From a virus: a stretch of 64,000 nucleotides of DNA. Of the stretch, positions 1 to 64,000 are shown in pieces. The position numbers and the translations under genes are program-made. The notes beneath the pieces are model-generated. The model made no database searches. It worked only from the letters and a program-made list of their open reading frames with translations, and was not told the origin of the DNA. The stretch is from UHGV virus genome UHGV-1372088. One strand, written 5' to 3'. Each line of letters opens with the position of its first letter. Within the stretch, counting starts at the first letter, position 1.

Positions 1-18
1 AAGATGGAGGTTGAATAG

Positions 19-357
19 ATGGCATTCATATCTCAACTGGGAACAATACCAAAGCGTAGCGGAAGAGTGCCAGGTTCTAAGTTCGTTTCGTTTAGAAAGA
101 CAAAATCTGGTGCTACTGGCGGGCTTATTACTAAGGACACTGGACTGCGCGGAACCAAAATAGACATTCAGATTGATGAGGATAATAAAACTATCCGCCT
201 CGGAAAGTTCGAAAACGGAGTGAAAGTAAATTCACGACAGGGGTCATTCAGTTGCTCGGTTAGCGTATTCAACGCTGTAGGCAAGACTAGAATATCCCTG
301 ACTGATGGCGGGGATGGGTGGTGGTACGGCAGTTATGCAGAAGGAGCCAACCAATGA
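19..357 (+). CDS. hypothetical protein (112 aa)
   Basis: Open frame in the supplied ORF track. No recognisable motifs. Co-oriented with downstream genes. Confidence 0.3.
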   Translation: MAFISQLGTIPKRSGRVPGSKFVSFRKTKSGATGGLITKDTGLRGTKIDIQIDEDNKTIRLGKFENGVKVNSRQGSFSCSVSVFNAVGKTRISLTDGGDGWWYGSYAEGANQ

Positions 358-659
358 CCAGCAAATTAACCAAAAAAGAGCAAGCCTGGGTTGATGAGAT
401 AAACGCGGGGCTGGCCCGTTGTCCATCCCCGAAGAAAATCGGCTTTTGCACTATCGGCGATCCAGTGATTGGCCTGTACGACCTCCGTCACGATGAAGAA
501 ATCTCGAACACCAACGATGATTTAATCCGCATAGTCGCTATGAAAGATCACCTCTTTCGCGAGCTCGTCAACGAATTGCGCGATGTGTCTCTCGAATACC
601 ATTCAACGCAGCAGCTGCGGGAGCGCATTGCCTCAACGCTACGGAAATATAGTCTGTAG
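354..659 (+). CDS. hypothetical protein (about 101 aa), start moved to internal Met (MTSKLTKK)
   Basis: ATGA overlap with the upstream ORF. No recognisable domain. Confidence 0.35.
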   Translation: MTSKLTKKEQAWVDEINAGLARCPSPKKIGFCTIGDPVIGLYDLRHDEEISNTNDDLIRIVAMKDHLFRELVNELRDVSLEYHSTQQLRERIASTLRKYSL

Positions 660-775
660 TCTGCCCTTTGTGATATGTATGTGAATACCTACAAAACTAA
701 AAGGCGTCGCTTTGATGCCTTTGCAAAAACAATATAATTACTAAACAAGTTAATTACTAAATAAGAGGAGTACAC

Positions 776-1075
776 ATGAAAGGTTTGGTTCGGATTTACA
801 ACTCCATCGACAGAGAGATTCTCCCCTACTTCTTGGTGGAGCTTGGCGGGACCACCGCGCCAGCTCTCACGGTTGACGAAAAGTCGCTCGTGTTGGAGAA
901 GATGGAAGCGAGAATTGCTGAAATTATCCCCGAACATTACTGCGATGGCATGAAGCCTGATGGTGACGGTGTTTTTTGGATTAATGGCGGTTGTCTGTAT
1001 GTCGAGGATGCGGAAGTGATCAGCGACAGCGATGCCACCCATCTTGAAAGGCTATTGTGTCTTTCTACTTTTTAA
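776..1075 (+). CDS. hypothetical protein (99 aa)
   Basis: Strong SD (AAGAGGAG) 7 nt upstream of the ATG at 776. A class-B-like promoter motif lies at 673-693. Confidence 0.45.
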   Translation: MKGLVRIYNSIDREILPYFLVELGGTTAPALTVDEKSLVLEKMEARIAEIIPEHYCDGMKPDGDGVFWINGGCLYVEDAEVISDSDATHLERLLCLSTF

Positions 1076-1267
1076 CATCATGTACGTAGACATTTACTTA
1101 GAAGGGTGTATTATGCCGCTCCTGTCCGTTATAGCGTCGCTTTTCCTTGTAGTGGATAGCGTCTTCATAGGCAGCTTCATAAATGCTCTTTTCCCGGTAA
1201 GTGGTCGAGTGATCGACATAGTTGTCGGTGTGTTTTTTTGCATTTCTATTTGGAAGCTGGCTGGCGC

Positions 1268-1606
1268 ATGAAAGGTTTATTGGCAGTATCGTTAATGTTG
1301 TTCTCGGCTCTCTCTATTGCGGATGAGCAAAGGGTTGAGCAGTGTGATATGAATATCCTGAAGATTGAAAATGGTGAGTTGGCACAAGCGGGTCACGCGA
1401 TGGGCCTGGCTATACTGACCTCAGACTCAACTCAGTTTTATGCGGTGATAGGTGATCGAATCATCAACTCCCCAATCCTAATGGATCACAAGGGTCAGAA
1501 GGCCGGTCAGAAAGCTGGCGCCGCATTCTTCATGCGAGACGGCAGCTTTGGCGTGATGTATGACGACTTTGGGTACGTGTTTGATAACTGCAAGAAGGTG
1601 GCGTGA
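1268..1606 (+). CDS. putative secreted protein with N-terminal signal peptide (MKGLLAVSLMLFSALSIADEQ)
   Basis: Internal Met followed by a hydrophobic h-region and an A-x-A-like cleavage site. Otherwise unknown. Confidence 0.4.
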   Translation: MKGLLAVSLMLFSALSIADEQRVEQCDMNILKIENGELAQAGHAMGLAILTSDSTQFYAVIGDRIINSPILMDHKGQKAGQKAGAAFFMRDGSFGVMYDDFGYVFDNCKKVA

Positions 1607-1818
1607 TGGATATCGGCAAAAGCATTGAGATGGAAAAGATAAGACCGTACTGGCGAGCCAAAGGCTTTACGCGCCCGGAGAACTTCTCCACCACGCTGGA
1701 GCGGGACGACTGCCAGATCGTGTATCGATACCGCTCATGGCAAATGATTGAGCATGGAGAGAAGAAAGCCAAGGTGAAGTCACACAGTCTCTACAATCTC
1801 TTGACCTCCATCACCTAA
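1603..1818 (+). CDS. hypothetical protein (71 aa)
   Basis: ATGA overlap with the upstream gene, which suggests translational coupling. Confidence 0.35.
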   Translation: MMDIGKSIEMEKIRPYWRAKGFTRPENFSTTLERDDCQIVYRYRSWQMIEHGEKKAKVKSHSLYNLLTSIT

Positions 1819-1837
1819 TTCTGACTTTGCCGCTTAC

Positions 1838-2070
1838 AGAGTAGATTGTCGCCTACAGAATAGATTGTACCGCTCACAGCATAGATAGTACCGTCTACAG
1901 CATAGATAAGAAGAAAGGCTCTCGGATAGAGAGCCTTTTTCGTCATCAGCACTTCATCCAGCCGCGCCACTTCACAGCTTTCAACTCAAAAAGTACCGCC
2001 TACAGAATAGATTTACCGCCTACAGAATAGATTATCGCCATTTTCACCGTCTACAGAATAGCTGCTACCG
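1838..2070. repeat. iteron cluster 1: about 7 copies of a 17-19 bp direct repeat (consensus tACCGCCTACAGAATAGAT)
   Basis: Direct repeats read in the sequence with roughly 20-22 bp periodicity. They are split by a bidirectional hairpin terminator at 1917-1941 (GGCTCTC...GAGAGCC plus T-run). Confidence 0.8.
1917..1941. terminator. bidirectional rho-independent terminator (A-run, hairpin, T-run)
   Basis: Stem GGCTCTC/GAGAGCC with a 5-nt loop, flanked by AAGAAA upstream and TTTTT downstream. Confidence 0.6.
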
Positions 2071-2071
2071 C

Positions 2072-3163
2072 CTACAGCGATCTGATTGTGGCGGCGATAG
2101 CATCTATCATCTTTAAGTTTTCTTCGGTGGGGTCACTCGCCAGCTCAGCAATACGCGCTCTAAGCCTTTCTTTTGCCAGACTTGTTTGATCTGTAGGCTT
2201 TTTGATCTCAGGCGGTATAGCATCCACTTCACTGACGGTCTTCAGCTTCGGATTGCGGTGATGGATGCTGAAAAACACTGACCGGTTTTTCTTTATTTCC
2301 GAGTAGGACAGGTAGCCGAGTTCCTCCAGCGTCTTCATTCCCTTCCTGACAAGCTGATTCTGTGAGTAGATGCTCTTGTTGCCGAAGTTCAGACGCGCTC
2401 TGAGACGCGCCAGGGATATGGGTATGGGGTTGGCTGGCAAGCTCTCAATAAACGTGTACAGCGCTTGTGCTGTCTCTTTACGGGGCAGCTTCTGAATGAC
2501 TTTCAGCTGCAACAGAACCTTATGGTCGAATTGGTACAGCTCTTTGAGACGCTTTTCGGCTTCAAACGAAATAATGCCAGTCTCTTCGTTGTAGTCGACG
2601 TTGTTCAGCAGATGAACCATCTTCATGACGATTTTGTTTGAGCCGTCTTCGTTCTTCGTCTCCAGAGTTTTCTGGAATGAGACGGTGGCGGACATAATTT
2701 TTCTGAGGCTGTTTAGCACCTTTTCTCGCAGCGTTTTTCTCAATCTTGACGAGGGATACCCGCAGTATTTGGCGAACTGCGTGATACTCATCTCCACGCG
2801 GCCAGACTCGTCGCCGAAATCAGCCAACCCTCGAACAATGCCGACCCACGTCTTGAAGTCTGAGTCCATATCCAGGCGGCTTCCTGTTATCTTTATGTCA
2901 GTGAAGCCCTCTGATTTGGCCGTTTCGAGCTGAATGAGCTCTTCAGTCGCGTCGATGACTGAACCTTTTTTGTTGTTGCGGTTGTTTGTCGACTTCAGTG
3001 TCGGCACGAAAAGACCGAGACGCATAAGCGCAATGGGTTGCACTGTATTCTGGTCGTTGGGCTTTAGGTTCCCTGTGTATTGATTTTGAACAATTTCTAA
3101 CTCTTCGATGAGATCGTCATCTATCTTGATGTTTTTCTTTGCTATTTTTTTTCTTTCTGCCAT
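2072..3163 (-). CDS. putative iteron-binding replication initiator (Rep-like), about 363 aa from MAERKK
   Basis: The only large minus-strand gene in this area. It is bracketed on both sides by arrays of the same 17-19 bp iteron and followed by a GATC cluster and DnaA box. The protein is basic/Lys-rich. The call rests on this plasmid-like context, not on sequence similarity. Confidence 0.5.
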   Translation of the reverse strand: MAERKKIAKKNIKIDDDLIEELEIVQNQYTGNLKPNDQNTVQPIALMRLGLFVPTLKSTNNRNNKKGSVIDATEELIQLETAKSEGFTDIKITGSRLDMDSDFKTWVGIVRGLADFGDESGRVEMSITQFAKYCGYPSSRLRKTLREKVLNSLRKIMSATVSFQKTLETKNEDGSNKIVMKMVHLLNNVDYNEETGIISFEAEKRLKELYQFDHKVLLQLKVIQKLPRKETAQALYTFIESLPANPIPISLARLRARLNFGNKSIYSQNQLVRKGMKTLEELGYLSYSEIKKNRSVFFSIHHRNPKLKTVSEVDAIPPEIKKPTDQTSLAKERLRARIAELASDPTEENLKMIDAIAATIRSL

Positions 3164-3185
3164 GTGGATATGCCTTGATAAATAT

Positions 3186-3292
3186 CGCCTACAGAATAGA
3201 TGAATCACCGCCTACAGAATAGACTTTGTCGCCCATAGTATAGCTTATATCGCCTACAGAATAGCTTTTACCGCTTACAGAATAGGTCGACA
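3186..3292. repeat. iteron cluster 2: about 5 copies of the same 17-19 bp repeat
   Basis: Repeats ATCGCCTACAGAATAGAT, TCACCGCCTACAGAATAGAC and similar read directly. They overlap the 5' end of the Rep-like gene, as expected for an autoregulated iteron replicon. Confidence 0.8.
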
Positions 3293-3329
3293 GGCGCTTA
3301 GACCAGACGTGGCGCGGCCTGTAGGGATT

Positions 3330-3410
3330 CCGGGATCTCTTTTGATCTCTGTGGGGATCTATTTGGGATCTAACTAATTGGATCTATCCGGTTGATATGT
3401 GGATAACTTC
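3330..3410. promoter_or_regulatory. origin-like element: 5 GATC sites within 51 bp followed by a perfect DnaA box (TGTGGATAA, i.e. TTATCCACA)
   Basis: GATC at 3334, 3344, 3356, 3367 and 3381. DnaA box at 3398-3406. This resembles oriC and the origins of iteron plasmids. Confidence 0.6.
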
Positions 3411-3508
3411 TCTCAGAAATATTTCACATCACGACTAGGCACATTCAACAAAGCCTAATCGAATTGTTTTATGATCTCCCTGGCCAACAAAAAACTAACG
3501 AGGCGACT

Positions 3509-4135
3509 ATGGGCGATTTGAAGCACCTCAAGTATGTGAAGCGTCTGGAGGATGGCTCTTTCTCCGTTATACCGACAAAGCAGGTCGAAACCCAAAAGGA
3601 TTTGTGCAGTCTGTGTGGCATTGAGTCTGTATGCCGCATTCGCATTGCTCGCGAGCGTATCAAGCAAGCTGGCGCGGAAGTATCAATGTCATCGTGCAAA
3701 CGCTACGTCCCTATCCTGACGTTCCGCAAACCGCACGTTGGACTGAATCTGACCTTCTTCAACACGATCCGCGCCGGGACTACATGGGCGTTTCGTCTGA
3801 ATAAGGGCAGCATCGTATGCCTGGCAGACGCAGAGACAGGAGAGCCTATCAGGTTCATGAGAGTGGAAAGCGTTCGCACCGGAGGTGTAGACAGTCTTCT
3901 CAACAAACACGCTCGATTCAACCATCTTGCCGTAGGTGGCAAAGGTGCGGAGTTCACGAGGAACTTCGTCAAGAAAGCCTATGGCCACTTCCTGAAGGAA
4001 GATGGGATGCTGACGGCGATATACCTGCGCAACATCAAATCTGACTTCGACTACCAGTACCACGACGCGACCGACGCTCTGTATATCGACGGAAAGCCAG
4101 CGCCTGATAACGTCATTTCCATCAGTAGATCCTGA
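3509..4135 (+). CDS. hypothetical protein, possible ASCH/PUA-like fold
   Basis: Start moved to MGDLKHLKY. Weak resemblance to the ASCH pattern (I-x-x-G-x-x-x-x-x-x-R around IRAGTTWAFR). The fold assignment is tentative. Confidence 0.35.
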   Translation: MGDLKHLKYVKRLEDGSFSVIPTKQVETQKDLCSLCGIESVCRIRIARERIKQAGAEVSMSSCKRYVPILTFRKPHVGLNLTFFNTIRAGTTWAFRLNKGSIVCLADAETGEPIRFMRVESVRTGGVDSLLNKHARFNHLAVGGKGAEFTRNFVKKAYGHFLKEDGMLTAIYLRNIKSDFDYQYHDATDALYIDGKPAPDNVISISRS

Positions 4136-4146
4136 TCACCCTCCCG

Positions 4147-4171
4147 CCGACTGCCTTAGTCGGTGTTTTTT
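4147..4171 (+). terminator. rho-independent terminator
   Basis: Stem CCGAC/GTCGG with a 7-nt loop, followed by TGTTTTTT. Confidence 0.6.
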
Positions 4172-4310
4172 GCCATGATGATATGTACTTGCTTACATAT
4201 CTTTTTAAAACGATAATCGCCCACCTGTAAGACACCAATCCGCCTTTCAATTCAGCTTTTACGCCGTATGCATATGCATATAATTAAGCGAAACAAAGGA
4301 GAAAATACAC

Positions 4311-5396
4311 ATGAGCAATCCTTTCGGACTGATCTCTGATCAGCACTACAACAACTGGAGCCAGTTCGGTCGAACCATCGGCCTCGACTACAACTCGCGG
4401 CTGAAAATCCAGCTTGAAACAACGCTTGAAGCAGCAAAAGCAATGAAGGCTGCGGGTTGCGAATATCTGTTTTGCGCAGGAGATACTTTCCACGTTCGCG
4501 GAACACTCCTTCCCTCTGTCCTGAACTACGTGACCGAAACGTACAAACAGATCATCAACGAGATTGGGCTGAAGGTCGTCATGCTGGCCGGCAACCACGA
4601 TTTAGAAACGAATGCGTCAGTCTACTCGTCAAATGCATCAAGCAGCCTGGCAGGCATTGGCGTTCACGTCGTCTGTGGCGCTCCATACAGCGTTAAGGTG
4701 GGCGATGCGACCATTCATCTGGTCAGCTGGCGCGAAAGCTACACAGAGCTTCTGGTGGACCTGAAACAAGTTCGCGCTGAAGCGGGTGATGGCATTCACG
4801 ATCTGATTATCCATGCGGGGATTAACAATGCGATCCCAACCATGCCAAACACCGGCATCGATGCAGAAGATCTGAAAGCGCTTGGATTCCGCAACGTCTA
4901 CGCCGGCCACTACCACAACCACCGCGAAATTCTGCCAGGCGTTATCTCTATCGGCGCACTGAACCACCAGCAATGGTCTGACGTGGGCAGCATCGCCGGC
5001 TACATGATTGTGAATGCAGACGGGACGTTTAAGCAGTACGAAACATCCTCGCCGAAATTCATCGCGCTGGAAGGCGAGATTAGCGAAGAGGATCTCAAAG
5101 GCAACTACGTCCGCTATCGCGCAGAAGTGGAATCGGACGAAGAGGCAGCGGAAATTCGCTCAGAGCTCGATGCGATTGGCGCGGCTGGTGTGGTCACTGC
5201 TTTTGTCCGCAAACGTGCGTTGGCGGTGTCTGGACCAAGTACGGCGGATACGCGGCGCATAGACAGTCTGGGTGAGTCCATCAGCTCATACTGCAAGGCG
5301 CAGCATGAAAAGACCAAAGACTTCGATCTGACCGCGCTGGATTCTCTGTGTAGAGAAATCCTGATGGAAGCCGAAAGCGCCGGAACATCGGATTGA
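4311..5396 (+). CDS. sbcD: SbcD/Mre11-like nuclease subunit (calcineurin-like metallophosphoesterase)
   Basis: Phosphoesterase motifs GDTFH, AGNHD and AGHYH. Lies directly upstream of an SbcC-like ATPase. Confidence 0.8.
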   Translation: MSNPFGLISDQHYNNWSQFGRTIGLDYNSRLKIQLETTLEAAKAMKAAGCEYLFCAGDTFHVRGTLLPSVLNYVTETYKQIINEIGLKVVMLAGNHDLETNASVYSSNASSSLAGIGVHVVCGAPYSVKVGDATIHLVSWRESYTELLVDLKQVRAEAGDGIHDLIIHAGINNAIPTMPNTGIDAEDLKALGFRNVYAGHYHNHREILPGVISIGALNHQQWSDVGSIAGYMIVNADGTFKQYETSSPKFIALEGEISEEDLKGNYVRYRAEVESDEEAAEIRSELDAIGAAGVVTAFVRKRALAVSGPSTADTRRIDSLGESISSYCKAQHEKTKDFDLTALDSLCREILMEAESAGTSD

Positions 5397-5598
5397 GGAT
5401 TTTAATTCCCGACAAGATCGCGCTGCAACGCTTGAATAGCGGGATGACTGTCTGTGTTCACAGAAAACACTTTGAAAGTGTCGTGAGAAAGAGTCTGGCC
5501 CGGTACGTGAAAACTGGCTTGATTGAGAAAGTGATTTTCACCTCTCACATCGAGTACCGCCGCGCAAAACTTTCTGAAAATACTAACCCGGAGCGGTT

Positions 5599-7515
5599 AT
5601 GAAATTTCTACAGCTTAAAATCGAAAACTTTATGGTCATCGGGGAAGCGACTGTCGATCTGGATGCTCGCGGACTCCTGCTGATCCAGGGCATCAATAGC
5701 GCGGACTCCAGTGCCGCCAGCAATGGCGCGGGTAAATCCACGCTGATGAACGCGCTGATGTGGTGCCTGTATGGCGAAACAGCCACGGGCTACAAAAGCG
5801 ATGACGTGCTTTCCAGCCACAACCCCAAAAACTGTCGCGTAACGGTGATGATTGAGGATGAAGGCCAGAAGTACGCCATTATCCGCCACCGCAACCACAA
5901 AGAGTTTAAGAACCGCTTGCTGGTGCGCAGCGAGGATGGCGATTTAACCAAGGGCAAAGATACGTTAACCCAGCAACTGGTTGAGCGTCTTATCGGTTCG
6001 TCAAAAGACGTCTTCATGGCGTCCATTTACGCCAGTCAGGAGGCGATGCCAGATCTGCCTGGCATGAGCGACAAGAACCTGAAGGAGATCGTCGAGGAAG
6101 CGGCCGGGGTCACTCGTTTAACTAAAGCGTATGCGGTGGCGCGTGAACGAGCCAACAACGCAGCGAGCCAGGTCAATATCATCCAGACGAAGATTGACGC
6201 CAAGCTGTCGGTCATCGATACCACGGAAGAGACGATAGGTCGTTTGCGTGAGTCGTCTGATCGGTGGGTGGAGACGACGAAGGAATCGGCCGATCGCGCA
6301 AGGATACTCAAAAATAATGCCGAAGTTGCGCTGACCGAGCATCAAATGTCACACAGTGACGACGATATCGAAATCGAACGCATTGAGCGCCGCATTCAGG
6401 AAGAACAGGCGAAGATGTCCGGCCGCGCGGAACACGATGCCAAGGTGTCGAAAGCCAACACCATTGTCGCGACGATGAGGGCTGACATCCGTAGCCTGGT
6501 GGCCGAGAAAGACCGCAAGGTTAAGCAGATCCAGCGTCACCAGAAGGACGCGGAGGTTGTCGACTCTAAAATCGGATCGCCATGTACGACGTGCGGTAAA
6601 CCATATTGCGAAGAAGACTTGGGAGCAGTCCGCGCCAGCCATAAGGCGTTGGCCAGACAGGTTCTCGAAGAAGCGAAAGATGTGGCCGCCAAACACAAAA
6701 CGCTGGCTGAAAATCTTGAAAAAGCTGAAGCCATTTACGATACGTTGGTTGCCGCCACTCCAGACGTTTCGGCGATCACTGCAACCATATCCAGCCTCAA
6801 TACTCAGCTGACCAAACTGAATGCGAGCAAGTCTGAAGAGAACATGCTGGCGTCCAGGGTGAAGCAAGCCGACGATGCGCTGAAGCAGATCATGGAAGCG
6901 AAGAACCCACATACGGCGAACATCACACAGCTGGAAAAGACGCTCTCAGAGACGCGCAAAACGTTCAAAGAGCTGAAGGAATCTATGAGTGAGGCCAAAG
7001 CACGCCATGAGCTGCTGGAACGCGCCAAAGCGGTTTACGCACCATCCGGTGTCCGCTCACACATCCTCGCATCGATTACGCCGTTCCTGAATGCCAAAAC
7101 GTCGGAATATCTGTCCACCCTTTCCGACGGAAACATCACGGCCGAATGGTCGACGATGGAGGAAACGAAGAAGGGCGAAGTTCGTGATCGCTTCAACATC
7201 GCGGTGGAGAAGACTGGCTTCAGTCGAGACTTCCGTGGTCTGTCTGGCGGCGAGAAGCGCAAGGTCCGTATCGCTTGTGCGCTGGCGCTTCAGGATCTGG
7301 TGGCCAACCGTGCGAGCAAAAACATCGAGCTATTCATCGGCGATGAAATAGACGATGCGCTGGACGCGGCAGGACTTGAGCGTCTGATGTCCATTCTGGA
7401 GATGAAGGCTCGTGAGCGCGGGACGGTGATGATCATTTCGCACAAAGAAATGAAGTCGTGGTTCCGCGAAACCATCACTCTTGAAGTGAAGGACGGGCGC
7501 AGCTATGTCCTGTAA
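5599..7515 (+). CDS. sbcC: SbcC/Rad50-like ATPase subunit
   Basis: N-terminal Walker A GAGKST. Long central coiled coil with a CxxC zinc hook (CTTCGKPYC). C-terminal ABC signature LSGGEKRKV and Walker B LFIGDEID. Confidence 0.8.
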   Translation: MKFLQLKIENFMVIGEATVDLDARGLLLIQGINSADSSAASNGAGKSTLMNALMWCLYGETATGYKSDDVLSSHNPKNCRVTVMIEDEGQKYAIIRHRNHKEFKNRLLVRSEDGDLTKGKDTLTQQLVERLIGSSKDVFMASIYASQEAMPDLPGMSDKNLKEIVEEAAGVTRLTKAYAVARERANNAASQVNIIQTKIDAKLSVIDTTEETIGRLRESSDRWVETTKESADRARILKNNAEVALTEHQMSHSDDDIEIERIERRIQEEQAKMSGRAEHDAKVSKANTIVATMRADIRSLVAEKDRKVKQIQRHQKDAEVVDSKIGSPCTTCGKPYCEEDLGAVRASHKALARQVLEEAKDVAAKHKTLAENLEKAEAIYDTLVAATPDVSAITATISSLNTQLTKLNASKSEENMLASRVKQADDALKQIMEAKNPHTANITQLEKTLSETRKTFKELKESMSEAKARHELLERAKAVYAPSGVRSHILASITPFLNAKTSEYLSTLSDGNITAEWSTMEETKKGEVRDRFNIAVEKTGFSRDFRGLSGGEKRKVRIACALALQDLVANRASKNIELFIGDEIDDALDAAGLERLMSILEMKARERGTVMIISHKEMKSWFRETITLEVKDGRSYVL

Positions 7516-8206
7516 GTTAACGCCGGCACAGTTTATCCAGGCGGTCAGTTTGACCGCTTCACTGATTAAGCTGATTAGCGCATCGAAGGAAACCATCATT
7601 GCTCACCGGTCAGTTGCGATTGAGATGGACATTTTTAATGTACCACTTGACGAAAATGACAGAGTAAAGGAGGCGATCCATAGAATGGCGCTGGAGCTGG
7701 CCGGTCTTACACGATATGAGCTAGGGCCGCTCGTTCCCATCAGTCATGGCATGGCGGTGTCGGATATGTCTGGCAGCATCGAGAATGACGTCATGATCCA
7801 GAACTTCTTCGCCGGGAAGATGGTCGAGATAAACGCTATATGCTCAGGCAACGACAGACCAGCTTTCAGTGGGTCCGCGCATTTAAACAATTCTCCTGAA
7901 TGCTACGGCTGTGTGGTGGCGATGTTTGACGAAAATAATCAATGTGTATTCTCTGCTAAAGGCGAAGTTATGAGGCTTATTGGTCAGCCCGAAATTATCG
8001 CCTGTGGTCTTACTGAATCTCAGACCCGGATGAACGCTTTCTCGGATTTTGTGAATGAGTACGTGAAGCGCGGCCAAATGGCTGGTCTGGCTGGTCTGGT
8101 GGATCTTGGTCAGACCGAGCCAATGAAAAACAGATCGGAAATAGAAATTGAACCTGCACGCCAGAAGACGGCGCAGGATATGTCACACCTTTGGGGAATG
8201 TTTTAA
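7505..8206 (+). CDS. hypothetical protein (233 aa)
   Basis: Start overlaps the sbcC stop. No recognisable motif. Confidence 0.45.
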   Translation: MSCKLTPAQFIQAVSLTASLIKLISASKETIIAHRSVAIEMDIFNVPLDENDRVKEAIHRMALELAGLTRYELGPLVPISHGMAVSDMSGSIENDVMIQNFFAGKMVEINAICSGNDRPAFSGSAHLNNSPECYGCVVAMFDENNQCVFSAKGEVMRLIGQPEIIACGLTESQTRMNAFSDFVNEYVKRGQMAGLAGLVDLGQTEPMKNRSEIEIEPARQKTAQDMSHLWGMF

Positions 8207-8779
8207 ATGGGAAAGAAAATCAGGATCGCCGGACTTGATCCGTCAATGTCGAACTTTGGCATTTCAGTCGGTACGCTCGACATTGACACCAACAAGGTGG
8301 ATATCGAGAAGTTTTATCTGGTGGAAACAAGCGCTGGTGGGAGCAAGAAACAGGTTCGCGTAAACAGTGACGATCTGCGTCGAGCCAATGAAATCTGGCG
8401 TACTTTGAAGCCAGTCATTGACGATGCGCAGCTTATCTTTGCCGAGCTGCCAGTGGGCAGCCAGTCATCAAGAGCCCAGACGTCATACGGCATTTGCCTT
8501 GGCGTACTGGCTTGCATCAACAAGCCACTCATTCAGTTAACCCCAACGGAGATTAAACAGTATGTCGGCGGAAAGAAAGACACTTCAAAGGCAGAAATCA
8601 TCGAGTGGGCTGTTTCTCAGCAACCAAATGCTCCTTGGCTTAAGAAAAAAACTAAAGGTGTCGAAACCCTCGTCAACAAGAACGAACACCTTGCCGACTC
8701 CGTTGCCGCAATCTACACAGGACTGACGACGGATCAGTATCAGAACGCGGCCAACATGATGCGGTCTTTCGCTTCATAA
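8207..8779 (+). CDS. RuvC-like Holliday junction resolvase
   Basis: N-terminal IAGLDPS...GISVG resembles RuvC ILGIDPGSRVTGYGV. Further acidic catalytic positions (ELPVG, LADSVAAIYTG) are collinear with RuvC. Confidence 0.55.
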   Translation: MGKKIRIAGLDPSMSNFGISVGTLDIDTNKVDIEKFYLVETSAGGSKKQVRVNSDDLRRANEIWRTLKPVIDDAQLIFAELPVGSQSSRAQTSYGICLGVLACINKPLIQLTPTEIKQYVGGKKDTSKAEIIEWAVSQQPNAPWLKKKTKGVETLVNKNEHLADSVAAIYTGLTTDQYQNAANMMRSFAS

Positions 8780-8783
8780 GTTG

Positions 8784-8799
8784 ATATGTATTTACATAC
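8784..8799. promoter_or_regulatory. class-B promoter-associated inverted repeat ATATGTATTTACATAC
   Basis: One of at least 10 copies of the TATGTA-N-TACATA motif in this window. Sits about 50 bp upstream of nrdA. Confidence 0.5.
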
Positions 8800-8847
8800 T
8801 TAATATCATGTGTCCCACATATAGCAAAAAACCAACGTGGGACACAC

Positions 8848-11172
8848 ATGATATACGTCATCAAGCGAGGCGGTAGCAAAGAGCCTCTCTCCGAAGAGAA
8901 GTACAATCGAGTGCTGATGTGGGGTGTCGAAGGCATTGATAATGTCAGCGCATCCAGCATCGCATTTGCCGCAGCAAACAGCATCGTCGACAACGTCACT
9001 ACCTCCGAATTACATGAGTCGCTGGTTAAAGCAGCCGCCGACTTAATTAGCGTCAAAACCCCCAACTACAGCCAGGTCGCAGCACGTCTTAACATGTTTA
9101 AGATCCGCAAAGACGCCTTTGACCAGTACGAATACCCGGACTTCTACGAGCATATTCTGAAGAACGTCGGCCGTCGTGTTTACGACAACGAAATCCTGCA
9201 CAAATACACCTGCGAAGAGATTGATGAGCTGGGCTCTTACATCGACCCGGAGCGTGACGACAAATTCGGCTACGCCGCGACCGTCCAGCTGCGTCAGAAG
9301 TATCTGGTTCAGAACCGCGTTGATGGCAGCGTATATGAGGCGCCGCAGCACATCTACATGCTGATCGGCATGTGTCTGTATCAGGATTGGGAAAATGGCG
9401 CGGCCGGCAAGTCTCGTCTGGAAATGGTGAAAGGGTTCTATGATGCGACCAGTACGTTCAAGCTGTCTCTACCTACTCCGATCATGGCTGGTGTTCGCAC
9501 ACCTACTCGTCAGTTCTCCAGTTGCGTTCTGATTGAAGCGGGAGACAGTCTCGACTCCATTAACGCTGCGAACAACGCTATCGTCAAATACGTTTCCCAA
9601 CGCGCAGGGATTGGCATTAACTTTGGCGCGATCCGTGCGCTGGGCAGTCCGATTCGCAATGGTGAAGCGCAGCATACTGGCGTGACCCCGTTCCTCAAGA
9701 TGTTCCAGGCGGCAGTTAAATCCTGTTCCCAGGGTGGCGTTCGCGGTGGCGCAGCGACGGGCTATTACCCGTTCTGGCATTACGAAGCTGAAAGTCTGCT
9801 GGTCCTAAAGAACAACCGTGGCATTGAGTCGAACCGCGTTCGCCATATTGACTACGGTGTGCAGCTGAACCGTCTGATGTATCAGCGTCTGATCCGTCGC
9901 GAAAATATCTCTCTATTCAGCCCACATGACGTGCCTGGCTTGCTCGATGCCTTCCATGCAGATCAGGATGAGTTTGAGCGTCTGTACACCAAATACGAAG
10001 CCGACGAATCCATCCGCAAGAAATCTGTGCCGGCAGTCGACCTGTTCTCTTCTCTGATGCAGGAACGCGCTTCCACCGGTCGCATTTACATCGCCCATGC
10101 GGACCACATGAATACGCACGGCGCTTTCGATCCAAATATCGCACCGGTTAAGCAGTCCAACTTGTGCGCTGAAATTGCTCTGCCCACCAAGCCAATGACG
10201 GCGCCGGGTAGCGACGATGGCGAGATCGCTCTGTGTACGCTGTCGGCGTTTAACCTTGGCGCTATCGAGTCTCTGGATGAACTGGAAGAGATCGCCTTAT
10301 ACGGCGTGACTGCGCTCGATTGTCTGCTGGATTATCAGGACTATCCGATGAGCGCGGCAGAGCAGTCTGCCAAGGCCCGTCGCAGCTTAGGTATTGGCGT
10401 GACCAACTTCGCTTACTGGCTGGCGAAGCATGGGGTGAATTACTCCGGCAAAGCGGGTAACAAGCTGACCCACGAAACGTTTGAAGCGGTCCAGTATTAC
10501 CTGCTGAAAGCGTCTAACAAGCTGGCGAAAGCCAAAGGCAAATGCGACTGGTTCAACGAAACTCGTTACGCCAATGGCGAGATGCCAATCGACACATACC
10601 GCAGCCAGCTGGATAAGCCGCAGTATGAGGCCAACTACCCTCTCCTTCTGGATTGGGAAGCGCTGCGCGTCGATATCGCCGTTCATGGTCTGCGTAACTC
10701 GACGCTGACCGCCCAGATGCCGTGCGAGACGTCCAGTCAGATCACCAACTCCACTAATGGCATTGAGCCGCCGCGCGGCGCGGTGTCCATCAAGTCGTCC
10801 AAGGACGGCACGATCCGAATGGTCGTTCCAGATTACGAGAACCTGTCCGCCGGCTATGAGTTCCTTTGGGATATGCCGTCCAACGAGGGGTATCTGATCA
10901 AGGTCGGCATTATGCAGAAATTCATCGACCAGTCCATTTCTGCCAACACCAACTACGACCCGAAAGCGTTCCCTGGCGGCAAGGTTCCGATGCAGACCAT
11001 GCTGCGTGATCTGATGCTGGCGTATGACCTTGGCGTCAAAACGCTGTACTACCACAACACCCGCGACGGCGCCGGTGAACGTGAAGAAGAGAAGATTACG
11101 CACCAGGCACATCTTCCATCCTCGACTGAGATTGTCGAAGAAGAGGAAGAGTGCGACTCCTGCAAAATCTAA
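8848..11172 (+). CDS. nrdA: ribonucleoside-diphosphate reductase alpha subunit (class Ia)
   Basis: 774 aa. N-terminal ATP-cone-like region. Active-site NLCAEI motif. C-terminal CDSCKI cysteine pair as in E. coli NrdA. Confidence 0.9.
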   Translation: MIYVIKRGGSKEPLSEEKYNRVLMWGVEGIDNVSASSIAFAAANSIVDNVTTSELHESLVKAAADLISVKTPNYSQVAARLNMFKIRKDAFDQYEYPDFYEHILKNVGRRVYDNEILHKYTCEEIDELGSYIDPERDDKFGYAATVQLRQKYLVQNRVDGSVYEAPQHIYMLIGMCLYQDWENGAAGKSRLEMVKGFYDATSTFKLSLPTPIMAGVRTPTRQFSSCVLIEAGDSLDSINAANNAIVKYVSQRAGIGINFGAIRALGSPIRNGEAQHTGVTPFLKMFQAAVKSCSQGGVRGGAATGYYPFWHYEAESLLVLKNNRGIESNRVRHIDYGVQLNRLMYQRLIRRENISLFSPHDVPGLLDAFHADQDEFERLYTKYEADESIRKKSVPAVDLFSSLMQERASTGRIYIAHADHMNTHGAFDPNIAPVKQSNLCAEIALPTKPMTAPGSDDGEIALCTLSAFNLGAIESLDELEEIALYGVTALDCLLDYQDYPMSAAEQSAKARRSLGIGVTNFAYWLAKHGVNYSGKAGNKLTHETFEAVQYYLLKASNKLAKAKGKCDWFNETRYANGEMPIDTYRSQLDKPQYEANYPLLLDWEALRVDIAVHGLRNSTLTAQMPCETSSQITNSTNGIEPPRGAVSIKSSKDGTIRMVVPDYENLSAGYEFLWDMPSNEGYLIKVGIMQKFIDQSISANTNYDPKAFPGGKVPMQTMLRDLMLAYDLGVKTLYYHNTRDGAGEREEEKITHQAHLPSSTEIVEEEEECDSCKI

Positions 11173-11179
11173 CGCAGAT

Positions 11180-11203
11180 GGTGGGCGAAAGCCCACCTTT
11201 TCA
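11180..11203 (+). terminator. rho-independent terminator
   Basis: GGTGGGC-GAAA-GCCCACC followed by TTTTCA. Confidence 0.6.
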
Positions 11204-11293
11204 ACTGCTTGATTGCCTTTCACTAGTAAATAAAATGTTTGCTAACTTACTAAACAAGATATTTCCTAACTTATTAAACAAGGTGTTTAAATA

Positions 11294-12436
11294 ATGTCTT
11301 ACTCAACCTTCCGGCTTGGCGCAAATGACGCCACCAAAGAGCCGATGTTTCTGGGCAACTCGGTCAACGTCGCTCGCTACGACGTCCAGAAATACCGTGA
11401 ATTTGAAAAGCTGATTGAGAAACAGCTGTCTTTCTTCTGGCGCCCGGAAGAGGTGGATATCAGCAAAGATCGCATCGACTTCAACACCAAACTTCAGGAA
11501 CATGAGCGGCACATCTTCACCAGCAACCTGCGTTACCAGACTCTGCTGGACAGCGTACAAGGTCGCAGCCCAAACGTGACACTGTTACCTCTGGCGTCCA
11601 TCCCGGAGCTGGAAACGTGGATTGAAACCTGGGCCTTCTCCGAGACTATTCACAGCCGCAGCTATACCCACATCATTCGCGGTATGGTTGACGATCCGAG
11701 TGAGATTTTCGACGGCATCGTAACGGACGAAGAGATTATTTCCCGCGCGTCGAGTGTGTCGGCTGAGTACGACAAGCTGTATCAAATGATCTGCGCTCGC
11801 GAGCATCTTGGGGAAGACGAATTTGAACGTCTGTATGCGTCTGAGTTCGACGGAAAGCCATACCCGATGGAACGCCAGCTGTTCCGTACTCTCGTCTCTG
11901 TGAATGCGCTGGAAGCGATCCGCTTCTATGTCAGCTTTGCCTGTACGTTCGCGTTTTCAGAGCGGAAGCTGCTGGACGGCAACGCGAAGATCATGCGTCT
12001 GATTGCGCGTGACGAGGCGCTGCATTGCGAAGGCACTGAGCGCATGTTGCGAAATATGCGAAGTGGTCGCGAAGGTTTGCTGTGGAAGCAGATCGCCGAA
12101 GAAGAAGAGCCATTTGTCTACCAGACAATGATGGACGTAGCCGAGCAGGAAATGCGCTGGGCCGACTATCTGTTCAAAGATGGTTCCATGATTGGCCTGA
12201 ATGCGAACATCCTGAAGCAGTACGTGAAATACCGTACCAACCTGGCCATGCGCCGACTCAACTTGCAGCCTCTCTTCCCCGAAGTCACCTTCGATCCGCT
12301 GCCGTGGATGAACAGCTATCTGTTCTCCGACAACGTGCAGGTCGCCCCGCAGGAAACCGAGATCTCCAGCTATCTGGTTGGCCAGGTTGACGCCACTGTC
12401 GCAGAAGATGCCTTTGGCGGATTCGAAGACCTGTAA
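11294..12436 (+). CDS. nrdB: ribonucleoside-diphosphate reductase beta subunit
   Basis: 380 aa, directly downstream of nrdA. Conserved di-iron/tyrosyl radical helices ([20 protein letters not shown]). Confidence 0.85.
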
Positions 12437-12509
12437 GCCGTAACATTTGTCTGTGTGGCCTGTCCTGGATGGGTCACAATACACACATCGAAAACAAAAC
12501 GAGAAACAC

Positions 12510-13337
12510 ATGAAAAAGGTTCACGAAATTATCGCCAGCGTTGTTGGGAACAAAACGAAGAAAAGCCAGGCGCTGACTTCATTCTCTGCTGAAGGTTTTA
12601 ACGATTTTTCGGCAATTATCGATATGGTCCATGAGTTTCACAAGCTGTTCCAGCACCCGATTATGGCAGCGCCAACGGCGGAGCTGATGGCTTTCCGGGC
12701 GGAGCTGATTGACGAAGAGGCCGGTGAGCGTGAAGGCTTGAAAGCCATTCGTGAAAGAAACATTGACCAGACTCTGGATGCGGCCGGCGACACACTGTAC
12801 GTAGCCGCTGGTGCATTCATCTCAATCGCTGGCGCCGGTCTGGGATTCGTCGACTCGAAGGAGTTCGATCGTGCTCGTGAAGAACACCTCCAGTTTATGA
12901 TGAAAAATGTCTCTCTCCCCAAACATCTTGGCATGGCATTCCAGGAAGCGGTCGATGTGGCCAAGAAGATTGCCTCTCTGGGTGACGTGAAGAGTGTTGA
13001 CGACCTTCGTCAGCCGTTCATCGAGCTCTACCGCGCATGTGATTACATCATGTCCATCGTTCGTCTGGGCGGAGTCGACCCGGTTGAGCTGGTTGAAGAG
13101 ATCCACAACAGCAACATGAGCAAGCTTTGGGCCTATGACGATGCGGTTCGCAAGGACCAAATTGCTCGCTGCAAATACGATCTGAGTGACTTAGGCTTCC
13201 GCGTGGCGCCAGGTCGTGATGCTTTCATCGGCTATCGTCTGTCTGATGGCAAGATCCTGAAATGCCCGGACTACAAAAAGGCGAACTTGGGGGAGTTTGT
13301 TGAGCAGATTGAAGATAAAGGCTACTTTGTGGATTGA
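12510..13337 (+). CDS. putative MazG-like nucleoside triphosphate pyrophosphohydrolase
   Basis: Start moved to MKKVHEII. EExGE-type acidic motif (LIDEEAGERE) followed by a second helix (LDAAGDTLYVAAGA). Sits among nucleotide-metabolism genes. Confidence 0.4.
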   Translation: MKKVHEIIASVVGNKTKKSQALTSFSAEGFNDFSAIIDMVHEFHKLFQHPIMAAPTAELMAFRAELIDEEAGEREGLKAIRERNIDQTLDAAGDTLYVAAGAFISIAGAGLGFVDSKEFDRAREEHLQFMMKNVSLPKHLGMAFQEAVDVAKKIASLGDVKSVDDLRQPFIELYRACDYIMSIVRLGGVDPVELVEEIHNSNMSKLWAYDDAVRKDQIARCKYDLSDLGFRVAPGRDAFIGYRLSDGKILKCPDYKKANLGEFVEQIEDKGYFVD

Positions 13338-13410
13338 CACTCGGTAGATATCGAAATATTATGTGTTCGCATATATAAGCACGATACTGCCTTGTCATGA
13401 TTAATTAATC

Positions 13411-13438
13411 GCTCCGCTAACCACGGAGCTTTTTTTTT
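13411..13438 (+). terminator. rho-independent terminator
   Basis: GCTCCG-CTAACCA-CGGAGC followed by a 9-T run. Confidence 0.7.
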
Positions 13439-13517
13439 GCTCGAAATACCCCTCCTTCCCCAACGTGAAATTATTGTTTATGATAGGTATGTAAATACAT
13501 ATCATGGCGGGAAAAAA

Positions 13518-14588
13518 ATGGACTTCGCACAACTTAATGACGCTGCCTACATTGGCGTAATCAACTCCGTACTGAGCCGGGGCATCGACAGCCAGAATCG
13601 CACCGGCGTAGAAACAACCGGGACATGCTTCATCCTGTCCGACTATGCGCTGGAGGCCGGCAACGTCCCGCTCATCTCCACCAAAGCCGTCAATCTGAAG
13701 CCGCTACTCGTTGAGCTTGAATGGTATCTGCGCGGCGAAGGCAATATCTCATTCCTGAAAGAGCATGGCGTGAAAATCTGGGACGCCTGGGCCGACGCTA
13801 ATGGCGATCTCGGACCCGTCTACGGTCGCCAGTGGCGTAAGTGGGAAGACACCCGGATCGTGAGCGCCGCGGACTATGCCGCTAACAAAGAAAAGTATGA
13901 CGAACGTGGCTACCACGTTGAAGGCGAGCTTGAGAATCGCGTCGTCATCTCTCGTGAAATCGACCAGCTGCAACGTATCGTTAATTCGCTGCGCGACAAC
14001 CCGACGGACCGCCGAATGCTTATGTCAGCGTGGAACGTGGGCCAGCTGGAAGATATGGCGCTGCAACCCTGCCACTTCGCCTTCTCCGTATGGAGTCGCG
14101 AGCTTGAGTTTGAAGATCGTCTCCGCATGGCCAACGATATCGCGGCGGAGCATGTGTTTCGCGGCATCTCTTCCAAGTACGTTCAGATGCTGGATGCGGT
14201 CGCCAAAACCGGCGAGATCAACGAGGAAACGCTGAACGAGCTGGAAATCCCAACCCGCATGTTGTGCTCTTCCGTTATTCAGCGGTCGGTTGACGTGTTC
14301 GTGGGTATGCCATTCAACATCGCAGGATACGGCATCCTGACTCACTTCCTCGCGCACATCACCAACCACATGCCTTCCATGATGTCGCATTACGGCTGTG
14401 ACGTTCATATCTACGCAGATCATGCGGAAGGTCTGAAGGAGTTTGGGCAGCGCGAAATCCCGGTCGACTCGAAGCCTATCGTTCTGTTCCCCGACACCTG
14501 GCGCGAGCTGAACGACTTCCGTTGGGAAGATGTCGTCATTGACGGCTATAAGCCGCTCCCCTGGATCAAGGTGCCGGTGGCGGTATGA
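13518..14588 (+). CDS. thyA: thymidylate synthase (ThyA family with insertions)
   Basis: Start moved to MDFAQ. N-terminal ...QNRTGVETTG... Active-site LQPCHFAFSVW (PCH motif). A class-B motif lies at 13487-13502 just upstream. Confidence 0.8.
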   Translation: MDFAQLNDAAYIGVINSVLSRGIDSQNRTGVETTGTCFILSDYALEAGNVPLISTKAVNLKPLLVELEWYLRGEGNISFLKEHGVKIWDAWADANGDLGPVYGRQWRKWEDTRIVSAADYAANKEKYDERGYHVEGELENRVVISREIDQLQRIVNSLRDNPTDRRMLMSAWNVGQLEDMALQPCHFAFSVWSRELEFEDRLRMANDIAAEHVFRGISSKYVQMLDAVAKTGEINEETLNELEIPTRMLCSSVIQRSVDVFVGMPFNIAGYGILTHFLAHITNHMPSMMSHYGCDVHIYADHAEGLKEFGQREIPVDSKPIVLFPDTWRELNDFRWEDVVIDGYKPLPWIKVPVAV

Positions 14589-15007
14589 GTGCAAGACGAA
14601 CACATATCCTCGTAGAACTTGATGGTGTGCTGGCAGACGGCCAGCACCGTTCGAAAGAGGAAATCCTGGACAACGTCAAATTCCTGATTCGCGGCGACAA
14701 ACTGAATCACGTCGTCTCTCGAATGCTGAAGGGTTTTGAGCGTACCGGAGTGGAGATTGTGATCGTCGCACCCAACAGGTCAAAGCTGTACGAAAAAGAA
14801 ACCAAGATGTGGCTGAAGGATGTCGGTGTTTCGTTTGATTATCTGATGATGGCCGGCGACCAGCCGTTCTTCACGAGAATGGTCGCCTCAGAAAAAGACG
14901 AACTTAGCGAAAGCGTCCTGTTTGCCGTCATCGGCTCATCCAATGCCGTCCTCAGCTACGGCAAAGAGCATCCCCACAAACCAACTCTATGTGAGATCCG
15001 AAAGTGA
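14585..15007 (+). CDS. hypothetical protein (140 aa), weak HAD-like N-terminal motif (ELDGVLAD)
   Basis: ATGA coupling to thyA. The motif is imperfect (E in place of the first Asp), so the function is uncertain. Confidence 0.35.
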   Translation: MSARRTHILVELDGVLADGQHRSKEEILDNVKFLIRGDKLNHVVSRMLKGFERTGVEIVIVAPNRSKLYEKETKMWLKDVGVSFDYLMMAGDQPFFTRMVASEKDELSESVLFAVIGSSNAVLSYGKEHPHKPTLCEIRK

Positions 15008-15495
15008 AAATGATTGCCGCCGTTGGGCGCGACTTTGAGATAGGCAAAAACAATGCGCTACCCTGGAAATGTCCGGCCGACTTGACCGTTTTTAAACAAC
15101 TGACTCTAGACCATACGGTCATTATGGGCGCGAATACCGCAAAAAGTCTGGGCCGCCCTCTTCCCGGCCGCCACAACATTGTGCTGACGCGCGATGCCAG
15201 TTCGCACATTGGCGATCTGGAAGGATTCGATACCGTTTCCTCAGCTAAAGAAGCCGCTCTCCTGTTTCCTGATGCGTGGGTTATCGGCGGTGCGCAAGTT
15301 TATGAGGCGATGCTTCCCTACGTCTCTGAGGTGTGGCTGTCCCACATCAGCGTTGAAACGAAAGCCCCGGATACCTTCTTCCCCGTCGACAAGATGATCG
15401 GGATGGGATTTAAGTTTTCGCATATCAGCTGTGAGCATATTGCTGAAAACGAAGGGTTGTCATTTAAACAAGTTGTTTACAAGGTTCCTAAATAA
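15004..15495 (+). CDS. folA: dihydrofolate reductase
   Basis: MIAAVGRDFEIGKNNALPW...VIMGANT...GRPLPGRHNIVLTR is collinear with E. coli DHFR motifs. Confidence 0.85.
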   Translation: MKMIAAVGRDFEIGKNNALPWKCPADLTVFKQLTLDHTVIMGANTAKSLGRPLPGRHNIVLTRDASSHIGDLEGFDTVSSAKEAALLFPDAWVIGGAQVYEAMLPYVSEVWLSHISVETKAPDTFFPVDKMIGMGFKFSHISCEHIAENEGLSFKQVVYKVPK

Positions 15496-16121
15496 TGAAA
15501 ATAGGAATTTGTGGCGCACAGGGGGTGGGGAAAACCACGCTGGCTCGCCAGTACGCGGAAGAGAACGGCATTCCCCTGCTTGAAACTAAGGTTGGGGATT
15601 ATCTCAGCCATTTAGGTATCGAGATCGGCAAGGAGTACGATCCGCTGAAGAGAATGCAGGTCCAGTTGGCCATTCTCGACTATCTGGATCGCTGCTACTC
15701 GATGGTCGACAGCTTCATCACCGACAGAACACCTCTCGACGTTGTCGCCTACTCCCAGGAGATGATGTTTAACCAGACCGACCCGGACGTTATTGCCGTC
15801 TTCGAAGAGATTCAAAAAAGAGCAGTTACTCTGTGCCTCCAATTTGGGCTGATTGTCCAGATTCGCCCAGGCATAGAGCTCAAGCCTGAAGACTATGAGC
15901 GTCGGCAACGCGCCGCACTCGACCGCGTAAGCGTCAACCGTATCGATACGCTGATCTCCGGCGGCATTGTCGACCTGATTCAGACGCACAAAGACAAAGT
16001 CACTGTCAAAACGATGCCGAAAAGCAGACTGGCCCTGCGTGAGCGGATCGACATTCTCAAAGACACCGTCGACGATCTTGAGAGGCGACTTATTGCCAGC
16101 GCCAGCGCCCTCACCCATTAA
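15495..16121 (+). CDS. P-loop NTPase, putative (deoxy)nucleotide kinase
   Basis: N-terminal Walker A ICGAQGVGKTTL. Its size and context among dNTP-synthesis genes suggest a kinase. Confidence 0.4.
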   Translation: MKIGICGAQGVGKTTLARQYAEENGIPLLETKVGDYLSHLGIEIGKEYDPLKRMQVQLAILDYLDRCYSMVDSFITDRTPLDVVAYSQEMMFNQTDPDVIAVFEEIQKRAVTLCLQFGLIVQIRPGIELKPEDYERRQRAALDRVSVNRIDTLISGGIVDLIQTHKDKVTVKTMPKSRLALRERIDILKDTVDDLERRLIASASALTH

Positions 16122-16178
16122 GTTGAACGCCTATCCAAAGTCGATAGCATTGAAGAAAATAAATAACGAGGATTACAC

Positions 16179-16589
16179 ATGGAACTCGATTTCGACAACG
16201 AACTTGATAGAAAGGTGAGCGAGACTGTCGCCCACGTCGCCACGCTGGTTGAAGAGCGGATTATGTCGCGGGAAAACGCCCACCACGCCATCAATGCGCT
16301 GTATATGGGTTGTTATGGTCTTAATGGCCACGAAGTCTCAGAATTGCTTTCAGACGCTCTTAACGAGTTTCGTGACGGCGCCCCATCCATGTTCCCGTTC
16401 GTGGTTAAAACCCCAAAAGGTGATGTGGTCGTTGTTCGCGTAAACACCGTCCATCCGGCCATGACGATGACCATGATCGGAAGCGAGGTCAATACGAAGT
16501 CTTTCACGTATGACTCAGCGAAAGAGGCGCTCTCCGGTGCGGCGAAGGTTGTTACGACTCTGCTGAAGAGCGGAGGTGTGAAGTGTTAG
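16179..16589 (+). CDS. hypothetical protein (136 aa)
   Basis: Good SD (AACGAGGA) before the ATG. No recognisable motifs. Confidence 0.4.
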   Translation: MELDFDNELDRKVSETVAHVATLVEERIMSRENAHHAINALYMGCYGLNGHEVSELLSDALNEFRDGAPSMFPFVVKTPKGDVVVVRVNTVHPAMTMTMIGSEVNTKSFTYDSAKEALSGAAKVVTTLLKSGGVKC

Positions 16590-17152
16590 TTACCGGTATC
16601 GACATCGAAACAACCGGTCTGGACTTTCGCAGTGGGCATAAGATCATTGAGATTGCCTTCTCCATGTACGATCTGAATACCCAGAAGAAGGTCGATGAGC
16701 TGGCGATGCGCTTTAACCCTCGCCGAAACATTGATGCCAAGGCCCAGGCGGTTCACAAGATTTCTCTCGATATGCTGGCCGGCTGCCCACTGTTTGAGGA
16801 TGAGGGTCAGGAGCTGATTGACCGCTTCGTTAGCAAAGCGGGTTTGCTGGTGGCGCACAACGGCGAATCGTTCGATATTCCGTTCATGAAGTATGAGCTG
16901 GCGCAATACGGCATCCATGTGCCGGACGTTCCTCTGATCGACACCATGCTCGACGGTCTATGGGCATGTGAGGACGGTAAGCGTCCGCGTCTGGAAGAGC
17001 TGGCATTCTCGTTAGGCTTTGTCTATGACCACAGTCAGTCGCACGGGGCGCTGTACGATACCGATCTCATGATGCAATGCTTCTTCAGGGCGCGTGAGAA
17101 GTATAATCTGTTCCCACTGCCGGCCTCTCTGTCGGCGGCAGCCGCCGCGTAA
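16583..17152 (+). CDS. DEDDh 3'-5' exonuclease (DnaQ/epsilon-like)
   Basis: Exo I GIDIETTG. Exo II LVAHNGESFDIPF. Exo III HGALYDTDL. Confidence 0.7.
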   Translation: MLVTGIDIETTGLDFRSGHKIIEIAFSMYDLNTQKKVDELAMRFNPRRNIDAKAQAVHKISLDMLAGCPLFEDEGQELIDRFVSKAGLLVAHNGESFDIPFMKYELAQYGIHVPDVPLIDTMLDGLWACEDGKRPRLEELAFSLGFVYDHSQSHGALYDTDLMMQCFFRAREKYNLFPLPASLSAAAAA

Positions 17153-17168
17153 ACAAGGAAACAAGGAA

Positions 17169-17203
17169 ACAAGATGTTTAGAGCGCCTTTAAACATCTTG
17201 TTT
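17169..17203. promoter_or_regulatory. extended palindromic operator (AACAAGATGTTTA / TAAACATCTTGTT), a class-A variant, upstream of the 17289 gene
   Basis: 13-bp perfect inverted repeat arms, preceded by (AAACAAGG)x3 direct repeats at 17151-17175. Confidence 0.5.
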
Positions 17204-17288
17204 GCCTAACAAGTCAGCTTTATCGCCTACCCACCACTGTCATAATCATCTCATCGAAAACGAAACTAATTAAAACGAGGATTCAGTC

Positions 17289-18086
17289 ATGACTATGACC
17301 GCACATGTAAACGACGACACCAATGATCTGCTGGCTATGCTGAACGAGCTTGAGACGCTGAGCGACCCGACTCCGTCTTCCGAAGCTAAGCCGGCCACCA
17401 CTGACCTGCTTGATGGTCTGGACCTGGACCTGTCCACCGAGGAACTCCTGTCCGACATGGACGCCATCTCTGCGGCGGTAGATGATGAGCTGGTTGCTGA
17501 AGCCGCGCTATCTGAAATTGAGAGCGCCGAAGTCATCGAAGCGTCACCTAAGAGTGATTACGTTGTCGATATTGAAGCGGAGAAAGTTAAGGCTGAAGCA
17601 GCAGCCGCCAAGGAAAAGAAGCCGAAAGTCAGCAAGCCAAAGGCACTCAGTGCGCCGCGCGAGAAGAAGGAACGCCCGGTCGCCGCTCGCAAGCGATTCG
17701 CAGTCGGCGAAATGACGGATGAGCAGTATGAGTCTGTCGGGATCTTCCGCGAGACGTTCGAAGAGGCGCTGGGGGTCGCGCCAGTGAAAGCGGCAGACAA
17801 AATCGTCAATCTTCTGGCGTGGTACTTCAACGACGTGACCTTGAGCGTATACACCGAGATTTGCTTGCGCAAAATCTGCGAGAGCAAACAGGCGAAAGTG
17901 GCTGAAATGCGCCTGGCCATGATGAGCAATCCATCTAAGCCGTATCCAGTCAGCACGGCAGGATCGCAGGCTGGCCAGATGCTGGCGGTATTCCCGGCGC
18001 TCAACATTGCGGAAAAGCAGGAGCCTGGCGTACTGGTCCTGAATGAAGATTCTCCGATTGTCGCTAAATTCAAAGCGACGATGTAA
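17289..18086 (+). CDS. hypothetical acidic protein with Lys/Ala-rich central segment (265 aa)
   Basis: Highly acidic N-terminus followed by a KEKKPKVSKPK basic stretch. Function unknown. Confidence 0.45.
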   Translation: MTMTAHVNDDTNDLLAMLNELETLSDPTPSSEAKPATTDLLDGLDLDLSTEELLSDMDAISAAVDDELVAEAALSEIESAEVIEASPKSDYVVDIEAEKVKAEAAAAKEKKPKVSKPKALSAPREKKERPVAARKRFAVGEMTDEQYESVGIFRETFEEALGVAPVKAADKIVNLLAWYFNDVTLSVYTEICLRKICESKQAKVAEMRLAMMSNPSKPYPVSTAGSQAGQMLAVFPALNIAEKQEPGVLVLNEDSPIVAKFKATM

Positions 18087-18108
18087 CCACCCTCTCGAAA
18101 CCACAAAA

Positions 18109-18140
18109 CGCGCCATGATCGATTGTGGCGCGTTTTCTTT
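18109..18140 (+). terminator. rho-independent terminator
   Basis: CGCGCCA-(10 nt)-TGGCGCG followed by TTTTCTTTT. Confidence 0.65.
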
Positions 18141-18320
18141 TCCATCCAGATAATCTCCCCACGAACCAACACAAAGCCATCAGGGTGAGTCCTGTCGCTC
18201 TCGGAGCGCATCGGCGCCCACTGTCTTCACGAGCTGTATCATTTGAATGCCTTTCATTGTTTGGTAAACTATGAAACAAGCAAACAAGTAAACAAGTAAA
18301 TTACGAAATAAGGGCGTTAA

Positions 18321-18545
18321 ATGCACAATCACACCAACGTAGTGCCGCAAGTGGAGACAGACTTTATCACCACGGCGCGTGACTTGATGACTGACAGGAG
18401 TAAGGCTGTGTCGCTTTTCACCTGGTCCAGCGAGGCGATCGTCAACAACAAACATTCTGATGAGCTGATACAGCTGATCGGTTATCTCATCAACGAAAAC
18501 TTCGCGCTGGACGTTCAGCTTAAGGGCCGCGCCCAAGCAAAATAA
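18321..18545 (+). CDS. hypothetical protein (74 aa)
   Basis: Preceded by AAACAAG x3 repeats. The ORF itself is unremarkable. Confidence 0.35.
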   Translation: MHNHTNVVPQVETDFITTARDLMTDRSKAVSLFTWSSEAIVNNKHSDELIQLIGYLINENFALDVQLKGRAQAK

Positions 18546-19122
18546 TCTCAGTTTGTAATGTATGTAGATGTTTACTTACCTACCACAGTCACGATAAAAT
18601 ACACATGCCCACCATCTGGTGGGTTAACTGTGAACCACAATCGTAAAAATCCCTTAGAGCAGTACGGGCAGGCAAAACGCAGACGGAGCGGTAGAAGTAT
18701 CTCCACTGTTCACAGTTATCAATATGACACTTAGATCTCGGGTGAAGAGACGGTCGGTTTAAGTGGCGCAGTAAGAAGCGGATCTCCATATGGGGTGAAG
18801 TGGGAAGCCCAGACGGGACTACGCTTAGGGCAAATTTGTTGGACATGTCAGGTAAAACTGGCGAGCGACGCAATGCGTAAAACGGTTTTGATTCGGGAAC
18901 AGTATCAAGCGGATCAACACTGGATGGAAGTCGCTCACTTGATTGCCGTGGCTGACGCCATAATCGCTTTTCTTCAAGAGTGATTATGAGGTCCGCCTGG
19001 CCACTCAAGGAGGTCGGTCAAATAACTTAGTTTGAGCTTTGATGGTTCAGTTGGAACCTAGCTTTGACGGTTATTTGCCTAGGAACTCCTTGGCCATAGG
19101 AACCCAAAAACCTTAAAACCTT

Positions 19123-19176
19123 ACAACCGTAAACGGTTGTAGAAACGTGAAACGTGAAACGTGAAACGTGAAACGT
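19123..19176 (+). repeat. hairpin (ACAACCGTAAACGGTTGT) followed by a tandem heptamer (GAAACGT)x5
   Basis: Read directly in the sequence. Lies in the 1-kb noncoding tract at 18.55-19.59 kb. Confidence 0.8.
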
Positions 19177-19199
19177 AAGGCCCAAGTCTCGCCCAGAAT

Positions 19200-19420
19200 T
19201 TAAAACCCAAAAACCAAGGTCAAAGTCAAAACCAGCCCCTTCGGGGAAAGCGCTCAGGCTTCGCCATCGCGCTTTGAAAAAAGGTGATCTGGGATGGTTG
19301 ATAAAGTCAAAACCCAAAGTCAAAACCCAAAGTCAAAACCAGCCCCTTCGGGGCAAGCACTCCGGCTCTGCCGTCGCGCTTAATTCAAAGATCATATCTG
19401 GGATGGTTGATAATCAATCG
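19200..19420 (+). ncRNA. two roughly 110-bp paralogous structured units (candidate small RNAs or regulatory elements)
   Basis: Each unit has AAAACCCAAAGTCAAAACC repeats, a CCCC-TTCG-GGGG hairpin (UUCG tetraloop on the + strand), a second AAAGCGC...GCGCTT stem, and a conserved ATCTGGGATGGTTGATAA tail. The two units are about 80-85% identical. Confidence 0.35.
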
Positions 19421-19456
19421 CCAGACCTCTCCTTCCTTCCTTCCGGCACATTTTAA

Positions 19457-19476
19457 ATATGTATTTACATACATAT
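19457..19476. promoter_or_regulatory. class-B inverted repeat ATATGTATTTACATACATAT
   Basis: Same motif family as at 8784, 13487, 41560, 43457 and 53056. Confidence 0.5.
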
Positions 19477-19592
19477 ATCATGTGTGTATGCTGTTTCTTA
19501 AGGACAAGCTCACAAAGTGAGTATCTCAAGGATGAGAACCCTTGCGGCTGGTAAACCCAGCCGCTTCCATTTGAAACTTATGGAAGAGACCT

Positions 19593-20093
19593 ATGTTCCG
19601 TTTCCTTTCAGAAATGCTTCTGCCGAAAGAAGTTATCGAGTCAGTCGTCCAGGTGAAGACTCGAAATCTTGAATCCAGAATTGCCATCCTTTTAGACCGT
19701 ATTCGCTCCGCTGAGATGAAGATTGAAAGCCAAGCCGATGCCATCGTTGCTCTGACCAATGTGTCTAAAGGGAGAGGCCAGCCAAACAAGGATCGTAATC
19801 GTAATGGAAAACTACCAGAGAAAAAGGCTCAAACCTCTAGCTTATCTGGTCGTCGGCCTATTGTCGGCTCCACTAGCTCTCGCTCCAGTGGCCGGTTTGT
19901 TACAGAGGGTAACGCCAGCACCGGAATTGCCGCGCCAGTTCACGCGCCAGTCGTTGAAGAGCGCAGCTACGGCAGCCACCACTCACACAACGACACCAGC
20001 CACCACCACAGTCACTCCCACCACAGTCACGACACTGGAGGGTATGACTCTGGATGCTCCGATTCGTCATCTTCGTCGTTCTCCTGCGATTGA
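19593..20093 (+). CDS. His/Ser-rich protein (166 aa)
   Basis: C-terminal HHSHNDTSHHHSHSHHSHD tract followed by a Ser/Cys-rich tail, so possibly metal binding. Confidence 0.45.
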   Translation: MFRFLSEMLLPKEVIESVVQVKTRNLESRIAILLDRIRSAEMKIESQADAIVALTNVSKGRGQPNKDRNRNGKLPEKKAQTSSLSGRRPIVGSTSSRSSGRFVTEGNASTGIAAPVHAPVVEERSYGSHHSHNDTSHHHSHSHHSHDTGGYDSGCSDSSSSSFSCD

Positions 20094-20136
20094 TGAAAGT
20101 CAGGAAACAACGAAACAACTTGTTTAATAAATAACG

Positions 20137-20574
20137 TTGGAAATAAAAATGTTTGGAATTTTTAAGAAGAAAGTTCGCAAAGCCGCTGTAGAAGTTAAGA
20201 AGATGGAAAACCGCGATGCGGTTGAAGCGACCGTCTGGGGCGCTTACGCGATCGCATATGCTGACGGCACCTGTGACGCGAAAGAAATCGGCGTTCTGGA
20301 AAAAACCATCTCCGCGCTGCCTTCCTTCTCCCCGTTTGCCGGTGAGATCGCCCAGATGAGCTCTAACATCCGCTCCCGCTACGAAGCATCCCCGCGTTCT
20401 GCTAACGCTGAAGCAATGCGCCAGCTGGCCGAAGTTGCTGGCACAACCGATGCAGTTGACGTTCTGTGCCTGTGCCTGGATATCGCCGACAACGACGGTA
20501 TCGATGAGAAAGAAGAGCAGATGCTGAAGAAGATCGCCCAGGCTCTGCAACTGTCTCTGGATCAGTATCTGTAA
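20137..20574 (+). CDS. TerB-like domain protein
   Basis: Two copies of the TerB signature A-x-ADG-x-x-D-x-x-E (AIAYADGTCDAKEIGVLEKTI and LDIADNDGIDEKEEQMLKKIAQAL). Confidence 0.5.
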   Translation: MEIKMFGIFKKKVRKAAVEVKKMENRDAVEATVWGAYAIAYADGTCDAKEIGVLEKTISALPSFSPFAGEIAQMSSNIRSRYEASPRSANAEAMRQLAEVAGTTDAVDVLCLCLDIADNDGIDEKEEQMLKKIAQALQLSLDQYL

Positions 20575-20745
20575 TGGTTAGGCTCGTCGTGGCCGCGCTG
20601 CTACTGACGATGGCCGTGCTGGTGGACTTCACCAGCCGGCTCCTGTCCGTAGTCTCTGATGGCGTACTTGTCTTCTCGGCAATTGTCATCATGATGCCCA
20701 TCCTCGCCAAAGTCATAACAAGCAAATAAGAAAACAACTGACGCC

Positions 20746-20762
20746 GTAAACAACTTGTTTAC
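20746..20762. promoter_or_regulatory. class-A palindromic operator GTAAACAACTTGTTTAC
   Basis: Perfect 8-bp inverted arms around a single central base. Other copies at 21721, 24093, 26554, 27533 and 29142. Confidence 0.6.
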
Positions 20763-20783
20763 TGCCTGCTCAAGTTTGCCAAA

Positions 20784-21242
20784 ATGACCACATCGAAACG
20801 AACAAATGAGAGAGAAGTTATGTGCCGTAAATGTGAAGAAAACAAAGCCAAAGTTTTAGAACGCGCTGATGAGATTGCCGATTTCGCAGTCCTCTTTGCC
20901 GGTGGGACTAAGTCCAATCAGGATTTCGCGCGTCTTATCGTTGGCTCAGAAGCGCTTCACGAAGGTGGGTATCTCAGTCCGTCCAACTTGCTGCTTCTGG
21001 TCGCCCACTACTACAGCAAGCTGAAGACGGTTTCCGCTGACAACCAGGCGCTGCGTGAAGCGATGGATATTCTGGCTAACAATGGTGGTGATGACTCTAT
21101 TCAAAAAGCCATTCAGCCTAAAGATGCTCTGCACCTGGTTGAATCTATCGTCAATACGTTCGAAGCCGCTCAGGTTCGAGCTATGGAAGGGGCCAACGCC
21201 CAGATCCGAGAGCTGAAGAACCGCTACGGATTGAACAAATAG
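20784..21242 (+). CDS. hypothetical protein (152 aa; true start may be the Met at 20820)
   Basis: No recognisable motif beyond a Cys-x2-Cys pair (CRKCEENK). Confidence 0.4.
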   Translation: MTTSKRTNEREVMCRKCEENKAKVLERADEIADFAVLFAGGTKSNQDFARLIVGSEALHEGGYLSPSNLLLLVAHYYSKLKTVSADNQALREAMDILANNGGDDSIQKAIQPKDALHLVESIVNTFEAAQVRAMEGANAQIRELKNRYGLNK

Positions 21243-21273
21243 CTATTCAAAAAGCTATTCAAACACCCATTCA

Positions 21274-21300
21274 ACGCAGCCATTAGGCTGCGTTTTTATT
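21274..21300 (+). terminator. rho-independent terminator
   Basis: ACGCAGCC-ATTA-GGCTGCGT followed by TTTTTATT. Confidence 0.65.
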
Positions 21301-21311
21301 CAGGTGGAAAT

Positions 21312-21692
21312 ATGCGCAAAGTTGAATGTCCATACTGCCTCAAGTTAGCTGATCTCGTTACCGGTGAGCGAATTTACCCACATCGGGCAGACCTACACAG
21401 TCTTCAATTTTACCTTTGCTCTGACTGCAACGCCTACGTCGGATGTCATAAGAGAAGCAACGGCGCACCATTGGGCCGCCTGGCCAATGCAGAGTTAAGA
21501 GCCGCCAAAAACAAGGCTCACTTCTTTTTTGACCGTATCTGGAAGCTGCGACACAAATCCCGTTCGGCGGCATATCAGTGGCTATCCAAAGAGCTGGGTA
21601 TACCGGCTAAGGATTGTCATATCGGCATGTTCGATATCGTGCTCTGCAACAGGACTGCTGCGATATGCAGCAACTACCTTTCGAACAAGTAA
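21312..21692 (+). CDS. zinc-ribbon protein (126 aa)
   Basis: CPYC...(26 aa)...CSDCNAYVGCH, a four-Cys zinc-ribbon arrangement. Confidence 0.45.
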   Translation: MRKVECPYCLKLADLVTGERIYPHRADLHSLQFYLCSDCNAYVGCHKRSNGAPLGRLANAELRAAKNKAHFFFDRIWKLRHKSRSAAYQWLSKELGIPAKDCHIGMFDIVLCNRTAAICSNYLSNK

Positions 21693-21720
21693 CGCAGAAA
21701 ACAACCAAACAAGGAACGCC

Positions 21721-21762
21721 GTAAACAACTTGTTTACTGCCTTCCTTGTTATTGGATAATGT
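21721..21762. promoter_or_regulatory. class-A operator/promoter: GTAAACAACTTGTTTAC...TTGGATAATG
   Basis: Palindrome overlapping a -35-like TTGTTT, with an extended -10 (TGgGATAAT family) about 19 bp downstream. The ATG of the 21792 gene lies 30 bp further on. Confidence 0.55.
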
Positions 21763-21791
21763 CTGCAACGGAAACTATTTAGGAATCAGCT

Positions 21792-23465
21792 ATGTCAACC
21801 GCAGTGTCAATACTCGAAAGCTCCGCCGGCGCCGTTGATTTCCGCAAGGAAATGAACGTCATCCATGACATCGTGGCAGAGTGTGAAAAAGAGATCGCCC
21901 TGATGAACCAGGTGCATGATTTCGTTTATTCACACGACCGCGTGTCGATGATCAACCGGCTCCAGGTACTGAGTCGCCGGCCAAATGATGAGAACCTCCG
22001 AAACGTCCACCAGCTTAACGCCGTCAATCTGGACTTCGTTAAGCAAAACATCTGGGCCGAATACTGGAGCAAGGTGACGGATATGACTGGCGCACTTCTC
22101 ATCATGCCGGCTGAACGCCGCGACCAGTGGCGCAGCCAGTTCACGTTAGGCGTTCAAAAGATGGCGAAGAGAGATCGCGGTGGATTCGAGCGCCAGGTGG
22201 AAGAGTTCGTCGGTGTTCCTGAGTTCACGGCTGACACAGTGATTCCTACCATGACCACGCTGCTAAATGACCGCCACAAATATCTGGCCGAGCGCGTCTA
22301 TGGTCTGTTTAAGGCATTAAGCCCAACGCACAAAACCAACAAAACATACGGCTTCAGCGAGAAGCTGATCATCTCCTACTGCGTGACCGACTTCTGGAAT
22401 AGCAGCATTAGCCTGAACTACCGCAAAGCGGACGTGATCGACGACCTGCGCGTCATGCTGCACTTCTTTGCACATAAGGAGTTCATCACCCTTAATAGTT
22501 GCTCTGAGATGCTCTCGGCGGCTTACAGAGCGCATAACTGCGAAACCGGTCAGTGGATGAATGTCGACGGCAACTTAATGCGTGTGAAGATTTTCAAAAA
22601 CGGCAATGCCCATTTTGAAATCCACCCGGATGTCGCGTGGAAGCTGAATGAAGTGCTGGCGCACAGTATGCCGGCCGCCATCCCGGCGCCGTGCCGGAAG
22701 GCGCCAACAACCAAGGCTCCGAAAGAGTTTGGCTACATCCAGAAAACGGTTTCGACGAGAACGCGAACGCTGATCCGCGACCGCCGACACAGTGGGGCCG
22801 ACGAACTTTTCTATTTCCCGGACTCGCATCTTCAGAAGGCTGAGATTCAGGACCTGGAGCGCACGTTGAGATTTATCGGCGGCGTGAAGATTAGAGGCAG
22901 CTGGAAGTTTCCATATGAGTGCGCCGCAACGCTCGATAGCATTGTGAGCCTGGGTGTCATTCCAGAGGTGAAGTCGCACCAGTTTTACCCAACGCCTGAG
23001 CCAATAGCGAAATACGTTTCGCAGATCCTGAAGTGCCAGCCCACCGACCAGATTCTTGACCCGGATGCTGGGCGGGGTGATCTGGTGGCGTTCCTCGATG
23101 TGCCGGAGGAAAACATAACGAGCGTGGAGATATCCCCGCTGTTCTGCGAGATTCTGGGCGCCAAGGGGTACAACGTCTACAACAAGGACTTTCTGGCCTG
23201 GTCGAAGGAGTTCGCCACCGCCCCTGGCTACGACAAGATAGCGATCAACCCGCCTTACTCAGAGGGCCGTGCCAAAGAGCATACGCTGGCGGCGCTGACC
23301 CATCTCAATGAAAAAGGAATTATGGTCGCAGTCCTGCCAGCCGGCTACAAACCGGAAGAGTGGATCGGCAATGAGTTCGTTTGTGCCAAATCAGGTCGTG
23401 ACTTCGCCAACGAGTTCGAGGACACCGGCATCACGGTAGCAGTATTCGTTTTCAAAAGAGCATAG
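21792..23465 (+). CDS. fusion protein: roughly 390-aa N-terminal domain of unknown function plus C-terminal gamma-type N6-adenine methyltransferase domain
   Basis: Motif X FYPTPEPIA, motif I ILDPDAGRGDL and motif IV INPPYS occur in that order (X-I-IV) within the last roughly 165 aa. Confidence 0.65.
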   Translation: MSTAVSILESSAGAVDFRKEMNVIHDIVAECEKEIALMNQVHDFVYSHDRVSMINRLQVLSRRPNDENLRNVHQLNAVNLDFVKQNIWAEYWSKVTDMTGALLIMPAERRDQWRSQFTLGVQKMAKRDRGGFERQVEEFVGVPEFTADTVIPTMTTLLNDRHKYLAERVYGLFKALSPTHKTNKTYGFSEKLIISYCVTDFWNSSISLNYRKADVIDDLRVMLHFFAHKEFITLNSCSEMLSAAYRAHNCETGQWMNVDGNLMRVKIFKNGNAHFEIHPDVAWKLNEVLAHSMPAAIPAPCRKAPTTKAPKEFGYIQKTVSTRTRTLIRDRRHSGADELFYFPDSHLQKAEIQDLERTLRFIGGVKIRGSWKFPYECAATLDSIVSLGVIPEVKSHQFYPTPEPIAKYVSQILKCQPTDQILDPDAGRGDLVAFLDVPEENITSVEISPLFCEILGAKGYNVYNKDFLAWSKEFATAPGYDKIAINPPYSEGRAKEHTLAALTHLNEKGIMVAVLPAGYKPEEWIGNEFVCAKSGRDFANEFEDTGITVAVFVFKRA

Positions 23466-23473
23466 AGGCGCAG

Positions 23474-23662
23474 ATGATTGAGTTAACGCTGAAGGAGTAC
23501 AACGCAATCCACACAGACTATCGGGGCGTATGGTCAACGGAGCGAACCGACTGGCCCGATTGGGAAAGCGTGAGAGAGCTATATATGGGCAAGCGAACCA
23601 TAATGAAGCACGGTAGTCTATTGATCGAAGGACTTCATTTTCAAATTAAAGAAGCGCCTTAA
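23474..23662 (+). CDS. hypothetical protein (62 aa)
   Basis: Short ORF directly after the MTase gene. Confidence 0.3.
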   Translation: MIELTLKEYNAIHTDYRGVWSTERTDWPDWESVRELYMGKRTIMKHGSLLIEGLHFQIKEAP

Positions 23663-23726
23663 ACAAATTGTTTTCTCCCTTTTCTGGTTTGTGACAATAA
23701 CGCCAACCAGAAAAGGAGAACCCCAG

Positions 23727-23960
23727 ATGACCCCTTCAAACACATATCTAACAGTCAGTCTGACAGGCACGAAGGAAGTCGCCCCAAACGACCTGGCGGC
23801 ACTTTATCGAGACTGGACGAACAATTATCTGTCCGTCGCCCGGTTCGCTGAGGATTACGGCGTCAGCGTCGCCCAGGCGGAAGTTACTATTGCAATGGGC
23901 CGTGCGGTCCACGATGCCCACGCCAACTGGCTTAAAGAGTTCGTTCGGTCCGCAGACTGA
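23727..23960 (+). CDS. hypothetical protein (77 aa)
   Basis: SD AAGGAG 8 nt before the ATG at 23727. Confidence 0.35.
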   Translation: MTPSNTYLTVSLTGTKEVAPNDLAALYRDWTNNYLSVARFAEDYGVSVAQAEVTIAMGRAVHDAHANWLKEFVRSAD

Positions 23961-24044
23961 AGCGAAAGGAAAAGTGGGGATCGATGCAATAGCGATCGCC
24001 CACCATAATTGGTACTATTCAATAACATACAACCGTCTAAAATC

Positions 24045-24070
24045 GCCGCCCGTTGAGGCGGCTTTTTGTT
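24045..24070 (+). terminator. rho-independent terminator
   Basis: GCCGCC-CGTTGA-GGCGGC followed by TTTTTGTT. Confidence 0.65.
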
Positions 24071-24167
24071 GCCTGTATTAGCCAGTCGTGCCGTAAACAA
24101 CTTGTTTAGTGCCTGTCTGGTTTTGAGAAAATGACTTCATTGAGACAATAGCAGCAAGGAAATAGAA

Positions 24168-24518
24168 ATGGAAATGAGCGAACAAAAGTCAGTAGAGAAG
24201 CGCAAGGTGAAAGCTGGCTGGTGGGTGGCGCTGGGACTGGCTGTCGCACTGCCAGTTGTCGCGGCCACCAAGTTGAGCATTTTTGTTGTGGCCCCTATCG
24301 GCGCCATGCCGGAAGGCAAGACGGTGATTATGTGGAAGTCTGGCCAGGTGGATATGAACTTCATCGAGAGCCCAGAGGGTATGTGTTTATCAAAACGCAG
24401 CTTCAGCGCCTGGTGCAGCTTAGGTGCGATGAATGTTGCGGTGGCTGGAAACAAGATCCTCATGCGTCTGCCGTATAGCGCAACCCTTTACAACGCTTCA
24501 GTCCGCAACCGTCTCTAA
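24168..24518 (+). CDS. membrane-anchored protein (116 aa) with one N-terminal TM helix
   Basis: Hydrophobic segment WWVALGLAVALPVVAA after a basic N-terminus. A class-A operator lies upstream at 24093. Confidence 0.4.
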   Translation: MEMSEQKSVEKRKVKAGWWVALGLAVALPVVAATKLSIFVVAPIGAMPEGKTVIMWKSGQVDMNFIESPEGMCLSKRSFSAWCSLGAMNVAVAGNKILMRLPYSATLYNASVRNRL

Positions 24519-24539
24519 CAACATCACTCTGGGAATATT

Positions 24540-24971
24540 ATGAAACGTATCTCCGCCGCATTACTGGCCACCACACTTCTCTCGGCTTGCGCAGAGCAGC
24601 CCGTTCAGTCCGTAGTAAGTGCGGCAACGCAGAAGACGAACGCCATGCGATACCCAGTATGCGAGTTCTATTCGAAAGACACAGGCTTCTTGCACACAGA
24701 TGCCTACGTTATCGATTATGGTGATTCGTTTGCCGTAATTTACGGAGAGGGTGAGGATAAAATACTGCGCAGCTTTAGAATACAGTCGGACGGGATAAAT
24801 TCGGATCTGACTGATCGCAATTCTATCTTCTCCAGATATGTGTCCGAGTACGACAGCAACATAATGACCTTTGACATTTACACAGTAAAAGATAAGCGCT
24901 TCGTTAGCCTGGACTGTGACAGAGACAAAGCGTACCCGGTGGCGGCGAAACCGTTCACCCCAATCAAATAA
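24540..24971 (+). CDS. lipoprotein (143 aa)
   Basis: Signal peptide with lipobox LLSAC (MKRISAALLATTLLSAC). Confidence 0.55.
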   Translation: MKRISAALLATTLLSACAEQPVQSVVSAATQKTNAMRYPVCEFYSKDTGFLHTDAYVIDYGDSFAVIYGEGEDKILRSFRIQSDGINSDLTDRNSIFSRYVSEYDSNIMTFDIYTVKDKRFVSLDCDRDKAYPVAAKPFTPIK

Positions 24972-25004
24972 CGTTTGACTTTACCTTGACCAAACAGATC
25001 AACT

Positions 25005-26560
25005 TACCCCGTAATCTATAAGAGTGAGTTGATCTGACAATCAAAACCCACCCAAACCCCTCGAATACCAGACGCAGCAAGCCTTCCAGCCAATTTTCAC
25101 CCATCAGACCTGCCATCTAAGACACGTCAATAAAAAGTCAAAGGGAATAGTAAAATCGACCCCAAAAATTGACTTTTATGACCCGCCAGTCTTATACCCG
25201 CCAAATCCACCACAGAACAGCCACCAGAAGAGAGTTACGATTCAACCCACGCAATCATGCAGCCCAAAAAGGGAAGCGCCCAAAACGCATTACAGAGCGT
25301 TTCACGGACCCACACCCAGAGAGAAGAATCGACCCAAGAGAGAACCAACAACCAAAAAAGACAAAACCTTCCATGATAGCCTATATCCCAATACCTGAAC
25401 ACAACCCACCGGAAGAACACACCCCACAAAATTCACAAGCCACCCCGCCAGACACCACCCACATCCCAGAGGCGACATGCCAATACACACCACCCAAACT
25501 CCCCAAGGCAAACACCACCCAACATTACCCAGGCCACAGAACACCACCCAAACTCCACAAGGCTACCGGCACCTGCCATTACCCACACCTCAGATTCCCA
25601 TTATTGAGGAAACCAGCAATACCAAGGCCCAGAGAGCAATTACCAAGGAAACAACATAATTGGAACGCAAGGAAACAACCAAACAACTAAGTCACTAAAC
25701 ATCACCACACGCCATTACCCAAACAACAAGGAAAACGAACGAACAAAGCCAGCCCTACATGCCATTACCCACACCCCAACGAAAGAAAACACCCAAGAGA
25801 GAACAACACAGAAACACCATAGAGAAACGATAAAGGAATCACAGATAAGGACCGCCCAATAAAAAGAACCAACACAGACAGACCAGAAGAGAAGGGCAGA
25901 GAGGAAGAAAGAGAAGGGCCGGAAGAAAAGACCGTATGGGAGGAAAGAAAGAGCCGTAGAGAAAGCGATAGATGGAAAGCCGTATAGAAAGGGAAAGGCT
26001 GGAAGGGGAGACAGAAGGGGAGAGAAAGGAACGACCTGAAGGAACGACCGGAAGAAAGGAAGTGTAAGAGGGTCGGAAGAAAAGGGCCGCGCCACGCTTT
26101 CCGTATAAATTACACGGCCAGGTTTCCCCTCCCTACCATCCGCCCCGACGGCCCACCATCCACACGGTCAGCCGTAGCCCATCCCTTCCGGTCCCGTCGG
26201 TCGCACCACTCCCTGTCCCGTCGGTCAGGTCCGGCCCGGAACCGCATTTCGGGAACGGGTGGAAGGTCGGTTATGGAAACGGCGAGAAACGGCCAGCTTT
26301 GCCTTCACCGAGAAACGGCTGGCTTTCGGTATATACCGCATCGGTCCGCCGGCCGGTTGTCGGTCAGGAAGAACCAGGCGGCTGCGCGGCGCCAGGACGG
26401 GAGTGTCCGTCGGGAAGTGGTCGGGACGTCCGTTGGCTGCCAGCGAACGAAGACCACCAGCATACGGATGTTCTGTCGGGGGACAACGTGGAACATTCGG
26501 TCTAAGCCGTCGGCGCGTGGGGAGACGTTCGGACCGTCGGGACCAGTGGTGCCGTAAACA
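25005..26560. other. non-coding tract of extreme strand asymmetry: C+A-rich and T-poor (about 25.0-25.85 kb), then polypurine and GGA-rich (25.85-26.10 kb), then GC-rich with GTCGG and GAAACGG repeats (26.10-26.56 kb)
   Basis: Composition read directly. Only low-complexity ORFs are present. Internal repeats include CACCACCCAAACTCC x2 and CCATTACCCACACC x3. Confidence 0.8.
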
Positions 26561-26594
26561 TCTTGTTTCCTGCCTGTCCAGTCCTGGGATAATG
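26554..26594. promoter_or_regulatory. class-A operator/promoter: GTAAACATCTTGTTTCC...TGGGATAATG
   Basis: Same architecture as the copies at 21721, 27533 and 29142. The ATG lies about 31 bp downstream. Confidence 0.55.
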
Positions 26595-26625
26595 GGTCTA
26601 CACCAACAAGAACGGAGTAAAGCAC

Positions 26626-26844
26626 ATGTACAAGCATTTAAATATCAGCATTACGCTATCGGACAATAGCATGACCCTTCGCAACGATGAGGCGCTAGGC
26701 AATTTGATTCGCTCGGCAGAAGTTATTACCAAGGTGTCAGATATGTTGGCTAAAGGCCACTGCTCCGGTGCCTTTGGGGTGCCTGTGGGGACTGAGAGTT
26801 TTGAACTAGCCTGGAACTGCTCTGTTTCTGAGTCGATTGTATAG
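26626..26844 (+). CDS. hypothetical protein (72 aa)
   Basis: First gene after the class-A promoter. Confidence 0.4.
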   Translation: MYKHLNISITLSDNSMTLRNDEALGNLIRSAEVITKVSDMLAKGHCSGAFGVPVGTESFELAWNCSVSESIV

Positions 26845-26852
26845 GGGGAGAT

Positions 26853-27065
26853 ATGAGCGTCCAAATGCCTGATTTATTGAATTACTGGACCGTCGATTCT
26901 GTCGCCGAGTGTATCGACGGCGTGGGCCAGGAACTGTCCCGTAAGCTGTGGTCATTCGTCACAGCAGATCATTCGCCGCTGGGCAAAGTGGCCTGGGAAA
27001 CGTTTACCGATGAAGAGAAGGCGGAGCTCGCCGCCGCTATCGCTAAAGAGTTCCCGGAGGAATGA
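26853..27065 (+). CDS. hypothetical acidic protein (70 aa)
   Basis: SD GGGGGAG before the ATG. Followed, with a 4-bp overlap, by a 123-aa ORF. Confidence 0.4.
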   Translation: MSVQMPDLLNYWTVDSVAECIDGVGQELSRKLWSFVTADHSPLGKVAWETFTDEEKAELAAAIAKEFPEE

Positions 27066-27433
27066 TGGGACTGACTACCAAGCCTCTGCTGGAGCCAACG
27101 AAGGCGTTGATGGGCGGCTGTAATGATTTACGGCTGGTCTTCCCATACGAGGGGAATCTCACGGCGGAGAAGAAGACGGAGATGGCCCGTAAGTTGTGCA
27201 GCTGGTGGAACAGTGACGCCGGTTGGGAGACGCTGAAGAAGAACGGTCGCTTTAGAACGGACATTCGCCTTGATATGGCTAACAGCCTTGGCTTCTTCGA
27301 TCGCTTCTGTGGTCGGTACAAGTCTGTCGAGGCGAAGACAGTGGTTCTGACGACCGGCGCGGAGATGGTGAGTTATGCCGGTGATAACTGCGGTGGGAGT
27401 ATTGAGCCGCACAACTTCGTGATCATCAAGTAA
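27062..27433 (+). CDS. hypothetical protein (123 aa)
   Basis: ATGA-coupled to the upstream gene, an arrangement seen in antitoxin/toxin pairs. Confidence 0.4.
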   Translation: MMGLTTKPLLEPTKALMGGCNDLRLVFPYEGNLTAEKKTEMARKLCSWWNSDAGWETLKKNGRFRTDIRLDMANSLGFFDRFCGRYKSVEAKTVVLTTGAEMVSYAGDNCGGSIEPHNFVIIK

Positions 27434-27532
27434 GCCCCGCCACCAGCAACGGTGGCTTTCTTCCATCCGCTGCCGTCGGCGCCCATAACGTCCCAAACAC
27501 CTTGTTTCCAGCCTCTCCTATTTCCTTGCGCC

Positions 27533-27573
27533 TTAAACAAGTTGTTTCCTGCCTCTCTTGTTCTGGGATAATG
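27533..27573. promoter_or_regulatory. class-A operator/promoter: TTAAACAAGTTGTTTCC...TGGGATAATG
   Basis: Directly read. A degenerate half copy lies at 27490-27510. Confidence 0.55.
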
Positions 27574-27602
27574 GCTTTACACCAACAAAGAGAGAGATAC
27601 AC

Positions 27603-27962
27603 ATGGAACGCTTCCACTACTTCACCACTCGCAACGCGGAAAAGACTTCTTTCACTGCGATCATCACCACGCCTGTCGATGGCCAGAACGAGTTTTACGT
27701 CGCCCACGACTTGTCTAACGTGCTGGCGATGGTCAACACGTATGGGGAAGGAGATTTCGGAACTATCCGCGTACACAATGCGGAGAAGCTCGCCCTGGTG
27801 GACTTTGACACCAGCATCGACTATCTGGCCAAAGACGCTGTGCGCATGTCAAAAGAGTACGACAATGGCGCCTCTGGTGACTTCGCTTTCAAGATGTCGG
27901 ACGACGCTCGTTTCGTTGAAGAAGAAGACGTGACTTTCTACATGGACCTGGATTCCATCTAA
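27603..27962 (+). CDS. hypothetical protein (120 aa), start moved to MERFHYF
   Basis: ATG positioned 30 bp after the extended -10, with SD GAGAGAGA. Confidence 0.4.
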   Translation: MERFHYFTTRNAEKTSFTAIITTPVDGQNEFYVAHDLSNVLAMVNTYGEGDFGTIRVHNAEKLALVDFDTSIDYLAKDAVRMSKEYDNGASGDFAFKMSDDARFVEEEDVTFYMDLDSI

Positions 27963-28154
27963 ACAAGGCGCTGGTGGACACCCACCAGCCTTTCCTTCCG
28001 CTCCCACGCCGACGGCCCAATGCATCCCATCCTTCCCTTCGGGGTGATGATAAGTATCCATTTACCTACACAAAACGCTATTGTGCCTGCCCAGCGCTGG
28101 TAATATACATCCCATCGAGAGAAGAGACTCTCACCCAAACAGAGGAACGAAACG

Positions 28155-28448
28155 ATGGCCAACATCTCTTTTATGCGTAAGCTGGAGCAACATGCTCGAC
28201 ACGATCGCGCTGGCTTCAGGATGAAGGGAAAGGAAGTCCTGCTTGCCATGTCAGTGAATGACTTCGCCATCGAAATGTTCCGTGAAACGCTCGTTGATCA
28301 GCTTGGTGAATCCAGACAGCGCCTGGTTGTAGAGCAACGCTCCCGCATCTCTGACGTGGGTTACAAGACAGTGCAACGTCTGTTCCCCAATGACCAACTG
28401 ACCGCAGCACACAACGCTGTGACCGCTTTAATGGCGACGCATCACTAG
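28155..28448 (+). CDS. hypothetical protein (97 aa)
   Basis: SD AGAGGAACGAAACG before the ATG. Confidence 0.4.
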   Translation: MANISFMRKLEQHARHDRAGFRMKGKEVLLAMSVNDFAIEMFRETLVDQLGESRQRLVVEQRSRISDVGYKTVQRLFPNDQLTAAHNAVTALMATHH

Positions 28449-28487
28449 TCGCTACTGAATAACCATGTGCTTTGCTGAATTTCCAGC

Positions 28488-28516
28488 AGCCCCGAAGAAA
28501 TGCGGGGCTTTTTTTA
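28488..28516 (+). terminator. rho-independent terminator
   Basis: AGCCCCG-AAGAAATG-CGGGGCT followed by TTTTTTT. Confidence 0.75.
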
Positions 28517-28572
28517 TTGTATGCATCAACATACAAGGTTAGTATTGTCGGGCTCAACAACATGGAGGATTT

Positions 28573-29007
28573 ATGAGCCTAACTCGTAACGATATGGTCT
28601 ATGACCTGTACTACGCTTCAAACACCGACCCAATGACCGCAGATCGCACCGCCACGCTGACCATTCAGCTGCGCGACGAAGCGGGAGCCACCAAACTGAC
28701 CACCCAGCTGTCCCGTACCATCGTCCGTGCGACCAAAGCGAAAGTCTACGCCGTAGGGCAGCAGATGATCGTTGCCGGCGATGACGCTCTGCTGGTGGCC
28801 ACCGAAGCATACCTGCGTAAAGATACCGCCAGTCTGACCGAAGATCTGATTTCCAAGGTGATGGACTTCATCGAGGGGAATATGGGCGCAGGAAGCACCT
28901 GGATGGGCGTCTACGGGATGAAAATCTTCTCAGGCGAACAACTTTCCGCACTGCTGCCGGCCAGCGTCCTGGATACCGACGGCACTGCGACCAAAGCCAC
29001 CGCTTAA
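28573..29007 (+). CDS. hypothetical protein (144 aa)
   Basis: SD GGAGGA before the ATG. Followed by a terminator at 29028. Confidence 0.45.
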   Translation: MSLTRNDMVYDLYYASNTDPMTADRTATLTIQLRDEAGATKLTTQLSRTIVRATKAKVYAVGQQMIVAGDDALLVATEAYLRKDTASLTEDLISKVMDFIEGNMGAGSTWMGVYGMKIFSGEQLSALLPASVLDTDGTATKATA

Positions 29008-29027
29008 TAGCCGTTAAGCAACCTGCC

Positions 29028-29056
29028 AAAGCCACGCAAGCCGTGGCTTTTTTCTT
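29028..29056 (+). terminator. rho-independent terminator
   Basis: AAAGCCACG-CAAG-CCGTGGCTTT followed by TTTTCTT. Confidence 0.7.
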
Positions 29057-29141
29057 GACACCATCCAGATACCCTCCGGCTACCGCCAGGCAAAATACCA
29101 CCCAAATCGCCTCCGGCACCGCGCACCTTGTTCATAACGCC

Positions 29142-29181
29142 GTAAACAACTTGTTTCCTGCCTATCTCAGTCTGGGATAAT
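29142..29181. promoter_or_regulatory. class-A operator/promoter: GTAAACAACTTGTTTCC...TGGGATAATC
   Basis: Directly read. Confidence 0.55.
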
Positions 29182-29218
29182 CATTCCATCAAAACGAAAC
29201 ACACAAAAATAAAAGGAA

Positions 29219-29497
29219 ATGCACATGAATCTCGTAAACCAAATCATCTCCCCGCTCGTCAGCTTCTTCGACCTTCCAGCTGCGGAACAAGCCGACTTCG
29301 ACTTTATCGAAGAAAGCGATCGCTCGTCACAAGCCTTCTTCCTGTATCAAGACAGCCACTGGTATGTGGGCGACTTCCTTAAAGACTCCGCACCGGAAGG
29401 ATGGGACGCCGCGATGGGAACTTCTGCTTTCTCCGCCGTGGTTATCAAGCTCACCGATGACTTCGAAGGCGTCCACGTCGCAACCGCTCTTAACTGA
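29219..29497 (+). CDS. hypothetical acidic protein (92 aa)
   Basis: Follows a class-A promoter. Confidence 0.4.
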   Translation: MHMNLVNQIISPLVSFFDLPAAEQADFDFIEESDRSSQAFFLYQDSHWYVGDFLKDSAPEGWDAAMGTSAFSAVVIKLTDDFEGVHVATALN

Positions 29498-29514
29498 TAC
29501 AGAAGGAATGCGCC

Positions 29515-29718
29515 GTGAGCGAAATTAATAATCCAGAAACTGAGGCGTTCTGTAAGGAGATCGCCCCACGATACAAAGCCGCTCGTTCCGCCGTCTCAGA
29601 CGACATGAGAACGCAGGTAAGAACAGAACTTGATACCTGGGCCAACGACCGCAAACTGAAGCGGTGGGAAGTGATCGTCGTCATCGACCGAATCCACCAA
29701 ATCGCCTCCACGCTGTAG
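29515..29718 (+). CDS. hypothetical protein (67 aa)
   Basis: Short ORF 18 bp after the preceding gene. Confidence 0.35.
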   Translation: MSEINNPETEAFCKEIAPRYKAARSAVSDDMRTQVRTELDTWANDRKLKRWEVIVVIDRIHQIASTL

Positions 29719-30225
29719 AGAACGAGCCACCGCTTCTGGTGGCCTAAATCACATCCGCCGCAGGGACGGTCCGGTAAAACGGTCAGGGTTCGCCGTAGGG
29801 GATCGCCCAGGAAACGGCTGAAGAAACGGGAGCACGGTTTTTTCGGGAAACGGCTGGCTTTTTACATGTACCGGGCGGCTAATCGTCGGTGGGGTGGTGC
29901 CGCTCTTGCGTCGGGAGGGGCGTCGGGAGCTTGGTCGCCGCTTGGGGGTGAGATAGCGGACCTCCATCCAGATGGCTGGAAAAATGCTTCGACTGCTAAT
30001 CAATCGCAGATCATTGGCGAGCGGATACAGTATCACGGATCGCCACGCTGTAAACCATGCCCGGAGAATAAGAGACGACGATAAAACGCAATATGAGCCA
30101 TTCTAAGCGCGTCAATTGCATGAGTGTTACCAGTGTATGGCGTGTCTCTTTTAAAGCGCTTACAGTCGATTCTATGCGTTATTTTGCATGGCAATTCTGC
30201 GATATCTGGCATATCGTTTACGCCA

Positions 30226-30251
30226 ACAAAAAAGCGCCCAATTGTGGGCGC
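30226..30251 (-). terminator. rho-independent terminator for minus-strand transcription
   Basis: Perfect hairpin GCGCCCA-ATTG-TGGGCGC preceded on the + strand by AAAAAA (a T-run on the minus strand). A near-identical copy lies at 30309-30331. Confidence 0.7.
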
Positions 30252-30308
30252 TGTGTGACGTTGTGAACGTGGGAATGTTGGGACGTGGAGCGATGGAAGC
30301 CAGAAACG

Positions 30309-30331
30309 AAAAAAGCGCCCATAGTGGGCGC
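30309..30331 (-). terminator. rho-independent terminator for minus-strand transcription (second tandem copy)
   Basis: GCGCCCA-TAG-TGGGCGC with a flanking A-run on the + strand. Confidence 0.7.
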
Positions 30332-30349
30332 TGAATTGCTTGTCTGTGG

Positions 30350-30544
30350 TTAGCTGTTTATCAGCTTGCCCATTATGTTGCACAACGTCATATAGCGTTT
30401 TTTCTTCTCAGTTAGATACCCATCGCAACAATCAAAGAAAGTTAAATTCATTGAATCCGCTTCATTCTTTAAAACGTCGTAAAGCTCTTTTTTAAACTCG
30501 TTATATTTGGCGCGACGTTCTGAAAGATATTTTTGTTTAGTCAT
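30350..30544 (-). CDS. hypothetical small Cys-containing protein (64 aa) in a low-GC island
   Basis: AT-rich codon usage unlike the rest of the window. Contains FFDCCDGY. Confidence 0.35.
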   Translation of the reverse strand: MTKQKYLSERRAKYNEFKKELYDVLKNEADSMNLTFFDCCDGYLTEKKKRYMTLCNIMGKLINS

Positions 30545-30565
30545 TTTGAAATGCTCAATTAAAAG

Positions 30566-30596
30566 GATTTAAAAACGCGCCCACTATGGAGCGCGT
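30566..30596 (-). terminator. rho-independent terminator (minus strand) between the two island genes
   Basis: AACGCGC-(10 nt)-GCGCGTT with a flanking A-run on the + strand. Confidence 0.55.
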
Positions 30597-30608
30597 TATA
30601 TTTACAAA

Positions 30609-31280
30609 TTACGCTGAAAAAGATTCTTTCAGATAATTGTAAAAATCGTTTTTAATAAAGCGATACTGTAAGGAGCCATTTTTGACAACTCCGCTTCCTT
30701 TCACTTTCTCAATCAAACCCAGACGTTCAAACAAGCAAGTCAACTGGTTAACTTGCGTATAGCCAGCGTCCAGCTTCAAAGTGCTGTTAGCGTCCGCGTC
30801 AATGATAGACTGTTTGACTGCATTCATTTCATTCAGCAGATGTTTAAGCGTGAAAACTTCCATTTCATCCGCGATCAAATCAGTCATAAGGAAGACACGC
30901 GAAGCGCTTTTATCAGCCAGTGAATATTGGCATTTTCCTTTTGCGATGGATGAAACTAAATAAACCAATTTTTCCAAGCTATAGGAGTTTTCCATTGCTT
31001 CACGGAATAACAGTTCTGGATCTTGTTTAGTCGCTTTAATGACAAAATAAAACACGCCAGAAAGTTTTGCATCATTCAACGCGCCAACAATGTGATTATT
31101 AAACCAGTTCATTTTGGTGAATGCAGCTTTAAGATCCGCAGTATCTTTCTTGGTCACGTTGCCATTGGCGCGTTTTGATTCCATTGCTTCGGATAAGATG
31201 GAATATACAGATTCCAGATCAGCGGAAACAACCATTGCAGCGGAAAGAATGGATGATTTAGAAATGTTAGAAGTAGTCAT
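30609..31280 (-). CDS. protein with C-terminal winged-helix DNA-binding domain (223 aa) in a low-GC island
   Basis: C-terminal TQVNQLTCLFERLGLIEKVKGSGVVKNGSLQYRF looks like a wHTH. GC is roughly 38-40% against roughly 50% for the genome. Own AT-rich upstream region with the direct repeat TTAATATATTCCGCTCGG x2 at 31508-31557. Confidence 0.5.
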   Translation of the reverse strand: MTTSNISKSSILSAAMVVSADLESVYSILSEAMESKRANGNVTKKDTADLKAAFTKMNWFNNHIVGALNDAKLSGVFYFVIKATKQDPELLFREAMENSYSLEKLVYLVSSIAKGKCQYSLADKSASRVFLMTDLIADEMEVFTLKHLLNEMNAVKQSIIDADANSTLKLDAGYTQVNQLTCLFERLGLIEKVKGSGVVKNGSLQYRFIKNDFYNYLKESFSA

Positions 31281-31642
31281 TATTTAATTCCTTATTTAAG
31301 TGTATCGCAATTGATACTGTTTTTTTTGTTTTCGCCATCGTTCTGGCTTGAGATAAGAATATGCTCAAGTGATGAAACTGGCAAGCGTTTTTTTAAAAAA
31401 AAAGAAAATAATTTTGTCTATATAGAAAATGAAAGTCTTAGGTTTTTTGCGTCATACTAGGAAGGTGTAGGTTTAATAAATTCCCTTCCGGTAGGTTGAC
31501 CCTTATATATTTAATATATTCCGCTCGGCCGCTCGTTAATATATTCCGCTCGGTAGCTCAGACAAATAAAAAGCGGCGAGAGTGACCATGAAAAATACCG
31601 ACCGCTCTTACCGCTCACACCCCTTATACTTTCGCTGGACGG

Positions 31643-32146
31643 TTAACCAACCACCTCGATGCTCGTCACCCAATCGAAGAACACTTCAACCTTGCCTTCC
31701 ATACCATTTAGGTTGTCCAACCCGACTGACCATCTGTTCAACCCGGCGACCCGCCCGGCATACTGGCGACCGGTGACGGTTGTGACCCTTATAGTTTGCT
31801 CGGCTAGTCCGGCCGCCTTACATACTTCGAAGTAGTCTGCCGATGGGGTAGGGTGTGGCGGCTGCTCCGATATCTTAATCGCCACCCTGCCTTCTGGGAG
31901 TACACTACGTTCCACAAAATGCCGACTCTCGATGGCGACAATATTAGTCACTGACGTGATATATCTACGTCCATCAAAGTCACCAAGATTTCCAATCTCA
32001 ACCTTGCCTGGGGCTCTCTTTAAATTGAGAATGTTATGAATCAACTCCTGACCTGACGCGAAATTAATCTGACACGGTCGCTTACTGTTTTTAAAGAAGG
32101 CGAGGTTGTCCATCACTTCGTCTATATATTCTTTGGTTAGTGACAT
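31643..32146 (-). CDS. hypothetical protein (167 aa)
   Basis: Last gene of the minus-strand helicase operon. Confidence 0.45.
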   Translation of the reverse strand: MSLTKEYIDEVMDNLAFFKNSKRPCQINFASGQELIHNILNLKRAPGKVEIGNLGDFDGRRYITSVTNIVAIESRHFVERSVLPEGRVAIKISEQPPHPTPSADYFEVCKAAGLAEQTIRVTTVTGRQYAGRVAGLNRWSVGLDNLNGMEGKVEVFFDWVTSIEVVG

Positions 32147-32238
32147 GGGTAAATTCTCTTATTCGCTTTTGATGGCTCTTATACTAACAACACTGAAACG
32201 GTTTTCACCAAAAGGAAAAAGGGCTCTCGCCCTTTCCT

Positions 32239-32520
32239 TTAGTCCAAATCATCCGGTTCGTACATCGACTCGATATCGGCAATCGTCAGACTGGACGACT
32301 TGATCAACTCAAGCCTTCGTTGTCTTCGCGCTCTCTCGATGCGAACACTGTTAACGGCTTTAGCCATATCCTCGGCGGTCATACACTCCAGAAGGAAGTT
32401 GAGCGTCTGCGCCTTACTCATAGATAGTCCGTTCTCGGCAAGGCTCGCTCGTATTTTTTCCAGTCTGGCGTTTGCTTGCTGTGAAAGCTTTACCTGACAG
32501 GCTATTGGTTTGTCCGACAT
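32239..32520 (-). CDS. hypothetical protein (93 aa), possible small DNA-binding protein
   Basis: Its start codon abuts the helicase stop (translational coupling). Basic C-terminal stretch RIERARRQRRLE. Confidence 0.4.
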   Translation of the reverse strand: MSDKPIACQVKLSQQANARLEKIRASLAENGLSMSKAQTLNFLLECMTAEDMAKAVNSVRIERARRQRRLELIKSSSLTIADIESMYEPDDLD

Positions 32521-34113
32521 TTACTGTTCCCCCCGTAATATCGAATCAAATTTAAATTGCTGGTTTGTTGGCTGTATGCCTTCTGCAAAACCAGGCGTAG
32601 ACTCCACTATCGTTTTTCTCTCCATTGAGTGCTGGAGTAGATTTTTATGAAAACCGTCTACAAAATCGGTTATGAAGCAGACATTGGCCTTTCCTTTTTT
32701 TGCTCGTAACCCGCGACCGACACGCTGACGAAACTCAACTTCGGCCTTCCCGCCACCGGCAATTATCACTGCTCCGACGCTCGGCACATCGACACCAACG
32801 TCGAGGATTGTCGAACCCACCAGCACATCAATCTCACCTACTGCCAGACTTTTTAGCTTCTTCTTGCGAACATCATGGCTGGACTTGCCGTTGATGAAGT
32901 CGCAGCGAATGCCTTGCTCACGCATCATTTCGACAAGGATCTGCCCGTGGCGTTCAATCCTAACAAGAGTCATGCAGTTCAACCCTTGCTTTTTGTAGCT
33001 TAAAGCACTAGAAACAATCAGTTTATTACGTGCGAGATTGTATGTAACCCCAAGTTGGTACGCTTTCTGGTAGGGGTCACGAACATTAAGACGAAAATTG
33101 ATGAATTTATCAGCTTTCTCTTTGTTCAGACGGATCTCATCTGGCACGTAGGTCGAATTGTGATATTGAAAATACGGTTTTGCAAGGATGCCGCGATCAA
33201 TTAGATACTTTTCAGTCACTTTGATCTCAATACGACCAGAAACAGCCATTAGGCGCATATTTGCCTCTGTACTGTCCTTCATGAAGGGGGTCGCTGTCAG
33301 TGCAAGTCGGTAGTCAGCGTTCTTGCACAACTTTGCAATATCGTTAAAGCTGTTCCCGGACGACTCATGCGCCTCTTCAAGTATGAGAAGAGTTACATTT
33401 TCGAGGAACTCACGCATTTTCTGACGCCTAGCCATCTGTTTTTTATATTTTGCCGGCTCCAGACTCTTGGATGGCTCGGCCAGCCAGCTGGAGATGGTCT
33501 GCACCGTGGCAACGTTGATGTATCGTGACGGTTTAAATTCGCCAGCTCCGACGACACCAACCTTCTGACCTTTTAAATTCGGCTCCCCATGTGCGGCGCG
33601 GTAGTCGATTGAATCCTGAAAGGCGTCTGCCATCTGGAACATGAGAAGACTTCGAGTGGTCAGGAATAGCGTCATACGGTTGATTCGCGCCGCCGCTTTA
33701 CATGCGACCTGTGACTTTCCGCCACCGGTAGCGATTTGCGCGATCATCCCACCAGACTTAACCATACGCTCAACCGTCTCATCCTGATAGGCGTAGTGCG
33801 GATTAGGTGGGAAGTTGTTGATGATCGGTTTGGCTTTCCCAAGCGGCTCAACCATTGGCTTGCGAAGGTAGGTGCATTCGATGCCTTTGTTTTTCAGGTT
33901 GTTGGCGATGGAACGCGCGAATCCAGCCGGGAAGGAGTTGGTGCTCCATGAGAACATGGTCGACGTACCCTGCCAGCCGCCACCGCCATACGGACTGTAA
34001 GCGCCTTCTTCGACCTGATAGCTCAGCATATCCTGAATCATCTTTCTAACGTCATCCCCAGCACCGCCGACGACAGCGTTCACGGCGTCACAAACAATTC
34101 TGACCATTGTCAA
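32521..34113 (-). CDS. superfamily-2 DNA/RNA helicase (DEAD/DEAH-like, ResIII-type)
   Basis: Motif I ATGGGKS. Motif II ILEEAH. Motif III LTATP. Motif VI QRVGRGLRAKK. An unassigned N-terminal extension of about 130 aa. Confidence 0.75.
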   Translation of the reverse strand: MTMVRIVCDAVNAVVGGAGDDVRKMIQDMLSYQVEEGAYSPYGGGGWQGTSTMFSWSTNSFPAGFARSIANNLKNKGIECTYLRKPMVEPLGKAKPIINNFPPNPHYAYQDETVERMVKSGGMIAQIATGGGKSQVACKAAARINRMTLFLTTRSLLMFQMADAFQDSIDYRAAHGEPNLKGQKVGVVGAGEFKPSRYINVATVQTISSWLAEPSKSLEPAKYKKQMARRQKMREFLENVTLLILEEAHESSGNSFNDIAKLCKNADYRLALTATPFMKDSTEANMRLMAVSGRIEIKVTEKYLIDRGILAKPYFQYHNSTYVPDEIRLNKEKADKFINFRLNVRDPYQKAYQLGVTYNLARNKLIVSSALSYKKQGLNCMTLVRIERHGQILVEMMREQGIRCDFINGKSSHDVRKKKLKSLAVGEIDVLVGSTILDVGVDVPSVGAVIIAGGGKAEVEFRQRVGRGLRAKKGKANVCFITDFVDGFHKNLLQHSMERKTIVESTPGFAEGIQPTNQQFKFDSILRGEQ

Positions 34114-34142
34114 TTTCCTTTTAGGTTTCTTTGTGTTAAAGC

Positions 34143-34170
34143 GTATGTATAATATGTAAATGGATACTTA
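34143..34170. promoter_or_regulatory. divergent promoter region with a class-B motif (TATGTATAATATGTAAATGGATAC)
   Basis: 74-bp gap between the minus-strand helicase operon and the plus-strand ParB-like operon. Contains TATAAT. Confidence 0.5.
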
Positions 34171-34187
34171 AAGGATTATATCAGGAT

Positions 34188-34880
34188 ATGGACATCGAAC
34201 TTAAATTTTTGACGGTTGGCGTCGGCTTGCTCCGGCCCAATCCGTGGAACACGAACACCGTTGGCGCGGCCAATTTTGAGAAGCTGAAAACCTCTATCGA
34301 CCGTCTGGGTTTCTTTAAGCCCGTGCTGGTTCGTGAAGTAGCCGGCGGCTTTTACGAAATCCTTGGTGGCGAACATCGCTGGCGAGCAGCTGTTGAACAA
34401 GGTCGCGAAACTATTGCCATTAACTCGGTGGGCAAGATTGATGACGTTCTGGCTAAGCAAATGTCGCTCGTTGACAACGAACGCTACGGCGAAGACGACG
34501 ATCTGGCACTGCAACGCCTAATCGAAGAGCTCCAGACCTCTCTGGATTACAACTTTTCTGAAATCATCCCAATCGACGACGAGCTGCTGGCCACCGTCTC
34601 TCGCGAAAGCGCTGCCGACTTCGAAAAACTCGAAGAGCTGCTGGCGGAATCTGACGAAGAGGAACTTCCGAAAGACCCGCGCGAGAAGAAAGAGCGTCTG
34701 GGTGTAGACCACCAGACCATGCGCTTCAAGGTCAGCTACGACGTGGCGGAGTCGGTCACCACCATCATCAACCGCATCATCGCGGAGCAGGAAATCAACA
34801 CAGGCAATGAGTCAGAAGACGCAGGGGAAGCGTTGGTGTGGCTTTGCGATCACTACAAGGACGTAACCGATGAAAAATGA
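34188..34880 (+). CDS. ParB/sulfiredoxin-like N-terminal domain protein
   Basis: LLRPNPWNTN...EILGGEHRWRAA matches the ParB-N box (GxxRxxA). Confidence 0.6.
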   Translation: MDIELKFLTVGVGLLRPNPWNTNTVGAANFEKLKTSIDRLGFFKPVLVREVAGGFYEILGGEHRWRAAVEQGRETIAINSVGKIDDVLAKQMSLVDNERYGEDDDLALQRLIEELQTSLDYNFSEIIPIDDELLATVSRESAADFEKLEELLAESDEEELPKDPREKKERLGVDHQTMRFKVSYDVAESVTTIINRIIAEQEINTGNESEDAGEALVWLCDHYKDVTDEK

Positions 34881-35541
34881 GTTCAAAATCGAGTATCTGG
34901 ACCCCAGGACACTCGTGCCTTACGAAGAAAACGCCAAAATCCACGATGAGCAGCAGATCGCGGACCTGGTTAAAGCCATTCAGAAGCGCGGGTTTGACCA
35001 GCCGATCACGGTAGATGCCAAAATGGTCATCATTACCGGCCACGGTCGTCGCGAGGCTGCAATTCAGGCCGGAATGAAGACGGTCCCGGTGATTGTCCGT
35101 CGCGATCTGTCCGAGGAAGAGACGCGAGCGAAGCGCCTTGAAGATAACCGGCTGGCCAGCACCGATTACGACTCCCTGAAGCTGCAACGTGAGCTGAAAG
35201 AGCTGATTGACGTCGAAATTGACGTATTCGGCTTCTCTGATCGTGAGCTTTCCGTGCTGGTCGAGGATATGACCCGCGATATGGACGTTGACAGCCTGGT
35301 CAGCGATCTGGCAACCGAATCTGAGCGCCAGCGCGAAGAGCACGAAGAGATTAGCTCGACGGTGGCCGCCGGCACTGCGCGTATTACCGACGTTCTGGGC
35401 TTCAAAGAGATCCCCATGAGCGAGGCAATCACTGTCGGAGACCTGATGGCCTACATGGAGGACCAGACCGGTGAGTTCGGCGTCAGCGCCTTCATTGCTT
35501 TTGCTCGCCAGATCAGCGCCGAGATGAATGCCGATGAGTAA
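34870..35541 (+). CDS. second ParB-like domain protein
   Basis: LVPYEENAKIH...IITGHGRREAA, a ParB-N-like box. Overlaps the upstream gene. Confidence 0.5.
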   Translation: MKNEFKIEYLDPRTLVPYEENAKIHDEQQIADLVKAIQKRGFDQPITVDAKMVIITGHGRREAAIQAGMKTVPVIVRRDLSEEETRAKRLEDNRLASTDYDSLKLQRELKELIDVEIDVFGFSDRELSVLVEDMTRDMDVDSLVSDLATESERQREEHEEISSTVAAGTARITDVLGFKEIPMSEAITVGDLMAYMEDQTGEFGVSAFIAFARQISAEMNADE

Positions 35542-36178
35542 TTACAACATCAACGTCGCATTCAAGACGCGCGTCAACAAGACCGTTCGAACGCTGGAGA
35601 TCGCCGAGTCCTTTGGGCTCGGCCTCGACGAAAAAGAGTGGGTTCTCTACGACAACCTGGAGCTGAACATCGACCAGGGCGACGTCGTGTACGTTACCGG
35701 TCAGTCCGGCTCCGGCAAATCCGTTGTTCTGCGTGAGCTGCAAAAGCTGATGGCGGCGGAAGGCAAGTCTGTTGCATCCATCGACCAGTTTACCTTTGAG
35801 GACGACAAGAACGTCATCGACCAGATCGGGAAGACCACCAGCGATGCGCTGGGGCTGCTTTCTATGGCTGGGCTGAATGATGCCTATCTGTTCGTCAGAA
35901 AGCCGTCAGAGATGTCTGATGGCCAGAAATACCGTCTCAAAATCGCAAAGCTGATTGAGTCCGGCGCTGATGTCTGGGTGGCCGATGAATTTGGCGCGGT
36001 TCTGGATCGTGTGACGGCGCAGGTTGTGGCATCAAACCTTCAACGAGCGGCAAGGAAAGTGGGGGCAACCGTCATTGTGGCGACGACCCACGAGGATTTG
36101 GTCAATGCGCTGCGGCCGTCAGTGCAGATCACCAAGCACTTCAAGGAACGAGTGAAGGTGGACTATGAAGTTAAGTGA
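35528..36178 (+). CDS. small ABC-type ATPase
   Basis: Walker A GQSGSGKS. ABC signature-like MSDGQKYRL. Walker B VWVADEFGAVLD. H-loop VATTHE. Confidence 0.55.
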   Translation: MPMSNYNINVAFKTRVNKTVRTLEIAESFGLGLDEKEWVLYDNLELNIDQGDVVYVTGQSGSGKSVVLRELQKLMAAEGKSVASIDQFTFEDDKNVIDQIGKTTSDALGLLSMAGLNDAYLFVRKPSEMSDGQKYRLKIAKLIESGADVWVADEFGAVLDRVTAQVVASNLQRAARKVGATVIVATTHEDLVNALRPSVQITKHFKERVKVDYEVK

Positions 36179-36716
36179 TTTGAAAGAGTTCCCAATTCTC
36201 GGCGCACGAGATCAGCGCGAGCTGGTGGACGAAGAGACGTGGAAGGCGTGGATGCGTTCAAAAGGGGCGTATGTGGCCAAGATTGCCCCGTACAACTCCC
36301 GCTTTGCCGTGATGTTTGGTGAAGAGAATTACGTCAACGTCTGCCGTGACCTGTTCTCGCTGGAGATGTCCCAACACATGGAGGGCGCCGGCGGTCTTGT
36401 CACGGTTCCCGGCATGGTCGATTTCGACTACATGCTGCATACCGTGTTCCTGCCGGAAAAATACGATGCGGTGGTTTACTGGCACGAGGCGCTACACCTG
36501 GCGCTGTTTGCGTGTGAAGTGTTCGGCATTAACCCGCTGGAGCAGGAAGCCGTGACCTATCTGCAAGGCCAGATTGTCAAGGATATGGTCTATGCCCGTG
36601 AGCAGTATGTCGCGGACAAGAAGCAGCCCAAGATGGAGGATGAGCCGCCACCGAAGAGTAACCGCAAGCCAAAGGTCGTTGAGACTGAAAAACTGAAGGT
36701 CTGGAGAAAGCAATAA
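36165..36716 (+). CDS. putative HExxH zinc metallopeptidase (183 aa)
   Basis: HEALH motif (VYWHEALHLALF) in a small protein. Confidence 0.4.
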   Translation: MKLSDLKEFPILGARDQRELVDEETWKAWMRSKGAYVAKIAPYNSRFAVMFGEENYVNVCRDLFSLEMSQHMEGAGGLVTVPGMVDFDYMLHTVFLPEKYDAVVYWHEALHLALFACEVFGINPLEQEAVTYLQGQIVKDMVYAREQYVADKKQPKMEDEPPPKSNRKPKVVETEKLKVWRKQ

Positions 36717-37609
36717 TGGACGTCACTATCACGAGGCATCTGCCTGAATCTTTCCCCAAGCACCTCGACTTTATGGAGCGGATCATCGTCACCAGAGGCA
36801 CGGTTGAGGACTGGCATTCACTGAAAGACCTTCACTACAAGACAGACGGTAAGCCGTTTGCGCCAAGTTATTACAAGGCGGAGTTGGATGGTCGGCTGAT
36901 CGGCGTGATGGTGATGGCATTTCCAAAACTGCTGCTGGCCCCGCGCCACCGCATGTTTCCCAAGCTGAAGCCGACCACCAATACGACGGTGGCTAATCAG
37001 TTCTGGGGGCGCAAGGTTAACTCCGAATTTGCGGTCGTCAGCCGTCTGGTTAACGACACGCAGTATCGCGGTCTGGGTCTGTCGTACCGGTTTATGAATC
37101 TGGCGTGTCGTATGCACAACCGCCCGATCCTCGAAATTCAGTCGTCCATGAGCAAATACAACCCATTTGCCATGAAAGCGGGTTTCCAGTTCATCAAACC
37201 AGAAAAGCCCAAGTCTTACGAAAGCGCTCTCAAAGTCTTTCAGCGCCATTTTCGCTCTGATCCTGGCGATAACGAGTCTGTGATGAAAGAACTCTTCACA
37301 ATGGCGGAGGGGCGCAGGAAACGCGCATTGCGAGACTTGGTTGCGGATTACCACAAAAATTCGAGTCTGGCGAAAGCTGGAAGGAACAGAGGCACGACTG
37401 TTCAGGACATTGCTGATTCGCTGGTGGATGAGGCGAGCATTGTGAAGCTGCTGAAAGAGATCCACACACTGAGCTTCACCAGTCCGCTGTATGGCGTGTA
37501 CCGAAACCCGGACTTTGGACGTGAGCTGCCCGACACACTGCCGCTTCTGGCATTTGATAACCAGCCGCTGGACGCGCCGCTGGACTTAACACTTTTGAAA
37601 GGACGCTGA
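36716..37609 (+). CDS. GNAT-like acetyltransferase domain protein (297 aa)
   Basis: Motif-A-like VVSRLVNDTQYRGLGLSYRFMN (R/Q-x-x-G-x-G/A). Confidence 0.35.
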   Translation: MDVTITRHLPESFPKHLDFMERIIVTRGTVEDWHSLKDLHYKTDGKPFAPSYYKAELDGRLIGVMVMAFPKLLLAPRHRMFPKLKPTTNTTVANQFWGRKVNSEFAVVSRLVNDTQYRGLGLSYRFMNLACRMHNRPILEIQSSMSKYNPFAMKAGFQFIKPEKPKSYESALKVFQRHFRSDPGDNESVMKELFTMAEGRRKRALRDLVADYHKNSSLAKAGRNRGTTVQDIADSLVDEASIVKLLKEIHTLSFTSPLYGVYRNPDFGRELPDTLPLLAFDNQPLDAPLDLTLLKGR

Positions 37610-37611
37610 AG

Positions 37612-37878
37612 ATGACCTTAACCGACAAACAAAAAGACATTATCAGAACACTGAGCTTGGGCCACGAAAGAGACGAGTTGCTTGATCTGGATGAGTTGCT
37701 TGAGTTGCTGCCCTACACAACAACCAAACAGAGCATTCAGTTTTCGATTCGTATCCTGATTAAGAAAGGTCTGGTCGAGAAGCATGGCATCCGTCAACGC
37801 GCGACGGACGGCCGCCAGCGTCGAGTTTTGGGGTTGACGGCTATCGGCCGAGCGAAAGTGAAGTTGATGCGGATCTAA
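37612..37878 (+). CDS. small winged-helix (MarR-like) DNA-binding protein (88 aa)
   Basis: IRILIKKGLVEKHG...GRQRRVLGLT looks like a recognition helix plus wing. Confidence 0.4.
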   Translation: MTLTDKQKDIIRTLSLGHERDELLDLDELLELLPYTTTKQSIQFSIRILIKKGLVEKHGIRQRATDGRQRRVLGLTAIGRAKVKLMRI

Positions 37879-38008
37879 CGTCGAACACCCCTATATGTTT
37901 TAAAGGATCTTAAAAGAAAGTTATTAAATATATACAGAGCTAGGTCTTTTTTATCGCGAAAACAGGATGTTTTAGGCGTAAAGGAACCATAAGGCTAAGG
38001 ATGGCAAG

Positions 38009-38641
38009 ATGAGTACCGAAGTAAAGAAAAAACTCACCCCAGCTCAATGGGTTGAAGTTGAAGTTAAATGGAAATCAGGTGAATACACCCTTTCGGCTCT
38101 GGAAGAAGAGTATGGGCTCAGAACCGAGACTTTCTCTCGTTACTTCAAGAAGAAAGGCATTTCCAAAGGCTCAGACTCTGTTTCGGACATGATCCGTGAG
38201 TCTTTGAAGTCCGATTCGGAACAGCGAGCGCTGGCGCGAGCAAAGCTGGTGGAGGACCGGAGAGACAGCTTCGATAAAATCTCCAACCAGATCGCCGGTT
38301 TGACCATGAAAGAGATTCACGCGGCCAGGAGTGAAAGTCGGCCGCTTTCGGTGATCGAGGATAACCTAAAGTCACTTCAACGCGCCTCAGCGATCATCGG
38401 CAAATGTTTCGACATCTCCAGTCGCGCTTTAGGTCTGGAACGAGAAGAAATGGCAGGCGATGAAATTCCGAATCTGGTCTTCGGTGAATTGACGCCGACG
38501 CAGGTTCAAGAGCTCAGGAAGATGGACGAAGGTAATTCTCTGTCTGACGATCTTGAAGAGCTCGAAGAGCTTGAGAAATCGCTCGGCGCAATCCCGGATG
38601 AGGACGACGAGAGTGAGGACGACGAGGAAGGGGAAGAGTAA
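38009..38641 (+). CDS. terminase small subunit (putative)
   Basis: N-terminal HTH-like region. Highly acidic C-terminal tail. Lies immediately upstream of TerL with an ATGG-type overlap. Confidence 0.55.
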   Translation: MSTEVKKKLTPAQWVEVEVKWKSGEYTLSALEEEYGLRTETFSRYFKKKGISKGSDSVSDMIRESLKSDSEQRALARAKLVEDRRDSFDKISNQIAGLTMKEIHAARSESRPLSVIEDNLKSLQRASAIIGKCFDISSRALGLEREEMAGDEIPNLVFGELTPTQVQELRKMDEGNSLSDDLEELEELEKSLGAIPDEDDESEDDEEGEE

Positions 38642-39897
38642 TGGCCCTTCCAAGTTCGTTAAGCCTGATTCAGCTGCATTCCGGGCAGATGAAGGTATTC
38701 AAGGCGCCGCACCGCTTTAAGGTGGTGTGTGCTGGTCGTCGTTGGGGGAAGTCGATGCTTTCCATCTCGATGATCATGCGAGCGGCGGCCAAGGACCGTA
38801 AGCAGCGAGTGTGGTACATCGCGCCATCCTACCAGATGGCGAGGCAGATCTTGTGGGACGCGCTGAATGAGGCGATACCGCGCAAGTGGATTATGAAAAA
38901 GAACGACACGACGATGACCATCGTGTTGAGGAACGGTAGCGAGATCTCGCTGAAGGGGGCGGATAAGCCCGACTCCCTGCGCGGTGTTGCATTGAACTTC
39001 GTCGTTCTCGATGAGTTTCAGGATATGAAGCCGGACACCTGGTACAAGGTACTTCGTCCGACGCTGTCCTCAACTCGCGGCGGTGCGCTCATCATCGGTA
39101 CGCCGAAAGGCTTCTCTGAGTTCCACAAGCTGTGGCAGATCGGTCAGGACGAGACGATGCAAGCGCGGGGCCAGTGGAAAAGCTGGCAGTTCGTGACGGC
39201 GGACTCTCCGTTCGTACCAGAGAGCGAAGTTGAAGCCGCGAAAAACGATATGGACCCGAAATCGTTCGCGCAGGAATACCTGGCGTCGTTCGAGAATATG
39301 TCCGGTCGTGTTTATTATCCGTTTGACCGTGATATCCACGTTAAGCCGCTGGCGTTCGACAGTCGTCTTCCAGTCTGGGTAGGTCAGGACTTCAACATCG
39401 ACCCAATGTCGTCTGTGATATTGCAGCCGCAGCCGAACGGGGATTTGTGGGCGATTGATGAGATCGTGCTGTTCTCTTCGAACACGGCAGAAGTCTGCGA
39501 TGAGCTGGAAAGACGCTACTGGCGGCAGAAGTCGCAAATTACCGTCTTCCCTGACCCGGCCGGTGCATATCGCCAGCACGCTCGCGGTGAATCGGATACC
39601 GACATTTTCAAAGAGAAAGGCTTTTTGAGAATCGATCACCCGAAAAAGCACCCGCCTATCGCTGACCGTGTGAACGCCGTAAACCGTCGTCTGATGACGG
39701 CATCCGGGGAGGTACGACTGTATATTGACCCGAAATGTAAGCACCTGATTGAGTCTCTGGAGAAGGTGATTTACAAGCCTGGCAGCCGTGATATCGATAA
39801 AACAGGCAATGTGGAGCACAGCGCCGACGCCCTGGGCTATCCGGTACACCGTAGATACCCGGTGAAAAATCGTGTTATTGTTGGCGGCAGTAGATAA
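38641..39897 (+). CDS. terminase large subunit
   Basis: Walker A VVCAGRRWGKS. Walker B VVLDEFQDM. C-terminal nuclease-like acidic residues. Sits upstream of the portal gene. Confidence 0.8.
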   Translation: MALPSSLSLIQLHSGQMKVFKAPHRFKVVCAGRRWGKSMLSISMIMRAAAKDRKQRVWYIAPSYQMARQILWDALNEAIPRKWIMKKNDTTMTIVLRNGSEISLKGADKPDSLRGVALNFVVLDEFQDMKPDTWYKVLRPTLSSTRGGALIIGTPKGFSEFHKLWQIGQDETMQARGQWKSWQFVTADSPFVPESEVEAAKNDMDPKSFAQEYLASFENMSGRVYYPFDRDIHVKPLAFDSRLPVWVGQDFNIDPMSSVILQPQPNGDLWAIDEIVLFSSNTAEVCDELERRYWRQKSQITVFPDPAGAYRQHARGESDTDIFKEKGFLRIDHPKKHPPIADRVNAVNRRLMTASGEVRLYIDPKCKHLIESLEKVIYKPGSRDIDKTGNVEHSADALGYPVHRRYPVKNRVIVGGSR

Positions 39898-39929
39898 GTA
39901 AACACATACATACATAGCAAGGATGCGAA

Positions 39930-41483
39930 ATGGGATTAACAAGTAAGGATATTCAGGCACTGGTGAAGCGCCGACACCCTGAATATGAATTGAGAAAGGC
40001 ACATTGGGACTTCATCGCCGCCACCTACGTCGGTGGCCGCGAGTGGTTCAAGCACAATATCTTCCGCTACTTCAAAGAAGGTGACGAAGAGTATCGCGAG
40101 CGCGTTGAACGTGCTTACCGCTTCAACCATTCGCGCGAAGTGGTCAATCTGATCAACAAATACCTCTTCAAAGAGGGGATCACCCGAACCGAGGATGATG
40201 CGCCGGAGGCAATTAAAAACTTCTGGCTGAAGGCAACACGCCAGGGCGTCACCATTGACGAGTTTATGGCGGAGCTGGACCTGCAATCATCCATCTACGG
40301 GCGGATTTGGATTGTTGTCGACAGCACATTGTCTGGTGACGTTGAGTCCGTGGCCGACCAGAAGAAGCAGAATGGTCGGGCATACGCTTATTGGGTTTCT
40401 CCGCAGCAGTTGCTCGACTGCGCGTATGACGACGACGGGCAGCTTATCTGGGCGCTTATCTGCGAAGTGGCGCGTGATGATGCAGATCCTTTCACATCGT
40501 CCGGCAAAGAGTTCCTGCGTTATCGTCTCTGGACCCGCGAGCAGTGGTATCTTTTCCGTGAGGAAGGTAAACGCGCTGGTGGATTGCCTAAAGTCGTTCT
40601 GGACGGCAGTGGCGATCATAATCTTGGCGTCGTGCCGGTCTTCCCGCTGGATTGTTCCGGGCAGGGTGAATCGCCGTACTTCAGCCCATCGCTGATTGAC
40701 GACATTGCGTATCTGGACCGGGCGGTAGCGAACTATCTGTCCAACCTTGATGCGATCATCCAGGACCAGACCTTCTCGCAGCTGGCCATACCGGTTCAGG
40801 CGATGTTGCCAGGCGATGAGAATCACGCAAAGGTGATGGAGATGGGGACCAAGCGCGTTTTCTCCTTTGACGGTGAGAATGGGGCGCAGCCGTTCTATCT
40901 GTCGCCAGATCCGAAGCAAGCCAGCATCATCATTCAGGCCATTCAGCAGATCATCAACGAAATCTACCATTCGGTGGGCGTCGCAGGTGAGCGCACCAAG
41001 CAGGATAATGCCGCCGGCATAGACAACTCTTCTGGCGCGGCGAAGATGTACGACTTCCAGCGCGTGAACTCGTTGCTGGTGGCGAAATCTGGCCGCCTGA
41101 AGCTGGCAGAAGCCCGTATGATTGAACTGGCGGCGAAATGGATGGGTGTTGGTGACATTGACACGGAACGGCTGCTGACATACCCGGAGAGCTTCGACAT
41201 TCGCGGTCTGACGGACGAGTTTGGCGTGGCGACCAATCTCCAGCTGCTGGGCGCACCGGATTCAGCCCGTCGTTACCAGATGGAGCTGTTGCTCGATAAG
41301 GTCTTCCCGAATCTGACCAAAGAGCGAAAAGCGGAAATCGACAGCGACCTGAAGAAGTACCCGCCGCAGCCGGTTGAGCCAGCACCAGCTGGCGGAGCGA
41401 AGAAGCCCGAGCCGACTACCTCTGCCACCAAGGAAGAGAGCGACAAGAAGGCCGAAAACGATAAGGTTCGCAAGAAAGATTAA
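39930..41483 (+). CDS. portal protein
   Basis: 517 aa, directly after TerL. Lys/Glu-rich C-terminal tail. Its position and size are typical of a portal. Confidence 0.7.
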   Translation: MGLTSKDIQALVKRRHPEYELRKAHWDFIAATYVGGREWFKHNIFRYFKEGDEEYRERVERAYRFNHSREVVNLINKYLFKEGITRTEDDAPEAIKNFWLKATRQGVTIDEFMAELDLQSSIYGRIWIVVDSTLSGDVESVADQKKQNGRAYAYWVSPQQLLDCAYDDDGQLIWALICEVARDDADPFTSSGKEFLRYRLWTREQWYLFREEGKRAGGLPKVVLDGSGDHNLGVVPVFPLDCSGQGESPYFSPSLIDDIAYLDRAVANYLSNLDAIIQDQTFSQLAIPVQAMLPGDENHAKVMEMGTKRVFSFDGENGAQPFYLSPDPKQASIIIQAIQQIINEIYHSVGVAGERTKQDNAAGIDNSSGAAKMYDFQRVNSLLVAKSGRLKLAEARMIELAAKWMGVGDIDTERLLTYPESFDIRGLTDEFGVATNLQLLGAPDSARRYQMELLLDKVFPNLTKERKAEIDSDLKKYPPQPVEPAPAGGAKKPEPTTSATKEESDKKAENDKVRKKD

Positions 41484-41489
41484 AAACAG

Positions 41490-41515
41490 CCCGTCTTTTG
41501 ACGGGTTTTTTATTT
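41490..41515 (+). terminator. rho-independent terminator
   Basis: CCCGTC-TTTT-GACGGG followed by TTTTTTATTTATTTT. Confidence 0.75.
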
Positions 41516-41674
41516 ATTTTCTTGCATTAGCCATTTTTATGTGATTCCATTACGCCATCGTATGTAAATGAATACATACTCCATCCGGTTCGAGAAACTG
41601 AACCAAGATAGCCTCAAGGATTGAGGGTTTGCCATCCGAGAAACTGGATAGCGGATAATACAAAAGGAATTGTT

Positions 41675-42550
41675 ATGCCTCTGTGGAAAATTCAACAACT
41701 GATGCACGGCTTTACCGGCTATATGGATGTAGCAGGGAAAGAGGAGCTGCCTGGCGGCGCTGGCGCCGATAAAGCGGAAGTTACCCCTGTAGAGCCTGGC
41801 CAGAAGAGCACCGATCATGCCGGTGAATTTGATAGCCTGTCTCAAGAAGAACTCATTGCTCGCCTGAAAGAAGAGCGTAAAAACTCTGCGGATCTGCTGA
41901 AGGAAAGCATGAAGCGCAAAGGTAACGAGCAGACTCTGAAAGAGAAGCTGGCTCAGTTTGGCGATGTCGATCCTGAACGTGTGAAAACGCTACTTCAGGC
42001 GGAAGCAGAGTCTGAAAAACAGCGTAAGGCTTCTGAAGAAGCTGAGCTGTTACGTCGCGGTGAGTTTGACGCGGTCAAAAAGCAAATGGTTGAAGCGCAT
42101 GACGCGGAAGTCGCAGACCTGCGAGCTCAACTCGAACTGGCCCAAAACGAAGCCAATTCACTGAAGCGCGGCCTGATTGAGAAAACCGTCGGCACCTCTT
42201 TCGGTGAATCCAATTTCTTGCGCGAAAAGGTTCTGATGACCCCGGCTAAAGCGCGAGTGATTTACGGTAGCCACTTTGAAGTTAATGAAGACGGTCAGGT
42301 TGTCGGTTATGACAAACCTGCTGGCGCGAAAGACCGCACCATCCTCGTTGACGGAAGCGGCAACCCTCTGAGCTTTGAACTGGCTATCGAGCGCGTATTA
42401 CGTGCAGATCCAGAGGCTGACGCTCTGCTGCGTAGCGAAGCGAAGCCTGGCGTTGGCTCTCAGACCAAAGCCACCACCAAAGTCACAACCGAAGCGCCTA
42501 AATCAGCACTGGATAAGCTGGCAATGGGCTTGGGTAAATTAGGTAAGTAA
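41675..42550 (+). CDS. scaffolding protein (putative)
   Basis: Start moved to MPLWKIQQ with SD AAGGAA. Charged, coiled-coil-like sequence. Lies between the portal and major capsid genes. Confidence 0.5.
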   Translation: MPLWKIQQLMHGFTGYMDVAGKEELPGGAGADKAEVTPVEPGQKSTDHAGEFDSLSQEELIARLKEERKNSADLLKESMKRKGNEQTLKEKLAQFGDVDPERVKTLLQAEAESEKQRKASEEAELLRRGEFDAVKKQMVEAHDAEVADLRAQLELAQNEANSLKRGLIEKTVGTSFGESNFLREKVLMTPAKARVIYGSHFEVNEDGQVVGYDKPAGAKDRTILVDGSGNPLSFELAIERVLRADPEADALLRSEAKPGVGSQTKATTKVTTEAPKSALDKLAMGLGKLGK

Positions 42551-42575
42551 TCTCTAAATATAAGGATATATTGAG

Positions 42576-43448
42576 ATGCCATTATTGCGGGAAGAAGCTG
42601 AAAAGCTGAGTAATAACGAACTTGAGCAGGGCGTTATCGAAACCATTATCGATCGCGAAGACCTGTTTGCGGTTCTGCCGTTCTTCAAAGTGAACAGCAA
42701 AGCCTATCTGTACAACCGTGAAGCAACCCTGTCCGAAGCCGGTTTCATCGACGTGAACGATGTGATCGCTGAAGGCGCAGCAACCTTCACCGAGCACACC
42801 GCGAAGCTGCGTATCATGGCTGGCGATGTGGACGTTGATAAGTTCCTGGCCTCCACTATGGCGGACACCAATAGCCAGATGGCTATTCAGATTTCTTCCA
42901 AAGTTAAAGGTCTGGCCCGCGCGTTCCGTCGTAACCTGATTCTGGGTGACGAAACCAAAGATCCGAAATCCTTCAATGGTATCGGCAAGCTGATGGCTGC
43001 TGACCAGGCGATCGCCGCCAATGCGTCCATGACCTTCTCCATGTTCGATGAACTGGTGGATGCGGTTAAAGACCTGGGCGCCGACTGTCTGATGATGCGC
43101 TCCGAGCACCTTCGTGCGTACCGCGCTCTGCTGCGTACCGTGAACGTCGGCCCGTCCGAAATCATGGTGGCCAACTTCGGTCGTCCGATGCTGACCCACA
43201 ACGGCGTTCCGATCATCATCAACGACTTCATCCCGGTTGTCGACGGCGCTGCTTCCATCTACGGTCTGCACATGTCCGAAGAGAACGGCCTGTCCGGTAT
43301 CTACGGCGGTGATAACGCTGGTATCGTTGTTGAGAATATCGGCACCGTTCAGAACAAAGACGCCATCCGTACCCGTGTTAAATGGTACTGCGGTCTGGTG
43401 AACAAGCACGACAAAGCGATCGCGGCGCTGACCGGCGTTAAGATTTAA
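42576..43448 (+). CDS. major capsid protein
   Basis: 290 aa, immediately after the scaffold-like gene, with SD AAGGA. A terminator follows. Confidence 0.65.
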   Translation: MPLLREEAEKLSNNELEQGVIETIIDREDLFAVLPFFKVNSKAYLYNREATLSEAGFIDVNDVIAEGAATFTEHTAKLRIMAGDVDVDKFLASTMADTNSQMAIQISSKVKGLARAFRRNLILGDETKDPKSFNGIGKLMAADQAIAANASMTFSMFDELVDAVKDLGADCLMMRSEHLRAYRALLRTVNVGPSEIMVANFGRPMLTHNGVPIIINDFIPVVDGAASIYGLHMSEENGLSGIYGGDNAGIVVENIGTVQNKDAIRTRVKWYCGLVNKHDKAIAALTGVKI

Positions 43449-43479
43449 TTGTCTGGTATGTAAATACATACATACCTAA

Positions 43480-43512
43480 AGGGGGTGGGCTTTCGCCCGC
43501 CCTTTTTTTTTT
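43480..43512 (+). terminator. rho-independent terminator
   Basis: GGGGGTGGGC-TTTC-GCCCGCCC followed by a 10-T run. Confidence 0.75.
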
Positions 43513-43532
43513 GAAGAAAACGGGAGAATCAA

Positions 43533-43976
43533 GTGCCAGAGCAAAAGATGCAGATCACGTCAGAACCTTTTGACGATTACACCGGGTCGATGTTTCGTAC
43601 ATCGTTCACCAACTCCATCTCAGACAGCCCAATGTCCGAGCGAGCCCAGGGCGCACTGAAGGCTTGTTTCAAGTCTAAGCCATACGTCGATGCAGCCGCT
43701 GTAATTCACGTCCAGAGCGTAACGGTTGCCCCGAAGACGGCGACTGTGGTGGTGGGTGATACGGTTCAGTTGGCAGGCTCTATTAAGCCTGATGACGCCA
43801 CCGACCGCTCTTACCATTGGGTTACTGAAGATTCCGGCATTGCGACCGTCGATGTGTCTGGCCTGGTGACGGGTATCGCTGAAGGCAGTGTGAAGATTCG
43901 TCTGGTAGCCAATGACGGCTCTGTATTCGGCGAAGCGGCTATCACCGTAAACAATCCAGAGACAGTCCAGGTTTAA
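43533..43976 (+). CDS. Ig-like (Big_2) domain protein, probable capsid decoration protein
   Basis: VTVAPKTATVVVGDTVQLAGSIKPDDATD...WVTEDSGIATVDVSGLVTGIAEGSVKI fits the Big_2 pattern. Confidence 0.5.
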   Translation: MPEQKMQITSEPFDDYTGSMFRTSFTNSISDSPMSERAQGALKACFKSKPYVDAAAVIHVQSVTVAPKTATVVVGDTVQLAGSIKPDDATDRSYHWVTEDSGIATVDVSGLVTGIAEGSVKIRLVANDGSVFGEAAITVNNPETVQV

Positions 43977-44017
43977 CCAAAAGGGCGTCATATGGCGCCC
44001 ATATTCAGGGATAGAAA

Positions 44018-44449
44018 ATGAAAAGTGCAAAAGTGAAGTTGCTGGAATCGACCTTTAAGGGATACACCGGTCTGCTTTGTGGCGTTCAGTTCGAAGATGG
44101 TGTTTCTGTCGAAGAGCTACCGTTTGTGGATCAGCAGCGTATCTGCGCGTCGATGCGTGCGGAAACCATCGAAGGGCGCAACGTGAGCGCGTCAGGGCAG
44201 TTCTCAGAGCGTCACAACGTCTCGCTTGAAGATGTGCTTGCCAACGAGCCCAAAGCGCCCGACGTCGCTCCTATGCAGCGTGGCGTGGTAGAGCCAGAAG
44301 TACCAAAGTTCACCCGCGAAGAGCTGGAGTCGCTGGCGGACGAGCAGGGGATCTCCGGTCTGCGTGTAGTCGGTAACCGCCTGGGCGTTAAAGCGAAGGG
44401 TATCGTTGAGATGATCGACGGCATCATGAAAGCACAAGGCGGCGTCTGA
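44018..44449 (+). CDS. head-associated hypothetical protein (143 aa)
   Basis: Position within the head module. Confidence 0.4.
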   Translation: MKSAKVKLLESTFKGYTGLLCGVQFEDGVSVEELPFVDQQRICASMRAETIEGRNVSASGQFSERHNVSLEDVLANEPKAPDVAPMQRGVVEPEVPKFTREELESLADEQGISGLRVVGNRLGVKAKGIVEMIDGIMKAQGGV

Positions 44450-45279
44450 TGGCTATGTTAGGGGCGTTCGAAAGCAACCAGACGGTCAATATGACCTTCT
44501 CTGTCGATATGCTGACGGTCGATACTCTGACCTACTCAGTGTTTGATAACGCAGGAAACACCTTGTTATCTGAACAACCCGCCACGCTGGATTCTGATTA
44601 CTCGGTTCAGGTGGCGATCCCGGCGGAAGTGAATCAAATCGGGGATGCGGACCGGGCATTACGTCGCGTGAAACTGAAGGCCACCACCGGAACCACTACG
44701 GTCGAGTTCGAAAATGTTTACGTCCTGTTGAACAACTTTGAACTGGCCGTTTTTGAGCAGTCCTTTGCCACGCTCGATGACGCGGCAATGTACGCTATCG
44801 ATATGGTTAAAGGTGATGTGATCCTGAATATGAGCCGGGTCCAGCTGCGTCGTTTGCTGATTGAAGCGACCGTCAGGCTGAAGCAGATGCCTTTCTCCAT
44901 CCGCCGCATCTTTGGCGTCGATTACGACGACTACGACCGACCGATGAACATGCTGAATGTTCATAACGTCTATTGGGGTCAGGAGGGCCAGTATCGTATG
45001 GACCTGATTGACTGGAGCAAAATGTCACCAGAGCTGTATGCAGGATTGCCGGATGATTTCAAGAAGACGTTGCTGGTGGCTACAGTCAACGAGGTTGCCG
45101 AGATTGCTTCAACCACCGATTCACAGTCCGCTCGTGATGAGGGCATCGTATCCGAGTCCATTGGGGAAACGACCATTGCTTATCGTCAGGGTAAGGCAGC
45201 GAATCTTACCGTCAATCGCACAACGTGGCGGCTGCTGGTGAAGTATCTCAATAACCGAACAGTTGTTCGTCGCTCGTAA
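44449..45279 (+). CDS. head-tail connector/adaptor candidate (276 aa)
   Basis: ATGG overlap with the upstream gene. Call based on position only. Confidence 0.35.
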   Translation: MAMLGAFESNQTVNMTFSVDMLTVDTLTYSVFDNAGNTLLSEQPATLDSDYSVQVAIPAEVNQIGDADRALRRVKLKATTGTTTVEFENVYVLLNNFELAVFEQSFATLDDAAMYAIDMVKGDVILNMSRVQLRRLLIEATVRLKQMPFSIRRIFGVDYDDYDRPMNMLNVHNVYWGQEGQYRMDLIDWSKMSPELYAGLPDDFKKTLLVATVNEVAEIASTTDSQSARDEGIVSESIGETTIAYRQGKAANLTVNRTTWRLLVKYLNNRTVVRRS

Positions 45280-45304
45280 TCGCAGGGAGGCGCAGGGAGG
45301 CGCA

Positions 45305-45652
45305 ATGAACGTAGCGTGGCAGTTGGAAGGCTCTCTTTACCGAAAGAGCAAAGAGCTGGATGTGTACGGGGAGTCGCAGTTGAGGTTTGTCGGCCGCATA
45401 AAGTTGGGCATGGTTCGTTTCGCCGATTCGGTCGAGAAGTCATCCGTCCGCGCGGATAGTTCGGCCAGCCGTGGAAAGGCGGAGCAGGAAGAGTTTGATG
45501 CGGTAATGGTCACGCCGCTCGAATCGAAGGTTCAGCAGGGCGACATTATGCTGGTGGATGGCGTGAAGCTGCGCGTCGACATGATCCACAAGCGATTCGG
45601 GTTACGAGGGAGGCCGGGTCATCTCGAAGTGGGAGCGTCAATATGGGTTTAG
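45305..45652 (+). CDS. head-tail joining protein candidate (start moved to MNVAWQ, SD GGAGG)
   Basis: Position only. Confidence 0.35.
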   Translation: MNVAWQLEGSLYRKSKELDVYGESQLRFVGRIKLGMVRFADSVEKSSVRADSSASRGKAEQEEFDAVMVTPLESKVQQGDIMLVDGVKLRVDMIHKRFGLRGRPGHLEVGASIWV

Positions 45653-46131
45653 AGTACAACGTAGGCAAGCTGGGCCGTCTGGCCGATCGCCTGACGAACT
45701 CCCAGAAAGCCTACAAGCGAAGCCTGATTAACGACATGACCAAGCTGGCCGTAACCGCGCAGAGGCTCGCAAGAGCCCTGGCGCCATACGAAACCGGATC
45801 GCTGGAGAACAGCATTTACGCGCGGGTTAACCGAAGCGACCTTGCCAGTCTGTCAATCGAGTTGGTTGTGATGAAAGACAGAGATAGGGTGGGTTCTCTA
45901 AATGGCGGCCGCCGGTACACTGGTGATGCAAAGGTCGGCGATTACGCAGAGTACATGGAGTCTGGCCGATACAGTCTGGGGGCTCGTTCCAGGCTTAAAC
46001 AGGGTGGGAATGCGCTTAGCAGGAAGGTTGGCCGACGTTTCATGGACAGGACTGCCGAGTTTATCCGAAATGAAATGAGGCGGATCATCGCCGACAGCGC
46101 ACAGAAGGCCGGCTTCGGCCGAAGGAGATAA
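45643..46131 (+). CDS. tail completion/neck protein candidate (162 aa)
   Basis: Overlapping start. Position only. Confidence 0.35.
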   Translation: MGLEYNVGKLGRLADRLTNSQKAYKRSLINDMTKLAVTAQRLARALAPYETGSLENSIYARVNRSDLASLSIELVVMKDRDRVGSLNGGRRYTGDAKVGDYAEYMESGRYSLGARSRLKQGGNALSRKVGRRFMDRTAEFIRNEMRRIIADSAQKAGFGRRR

Positions 46132-46132
46132 C

Positions 46133-46507
46133 GTGATCATAGAACAGTTCGCGACATTGCTGGAAAAGAAGGGTGTTGGCAAGGTGGGAAAGACCATCTT
46201 CGCTAATGCGATGGGGGCGGAGGTAAAGTCTGGCGTCATGGTGGTGACTACAGGCATTGAGATTGATGGGGATCTGCACGACTTCTATCAGGACAATATG
46301 ATTGTGGTAGTCCGGGACGCCAGTATCGGCGCTGCAATGAAGCGAGCTGACCTGATTATGGCCGCTTTGCCGATGTGGGATGAGGAAGAGGCCGGTGTTC
46401 GTTTTCGTTACGTCAGGCCGCTGAATTTGCCGACTTTATTCCCAAGGAACGATGCATCTCTGTTTGAGGTGGGAATTTCCGTTGAGTTTGCCGCCCATTT
46501 GTTGTAA
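46133..46507 (+). CDS. tail terminator candidate (gpU-like position)
   Basis: 124 aa, directly upstream of the tube gene. Confidence 0.35.
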   Translation: MIIEQFATLLEKKGVGKVGKTIFANAMGAEVKSGVMVVTTGIEIDGDLHDFYQDNMIVVVRDASIGAAMKRADLIMAALPMWDEEEAGVRFRYVRPLNLPTLFPRNDASLFEVGISVEFAAHLL

Positions 46508-46585
46508 TGGTTTTATAAGTATGTGTATACTTACCGTGCTTTAGATTAAGCACCCACAATTAAAGGTAAAAGGAGTTTACCGACA

Positions 46586-47077
46586 ATGGCTAATACCCAT
46601 GTAAAGAATATCAAGTTAGGCGCCTGTGCTGTTTCTTTCGGCGGCACCGATCTTGGCTACACCAAAGGCGGTGTTGAGGTAGAGATTTCCACCGAGACGC
46701 TGAAAGTCACCGTCGACCAGCAGGGCCAGACCACTCTGTCCGAGCTGGTTCAGGGTCGTAACGTCAAAGTTACCGTTCCGCTGGCCGAAAGCGTTCTGGA
46801 GAACATCGTCAACCTGATGCCTGGCTCTACCATTAGCACGGATAAGAAATCCATCTCCATCACCACCGCTCAGAGCGTGAATCTGATCGACGTGGCGCAG
46901 CAGCTGGTTCTTACCCCGCAGGATGGCACCGACTTCATTCTGACCCTGCCGAAAGCGGCCACCGCCGGCAACTTCACTATGGCGTATAAGTTCGATGACG
47001 TCCGCGTGTTCTCTGTCGAGTTCAATGCGTACCCGGATGACGCTGGTGTTTTGGGTAGCCTCACCAGCCCAAAGTAA
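46586..47077 (+). CDS. major tail tube protein (gpV N-domain-like, 163 aa)
   Basis: Position, size and strong SD (AAAGGAG). Followed in the -1 frame by a Big_2 domain, as in lambda gpV. Confidence 0.6.
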   Translation: MANTHVKNIKLGACAVSFGGTDLGYTKGGVEVEISTETLKVTVDQQGQTTLSELVQGRNVKVTVPLAESVLENIVNLMPGSTISTDKKSISITTAQSVNLIDVAQQLVLTPQDGTDFILTLPKAATAGNFTMAYKFDDVRVFSVEFNAYPDDAGVLGSLTSPK

Positions 47078-47331
47078 GTGTGACGGGTGTGACTGTGGCG
47101 CCGGCAACTGCGTCGGTCAGGGTCGGTGCAACGACCACGCTGGCCAAAACAGTTTCCCCGTCTAACGCTGACGATCAAACCGGCACCTGGACATCCAGTA
47201 ACCCTGCCATCGCAACCGTTGATACCAAGGGCGTTGTGAGAGGGGTTGCCGCCGGTAATGCAACGGTGACGTTTGTTACGAAAGATGGTGGCTTCTCTGC
47301 CAAGTCTACCGTGACTGTGACGGCATCTTAA
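47059..47331 (+). CDS. Big_2 Ig-like domain in the -1 frame relative to the tube gene (candidate frameshift extension, 83-90 aa)
   Basis: Frame opens at 47059. Slippery heptamer C_CCA_AAG at 47068-47074, immediately before the tube stop codon. The domain reads VTVAPATASVRVGATTTLAKTVSP...ATVTFVTKDGGFSAKSTVTV. Confidence 0.5.
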   Translation, partial: PHQPKVSVTGVTVAPATASVRVGATTTLAKTVSPSNADDQTGTWTSSNPAIATVDTKGVVRGVAAGNATVTFVTKDGGFSAKSTVTVTAS

Positions 47332-47375
47332 TCAAATCAAGGCCCAGAAATGGGCCTCTTTAACGAGATAAAAGT

Positions 47376-47693
47376 ATGGCTAAGTTACTAAATCTGGACA
47401 CGCTGGTTCCCGCCGTTAAGCAGGTTCAAATCGGCGGAAAGCAATATCCGATTGTAGAGATGAGTGTAGGTCTGTTCGCGGAAATTAAGCGCTTCGAAGG
47501 TAGCGAAATTGAATCCATGAGCATTGCTGATCAGGTTGCTGCGTATGCGGTTCTGGTTCAGAAGCTGATTCCCTCTCTGCCGCAGAATGTGTTGGACGAT
47601 CTCTCCGTTATCAACCTTCAGCAAATTTTCACCTTCGCACTGAACGTTGCGGATGAAACGAACGAAGCCGCCGCTGGCGACGAAGTAAAGTAG
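47376..47693 (+). CDS. tail assembly chaperone (gpG-like)
   Basis: 105 aa acidic protein between the tube and tape measure genes. Confidence 0.5.
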   Translation: MAKLLNLDTLVPAVKQVQIGGKQYPIVEMSVGLFAEIKRFEGSEIESMSIADQVAAYAVLVQKLIPSLPQNVLDDLSVINLQQIFTFALNVADETNEAAAGDEVK

Positions 47694-48043
47694 AAACCCG
47701 CGATGAATCCGATGAGGTGGTTTTGTCCATCGACTTCGGGTTCTATTTCAGTCGTGTAGCTGCTTATTACTCCTTGCCACCGAAACAACTACTGGAAATA
47801 CCGCTTGAGACATTCTGGATGATGAGTCGAAACATCGAACGAATCCAGTCAGAGCGCGACTTGAGAGATTTTCAGGTCGCCAGGGTCGCTCAGGCCGGTG
47901 TTGAAGATGCTAAGGCGTTCATGGAGGGTTTGCAGCTAAGGATTGGAAGACCTGTCATCACTGATAGGGTGTACAACCCAGAACGAGTCAAAGCAGACCC
48001 TGACGCCAAAGCGCAATTAATGGCAGTCTTTGGAAAAGGATAG
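47657..48043 (+). CDS. gpT-like ORF in the -1 frame, overlapping the 3' end of the G-like gene
   Basis: Frame opens at 47657, which is 37 nt before the G-like stop. An independent GTG start at 47717 is also possible. No canonical slippery heptamer was seen. Confidence 0.35.
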   Translation, partial: NERSRRWRRSKVETRDESDEVVLSIDFGFYFSRVAAYYSLPPKQLLEIPLETFWMMSRNIERIQSERDLRDFQVARVAQAGVEDAKAFMEGLQLRIGRPVITDRVYNPERVKADPDAKAQLMAVFGKG

Positions 48044-48046
48044 GGA

Positions 48047-51000
48047 ATGTCCGACAATATCGTAGATTTTAAGCTGATCCTCAATGATAAGGAGTTCGAG
48101 GTATCAGCTAAAAATGCCGGGAAGTTACTCAAACAGCTGAGTGTGGATGCGGGTTTAGCGTCCAAGAAAATCTCCAACCTTGATGTTTCTGTCAACTCTC
48201 TGACGCGAAACATCAAAATCTTCACCGTAGCAGTGGGTAAAGCGGCCTCGGAACTCCAGGATTTGGGAGTCGGGGCCGAACTCGCTGGCAATGCGCTTCG
48301 TGATATTCGTACTCACATTGCCGCAATCAGTCGCAGCTTAACAGTATTCAACGACCGCGTTGGCAAAACCACAACCGCACTGAAAGGTATGGCGAGTGAG
48401 CTGCGCAAGGTTCAGTCTGAACTTTCCGACTTCAGTGATTATGCCAACCACGCAGGCAAGTCTACGCGCGACCTGACCGCGAACGTAGACGATCTCAATA
48501 AGAAAGCCTCCACCACAAATCGTCGCTTAAACAATACGACAAAGGCACTGGCCGGCTGGAAGGACTCTGGTGACAAGGCGAAGGACGCGCTGAAAGAAAT
48601 CATCAGCCAGATGGATACGCTCATTGACCGTCAGAAAGAGCTGAAGGGTTTGGGACGTGCTGATGTTGGCGGGCCAGGTCGCGGCGGTAGTGGCGGTAGT
48701 GGCGGTCGTGGCGGTAGTGGCGGCGGTCGCCACCATAGCAGTTCTTTTGGCGGCGTAAGAGGGACCATCTTTGCTTTAGGCGAAGTGGGTGATGCAGCCC
48801 GAAACGTCAGAGATATGCTGTTTGGCTGGCAAGCGCCCATCATCGAGGCAGCAGCTGAAATGCAGAAGATGCAGATGCTTCTGCAAGGTATAAACAAGGA
48901 TGCAGCCGATCCATTTGCCGCAGCGGCGAAGGATATGGACTACATCATCGCCACCGCTAAAAGTGCGCCTTTTGCGATTGGCGAGTTGACGGGCTCATTC
49001 GTCAAATTCAAGTCGGCAGGATTAGATCCGACGAATGGCTCGTGGAAGACGCTGATCGACTCCGTTGCCCGATTCGGCGGCAGTAGTGAAACGCTTGACC
49101 GCGCAGCCGTCGCTATCCAGCAGATGGCAGGTAAAGGCGTCATCTCGATGGAAGAGCTGCGTCAGCAGCTGGGTGAGGCTGTTCCTACCGCAATGAAGGC
49201 GATGGCGGACGGCATGGGCGTTACTGTAGCCGAGCTTACAAAGCAGATCTCTACCGGCACAGTGAATGCTCAGGAAGGTTTGCGTCTCATGTTCGTTGGT
49301 ATGGATGCCATGAACCGTGGCGCCGCGAAGAGCATGATGGTCACCTACATTGGCGCCCTGGCTCAGATGAAGACCGCCTTCATTCAGTTCTCTAAGACGG
49401 TTGGCGATTCCGGCTATCTCGAAGCTATGTCAAAGAGTCTCAACGAGATCACCGCGTTGATGAATAGCACAGATGGCAGGATGTTTGCCGCGTCTCTGGG
49501 CCAAAACCTGGCGACCGCGATCACGTCTCTGACGTCTATGGCCAGGTGGCTTGTCCAGAATCGAGAGCTGATTATCAATCTCGGCGCAGCTATTGCGGCG
49601 TTCGTAGGCTTCAGGTTGCTTCGCTCTGGGATCTTGGAGGTGATTAGCGTCGGCAGCCAGATGGTGTCTGTGCTCGGTAAAAGCGTAACCGGATTACAGG
49701 CTCCATTTAATCTCCTGTCAGCCTCAGTGACCAGATTTAGTCGAGCGTCAAGGCTTGGACTTGGGACTATCCCAGCTCTCCTGTTCTCGATCAGGGGTGG
49801 TCTGACGGCAGTTAAGGTGGCGTTTGCTTCTCTGTCTGCGTTCATCGTCTCCAACCCGATTGGGGCCGCATTGCTTGCGATATCGACTGCCGTAGGCGTT
49901 ATCGTTTGGGCGATGGGGAAGCTGAGAGATAAGACCGCGCAGACCGTAGAAGAGCTCAAGAAGATGCCTGAGGCGATGACGCAGATCCAGCGCACTCAGA
50001 TTCTGCTCGATGTCAAGAAGCGAAACGCGGAGATTGAGCGTGACGAGAATCTTCTTCAGTCAATCAAATCAGGCAAGCTCTCGGCGGACGCTCTGCCGGC
50101 AGACATCGCAACGGGCAGACAGCTGACTGTTAAAGATGTCGAAAACAGAGTTAAAACAAACAAGGCGATAAATGGCGACTACACTGGCCTGGTCACGAAA
50201 AGCGACGAGATAAAGGCCAAGGAGACGGCATCAGGCGTAACTAAGGCGGTGTTCGAAGACATTGAGAAGCGGCTCAATGTCGGTATGGCTAAATTCGCGG
50301 CAGGTCAGATGCGAGAGAATGAGGCCAAAAGGATCGCTTTGGACGCCGACAAATCTCTCTCCAAGGAAGAGAAGGATAAGCGCCGGGATGAGATAAACCG
50401 CTCAGAGGCAAACGCTCAAGCCGACCTCTACAAGAAGGCCGCTGACGAGATGGAAGCGCGGGTTAAAAGTGTCGCCACACAGGTTAAAAACTTGGATGAG
50501 GCGCTGAGTAAACCTGGCCTGAGTGAAGATCAGAGAAAAATCCTGACCGCTCAAAAGTACGGTTACGCGAGCAACTATGAAGAGTCGAAGCAGCAGCTCG
50601 ACGACATGCGCAACAAGGAAAAAGATACCCGAAACAGTCGCCACGGTATCCCTGACGCCAGCGGCGAATATTCCAGCGCATCCGGGGCTAAAGCCGATCA
50701 CCAGGTTTACGTAGCCAGAGTTAAGAACGACTTCAAGAACGGCGCAACGAGCATCATCGGCGAAGATGGCCAGATCGCCAAGGATGTTTTGGGTAATGAC
50801 ATCGAGGGCATTAACCAGTTCAGAGCCAACGAGACTATCATCTCCAAATACGGCTCAAACGTAACCGGGGAACAGCGTAAGAAAGCCGAGGAAGCGTTGA
50901 CGGCTGCCATTTTGCGAGACACCCAGATCCGCACAAAGGCAGCCGAAACGGCAAGCAAGAAAGAAGAAAGTGCTAACAACAAGGCGCAAAAGGCGGCCGA

Positions 51001-52672
51001 GCGTAAGCAGAGGGAACTTCAGAAAGAGGCTGATGGCTACAACAAGACGCTGAACTCTTCTGAGCAGATGATCTCCATGATGGAGACGGGCTCTAAGAGA
51101 ACCGTTTCGTTTGCCCAGAACGTCGAGAAGACGTCCGTGTCGCTTGAGAAGCTGGCTAACTCTTCCCCTACCGAGCTCATCACGCAGGAGATGATCGACA
51201 AGGCGAAAGAGTATCTGGAGACAATGAAGACGCTGTCTCCTGACTATCTGAAGCGACTGGAGAAGAAGGCCGCCAAGAAAGATTTGGACGATGTCGCGCC
51301 AAATGCAGCCGGTATCATTAGTTCCGGGCTTGATGGTTCGCAATCCAGAGACGAGCAGGTTGAGGCGTTCAGGACCAAGTATGACGAAAGTCTGAACGCG
51401 CTTGAGAGCCGTCGCAAGCAGTACATGAGTCAGTTGAAAGACGACCCAAGTATGCAGGTTTACGTTGAAGAGTCGACCAAGCGGATCAATCAGCTGATTA
51501 AATCTGGCAACGTCGCGCTCATCAAAGAAACCGGCACCGCCACGCAGAAGCTGGCGCTGGAGTATGGCGATCTGGCTACGCAGATTGAAAGCGTTTGGGC
51601 GGATACCTTCTCTGGTTTGACCGACACGCTGACCGAGTTCTTCTCGACGGGCAAGGCGAGCTTCAGTGACTTCGCCTCGTCGATTATGAAGGACATCACC
51701 AAAATGATCGTGAAGAGCCAGATCACACTGCCTCTCATGAACATGTTGGGGATGGGCTCGGGACAGACGGCCATGCAGCAGACGGGCCAAGGCAATCTGA
51801 TGTCGTCCCTTGCTAACCAGGGCGTCTCTCTGTTTTCTGGCGCAGCAACGAATGGCGGCGGCACCAACGTTGTTAATGGCGACGGTAACGTGGCCACCAA
51901 CAGCAAAACGGCCTCGCAGTCCGTTGGTAAGTTAGGCTCGACAACCGCATCGACGACGGAGGGTGTGAGCTCTCTTGGGACGGCGGTGGTCGGAGTCGGC
52001 GGTGCGTTAAGCAATGTGAGCACGGCGGTAGGTTCCCAGACCAAGGCGATCATGTCGAACATCTTCAGCATGAAGGGGCTACAGACCGCCTCCAATGCGC
52101 TGATGTTCACCTTCGCCGCAATGTCAGCCAGTTCCTCGTCCAAAACGAGCAAGTGGTTGGGCTTCGCGGGTACGGTAGCTTCTGGGGTCGCCTCGATATA
52201 TGCCGGTGGTGGATTCAGTGGCGGCGGTTCTGGTGAATCTCCTGGCGGCGGAACGGCGATTCAGAATGCCGGGGCAAACTATAAATTCGCCAAGGGCGGG
52301 ATTATGGGGCCGGATGGTGCTCTGCCGCTGCACAAGTATGCCAAGGGCGGGATTGCAACGTCGCCTCAGCTGGCGCTTTTCGGCGAGGGCTCTCATAACG
52401 AGGCATATGTCCCGCTGCCGGACGGCCGGTCCATTCCTGTCACGATGTCCGCCGAAAAGACAGCTGGTCTTGGCGCTGGTGCTGGTGTGGTGGCCCCTGT
52501 TTCCATCTCCATCAACGTTCAGGCTGACGGTGTCTCTTCTGCAAGCGGCGCTGACTCGACCCAGGGGTGGAAGGATGCAGCTGAGAAGATGAAGGCGATC
52601 GCGCTCGACACCATCCGTCAGGAGAAGCGACCTGGCGGATCGCTTAACGCAAACACTACGGGCAACCGTTAA
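48047..52672 (+). CDS. tape measure protein (1541 aa)
   Basis: Largest protein in the tail module. Gly-rich GGSGGSGGRGGSGGG tract. Long coiled-coil middle region. Hydrophobic segments in the middle. Confidence 0.8.
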   Translation: MSDNIVDFKLILNDKEFEVSAKNAGKLLKQLSVDAGLASKKISNLDVSVNSLTRNIKIFTVAVGKAASELQDLGVGAELAGNALRDIRTHIAAISRSLTVFNDRVGKTTTALKGMASELRKVQSELSDFSDYANHAGKSTRDLTANVDDLNKKASTTNRRLNNTTKALAGWKDSGDKAKDALKEIISQMDTLIDRQKELKGLGRADVGGPGRGGSGGSGGRGGSGGGRHHSSSFGGVRGTIFALGEVGDAARNVRDMLFGWQAPIIEAAAEMQKMQMLLQGINKDAADPFAAAAKDMDYIIATAKSAPFAIGELTGSFVKFKSAGLDPTNGSWKTLIDSVARFGGSSETLDRAAVAIQQMAGKGVISMEELRQQLGEAVPTAMKAMADGMGVTVAELTKQISTGTVNAQEGLRLMFVGMDAMNRGAAKSMMVTYIGALAQMKTAFIQFSKTVGDSGYLEAMSKSLNEITALMNSTDGRMFAASLGQNLATAITSLTSMARWLVQNRELIINLGAAIAAFVGFRLLRSGILEVISVGSQMVSVLGKSVTGLQAPFNLLSASVTRFSRASRLGLGTIPALLFSIRGGLTAVKVAFASLSAFIVSNPIGAALLAISTAVGVIVWAMGKLRDKTAQTVEELKKMPEAMTQIQRTQILLDVKKRNAEIERDENLLQSIKSGKLSADALPADIATGRQLTVKDVENRVKTNKAINGDYTGLVTKSDEIKAKETASGVTKAVFEDIEKRLNVGMAKFAAGQMRENEAKRIALDADKSLSKEEKDKRRDEINRSEANAQADLYKKAADEMEARVKSVATQVKNLDEALSKPGLSEDQRKILTAQKYGYASNYEESKQQLDDMRNKEKDTRNSRHGIPDASGEYSSASGAKADHQVYVARVKNDFKNGATSIIGEDGQIAKDVLGNDIEGINQFRANETIISKYGSNVTGEQRKKAEEALTAAILRDTQIRTKAAETASKKEESANNKAQKAAERKQRELQKEADGYNKTLNSSEQMISMMETGSKRTVSFAQNVEKTSVSLEKLANSSPTELITQEMIDKAKEYLETMKTLSPDYLKRLEKKAAKKDLDDVAPNAAGIISSGLDGSQSRDEQVEAFRTKYDESLNALESRRKQYMSQLKDDPSMQVYVEESTKRINQLIKSGNVALIKETGTATQKLALEYGDLATQIESVWADTFSGLTDTLTEFFSTGKASFSDFASSIMKDITKMIVKSQITLPLMNMLGMGSGQTAMQQTGQGNLMSSLANQGVSLFSGAATNGGGTNVVNGDGNVATNSKTASQSVGKLGSTTASTTEGVSSLGTAVVGVGGALSNVSTAVGSQTKAIMSNIFSMKGLQTASNALMFTFAAMSASSSSKTSKWLGFAGTVASGVASIYAGGGFSGGGSGESPGGGTAIQNAGANYKFAKGGIMGPDGALPLHKYAKGGIATSPQLALFGEGSHNEAYVPLPDGRSIPVTMSAEKTAGLGAGAGVVAPVSISINVQADGVSSASGADSTQGWKDAAEKMKAIALDTIRQEKRPGGSLNANTTGNR

Positions 52673-52711
52673 CAACCAAAGTGCCGCAGAGATGCGGCAC
52701 ACAACTCAAGG

Positions 52712-53056
52712 ATGAGGAAAATGGCCAGAGAAACATTTGGGTGGAACCCTGATTCGCAATCGAAAAAGACCATAAAGCCGAACGTGACCGTACTGAAGTT
52801 CGGTGACGACTATGAGCAACGCCAGACCATTGGTCTCAACCGCGTGAAGGAAGAGTGGAGCCTGACGTTCCAAAGGCAGCGATCGGAAGTTGAGAAAATG
52901 GACGTTTTCCTGACGAAGAGAGCTGGCGTGGAATCGTTCTACTGGAAGACGCCGCGCAACCAGACAATCATTGTGGTTTGCGACACCCACGATGTTGAGT
53001 ACGACAGAGGGGCGGCGAAGTTGACCTGCACATTCAGACAGGTTTTTGAGTCTTGA
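52712..53056 (+). CDS. minor tail protein, lambda gpM-like
   Basis: KFGDDYEQRQTIGLN matches lambda M RFGDGYSQRAPAGLN. 114 aa. Confidence 0.65.
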   Translation: MRKMARETFGWNPDSQSKKTIKPNVTVLKFGDDYEQRQTIGLNRVKEEWSLTFQRQRSEVEKMDVFLTKRAGVESFYWKTPRNQTIIVVCDTHDVEYDRGAAKLTCTFRQVFES

Positions 53057-53075
53057 TATGTATGTGCTTACATAT
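53056..53075. promoter_or_regulatory. class-B inverted repeat ATATGTATGTGCTTACATAT
   Basis: Lies between the M-like and L-like genes. Confidence 0.45.
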
Positions 53076-53113
53076 TAACATGGATCAAATTAAGGCTTAA
53101 CTCACGGAAGATT

Positions 53114-53815
53114 ATGGGAATCAAAAAGGAAATACAAAGCCTGTCACCTTCGTCGGTGATAGAGCTTTTCATTTTGGATATGTCCGTTACCACCTCTGGC
53201 GGTAAGCGGTATTTCCACGCAGGTACGAACGAGATCCGCGACAGCATCGTCTGGCAGGGCGTGGTTTACGAGCCCTGGCCACTCAAAGCGACCGGGTTCG
53301 ATATCTCCGGGCAGGGCACTCTGCCTTCACCGAAAATGTCCATCGCGAACTTTGGCGGAAGCATTTCAGCTGAAGTCCAGGCTAACGATGATTTGGTCGG
53401 CTGTACCGTCATTCGTAAACGCACACTGGCTCGCTTCCTCGATGCGGTCAACTTCTCAAGTGGCGTCAATCCAACCGCCGATCCATCTCAGTTCTTCCCG
53501 GACGAAAGCTGGTTCGTCGAGCAAAAGACGCTGGAGACTTTCGAGGTCGTCGAGTTCGAGCTGTCCAGCGTATTCGAACTGATGGGCGTGAAGCTGCCGT
53601 ATCGCCAGATCATCAAGAACACCTGCCCGTGGAAATATCGCGGCACAGAGTGTGGTTACACGGGTCCGTACTTCGACAAAGACGATAAGCAGACCTCCAT
53701 TTCTGGATCTGACTACTGCACTAAACGTCTCGACTCCTGCCGCGCCCGTAAAAACTACTTTGCGAACGGCATTATCCACTTCGGCGGTTTTCCGGGGGCC
53801 ACTCGTGTCTCTTGA
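53114..53815 (+). CDS. minor tail protein, lambda gpL-like
   Basis: 233 aa with a C-terminal Cys cluster (CPWKYRGTECGYTG...C...C) like the gpL Fe-S site. Confidence 0.6.
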   Translation: MGIKKEIQSLSPSSVIELFILDMSVTTSGGKRYFHAGTNEIRDSIVWQGVVYEPWPLKATGFDISGQGTLPSPKMSIANFGGSISAEVQANDDLVGCTVIRKRTLARFLDAVNFSSGVNPTADPSQFFPDESWFVEQKTLETFEVVEFELSSVFELMGVKLPYRQIIKNTCPWKYRGTECGYTGPYFDKDDKQTSISGSDYCTKRLDSCRARKNYFANGIIHFGGFPGATRVS

Positions 53816-54608
53816 TAGCAAGTTCATCATTGGTGAGGCGCTATCTGGCGCCTTTATGTCCTGTGCTGCCAAAAACTACCCGAATGAAGCGTGTGGCTTT
53901 GTCGTTTCTGGCGCGGGTGGGAAGTATCTCTTCGTTGAAGCCAGAAACACGTCAGAAGACCCACAGGAGCGTTTCGTTATGCACCCTGACGACGTTATGG
54001 CTGCGGAGGATAAAGGGGATGTGGTGGCTGTGTGGCACTCTCACACTGACCAACCCGCGACACCATCAGAAGCGGATCTGGCTGGCTGCGAAGCGACGCA
54101 GCTGCCCTGGGTTATTACCGCCATTCACAAAAACTACGACGACAGCATTGATGTCGATTTCGTCTTTTCAAGTCCCGTCGTTTTCCATCCCACAGGATTC
54201 GAGATGCCTTACACCGGCCGCATTTATGCGTTCGGCGTTTTCGACTGCTGGACCCTGTGTCGCGACTATCTTGGCCGCGAATTTGGAATCAGTCTGAACC
54301 TCCACGAAAAGTTTCGCATCCCCAACTGGAGCGAAGGCGATGTGGACATTCTCGGCGACAACTTCGCTGGTGAAGGTCTGGTTCGCCTGGCGAATGGTGA
54401 GGAACCTCAGAAGGGCGACATCTTCTTCATGCAGTACGGAAAGATGCCGGATCACTGCGCCGTCTACATCGGTGACGACCAAATTCTCCATCACCACAAG
54501 GACCGTCTCAGCTGCCGAGCCGTCTTTGGTGGGATGTACAAAAAGCATGTGACGCACCACCTGCGCCACCGGAATCTACTTTCAGGGAAAGAGAAATGTC
54601 TGAATTAG
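53805..54608 (+). CDS. tail tip protein, lambda gpK-like (JAB/MPN plus NlpC/P60 domains)
   Basis: JAMM motif HSHTDQPATPSEADL. Downstream Cys/His (CWTLCRD...HH). A GTG start overlaps the gpL-like stop; an alternative ATG lies at 53856. Confidence 0.6.
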   Translation: MSLDSKFIIGEALSGAFMSCAAKNYPNEACGFVVSGAGGKYLFVEARNTSEDPQERFVMHPDDVMAAEDKGDVVAVWHSHTDQPATPSEADLAGCEATQLPWVITAIHKNYDDSIDVDFVFSSPVVFHPTGFEMPYTGRIYAFGVFDCWTLCRDYLGREFGISLNLHEKFRIPNWSEGDVDILGDNFAGEGLVRLANGEEPQKGDIFFMQYGKMPDHCAVYIGDDQILHHHKDRLSCRAVFGGMYKKHVTHHLRHRNLLSGKEKCLN

Positions 54609-55183
54609 TTCACGTTCAATTGGGCGGTGCGCTGGCGACCAACTTCGGTCGCCATTGGCATTTAAACGTCCGAAACGCCAAACAAGCCTTTGATTTGATC
54701 GACGCCAATAAGCCTGGGTTTAAGGCGTGGATTCGCAAACACGCGAAGTCGATTAGCAAGTACCACATCCAGATTACAAACAAGCAGGGCCACAAGTATT
54801 CAATGGATGAAACCGAGTTTCAGATGATGGGTGAAAGCGACAACATCGCCAAAATCCGCATCACGCCAGTTCCGCATGGTAGTGGCGGGAAGGGCTTTGC
54901 GTGGTTTGAAACCGTTGTTGGGGCTGCACTTTTGGTTGCCTCGATTTTCATTCCAGCGCTGGCCCCTTTAGGCATAGCTCTCCTGATGGCCGGCGTCCAG
55001 GGGCTTCTCTCCCCACAAGCGAAGAAAGCACAGGGGCCGGCTAACAACTCTGATGCGACCTACTTTGACGGCCCACAAAACACGACGAATCAGGGCAACC
55101 CGGTTCAGCTTAATTACGGTGAAGAAATTCTCGTCGGATCTCAGACCGTGTCCTCATCAATCACCATTGAACAGACCGCATAA
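54596..55183 (+). CDS. tail assembly protein, lambda gpI-like
   Basis: 195 aa with a hydrophobic C-terminal segment. Sits between the K-like and J-like genes. Confidence 0.5.
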   Translation: MSELVHVQLGGALATNFGRHWHLNVRNAKQAFDLIDANKPGFKAWIRKHAKSISKYHIQITNKQGHKYSMDETEFQMMGESDNIAKIRITPVPHGSGGKGFAWFETVVGAALLVASIFIPALAPLGIALLMAGVQGLLSPQAKKAQGPANNSDATYFDGPQNTTNQGNPVQLNYGEEILVGSQTVSSSITIEQTA

Positions 55184-55191
55184 GGGCGTAC

Positions 55192-58100
55192 ATGGAACAG
55201 TTCAAAAAAAGAAAACTGCCTGAAATTATCGCAGGTGCTGGCGGCAAGAAGTCGTCCGGCTCGTCAAGGACACCGGTAGAGGCGGACGACACCGTTAACT
55301 CGAATGTCAAAGTATCCATTCTGGACTTGCTGGGTGAGGGCGTTATTGGCGGTCTGAAGGACGGCGCGAAGTCGATCTTCCTTAACGACCTGCCATTGCA
55401 GAACTCTGACGACACTTACAACCACTCAGGCGTAACCTGGTGGTTCCGTGATGGCTCTCAGGACCAGAGCATCATCGAAGGCTTCGACTACACCGAAACG
55501 CCTAAAACCATCGGCTTGCAGGTCAAGAAAACGAGCGCCGTTACGATGGCGGTCGACAGTGACAGCGCTGACCGCTTCCGCGTCATTCTGAAATTCCCAT
55601 CGCTGAAATCTGTCGACAAAAAGACGGGTGACACCAGCGGTACTTCTGTCACGTACAAATTCCAGGTGAGCAGTGCCGGCGGCGCATTTGTTGACGTGGC
55701 GCCAGAGGGCGAGTCCTCCGGGACCGTTACGCTGACCGCGAAGAAGGCCGGCGTTTATTATCGAAGCTACATACTCAACCTGCCGAAGCCGGGCTCTAAG
55801 TATCAGGTTCGTGTTGTTCGTGTTACCGACGACAACAAAGACACGACCTACCTTGCCAACGATATCTATGTGGATACCGTCGGGGAGATCATCAACACCA
55901 ACATGAACTACCCGAACTCTGCGCTGGTCGGCCTTCGCGTCAACTCAGAGCAGTTCGGCTCGTCCATGCCGTCTCGTTCGTACCTGATTAGCGGTATGAA
56001 GATCCGCGTCCCGTCAAACTACGATGAAGTCACCAACGAATACCGAGGGACATGGGACGGTTCGTTCAAACTGATGTCGTCCAGTAACCCGGCATGGATT
56101 CTGTATGACCTCGTGACCAATAAGCGCTATGGTCTGGGTGAGTTCGTCAGAGAGTCAATGTTTGACCTTGGCCAGCTTTATCAGATCGGCCGGTACTGCG
56201 ATGCGCTGGTTGACGACGGCTTTGGTGGCAAAGAGAAACGATTCGCCATCAACACGCAGATCACCACGCTTCAGGACGCCTATCGCTGCGTTCAGGATAT
56301 TGCTGGTGCTTTCCGTGGGATGGTTTATTGGGCCGGCGGCATGGTTCATGTGACGCAGGATAGCCCGTCAGACCCGATCGCCATCTACTCAAACTCCAAC
56401 GTAATTGATGGTCGATTCTCCTACAAAGGCTCTGCCCGTAAGGATCGCCCTTCTGTCGCGCTTATCACCTACAACAACAAAGAAGACAATTACAAGCAGA
56501 ATATTGAGTATGTCGAAGACTTAGAAGCCATTGAGCGCTACGGGATACGCAAGACGGAGTCTGTAGCGTTTGGTTGTACTTCTCGTGGCATGGCTCATCG
56601 TGTGGGCTTGTGGACGCTTTATACAGGGCGTATGGAGTCGGACGTTATCACGTTCCAGACAGGGATGGACTCAGCATTCCTCGTTCCGGGCGACGTCATC
56701 CTGATTCACGACAAGTTCCGCGCCGGCCGTCGTAATTCTGGTCGTGTTGTCGCATCCACCGCAAACAGCATTACACTGGACTCTACGGTCGACATGACCA
56801 AGGCTGGCACCATCACCTTCATTAACGCTGAAGGCCGGATGATTAGCCGCGACATCCTTGAATCTGGCGTAGTGAGCAAAGTCACCTTTAAAGATGCAGT
56901 GAACGAGGCCGACCGCCCGGTTGCTGATGGCATCTGGGTGATTTCTCAAAGCGATCTGAAACCGCTTCAGGCTCGCGTAGTTGGTGTTACCCAGGGTGAA
57001 GACGGCGTTGGTAGCACGATCACCTGTATCCAGAATAACCCGTCCAAATATGCTGCCATTGATGACGGCGCCGTGCTCATCCCGCAAAACACGACCGTCC
57101 TTGATCCGACATTCTCGAAACCCGAGAACCTGAAGATCACTGAAGGAACATACCTGTCCTCTCCGGGCAACCTAAACGTATCGCTGACGGCGACATGGGA
57201 AGGTAAATCCGCAGAGTATTGGGTTAGCTGGCGCCGATCCGATGCCGGTAATGTGTCCAACTGGCAGACGGCCAAAGTTAACGAAGAGCAGTTCGAAGTT
57301 AAGCCGGTCGCGGAGAGCGGCAAATACGACTTCCAGGTGTACGGCGTTTCCGTCTCCGGGCGTAAGACCGAAATCCTCAGCACAACGTATCAGGTTCTGG
57401 GAACCATGACGCCTCCGGGCGCTCCATCGTCTCTGACTGCCGTTGGCGACTACCGCCAGATTATCCTTGGCTGGTCTAACCCGTCGTCCGTCGATTTGGA
57501 TCACATCCAGATTTACGCCTCGAAGACCAACGACGTCACCAAGGCGACTCTGCTGGCTAAATCCACGACCACCAACTTCACCCACAGCGGTCTGGAAGAT
57601 TCGGTAACGTGGTACTACTGGATTCGCTCGGCCAACAAACGCGGCATGACCAGTGACTGGAGCTCGAAGCTCGGTACGTCGGCAATGACGCGCGATGTAT
57701 TGTCGTTCCTGCAAAACAAGATCACCGAATCCGAGCTCGCCAAAGACCTTCTGGCTGATATCGACAGCAAGGCGGTTGCTGCTGAGGTTGATGCTTCCAT
57801 TGAAGACGCGAAGTCCGAAGCTACCGCGCAGGTTGAGGCCGCCAAGAAAGAGGCGTCCAGCGCCTTAAGCGCAGCCCAGGTCACGCTGAACAACGCCATC
57901 AATCAGGAAGCGACTGACCGCAATAATGCTGTTGCTGACGAAGCTAAGCAGCGCTCCCAGGCTATTTCGGCAGAAGCTGATGCGCGTACCAAGGCTATCT
58001 CCGATGAGGCTATCGCTCGCGCTGACGCAATTACAAAAGAGTCCGACACTCGCACGAGGGCAATGGCCGACGAAGTCACCGCCCGAAACAAGGCTGTCGC

Positions 58101-61100
58101 TGACGAAGCCGCCGCCCGGACAAAGGCTGTGTCTGACGAGGCTGTCGCTCGCGCCAAGGCTGTGTCTGATGAGGTGGCGGCCAGAACCAAAGCTGTCGCA
58201 GATGAGGCCACCGCTCGCGCCAAGGCGATATCTGACGAAGCCGCCGCACGCGCTACGGCAATTAGCGATTCGGTGGCGGTTGAGGCTACCGCTCGCGCGA
58301 AGGCTATCGCAGACTCCGCGTCGTCTCTCAGCGACAAAATTGAAAAAGAGGTCACCGATCGCGTCAAGGCTGTTTCCGATCTGGACACCAAAACCGCAAA
58401 CGCGATCTCGTCCGAATCATCAAGCCGCATCGCTGCCATTTCTGATGAGGCAAAGACTCGCGCTGACGCTATTCTTCAGGAGAAGAACAGCCGCCAGGCG
58501 GAAATTAAAAATGTGTCCGCTCAAATGCAGACCGCCAACGAGTCTCTGGCGCAGCAGATTTCACAGGTCGCAGCGGGAACAGGCGAGCAGTTCGACAGTC
58601 TCAAGATCTGGTATTTCGATGCACAGACAACTGAAGGGTGGAGCGGCAACAAGAGCGCTATTCTGTCTGCTGACGGGTGGATTCGCTCAGGCAATGGCGT
58701 GGATGCATGGCTGACATCGCCAGCAGGTCTTGCTATCGCCGGCGCATCCTATCGCTTCATGAAGATGCGTATCCGAAAAGTGGGTAATCCAGTTTGGGAA
58801 GGTGCAATTCGCTGGATCACCAAAAGCGGCGATAGCTTCAACAACACCAATTTCATCACGGTAAGCGAACCGGAGTACAACGCCCAGGGTGTTGCTACGC
58901 TGACGGCAAGCGATATCAAGTGGAATAACGATACCGTTCACCAGATTCGTCTTGATCTTTCCATCTCGACCGATGATTCAAACTACATCGAAGTCGACTG
59001 GATCGCCGTCGGCCGACCAACTCCGGGCGCCGGCATGGCCGCTCTGCAAGATGAGAAGACCGCCCGTACCAACGCTGATGCAGCAGAAGCAGCCAGCCGC
59101 TCAACTCTGGCAACACAGCTGCGTGGCTCTTATGACGGGACTGACATTACAAAGCTGAGCTCTGGCCTCATCTTCCAGGAGCAGCAAGCGCGTGTAACTG
59201 CCGATAAAGTAGAGGCGACCGCACGTCAGTCACTGGAAACCAAAGTGAATGACAGCGTATCGAGTATCAACAAGTCGCTCGATACGCTGAACACGAAAGA
59301 CCAGGCGATGGCGTCAGACATCACCGGCCTTAAATCTTCTTTAGACGACAAAGCTGATGCGTCGGCCGTTCAGACACTCAAGGCGACGGTCGAGCAGCAG
59401 GGCTCGAATATCTCTACTCAGGGACAGTCGATCACCAAGCTTCAAGGCGATCTGAATACCACCAACACCAATGTTGGGAAGAAAGCCGACCAGACGGCCA
59501 TGACCGCGTTACAGGGAACTGTGACCCAGCAGGGCAAGGATATCGCGGCAGCCAACAGCAGCATCTCCACCCTGAAGTCTTCTCTGGACACTACGAACGA
59601 TGCGGTGGCCAAGAAAGCTGATGCGACGGCGGTCAGCGATCTGTCTTCTCGCGTAAGCGCGACAGAAGGTAGCGTGTCCAGTCAGGGCGACAGCATTGTC
59701 CAGCTGAATAACTCACTGAGCAACGCTCTGGCGGACTCTGACGCTTCAGCCAAGACTCCGAACAACCTGATCGTCAACCCATCGTTTGAGCGTGGTATGG
59801 ACGGTTATATTGGCGCATCCAGTCTCAGTACGGTCGTTACTGTTCAGATACCGCATGTCGGCACAAAAGCACTGAAAATTGACCCAGGTAGCTCCGTATC
59901 TCCGGGCCAGTACATCGATTTTGTCAAAGGCCGTACTTATGAGATCGGCGTCTGGGTTAAACAGGTTTCTGGAACAACAGATAATGGGCAGGGCAACAAC
60001 AAGCTGCGAGTGGGTAATAGTGCTGGAGCGCCAGTGTTTGAGGTCCCGTTCGCAAACCTCACCATTGACTGGACGAAAGTTAGCAAACGATGGAAGGCTA
60101 CCGAGACGGGAAGTCTGCCCGTTACGCTGAGCAACTATCTGACCGCCGGCAACCGCTACTTCGATGACTTCTACGTTATCGACGTAACCGACGCCGTGAA
60201 CATCGATGCGAGCGCCTCCGCGATTTCTTCGTTGCAGAGTACCGTCACGCAACAAGGTAAAGACATTTCGTCGCAGTCCACCAGCATCGCTGGCCTGAAC
60301 AACAGCCTGAACACAACCAACGAAAACGTCGCGAAGAAGGCTGATTCCTCTGCGGTCCAGACGTTGCAAAATACTGTGACGCAGCAGGGCAAGGATATCT
60401 CTGCCGCCAATAGCGACATCACCAATCTGAAAGGCAGTCTGGATGCGACAAACGATAAAGTCGCTACCAAGGCTGACGCTTCAGCAATGAGTGATCTGGC
60501 GTCTCGCGTATCCCAGAATGAGAAAGGCATTGCCACGCAATCCGACTCTCTGACCAAATTGAGTAACAAGGTGTCCAGCATTGACGTCGGCGGTGTGAAC
60601 CTCATCACCAACGGCGATATGAGTGCGGCGCCGGTATCTCTGCTTTCCACTACGACCAGCTTTAAATCGTTCGATCGTACCGTGACTGCCGATGTCCGTG
60701 GCATGTCAGTGGTGACGCCTCGCTCAATAACGCTGTCCGTATGGTTTAAAGAGCTGTCCTCTGGGTTCGGGACGACGAAGCCGTTCACCAGTGTTGTGAT
60801 TGGTAAAAGCGCTGCCGGCGATAATTGGGGCGTTCGTTTCTATGCCAGCAACGGAAGTGTGTCGCAGAAAGGGGATATGTTCGTCTGGACCGGTACGATT
60901 AACCTGAAAGCCGGCGACACGCTGTTCAATGACCCGACGACGATCCGCTTCATTCTGGAAGATAAAACCCAGAAGACTGGCGCCATCTTCTACCGCGTTA
61001 AGTTGGAAAACGGCAACATCGCAACCGACTGGTCCGCAAGCCCGGACGAAGTGAAGTCAGGTCTGGATGCCAATGCGTCTGCACTGAATGCACTAACGAC

Positions 61101-64000
61101 GCGCGTTGCCTCAACCGAGGGTAATGTTGAATCTCAGGGCAACAGCATCACTTCTCTGAAGAACGACCTGGCGACAACCAACGCCAACGTTTCGAAGAAA
61201 GCTGACTCGTCCGCTGTAGCGACAATCCAGAGCACGGTAACGCAGCAGGGCAAGGACATTGCATCCTCCGCGTCCGACATCTCATCGCTGAAGAATAGTC
61301 TCGCCACAACGGACAGCAACGTCGCGAAGAAGGCGGACGCCTCAGCACTGCAAACTCTGCAAAACACGGTAACACAGCAGGGTAAAGATCTGACCAGCGT
61401 TGGCAATCGTGCAACGGCGCTGGAGAACAGCCTCAAAACGACGAACGACAATGTTGCGACCAAGGCCGATGCCTCCGCGCTGTCAACGCTTCAGAATACC
61501 GTATCACAGCACGGTGATTCCATTGCGTCTCAGAGCGACTCAATAACCAGTCTGAAAAACAGCGTCGGTTCTTTGGTTAACATGGGCGACAATCTGGTTC
61601 AGGACTCCAGCTTTGACAACGGCGGGCAAACGTTCAGGACTCAGCAAAATTCTGGAACATCTGGAAGTATTGTTGCGTTTGGCGCGTTTGGTGAAAACTC
61701 GGCCGGTGTGCGTATGGTTAAAGTCAACGGTACGTCGCCTGGTCTGTTCGCTAACGGCAAACTGCCAGTTCCGGTAAATGGCGCGAGAAAATACCGTTAC
61801 ATTGTTCGCGCGAAGGGTGTTTCCGGGGCAATGAATATGCTGCTGCGCCGCTGGAATTTTAACGGCAATACGGAAGGGGCGTATGAAGACAAGAACAATA
61901 CGCTGACAACCGACTGGCAAACCATCACCTGGGACACATCCTTCTCGCCGAAAGACGGCGTTGACGGTCAGTCCTTTGGCATCTACTGCCATCCGAACAA
62001 TGGCGAGATCTGGATTGATTCATTCCAGGTGTTCGACATTACCGATGCGACCAACAATGAGACGACGGCCAGCGCGTTAAGCAATCTGTCGACGACCGTT
62101 TCCAGGCAGGGTGAAACCGTCACCTCTCAGGGTACGGCGATCACCAAGTTGCAGAATGACCTCAGCTCCACCAAGACCGATCTGGCTAAGAAAGCGGATG
62201 CATCGGCGCTTCAGACACTGCAAAGCACCGTGACCGATCAGGGTAAGACGCTGACCAGCCAGGGTGATGCGATCACGGCGCTGAATAACACCGTTAATAC
62301 GGTGAAAGGTGATGTGGCAAAGAAAGCCGACTCCTCTGCGCTTCAGAATCTTCAGAGCACCGTAACACAGCAGGGTAAAGACATCTCCACCAATGCCAGC
62401 AACATCACGGCGCTGACTGGAAACCTTGCCACCACAAACGCTGCCGTCGCAACGAAAGCTGATGCTTCTGCGTTGAACAACCTCACAACGAGAGTGACCC
62501 AGAACGAGAAGAACATCTCTTCTCAAAGTGACGCCGTAACGAAGCTGTCCAACACGGTAAGCAACATCGCGGTAGGTAGCGCAAACCTGATTCCGAACTC
62601 CGGCACAATGGAGGGATGGTCTGACGTCATTAGCGACACCTATCGTGGCAACAAGGTCTTCTCGTTCACGAGAAAAGCCAACAGCTCAAGCTACGTTCAG
62701 TCGAACGAGATTGTGCTGGCCGGCCCGGTGGACTCCGACAGCTACGTCTACAGCTTCTGGGCGAAAGCCGCGAAGGATGGCACTGTCATCAACGCCTACT
62801 TCTACAACCCAAGCAACACGACCGGTTCTGAAACAAGCCAGGGTGTTAAGGGTAGCAGTTCTGATGGCTCTGCGGCGATCACACTGACCACCTCATGGGC
62901 GCGTTATTGGGTTAAGTGGACTCATTCTCCGACAACCGGAACGAAGCGCTTCATTCCGGCGCGACTGAACAATTCCTCAACTGCCGACCAGACTGTCTTC
63001 ATCAGCTCGCCGCAGCTGGAAACCGGCAACGTCGTAACCGACTGGAAAGCGGCAGACAGTGATTTCGCCTCAGCCTCCGCGCTCAGTACGCTGACCAGCC
63101 GTGTAACCTCGGATGAAGGCGTTATTTCATCTCAGGGTTCGGCAATCGCCGATCTGAAAAACAGTCTGGCGACAACAAACTCGACCGTTGCAACAAAGGC
63201 GGACGCTTCAGCGTTGAGTTCGCTTCAGAACACCGTAACCAAGCAGGGTACGGACCTGAAGTCGGCGTCTGATTCCATCACGACGCTGAAGAACAGCATC
63301 GCGGCGACTGATGCCAATGTTGCCAAGAAAGCGGACGCATCCGCTCTCCAGACGCTCCAGAGCACCGTCTCTACGCAAGGGGATAAGATTGCCAGTCAGG
63401 GTAATTCTATCACCAGCCTGGGCAACTCACTGGACACCGTGAAGGGCGATGTTGCGAAGAAGGCGGACACTACGGCTTTGAATAACCTTTCTACTCGGGT
63501 TAGCAATGCCGAAGATAAGATCAGCAGCAGCAGTGACGCCATCACTTCGCTGAACAGCTCGCTGAATCAGCAGTCTAAGCGCGGCGCAAACATCCTGCCA
63601 GACGGGACGTTCGAGAGCTATTCGAGCGGGTACAATATCACCAATGGTCGCGTCATCGTGACTGCTGACGATTCTCACGGCGGAAACAAATGCATCCGTG
63701 TGACACGTCCGAACGACTACACTAATTATACAGATAACAGTGACAACCACATCTTCAGCGGCTTCCAGGTTCGCGACAACGCGGTATTCTATGTTGAGTG
63801 CTGGGTTAAGCTGGACGCCAAGAGCACGACGATGGATGGCTCGGTGCAGATTGCGGTCGGCATGTCGTTGCAGTATCAGGATAACTCCTGGCAGTGGCCG
63901 GCACTCATTAAGTCGGCAAAAGATCTGTCCGCAGACACCTGGACGAAAGTCAGTGGCTATCTGAAGAGCAGCAAGAGCGGTATCAAACAGGCGATGGTGC
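55192..64000 (+). CDS. central tail fiber / host specificity protein, lambda gpJ-like N-terminus, with a very long modular C-terminal extension (partial, continues beyond the window)
   Basis: N-terminal ...GGKKSSGSSRTP...VSILDLLGEGVIGG...VTWWFRDGSQDQ is collinear with the gpJ N-terminus. The frame stays open for more than 2,930 codons to the window end. Contains an FN3-like region, a hendecad Ala-rich coiled coil, roughly 40-aa repeats and beta-sandwich modules. Confidence 0.75.
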   Translation, partial: MEQFKKRKLPEIIAGAGGKKSSGSSRTPVEADDTVNSNVKVSILDLLGEGVIGGLKDGAKSIFLNDLPLQNSDDTYNHSGVTWWFRDGSQDQSIIEGFDYTETPKTIGLQVKKTSAVTMAVDSDSADRFRVILKFPSLKSVDKKTGDTSGTSVTYKFQVSSAGGAFVDVAPEGESSGTVTLTAKKAGVYYRSYILNLPKPGSKYQVRVVRVTDDNKDTTYLANDIYVDTVGEIINTNMNYPNSALVGLRVNSEQFGSSMPSRSYLISGMKIRVPSNYDEVTNEYRGTWDGSFKLMSSSNPAWILYDLVTNKRYGLGEFVRESMFDLGQLYQIGRYCDALVDDGFGGKEKRFAINTQITTLQDAYRCVQDIAGAFRGMVYWAGGMVHVTQDSPSDPIAIYSNSNVIDGRFSYKGSARKDRPSVALITYNNKEDNYKQNIEYVEDLEAIERYGIRKTESVAFGCTSRGMAHRVGLWTLYTGRMESDVITFQTGMDSAFLVPGDVILIHDKFRAGRRNSGRVVASTANSITLDSTVDMTKAGTITFINAEGRMISRDILESGVVSKVTFKDAVNEADRPVADGIWVISQSDLKPLQARVVGVTQGEDGVGSTITCIQNNPSKYAAIDDGAVLIPQNTTVLDPTFSKPENLKITEGTYLSSPGNLNVSLTATWEGKSAEYWVSWRRSDAGNVSNWQTAKVNEEQFEVKPVAESGKYDFQVYGVSVSGRKTEILSTTYQVLGTMTPPGAPSSLTAVGDYRQIILGWSNPSSVDLDHIQIYASKTNDVTKATLLAKSTTTNFTHSGLEDSVTWYYWIRSANKRGMTSDWSSKLGTSAMTRDVLSFLQNKITESELAKDLLADIDSKAVAAEVDASIEDAKSEATAQVEAAKKEASSALSAAQVTLNNAINQEATDRNNAVADEAKQRSQAISAEADARTKAISDEAIARADAITKESDTRTRAMADEVTARNKAVADEAAARTKAVSDEAVARAKAVSDEVAARTKAVADEATARAKAISDEAAARATAISDSVAVEATARAKAIADSASSLSDKIEKEVTDRVKAVSDLDTKTANAISSESSSRIAAISDEAKTRADAILQEKNSRQAEIKNVSAQMQTANESLAQQISQVAAGTGEQFDSLKIWYFDAQTTEGWSGNKSAILSADGWIRSGNGVDAWLTSPAGLAIAGASYRFMKMRIRKVGNPVWEGAIRWITKSGDSFNNTNFITVSEPEYNAQGVATLTASDIKWNNDTVHQIRLDLSISTDDSNYIEVDWIAVGRPTPGAGMAALQDEKTARTNADAAEAASRSTLATQLRGSYDGTDITKLSSGLIFQEQQARVTADKVEATARQSLETKVNDSVSSINKSLDTLNTKDQAMASDITGLKSSLDDKADASAVQTLKATVEQQGSNISTQGQSITKLQGDLNTTNTNVGKKADQTAMTALQGTVTQQGKDIAAANSSISTLKSSLDTTNDAVAKKADATAVSDLSSRVSATEGSVSSQGDSIVQLNNSLSNALADSDASAKTPNNLIVNPSFERGMDGYIGASSLSTVVTVQIPHVGTKALKIDPGSSVSPGQYIDFVKGRTYEIGVWVKQVSGTTDNGQGNNKLRVGNSAGAPVFEVPFANLTIDWTKVSKRWKATETGSLPVTLSNYLTAGNRYFDDFYVIDVTDAVNIDASASAISSLQSTVTQQGKDISSQSTSIAGLNNSLNTTNENVAKKADSSAVQTLQNTVTQQGKDISAANSDITNLKGSLDATNDKVATKADASAMSDLASRVSQNEKGIATQSDSLTKLSNKVSSIDVGGVNLITNGDMSAAPVSLLSTTTSFKSFDRTVTADVRGMSVVTPRSITLSVWFKELSSGFGTTKPFTSVVIGKSAAGDNWGVRFYASNGSVSQKGDMFVWTGTINLKAGDTLFNDPTTIRFILEDKTQKTGAIFYRVKLENGNIATDWSASPDEVKSGLDANASALNALTTRVASTEGNVESQGNSITSLKNDLATTNANVSKKADSSAVATIQSTVTQQGKDIASSASDISSLKNSLATTDSNVAKKADASALQTLQNTVTQQGKDLTSVGNRATALENSLKTTNDNVATKADASALSTLQNTVSQHGDSIASQSDSITSLKNSVGSLVNMGDNLVQDSSFDNGGQTFRTQQNSGTSGSIVAFGAFGENSAGVRMVKVNGTSPGLFANGKLPVPVNGARKYRYIVRAKGVSGAMNMLLRRWNFNGNTEGAYEDKNNTLTTDWQTITWDTSFSPKDGVDGQSFGIYCHPNNGEIWIDSFQVFDITDATNNETTASALSNLSTTVSRQGETVTSQGTAITKLQNDLSSTKTDLAKKADASALQTLQSTVTDQGKTLTSQGDAITALNNTVNTVKGDVAKKADSSALQNLQSTVTQQGKDISTNASNITALTGNLATTNAAVATKADASALNNLTTRVTQNEKNISSQSDAVTKLSNTVSNIAVGSANLIPNSGTMEGWSDVISDTYRGNKVFSFTRKANSSSYVQSNEIVLAGPVDSDSYVYSFWAKAAKDGTVINAYFYNPSNTTGSETSQGVKGSSSDGSAAITLTTSWARYWVKWTHSPTTGTKRFIPARLNNSSTADQTVFISSPQLETGNVVTDWKAADSDFASASALSTLTSRVTSDEGVISSQGSAIADLKNSLATTNSTVATKADASALSSLQNTVTKQGTDLKSASDSITTLKNSIAATDANVAKKADASALQTLQSTVSTQGDKIASQGNSITSLGNSLDTVKGDVAKKADTTALNNLSTRVSNAEDKISSSSDAITSLNSSLNQQSKRGANILPDGTFESYSSGYNITNGRVIVTADDSHGGNKCIRVTRPNDYTNYTDNSDNHIFSGFQVRDNAVFYVECWVKLDAKSTTMDGSVQIAVGMSLQYQDNSWQWPALIKSAKDLSADTWTKVSGYLKSSKSGIKQAMV

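Follow-up and report, generated by a model that had tools for sequence, protein, structure and literature searches.

In the Bacillus phage SPP1, the tail tube gene yields two products, gp17.1 and gp17.1*, the longer of which acquires a C-terminal Ig-fold through ribosomal frameshifting, an arrangement similar to the one described below. The shift at the SPP1 tail tube gene is a +1 shift. Both forms enter the tube at about 3:1, and the Ig-fold domain is dispensable (PMC8718954). Ig-like C-terminal extensions reached by -1 frameshifting have also been described in structural genes of Lactobacillus phage A2, of T3 (capsid protein), and of the Listeria phages A118, A500, and PSA, and it has been suggested that recombination moves Ig domains, with an in-frame landing in some phages and an out-of-frame landing in others (PMC5009743). 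Ig-domain frameshifting in phages is already known and reviewed (PMC5009743), and the Klebsiella site analyzed here represents no new mechanism.

We analyzed a 64,000-nucleotide stretch of viral DNA (UHGV virus genome UHGV-1372088; hereafter the window), in which a first-pass annotation had placed a -1 slippery site at the stop codon of a tail tube gene. The window was identical, over the region tested, to plasmid p2 of Klebsiella sp. PO552, and the element is an SSU5-like Klebsiella phage-plasmid. Phage-plasmids of the SSU5 type are often encountered in clinical Klebsiella, E. coli, and Salmonella; our literature search found no report of frameshifting in them and no proteomic data for these elements. 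From the comparison of related loci, we consider it very likely that programmed -1 ribosomal frameshifting at the end of the tube gene would generate a tube protein of 17.2 kDa alongside a tube-Ig fusion of 25.5 kDa, and the frameshift interpretation of the first-pass annotation is supported by site conservation, selection on the -1 open reading frame (ORF), fused orthologues, and excess local RNA structure.

The tail tube gene and its out-of-frame Ig-like domain

The region contains the following features:

46586-47077, plus strand: tail tube (major tail) gene, zero frame, 163 aa, 17.2 kDa
47059-47077, plus strand: overlap of the zero and -1 frames, the sole stretch with both frames open
47068-47074, plus strand: slippery heptamer C_CCA_AAG; P-site codon CCA, A-site codon AAG
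47074-47331, plus strand: -1 extension of 85 codons plus TAA, encoding a Big_2 Ig-like domain behind a short Val-Ser linker
47075-47077, plus strand: zero-frame stop codon TAA, which abuts the 3' end of the heptamer and ends the short product
47080-47082, plus strand: GTG, a Val codon in the fusion and the candidate start codon under reinitiation, invariant in the split lineages
47082-47162, plus strand: predicted RNA structure, a candidate frameshift stimulator, starting 7 nt past the heptamer
47339-47358, plus strand: GC-rich hairpin AAGGCCCA-GAAA-TGGGCCTC, between the Ig ORF and the chaperone gene

A ribosome-binding site, AAAGGAG, stands at about 46570-46576 ahead of the tube gene, which lies in the order tail terminator (PF12691), tube, chaperones, tape measure, and ends in AGC CCA AAG TAA. 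Its product matched phrog_1280 (E = 6e-89). Because searches of Pfam and of PDB sequences returned no matches for the tube protein, its identity was confirmed by fold search: the best PDB matches of the AlphaFold model (pLDDT 81) were almost all tail tube or tube-like proteins, and the model also matched the lambda tail tube fold (8k36) weakly. Fold and expected neighbors therefore agree with the earlier assignment of this gene as the tail tube. The GC-rich hairpin lies 3' of the Ig ORF rather than of the tube stop codon, a position consistent with the tube and Ig reading frames forming one expression unit. Of the related loci in which the adjoining chaperone gene was found, nearly all have it ending in A_AAG plus a stop codon and accompanied by a -1 ORF of about 116 codons; as read from these sequences, the same A_AAG-plus-stop signal also serves a classic G/GT-type shift in the neighboring chaperone gene.

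In the -1 frame, a TAG at 47056-47058 is followed by an open stretch that runs from 47059 to the TAA at 47329-47331. Since both frames are open only at 47059-47077, any frame change must fall there, and the heptamer was the only slippery motif found in that stretch. CCCAAAG stands in the X_XXY_YYZ register, CCA and AAG being zero-frame codons; the register, the adjacency of the stop codon, and the opening of the -1 frame were all present in the sequence as the first-pass annotation had claimed. A -1 slip at this site gives the junction ...LTSPK-VSVTGVTVAP, and the transframe fusion sequence across it includes GSLTSPKVSVTG; the peptide VSVTGVTVAPATASVR can be obtained only by -1 reading 5' of the GTG.

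The presence of a Big_2 domain in the -1 frame was borne out by Pfam (E = 9e-21). Residues 2-85 of the -1 product aligned with residues 159-246 of lambda gpV (2l04, 6p3e; E = 2e-7 to 1e-5) over the full length of the Big_2 domain, which in the fusion is joined after residue 163, so that the two-domain architecture of gpV proposed earlier is reproduced. The sizes given earlier needed adjustment: the extension had been counted as 83 aa, which holds only from GTG 47080 and becomes 85 aa from the junction, and the fusion, given as roughly 26 kDa with 163 plus 83 aa, was recomputed as 248 aa and 25.5 kDa, the short product being 17.2 kDa. Across nine lineages with this split layout, pairwise dN/dS of the -1 ORF was 0.11-0.34 where measurable, synonymous divergence was near saturation, and indels were in frame; judged by these substitution patterns, the -1 ORF is translated.

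We propose that most ribosomes would read AGC CCA AAG and stop at TAA to release the 163-aa tube subunit, and that a fraction would slip one base back on C_CCA_AAG. Either the Pro and Lys tRNAs would move together, from CCA/AAG to CCC/AAA, or the Lys tRNA in the P site would move from AAG to AAA with the stop codon unread in the A site. By either route, reading would resume at GTA AGT GTG and add the two-residue linker and the Big_2 domain to give a 248-aa gpV-like subunit. The TAA after the heptamer may act as a "shifty stop," and the RNA structure 6-7 nt downstream probably makes slipping more frequent by causing the ribosome to pause. The resulting tail would mix bare and Ig-bearing tube subunits, as in SPP1. 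We infer from the sequence comparisons that the fusion protein is made, that it stands in some ratio to the short product, and that the stop codon and the stem have roles in the shift.

Conservation and RNA structure at the junction

Four Klebsiella plasmids that had been assembled independently, one each from Nigeria and the UK and two from Australia, carried an identical junction. No match to the region was returned by megablast against a phage collection and complete E. coli genomes, and relatives were recovered only through protein search and a plasmid collection; eight further lineages with the split layout were drawn from many metagenome, IMG/VR, and Logan contigs. The split layout is common to nine diverged lineages of SSU5-like phage-plasmids, with tube proteins 75-86% identical to that of the window and Ig domains 41-95% identical among themselves. 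C_CCA_AAG followed immediately by a stop codon (TAA, TAG, or TGA) was present in all nine of these lineages, which are statistically non-independent, and the -1 Big_2 ORF was intact, with 84-87 codons, in every one.

Only 10 of the 163 third-codon positions of the tube gene were invariant across the nine split lineages, and the three within the heptamer were all among them. Of all invariant stretches within the 135 nt surveyed about the junction, CCCAAAGT was the longest. By this comparison, selection at the nucleotide level acts on the heptamer. The heptamer itself occurred 10 times in the window against 8.2 expected, an enrichment that was not significant; CCCAAAGTAA was present in one copy against 0.04 expected. 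The significance of the junction comes from its context and conservation, not from the motif count.

Among the -1 heptamers assayed in E. coli, C_CC.A_AA.G had the highest efficiency, with frameshifting of 54% when combined with the IS3 pseudoknot and of about 0.3% by itself (PMC4066793), and it has also been classed as highly shift-prone (PMC5009743). Sites of the X_XXA_AAG type are read by a single enterobacterial Lys tRNA (PMC5009743); a search of the window for tRNA genes was negative, which removes an element-encoded Lys tRNA from consideration. Two other contributors were considered. A Shine-Dalgarno-like stimulator upstream (GGG in Leu-Gly codons, about 11 nt 5' of the heptamer) was unconvincing because the Gly is conserved in fused lineages too, and transcriptional slippage was rejected because the A run in the sequence is only 3 nt.

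In the split lineages, the 108 nt after the heptamer had a lower minimum free energy than synonymous-codon shuffles, with z-scores from -0.6 to -3.5 (mean about -2.2) that were at or below -1.8 in seven of the nine, whereas fused controls averaged about -0.3. Folding of a shorter segment of 61 nt gave weak z-scores and missed the long-range stem. In the window, the predicted closing stem pairs GACGGG (47082-47087) with CCCGUC (47157-47162) and is extended by 47089-47096 with 47149-47156. A stem was predicted from +7 or +8 in eight of the nine split lineages, with little positional covariation and a partner arm that was shifted in some (L114, L118, and L123), and the pairing probability at positions +7 to +13 was at least 0.97 in seven of nine. 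Lineage L114 uses a different complementary pair of arms, UGGCGAG with CUCGCCA. In an RNAalifold consensus of five sequences, the pairs were almost exclusively invariant and only 2 of 30 were compensatory; because nearly all pairs are invariant, covariation cannot prove the stem.

Alternative explanations and the fused relatives

One alternative to a programmed shift is that the true gene is continuous and that an indel arose in its CCC or AAA run during sequencing or assembly. One added A or C in CCCAAAG would indeed give a single ORF, but the same junction stands in the four independent complete plasmid assemblies and in contigs of eight other lineages, and this error, which the first-pass annotation had raised itself, is ruled out for practical purposes. 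A real loss of 1 nt could also have severed the Ig domain from an SSU5-type fused gene, leaving the downstream ORF as an unexpressed remnant. Close relatives do have a continuous gene, gene tables omit the locus tag as they would for a pseudogene, and the Ig domain is dispensable in SPP1 (PMC8718954); moreover, lineage L108, with its Ig domain in the +1 frame after a deletion, is likely a true mutant of this kind. Against such a loss, however, the -1 ORF is intact in nine lineages with dN/dS well below 1, saturated synonymous divergence, and in-frame indels, a record of purifying selection on which we rejected a decaying pseudogene; the junction is the most conserved part of the stretch examined around it, and the divergence of the nine lineages excludes that they are artefacts of one contaminating sequence. 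We regard an inactivating mutation as very improbable.

Termination followed by reinitiation, or independent initiation, at GTG 47080 would instead release a free 83-aa (8.1-kDa) Big_2 protein lacking any covalent link to the tube, with the expected N-terminus (f)MTGVTVAPATASVR, that is, (f)Met-Thr-Gly-Val-Thr-Val-Ala-Pro. The GTG is invariant in 9/9 split lineages, while the matching Val codon in fused lineages is GTT, GTC, GTA, or GTG; the gap between the stop codon and the GTG is constantly 2 nt, the Pfam Big_2 match starts exactly at the GTG, and gene callers sometimes predict the Ig ORF alone. Conservation of the GTG may, however, reflect the RNA stem, since the majority of predicted folds have one or two bases at its 3' end paired; the stem sequence overlapping its end differs in L114 and L118. 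A Shine-Dalgarno sequence is absent 5' of the GTG, and reinitiation leaves unexplained both the invariance of the three synonymous heptamer positions and the structured RNA at the spacing of a frameshift stimulator. Orthologues join the same domain covalently at exactly that point, and a free domain has no apparent route into the virion. Of the rivals considered, reinitiation is the foremost; it is in our view unlikely, and programmed frameshifting remains the preferred reading.

The orthologues with a covalent join include SSU5, Cyrano, PhiR41_1, Klebsiella phage ST13-OXA48phi12.3, and a lineage with a 253-aa product, in all of which a continuous tube-Ig ORF shares the same Pro-Lys join. SSU5 gp012 and its relatives ("Ig domain containing protein," phrog_1280) are encoded by the orthologous tube gene, their tube part being 74-77% identical, and they carry Big_2 after the same Pro-Lys as the Klebsiella element. 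They differ in that the ORF is continuous over 245-260 aa, the heptamer is not conserved (TCCTAAA, CCCTAAA, CCCAAAA, and CCAAAAG occur in its place), and the downstream RNA structure has no consistent excess. C_CCA_AAG is nevertheless also present in many fused lineages, where no shift is needed; the heptamer is partly an inherited Pro-Lys coding feature, and this counts against the frameshift reading.

In the fused lineages with C_CCA_AAG, the -1 frame stops one or two codons further on (PK-AG* or PK-A*), and in a rough neighbor-joining tree of the tube domain the split lineages were paraphyletic. It is conceivable, if doubtful, that the Pro-Lys slippery site acts as a family-wide two-way dial for Ig occupancy of the tail, which lineages flip through single-base indels: in split lineages a -1 shift would provide a minority of subunits with the Ig domain, and in fused lineages that keep C_CCA_AAG the same shift would yield a minority of Ig-less subunits. 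We also considered a truncated tube made by frameshifting in the fused lineages as a whole, which was unsupported, as the heptamer varies there and the downstream RNA structure is inconsistent. In more distant relatives in Moellerella, Xenorhabdus, and Morganella, the tube gene ends in A_AAA_AAG, with the stop codon immediately after it in Moellerella and Xenorhabdus and one codon later in Morganella, and the -1 frames encode non-Ig tails. Because these A_AAA_AAG ends occur, a recoding site at the tube C-terminus may be ancestral.

Annotation and comparison with known systems

Annotation pipelines apparently treat the tube-Ig gene as a frameshifted pseudogene, to judge from skipped locus tags in the gene tables. 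The gene is apparently either dropped from the tables or split into two hypothetical proteins, and more likely it is a single gene whose recoding yields two products; correct annotation bears on whether SSU5-like elements are judged to be intact phages. The family also offers a natural experiment, in which the same Ig domain is placed, at the same two codons, on every tube subunit by a continuous gene or probably on a fraction of them by frameshifting, and this would allow a direct test of whether Ig density on a siphovirus tail affects adsorption. More generally, a recombination event that lands a domain out of frame could be rescued by a slippery site already in place.

The SPP1 tube gene, although alike in its two products, differs from the Klebsiella gene in carrying an FN3 domain rather than Big_2, in its Gram-positive host, and in its shift signal. 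Lambda gpV shares the N-terminal tube domain and C-terminal Big_2 domain; however, gpV is a single in-frame ORF with the domain on every subunit, whereas the TAA at 47075-47077 separates the two domains here, and the kinship between the tube domains is at the level of fold only, a sequence match being absent. The slip site of the lambda G/GT chaperone gene is not known to have an adjacent stop codon. G/GT is comparable in that it belongs to the same tail gene module and sets a fixed ratio of short to long product through -1 slippage at an X_XXA_AAG-type site (PMC5009743), and it differs in that the gene encodes a chaperone whose products are not in the virion and in that the slip site is G_GGA_AAG.

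The shift site of phage A2 is C CCA AAA. A2, T3, and the Listeria phages resemble the Klebsiella element in that recoding gives access to an Ig-like domain encoded out of frame behind a major structural gene; the genes and hosts are others, and the Listeria tail-protein shift is +1. Compared at the sequence level, the split and fused lineages show the very pattern of in-frame and out-of-frame landing described in the review. Unlike in A2, T3, and the Listeria phages, the fused and split states coexist at one junction among close relatives in the family of the Klebsiella element.

The tube-Ig junction and its predicted products

The first-pass annotation had proposed that a programmed -1 frameshift at the end of the tail tube gene joins an Ig-like domain to a fraction of tube subunits. 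Our analysis confirmed the observation and supported the interpretation in silico, and we consider such a frameshift very probable on the sequence evidence described below.

Features of the tube-Ig region (window positions)
46586-47077, +: tail tube ORF, 163 aa, 17.2 kDa, with 3' end AGC CCA AAG TAA
47068-47074, +: slippery heptamer CCCAAAG in the X_XXY_YYZ register, zero-frame codons CCA and AAG
47075-47077, +: zero-frame stop codon TAA, directly 3' of the heptamer
47056-47331, +: -1 frame, with TAG at 47056-47058, open from 47059 and ending in TAA at 47329-47331
47082-47087 with 47157-47162, +: predicted closing stem GACGGG/CCCGUC, starting 7 nt after the heptamer
47339-47358, +: GC-rich hairpin AAGGCCCA-GAAA-TGGGCCTC between the Ig ORF and the chaperone gene
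47376-47693, +: tail assembly chaperone gene, with 3' end GAA GTA AAG TAG and shift site 47687-47693

The in-register heptamer with its stop directly after, the -1 frame open from 47059 and the junction peptide SPKVSVTG were all as first described. By conceptual translation, a -1 slip gives ...LTSPK|VSVTGVTVAP..., and the fusion computed from the sequence has 248 aa (25.5 kDa), against 17.2 kDa for the short form. The extension was originally put at 83 aa, which holds when counting starts at GTG 47080; from the junction it is 85 aa. CCCAAAG occurs 10 times in the window against 8.2 expected, which is not unusual alone; the case rests on context and conservation.

The tube ORF matched no Pfam family; it matched positions 1-163 of phrog_1280 (E=6e-89), a profile of 248 positions described as 'Ig domain containing protein', and the -1 ORF matched positions 164-246 of the same profile. 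Upstream of the tube ORF lie a Neck1/tail-completion gene and a tail terminator gene (PF12691), and downstream two small chaperone-like genes followed by a 1541-aa tape measure gene. The best PDB fold matches of its AlphaFold model (pLDDT 81, pTM 0.73) were mainly tail tube or tube-like proteins, including TTP polymer, phage Sf11, monocin tube, gene transfer agent, YSD1 and T5, with lambda lower in the list. Neighbours and fold matches together bear out the tail tube assignment. The -1 product is a Big_2 domain (Pfam, E=9e-21) whose residues 2-85 align with residues 159-246 of lambda gpV (2l04, 9mfe, 6p3e; E 2e-7 to 1e-5); thus, the fusion would have the two-domain layout of gpV, as previously suggested. 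Lying after the major tail gene, the hairpin at 47339-47358, with no more than a short T run on the + strand, may terminate transcription weakly or may stabilise RNA.

Klebsiella sp. PO552 plasmid p2 (CP037443.1) matches the region with 100% identity, and three other Klebsiella plasmids, two from Australia and one from the UK, match it with 99.5-99.8%. The junction CCCAAAGTAAGTGTGACGGG is identical in all four independent assemblies, whose sole length difference is in the upstream intergenic region. Sequencing error at the junction, the assembly indel that the first-pass annotation had wished to exclude, is therefore effectively excluded. Each plasmid gene table jumps over the tube gene's locus tag (e.g. 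BMD99_028105, HV202_31100; records CP037443.1, CP110757.1, CP056499.1, NZ_CP155713.1 and NZ_CP103584.1, loci L005, L006 and L008-L010 of our comparison set); because those tables omit pseudogenes, this suggests that pipelines treat the tube gene as a pseudogene with a frameshift. Other gene callers report two proteins for tube-Ig, one of 163 aa and a separate one of 64-84 aa that is the Big_2 protein.

Split and fused lineages

Nine distinct lineages, from plasmids, IMG/VR, metagenomes and Logan assemblies, proved to be split (the window, L009, L046, L048, L114, L116, L118, L121 and L123). In all nine, the tube ORF is 163 aa long and finishes on C_CCA_AAG; the heptamer runs straight into a stop codon (TAA, TAG and TGA all occur), and the -1 Big_2 ORF, of 84-87 codons, is intact. 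The closest named phages, the SSU5-like phage-plasmids SSU5, Cyrano, PhiR41_1 and Klebsiella phage ST13-OXA48phi12.3, share about 75-77% protein identity with the window in the tube part and have one continuous ORF of 245-248 aa with the same Pro-Lys join (...GPK-PVK...). A further fused lineage, its tube 83% identical to that of the window, has a continuous 253-aa ORF in which a longer linker leads to an Ig domain of the same subtype (TNPK-PNAGDASAA-VTGVAVNP).

The Ig ORFs share 41-95% protein identity between split lineages, with synonymous differences near saturation in most pairs (pS 0.6-0.8), dN/dS of 0.11-0.34 wherever estimable, and indels that remain in frame. This pattern of substitution indicates that the -1 ORF is translated, and a decaying pseudogene or inactivating mutation is effectively excluded. 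Across the nine split lineages, only 10 of the tube gene's 163 third-codon positions never vary, whereas in the heptamer 3/3 are invariant; the codon preceding Pro-Lys encodes Ser, Ala or Asn, yet always ends in C, and of the 135 nt examined on and around the junction, the longest stretch without variation is CCCAAAGT. The same positions vary in fused lineages (CCCAAAG, TCCTAAA, CCCTAAA, CCCAAAA, CCAAAAG). These comparisons indicate that selection at the RNA level keeps the heptamer, and does so specifically in lineages that need a change of frame.

Several other features of these loci were observed. Between more diverged lineages, the Ig domain evolves faster than the tube domain (pN 0.16-0.38 vs 0.06-0.16). 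In every fused lineage that keeps C_CCA_AAG (L001, L002, L011, L110 and others), the -1 frame runs for just 1-2 codons before a stop (PK-AG* or PK-A*), so that a -1 shift would yield an Ig-less tube subunit, whereas fused lineages with non-slippery TCCTAAA or CCCTAAA have 24-29 open -1 codons; shared ancestry confounds this comparison, and the evidence from RNA structure is not consistent. In the SSU5-type locus L108 (IMGVR_UViG_3300014614_000001), the tube ends GGC CCA AAG CGG TGA with Ig in the +1 frame, which, unlike the conserved -1 split, looks like a deletion, either a true mutation or a sequencing error. An extra ORF of ~150 aa lies between the tail terminator and tube genes in L009 (922-1380) and L010 (928-1377), a lineage of about 79% nucleotide identity; absent from the window, it begins with a lipoprotein-like signal (MKKTFIALTLSVTFLVTGC...) and looks like an inserted accessory gene.

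Predicted RNA structure, proposed slippage and possible reinitiation

Klebsiella presumably has the same Lys tRNA set as E. coli; no tRNA genes were found within the window. Of the -1 heptamers measured in E. coli, C_CC.A_AA.G was the most efficient: frameshifting reached 54% when the IS3 pseudoknot was present and about 0.3% when there was no stimulator, a level that 3' context can lift about 12-fold (PMC4066793). The Atkins review likewise counts it among highly shift-prone motifs, and connects this with E. coli having a single Lys tRNA (PMC5009743). The 108 nt 3' of the heptamer are predicted to form a branched RNA fold. Relative to 300 synonymous-codon shuffles of each sequence, keeping protein sequence and codon content, fold z-scores were -2.5, -0.6, -1.8, -2.0, -3.3, -3.1, -2.0, -3.5 and -0.9 in the nine split lineages vs -0.7, +1.5, 0.0, -0.1, -1.3, -1.75 and +0.06 in seven fused controls. 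Positions +7 to +13 had pairing probabilities of at least 0.97 in 7/9 split lineages; L114 uses other but complementary arms (UGGCGAG with CUCGCCA), and L123 a local hairpin at the same spacing from the heptamer. Covariation by position is weak, most pairs being invariant and the lineages related; we therefore rate the predicted structure as a likely, not proven, frameshift stimulator.

We proposed that Pro and Lys tRNAs would slip together on C_CCA_AAG or, alternatively, that a P-site Lys tRNA would slip on A_AAG with the stop codon waiting in the A site, the RNA structure assisting either route; the outcome would be mostly bare tube subunits and a fraction of tube-Ig subunits. Reinitiation at GTG 47080 is the chief competing model: this codon is invariant in split lineages, sits 2 nt after the stop and coincides with the beginning of the Big_2 match. 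Its invariance may instead reflect the stem, although most predicted folds pair no more than the last one or two bases of the codon. No Shine-Dalgarno sequence serves this GTG, orthologues join the Ig domain covalently at exactly this point, and reinitiation leaves both the invariant heptamer and the RNA structure unexplained.

Comparison with known systems and evolution

The chaperone gene offers a precedent in the same region. Its -1 frame is open at 47657-48043 (about 116 codons), adjoining the tape measure gene on its upstream side, and nearly all of the ~110 related loci where the gene was found have the end (GC or GT)A AAG TA(A/G) and a ~116-codon -1 ORF. Thus, the G/GT-type shift of the SSU5-like family shares the local signal of the tube-Ig junction, and appears to use an A_AAG tetramer with an adjacent stop, not a full heptamer.

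A rough neighbour-joining tree built on the tube domain (representatives of the related loci L001-L127, no support values) makes the split lineages paraphyletic: the fused 253-aa lineage falls among them, and split L114 joins the SSU5-type fused clade; these placements hint at more than one split/fused change. In distant tube homologues, A_AAA_AAG lies directly before the stop in L125 (Moellerella, ~2980-3090) and L015 (Xenorhabdus szentirmaii, ~2980-3090) and one codon before it in L016 (Morganella psychrotolerans, ~2950-3110), the -1 frames encoding hydrophilic tails of ~30-50 aa, not Ig domains; in L014 (X. hominickii) there is an A10 run, and the 173-aa ORF is continuous. These A-rich ends may reflect recoding, slippage during transcription, or chance.

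It is established that Ig-like domains can be added to phage structural proteins by frameshifting (PMC5009743, PMC8718954). In SPP1, gp17.1* is the tube protein with an FN3 domain added by frameshifting, at ~3:1, and is dispensable (PMC8718954); other cases are phages A2 and T3 and Listeria phages A118, A500 and PSA (PMC5009743). We found no description of a tube-Ig frameshift in SSU5-like phage-plasmids in the literature searched. The site is clean and well conserved as an example, and is useful for comparing naturally fused and frameshifted forms; it does not amount to a new principle. Recombination has been proposed to drop Ig domains in or out of frame, with frameshifting rescuing those out of frame (PMC5009743), and the tube-Ig junction of the window closely fits this picture.

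Follow-up and report, generated by a model that had tools for sequence, protein, structure and literature searches.

A giant lambda gpJ-type tail-tip protein of a Klebsiella phage-plasmid with predicted lectin-like modules along a hendecad-periodic coil

The gp21 protein of phage phiKO2 was reportedly called an exceptionally long central tip fibre by Casjens et al. in 2004. The gpJ protein of phage lambda is built, in order, from HDs, FNIIIs, an alpha-helical shaft, a beta-prism and an RBD; its shaft, made of three helices, separates the FNIIIs from the prism, and the receptor signal travels via this short shaft to open the tip (PMC11101478). Homologues of gp21 of ~4,200 amino acids were noted in Klebsiella prophages by De Sousa et al. 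2020 (PMC7784688). Giant fibres are also known from T5-like Klebsiella grimontii phages, in which pb4 is enlarged about fivefold to 3,446–3,454 amino acids and carries lectin-fold-like and Ig-like beta domains on trimeric spacers, and the authors suggest carbohydrate binding (PMC13611949). In the central fibre of mycobacteriophage Douge, CBM-like domains bound cell-wall glycans on arrays (PMC13033339). Our literature searches found no earlier domain-level dissection of giant J proteins, which is no proof of absence. The gene described here, which we call giant J, is a further member of the gene family known since phiKO2.

We analysed a 64,000-nucleotide stretch of the virus genome UHGV-1372088 (the window). 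From position 55192 to its end at 64000 the plus strand holds a single stop-free frame (frame 1) of 2,936 codons. The earlier note had described this frame as still open at the window end and more than 2.6 times as long as lambda J; both statements were correct, the ratio applying to the part inside the window (2936/1132). A complete copy in plasmid L001 is 99.1% identical, runs for ~2,235 further codons past the window end and encodes 5,171 amino acids, 4.6 times the length of lambda J. The gene takes up ~15% of a 104-kb phage-plasmid, and 318 plasmids in PLSDB match it. Informative matches came from this plasmid collection, whereas megablast against phages covered just 10% of the gene, at ~74% identity. 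GC content was even across the gene (0.53–0.59), so composition gives no hint of a recent foreign insertion. Scans of the whole 64-kb window for tRNAs and Rfam families found none. The same element carries a further gene, side-fibre-like and with a Peptidase_S74 chaperone.

Giant J follows a set of genes in lambda order. Downstream of the tape measure gene (48047–52672; Pfam TMP_3), a Pfam scan of the open reading frames between 48047 and 55183, together with the annotation of a 99%-identical plasmid, placed M-, L-, K- and I-like tail-tip genes ahead of J, all on the plus strand. These are the M-like gene at 52712–53056 (Phage_min_tail), the L-like gene at 53114–53815 (Phage_tail_L), the K-like gene at 53856–54608 (NLPC_P60 and Prok-JAB) and the I-like gene at 54596–55183.

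The protein begins as a gpJ. Its TipJ hub (amino acids 1–640, 55192..57111, +) was delimited by Pfam, NCBIfam lambda_TipJ and alignments with lambda gpJ and the F2-pyocin tail fibre, and it contains FNIII-A_GpJ (amino acids 101–235, nucleotides 55492–55896, +) and Phage-tail_3 (amino acids 361–521, nucleotides 56272–56754, +), both above the Pfam cutoff. In phmmer searches against PDB sequences, amino acids 20–858 aligned with residues 3–836 of lambda gpJ (8iyk_J) at E 6.9e-112 and the N-terminal part matched the F2-pyocin tail fibre at E 1.3e-128. NCBIfam lambda_TipJ covered amino acids 20–903 at E 1.5e-138, under its strict 1950-bit cutoff, which is meant for close lambda J proteins. The FNIII region (amino acids 641–865, 57112..57786, +) occupies the place of lambda FNIII-1 and FNIII-2 in the gpJ alignment, with a Pfam fn3 match of 30.3 bits (cutoff 25) at amino acids 744–826 (nucleotides 57421–57669) and a weak Ig_J_second match. 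A gpJ-like N-terminus followed by an FN3-like region, as had been read from the letters alone, was thus borne out. Homology and gene order together support the giant protein as a gpJ/TipJ-type central fibre, and by analogy with gpJ stoichiometry it would form a trimer at the virion tail tip. At the other end of the full-length L001 copy, beyond the window, Pfam Phage_Tail_Tip matched at amino acids ~4842–4974 (E 8.7e-42), and the last ~196 amino acids gave no match in Pfam and other family scans.

Behind the FNIII region lies an alanine-rich shaft predicted to be helical (amino acids 866–1126, 57787..58569, +), resolved by a register listing, TRF, direct repeats and the hydropathy spectrum. 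It follows the 11-residue consensus K-A-V/I-S/A-D-E-A-x-A-R-x. Ten to eleven hendecads are in register at amino acids 912–1021 (nucleotides 57925–58254), and after a 4-residue insertion about six degenerate ones continue to about amino acid 1109, ~17 in total. The repeats had been counted as about 12 perfect copies; their presence stands, and they resemble the consensus without being perfect. TRF reported a 33-nt period at 58069–58247, the direct-repeat families D2 and D5 fall in the shaft, and the hydropathy spectrum has its maxima at 5.45, 3.68 and 2.19 residues, harmonics of 11. A PDB sequence search with the hendecad region gave nothing significant (best E 0.45).

The stretches between the beta-rich modules further on had been described as spacers with a repeat of about 40 residues. 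A repeat profile and direct-repeat analysis instead gave a period of 44 amino acids, or 132 nt, which equals 4 x 11. Inside the window there are 13 full copies, and every module is flanked by half-copies. Twelve positions per 44 residues are core positions, and positions 7, 10, 14, 21, 25, 29, 33, 37 and 44 are hydrophobic in 19 of 19 copies. Each of the six coil segments had a peak at 3.65–3.68 residues among its top spectral peaks, and the module controls had none. Judged by register and periodicity, then, the "spacers" are a continuation of the hendecad coil and no separate element. The copies have diverged too far for TRF to pick up the 132-nt period, which was recovered at the protein level. 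The copies are just 60–72% identical in DNA and lack long identical tracts, so the repeats within the gene, which had been taken for DNA-level repeats prone to recombination, are not obvious substrates for homologous recombination or assembly collapse.

Five such coil segments, all on the plus strand, were delimited in the window by the repeat HMM and periodicity. Segment 1 (amino acids 1291–1511, 59062..59724) starts degenerate, carries 44-residue repeats from amino acid 1373 and has a periodicity of 3.67 residues; the AF2 model of class A shows its C-terminal part as a helix. Segment 2 (amino acids 1673–1797, 60208..60582; also an AF2 helix) consists of half a repeat, two full repeats and then one third of a repeat. 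Segments 3 (amino acids 1960–2125, 61069..61566), 4 (amino acids 2293–2457, 62068..62562) and 5 (amino acids 2626–2792, 63067..63567; AF2 helices) hold three full repeats each. AF2 monomer models placed continuous 30–40-residue helices on both sides of modules M1 and M4, at pLDDT ~50–82. A profile of the flanking helix matched the coiled coil of the P22 gp26 tail needle (E 3.4e-6), and a Pfam SlyX match in the protein also counted toward a coiled coil; three 44-residue repeats searched against PDB sequences gave nothing significant (sigma-1 at E 0.13). The 11-residue register and 3.67-residue periodicity back the hendecad-periodic helical shaft that had been proposed, and the rod is most likely a trimeric, nearly unsupercoiled coiled coil. 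From sequence and monomer models we infer ~1,866 helical residues and a length of ~276 nm.

Beta-rich modules interrupt this rod. The L001 copy has 13, six of them inside the window, where they lie on the plus strand at the places the earlier note had assigned to them: M0 (amino acids 1127–1290, 58570..59061), M1 (1512–1672, 59725..60207), M2 (1798–1959, 60583..61068; ending KLENGNIATDW), M3 (2126–2292, 61567..62067), M4 (2458–2625, 62563..63066; ending QLETGNVVTDW) and M5 (2793 onward, 63568..64000), which is cut by the window end and complete in L001. They are not tandem modules of one kind as had been assumed, but fall into at least three unrelated classes, mostly without detectable mutual similarity. 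Five of the 13 are of CBM_4_9 type (class A), three belong to class B and the others are singletons, including an ILEI-like one. Pfam gave no match for M0, M2, M4, M5, M8 and M9, and for M6 only a weak sub-threshold Cadherin-like match. M0, a singleton located ahead of the 44-residue array between the hendecad shaft and coil segment 1, had just 5 relatives among 120 collected proteins; its match to residues 493–630 of chain 8gtc_M, deposited as "Megatron protein", was weak but significant (E 2e-4).

The twelve modules within the array each replace residues ~15–24 of one repeat. For M1–M5 the coil halts at repeat position 14–17 and resumes at 25–27. These modules are beta-sandwiches of 130–180 residues, and the coil between them measures 35 + 44n residues. 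This fixed phase and spacing indicate that the modules are probably lateral insertions into a continuous rod, not in-line beads. In a trimer each node would carry three module copies, with nodes 11–25 nm apart.

Class A comprises M1, M3, M5, M11 and M12, linked by jackhmmer. M1 matched Pfam CBM_4_9 at E 1e-10 and 42.6 bits (cutoff 25.9); the diverged M3 scored 16.4 bits (E 0.012), below that cutoff, and is included in alignment A1, and M5 was placed here through jackhmmer only. The AF2 model of M1 had a mean pLDDT of 87.4, exceeding 90 over most of the beta core, and its jelly-roll was superposable on solved CBMs, matching CBM16 2zew in Foldseek at E 4.8e-10, TM 0.75 and 26–28% identity. Searched against PDB, the class A profile hit CBM22 at 7.3e-12 and CBM16 at 3.5e-11. 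These results support class A as predicted CBM_4_9-type jelly-rolls with putative carbohydrate binding. Read against the residue numbering of the CBM16 ligand site, the CBM16-1 alignment showed Trp in many class A homologues at one stacking-Trp position, where M1 has Ala, with a Tyr three residues earlier. The second site falls in a poorly aligned loop.

Class B (M2, M4 and M7, grouped by jackhmmer and alignments) appears to be a second jelly-roll family, an assignment we hold with moderate confidence. A word-indexed protein search returned only fragments of at most 1,252 amino acids and very few class B relatives; the alignment was therefore shallow (8 sequences) and the AF2 model, which has the same jelly-roll fold type, reached only moderate confidence (pLDDT 64). 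An exhaustive representative search recovered the family, which is common in phage adhesins and occurs in proteins carrying the PHROGs labels "PblB-type receptor binding" and "host range and adsorption". Structure prediction of individual modules, a check the earlier note had proposed, thus rendered M1, and moderately M4, as CBM-type jelly-rolls. Its "lectin-like" reading holds for class A by sequence and model and less confidently for class B; a laminin-G fold was not specifically recovered, the matches being to jelly-rolls of CBM4/16/22/61 type. No enzymatic family was found by Pfam, NCBIfam or PHROGs in the window part and ten scanned segments. A depolymerase or beta-helix tailspike was rejected, since there is no enzymatic domain and the fold matches to tailspikes fell only on their CBM-like accessory domains.

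Taken together, we think it rather likely that giant J encodes the central tail-tip fibre of an SSU5-like phage-plasmid of Klebsiella, a hendecad and 44-residue rod with CBM-type nodes that serves multivalent binding of capsule or O polysaccharide. The ~4,000 extra residues would sit where lambda gpJ has its short helical shaft. Divergent lectin-like nodes could bind capsular or O polysaccharide in a multivalent, low-affinity and reversible manner and so let the long rod extend through a thick Klebsiella capsule and keep its hold there, while the distal J-type beta-prism and the variable C-terminal domain beyond the window would make the committed receptor contact. Counting against this proposal, the side-fibre-like gene with Peptidase_S74 could carry the main polysaccharide specificity instead, and the opening signal, which in lambda crosses a short shaft, would have to travel along ~4,000 residues. 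A bolder and rather doubtful version makes the CBM-studded rod (~276 nm, against a tail of ~230 nm) a non-enzymatic capsule-crossing device, in which weak lectin nodes would let the virion thread or ratchet through without a depolymerase and swappable nodes would set K- or O-type specificity.

Comparison of module content among related elements bears on these readings. J measures 1,385 amino acids in SSU5, 3,433 in the N15-like phiKO2 and 4,296–5,171 in Klebsiella SSU5-like plasmids, with ~4,300-residue homologues in hundreds of Klebsiella plasmids; among the elements compared, those of Klebsiella have the expansion and the Salmonella relative SSU5 does not, and related fragments also occur in Acinetobacter. 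M2 and M4 are missing from the 4,296- and 4,297-residue relatives, and a near-identical copy in CP037443.1 lacks exactly one 44-residue repeat (amino acids 2047–2090). Against pMB7868_2 the hub is 70% identical, M1, M3, M5, M7, M8 and M10 94–99%, M6 85%, M9 62%, M11 70% and the tail-tip prism 66%, and the last 196 amino acids are unrelated. Across the relatives compared, M9 and M11 were 44–70% identical and their neighbours 95–99%. Such gain, loss and strong mosaicism bear out the modular evolution that had been predicted, and module cassettes are probably traded between phage lineages independently of hub and distal tip. They also argue that the repeat array is not an assembly artefact. Many public homologues are indeed "partial" proteins on 1–3.5-kb contigs, so short-read assemblies often break in the giant J gene. 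However, three independent complete plasmids (Australia, UK, Nigeria) share the same architecture at 98–99% identity over the full 8.8 kb with the frame open for 5,123–5,171 codons in each, and the repeat copies are too diverged in DNA to collapse or expand in assembly. The intact 15.5-kb frame in these three plasmids counts toward selection. We therefore rejected an artefact or a decaying pseudogene, to which we assign a negligible probability.

The modules might have a structural rather than an adhesive function, as registration pegs or collars for three 5,000-residue chains, or as rod stiffeners, with a CBM fold that has no ligand. Out-of-register pairing is a real folding hazard when the 44-residue repeats are nearly alike in protein, and divergent modules at a fixed phase would disambiguate them; jelly-rolls are, moreover, frequent as purely structural elements of phage fibres, and the CBM16 alignment does not show the binding residues to be conserved. 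We nevertheless regard it as unlikely: class A retains clear sequence homology to the glycan-binding CBM16/22/4 families, with M1 above the Pfam threshold, the divergence of M9 and M11 beside near-identical neighbours is the swapping pattern expected of host-interaction surfaces and not of scaffolds, and the class B family recurs in the PHROGs adsorption proteins named above. Alternatively, the modules could bind glycans outside the primary host route, either mucin or other environmental glycans, which would keep virions in the gut or on mucosa in the way suggested for Ig-like capsid decorations, or the polysaccharide of a biofilm matrix. The hosts are Klebsiella from humans and wastewater, one particle would present many divergent low-affinity lectin-type domains (predicted), and capsule specificity could come from the side-fibre gene instead. 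What makes this distinctly improbable in our judgement is the location of the modules on the central fibre, which must reach the outer membrane, and the occurrence of the expansion, among the elements compared, in phages of capsulated Klebsiella (with the Acinetobacter fragments) and not in SSU5, a pattern that suggests the capsule as the setting that matters.

Temperate Klebsiella phages are specific for capsule type, although few classical depolymerases are known from them (PMC7784688), and a 2026 association study found no statistically significant predictor for nearly one third of the K-loci analysed (PMC13123978). On the reading of giant J as a polysaccharide-binding fibre, 13 divergent lectin-type nodes exchanged independently of hub and tip are a plausible and testable, if putative, extra specificity determinant. 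A capsule-crossing device, if true, would supply one missing determinant of capsule specificity in these phages and would pose a mechanistic question, namely how a signal from the receptor runs along a ~4,000-residue shaft to open a lambda-type tip, given that in lambda the opening signal is passed on by the short equivalent. These phage-plasmids occur commonly in clinical Klebsiella. As a class, phage-plasmids are able to carry resistance genes (PMC9600943), so the determinants of their host range have practical weight. A 44-residue (4 x 11) repeat bearing whole domains at a fixed phase would also be an unusually regular natural coiled-coil scaffold.

Among known systems, lambda gpJ (8iyk/8xci) shares the homologous hub and FNIIIs, the gene position and the C-terminal Phage_Tail_Tip prism. 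Its shaft, however, is a short bundle (segment described, residues 841–861), compared with ~4,000 residues and 13 inserted domains in giant J. Even close relatives from Klebsiella have unrelated distal ends of ~196 residues, so a LamB-type receptor is not to be assumed. SSU5 of Salmonella has the closest named phage backbone, with ~76% DNA identity in the terminase/portal region (38.7–41.3 kb of the window). Its SSU5_020 (1,385 amino acids) is 69% identical to giant J in the hub, 67% in the FN3 region and 60% in the tail-tip prism, and likewise has a helical stretch (~380 amino acids) between FN3 region and prism, but it carries no beta modules and just one weak match to the 44-residue repeat; SSU5 also encodes a separate 1,260-residue tail fibre with an adhesin.

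The giant pb4 fibres differ in having collagen triple helices as spacers, where giant J has an alpha-helical coiled coil, and a T5 pb4 instead of a lambda J hub; the likeness looks like convergence, not homology. Douge gp20, which was among the Foldseek matches of both the class A and the class B model, likewise places CBM-fold domains on a central fibre, in that case with glycan binding shown experimentally. In contrast to giant J, the Douge fibre measures 38.8 nm and has two CBM-like domains, no periodic coil array and a hub on a separate polypeptide. P22 gp26, T4 fibritin and reovirus sigma-1 are trimeric alpha-helical fibres, as we infer for giant J. They have heptad-dominated registers, are far shorter and carry loops or a terminal head, not CBM domains at a fixed repeat phase. 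The nearest counterpart is gp21 of phiKO2 (3,433 amino acids; "tail protein, similar to lambda J"), which is of the same family and plan, with a J-like hub, 13 full 44-residue repeats, and modules of class A, of class B and of M8 type that are 48–67% identical to those of giant J. A motif scan did not find the alanine-rich 11-mer array in gp21. Giant J has this array, is longer (5,171 amino acids, 13 modules), arranges its modules in another order and sits on an SSU5-like backbone, whereas that of gp21 is N15-like.

In the window, frame 1 is open from 55192 to the end (2,936 codons), and this 8.8-kb giant-gene region gave full-length matches at 98-99% to three complete Klebsiella plasmids. In one of these, pINF102.5 (CP110757.1, 99.1% identical), the full gene measures 15,516 nt and encodes 5,171 aa; all statements on residues beyond 2,936 were read from this near-identical copy. 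The DNA of the terminase and portal region (38.7-41.3 kb) was ∼76% identical to Salmonella phage SSU5 and 74-75% identical to Klebsiella SSU5-like elements, and the element is a Klebsiella SSU5-like phage-plasmid. In PLSDB, 318 plasmids match the giant gene. Homologues of lambda M, L, K and I lie upstream of the giant gene, together with a tape measure gene (48047-52672, 1,541 aa); the lambda-K-like tail-tip protein (53856-54608) combines a JAB (Prok-JAB) and an NlpC/P60 peptidase domain in one protein. Just downstream of the giant gene and outside the window, pINF102.5 carries a 501-aa 'tail fiber domain-containing' gene (L001:23008-24513). Its product has a Peptidase_S74 intramolecular chaperone at the C-terminus and may be a side fibre or an alternative receptor-binding protein. 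The GenBank record of CP056499.1 starts the giant gene internally at L002:15844 under the label 'DUF1983 domain-containing protein'. Because the frame is really open for 5,171 codons from L002:12001 (L002:12001-27516), this is probably a start-site mis-annotation.

The N-terminal third of the giant protein is a bona fide lambda-J homologue. Using phmmer, aa 20-858 aligned to residues 3-836 of lambda gpJ (E 6.9e-112) and the F2-pyocin fibre was matched as well (E 1.3e-128). Pfam FNIII-A_GpJ and Phage-tail_3 both scored above threshold, as did an fn3 domain at aa 744-826. In the full-length copy Phage_Tail_Tip was found near the end (E 8.7e-42), followed by ∼196 residues that received no family assignment. 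Lambda gpJ is built in the order hub domains, two FNIIIs, short alpha-helical shaft, beta-prism and RBD (PMC11101478), and the ∼4,000 extra residues of the giant protein occupy the position of the alpha-helical shaft. In lambda the tail-opening signal is mediated by this short shaft (PMC11101478); in the giant protein such a signal would have to cross ∼4,000 residues.

From about aa 900 the protein displays 11-residue units of the form K-A-V/I-S/A-D-E-A-x-A-R-x, ten to eleven of them in strict register (aa 912-1021); beyond aa 1021 a 4-residue insertion precedes about six weaker units. TRF detected a 33-nt period in this hendecad array. The earlier note had described perfect 11-residue repeats and a 40-aa spacer repeat; the units share a consensus without being identical to one another, and the exact period of the spacer is 44 aa (132 nt). 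Across 19 copies of the 44-aa repeat, hydrophobic residues were all but invariant at positions 7, 10, 14, 21, 25, 29/30, 33, 37 and 44, and the intervening stretches hold conserved polar residues. If the conserved polar positions lying in the three 7-residue gaps are included, the core amounts to 12 positions per 44 residues, equal to 11/3. A 3.65-3.68-residue peak was among the top hydropathy peaks in every coil segment and was absent from the spectra of module controls. Because of this core spacing and the recurrent peak, the spacers carry on the hendecad periodicity and do not form a separate element.

In AF2 monomer models M1 and M4, two of the beta-rich modules that interrupt the coil, are each flanked on either side by helices of 30-40 residues. 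A helix profile matched the P22 tail-needle protein gp26 (E 3.4e-6) in a region that is a trimeric coiled coil, and a Pfam SlyX match was also obtained in the giant protein. Repeat analysis and models support a helical coiled coil for the 44-aa repeat region, and we infer its trimer state and handedness. Within the repeat (for example window 61126-61521) K24-A25-D26, A29 and V37 were invariant and L10 and L33 near-invariant, a strong protein conservation despite DNA drift to 60-72% identity. Such constraint would seem to go beyond the needs of a plain spacer, and could reflect a specific role, for example ion-binding layers, a docking site or a register code.

The repeat HMM marked six beta-rich interruptions in the window, where the earlier note had placed its modules, and 13 in the whole protein (M0-M12). 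Rather than repeating a single domain, they fell into class A (M1, M3, M5, M11 and M12), class B (M2, M4 and M7) and the singletons M0, M6, M8, M9 and M10. M1 passed Pfam CBM_4_9 (42.6 versus a cutoff of 25.9 bits). The class A AF2 model, based on a 31-sequence alignment, reached a pLDDT of 87 with the layout helix, beta-sandwich, helix. Its best Foldseek matches were CBM16, CBM4-2, CBM61 and CBM22 (E 5e-10 to 1e-7, TM 0.75-0.8), with 26-28% identity to CBM16, and the class A profile recovered CBM22 and CBM16 from sequence alone. Class B matched no Pfam family, and its model, from a shallow alignment, had a pLDDT of 64 with the core mostly at 66-88. An exhaustive HMMER search located the class B module in 2,171 protein clusters, mostly of 1,000-5,500-aa proteins (longest 5,508 aa) that often carry 5-12 matched stretches each; sampled members matched the PHROGs tail protein, 'host range and adsorption' and 'PblB-type receptor binding'. 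Class B proteins, of which P0158, P0133, P0139 and P0242 are examples among the representative-library matches, form a large group of multi-module phage adhesins that has been little described. M0 weakly matched residues 493-630 of PDB chain 8gtc_M ('Megatron protein' as deposited; E 2e-4). M10 (L001 aa 4051-4220, outside the window) passed Pfam ILEI (45.4 versus 27 bits), an interleukin-like EMT inducer/FAM3-type domain that is unusual in a phage fibre. Domain-profile scans found no enzymatic domain anywhere in the giant protein.

At M1-M5 the coil halts at repeat position 14-17 and restarts at 25-27, so that each module takes the place of about one hendecad of a repeat. Coil lengths between modules follow 35 + 44n residues; n is 2-3 inside the window and 1 later in the protein. 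The modules would be lateral insertions in an otherwise continuous 44-periodic rod, a reading that fits the CBM4/16 fold, in which the first and last strands pair and the termini lie together. In a trimer, three domains would be displayed per node at a spacing of 11-25 nm. Because 1,866 helical residues (∼276 nm at 0.148 nm per residue, an estimate) compare with a 1,541-aa tape measure protein, which implies an estimated tail length of ∼230 nm, the predicted central fibre would be longer than the tail.

The J protein of SSU5, at 1,385 aa, differs in having a plain helical stretch without modules. Other Klebsiella SSU5-like plasmids encode 4,296-4,297-aa versions lacking exactly M2 and M4, and gp21 of the N15-like phage phiKO2 (3,433 aa) has related modules in a different order. 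In the CP037443.1 copy (96.6% identical protein) exactly one 44-aa repeat is missing (aa 2047-2090), from the tract of three repeats that separates M2 from M3 (window 61069-61566); copy number here varies by entire repeat units. Compared with pMB7868_2, the hub was 70% identical, M1, M3, M5, M7, M8 and M10 94-99%, M6 85%, M9 62%, M11 70% and the C-terminal prism 66%, and the last 196 aa were unrelated. When the full gene (L001:7439-22954) was compared with its relatives L004 and L005, identity was 70% for the hub, 94-99% for the six modules M1, M3, M5, M7, M8 and M10, 58-62% for M9, 47-70% for M11 and 66% for the prism, again with an unrelated stretch of ∼196 aa at the C-terminus. Because modules are gained and lost and identity is uneven among these relatives, module cassettes move between lineages, and the gene is strongly mosaic with M9 and M11 as hot spots.

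The modular recombination proposed in the earlier note is supported by these mosaic relatives on evolutionary timescales. The 132-nt repeats inside the gene are another matter: with no more than 60-72% identity between copies, they are poor substrates for homologous recombination. An assembly artefact was rejected because three independent complete records share the architecture, and the copies are too diverged for an assembler to collapse. Most public relatives (P0003-P0020 and others) are 'partial' proteins filling whole 1-3.5-kb contigs. Short-read Klebsiella assemblies routinely break within the giant gene despite the 60-72% identity of its DNA repeats; the presence of several related elements per genome may be the cause.

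With family membership, fold class, periodic architecture and mosaic evolution established, the giant protein would form a trimeric rod bearing lectin-like nodes. These are predicted to bind capsule or O polysaccharide multivalently and reversibly, and the distal prism with the variable C-terminal domain would make the committed receptor contact. Specificity might instead be carried by a separate side-fibre gene.

The giant J family is already known and functionally uncharacterized, and the window gene is a large member of it; the earlier note's recognition of a giant gpJ-like fibre was a correct and careful reading overall. phiKO2 gp21 carries the annotation 'similar to lambda J', and Casjens et al. 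(2004) reportedly described it as a central tip fibre of exceptional length. Fragments are named 'carbohydrate binding domain-containing protein', 'phage tail tip fiber protein' and 'phage head spike fiber domain-containing protein' at NCBI, and PHROG 2589, a profile with 3,686 positions, belongs to this kind as well. Homologues of ∼4,200 aa have been reported in Klebsiella prophages (PMC7784688). Literature searches found no published dissection of a hendecad repeat of 44 residues into which domains are inserted at a fixed phase. Other phages offer precedents for lectin-like domains on a central fibre. In the Douge central fibre, CBM-like domains have been shown experimentally to bind host glycans (PMC13033339), and in T5-like Klebsiella phages a 3,450-aa pb4 has lectin-like domains linked by collagen helices (PMC13611949). 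The 44-residue repeat with its phase-fixed insertions represents a refinement of a known family, not a new kind of system.
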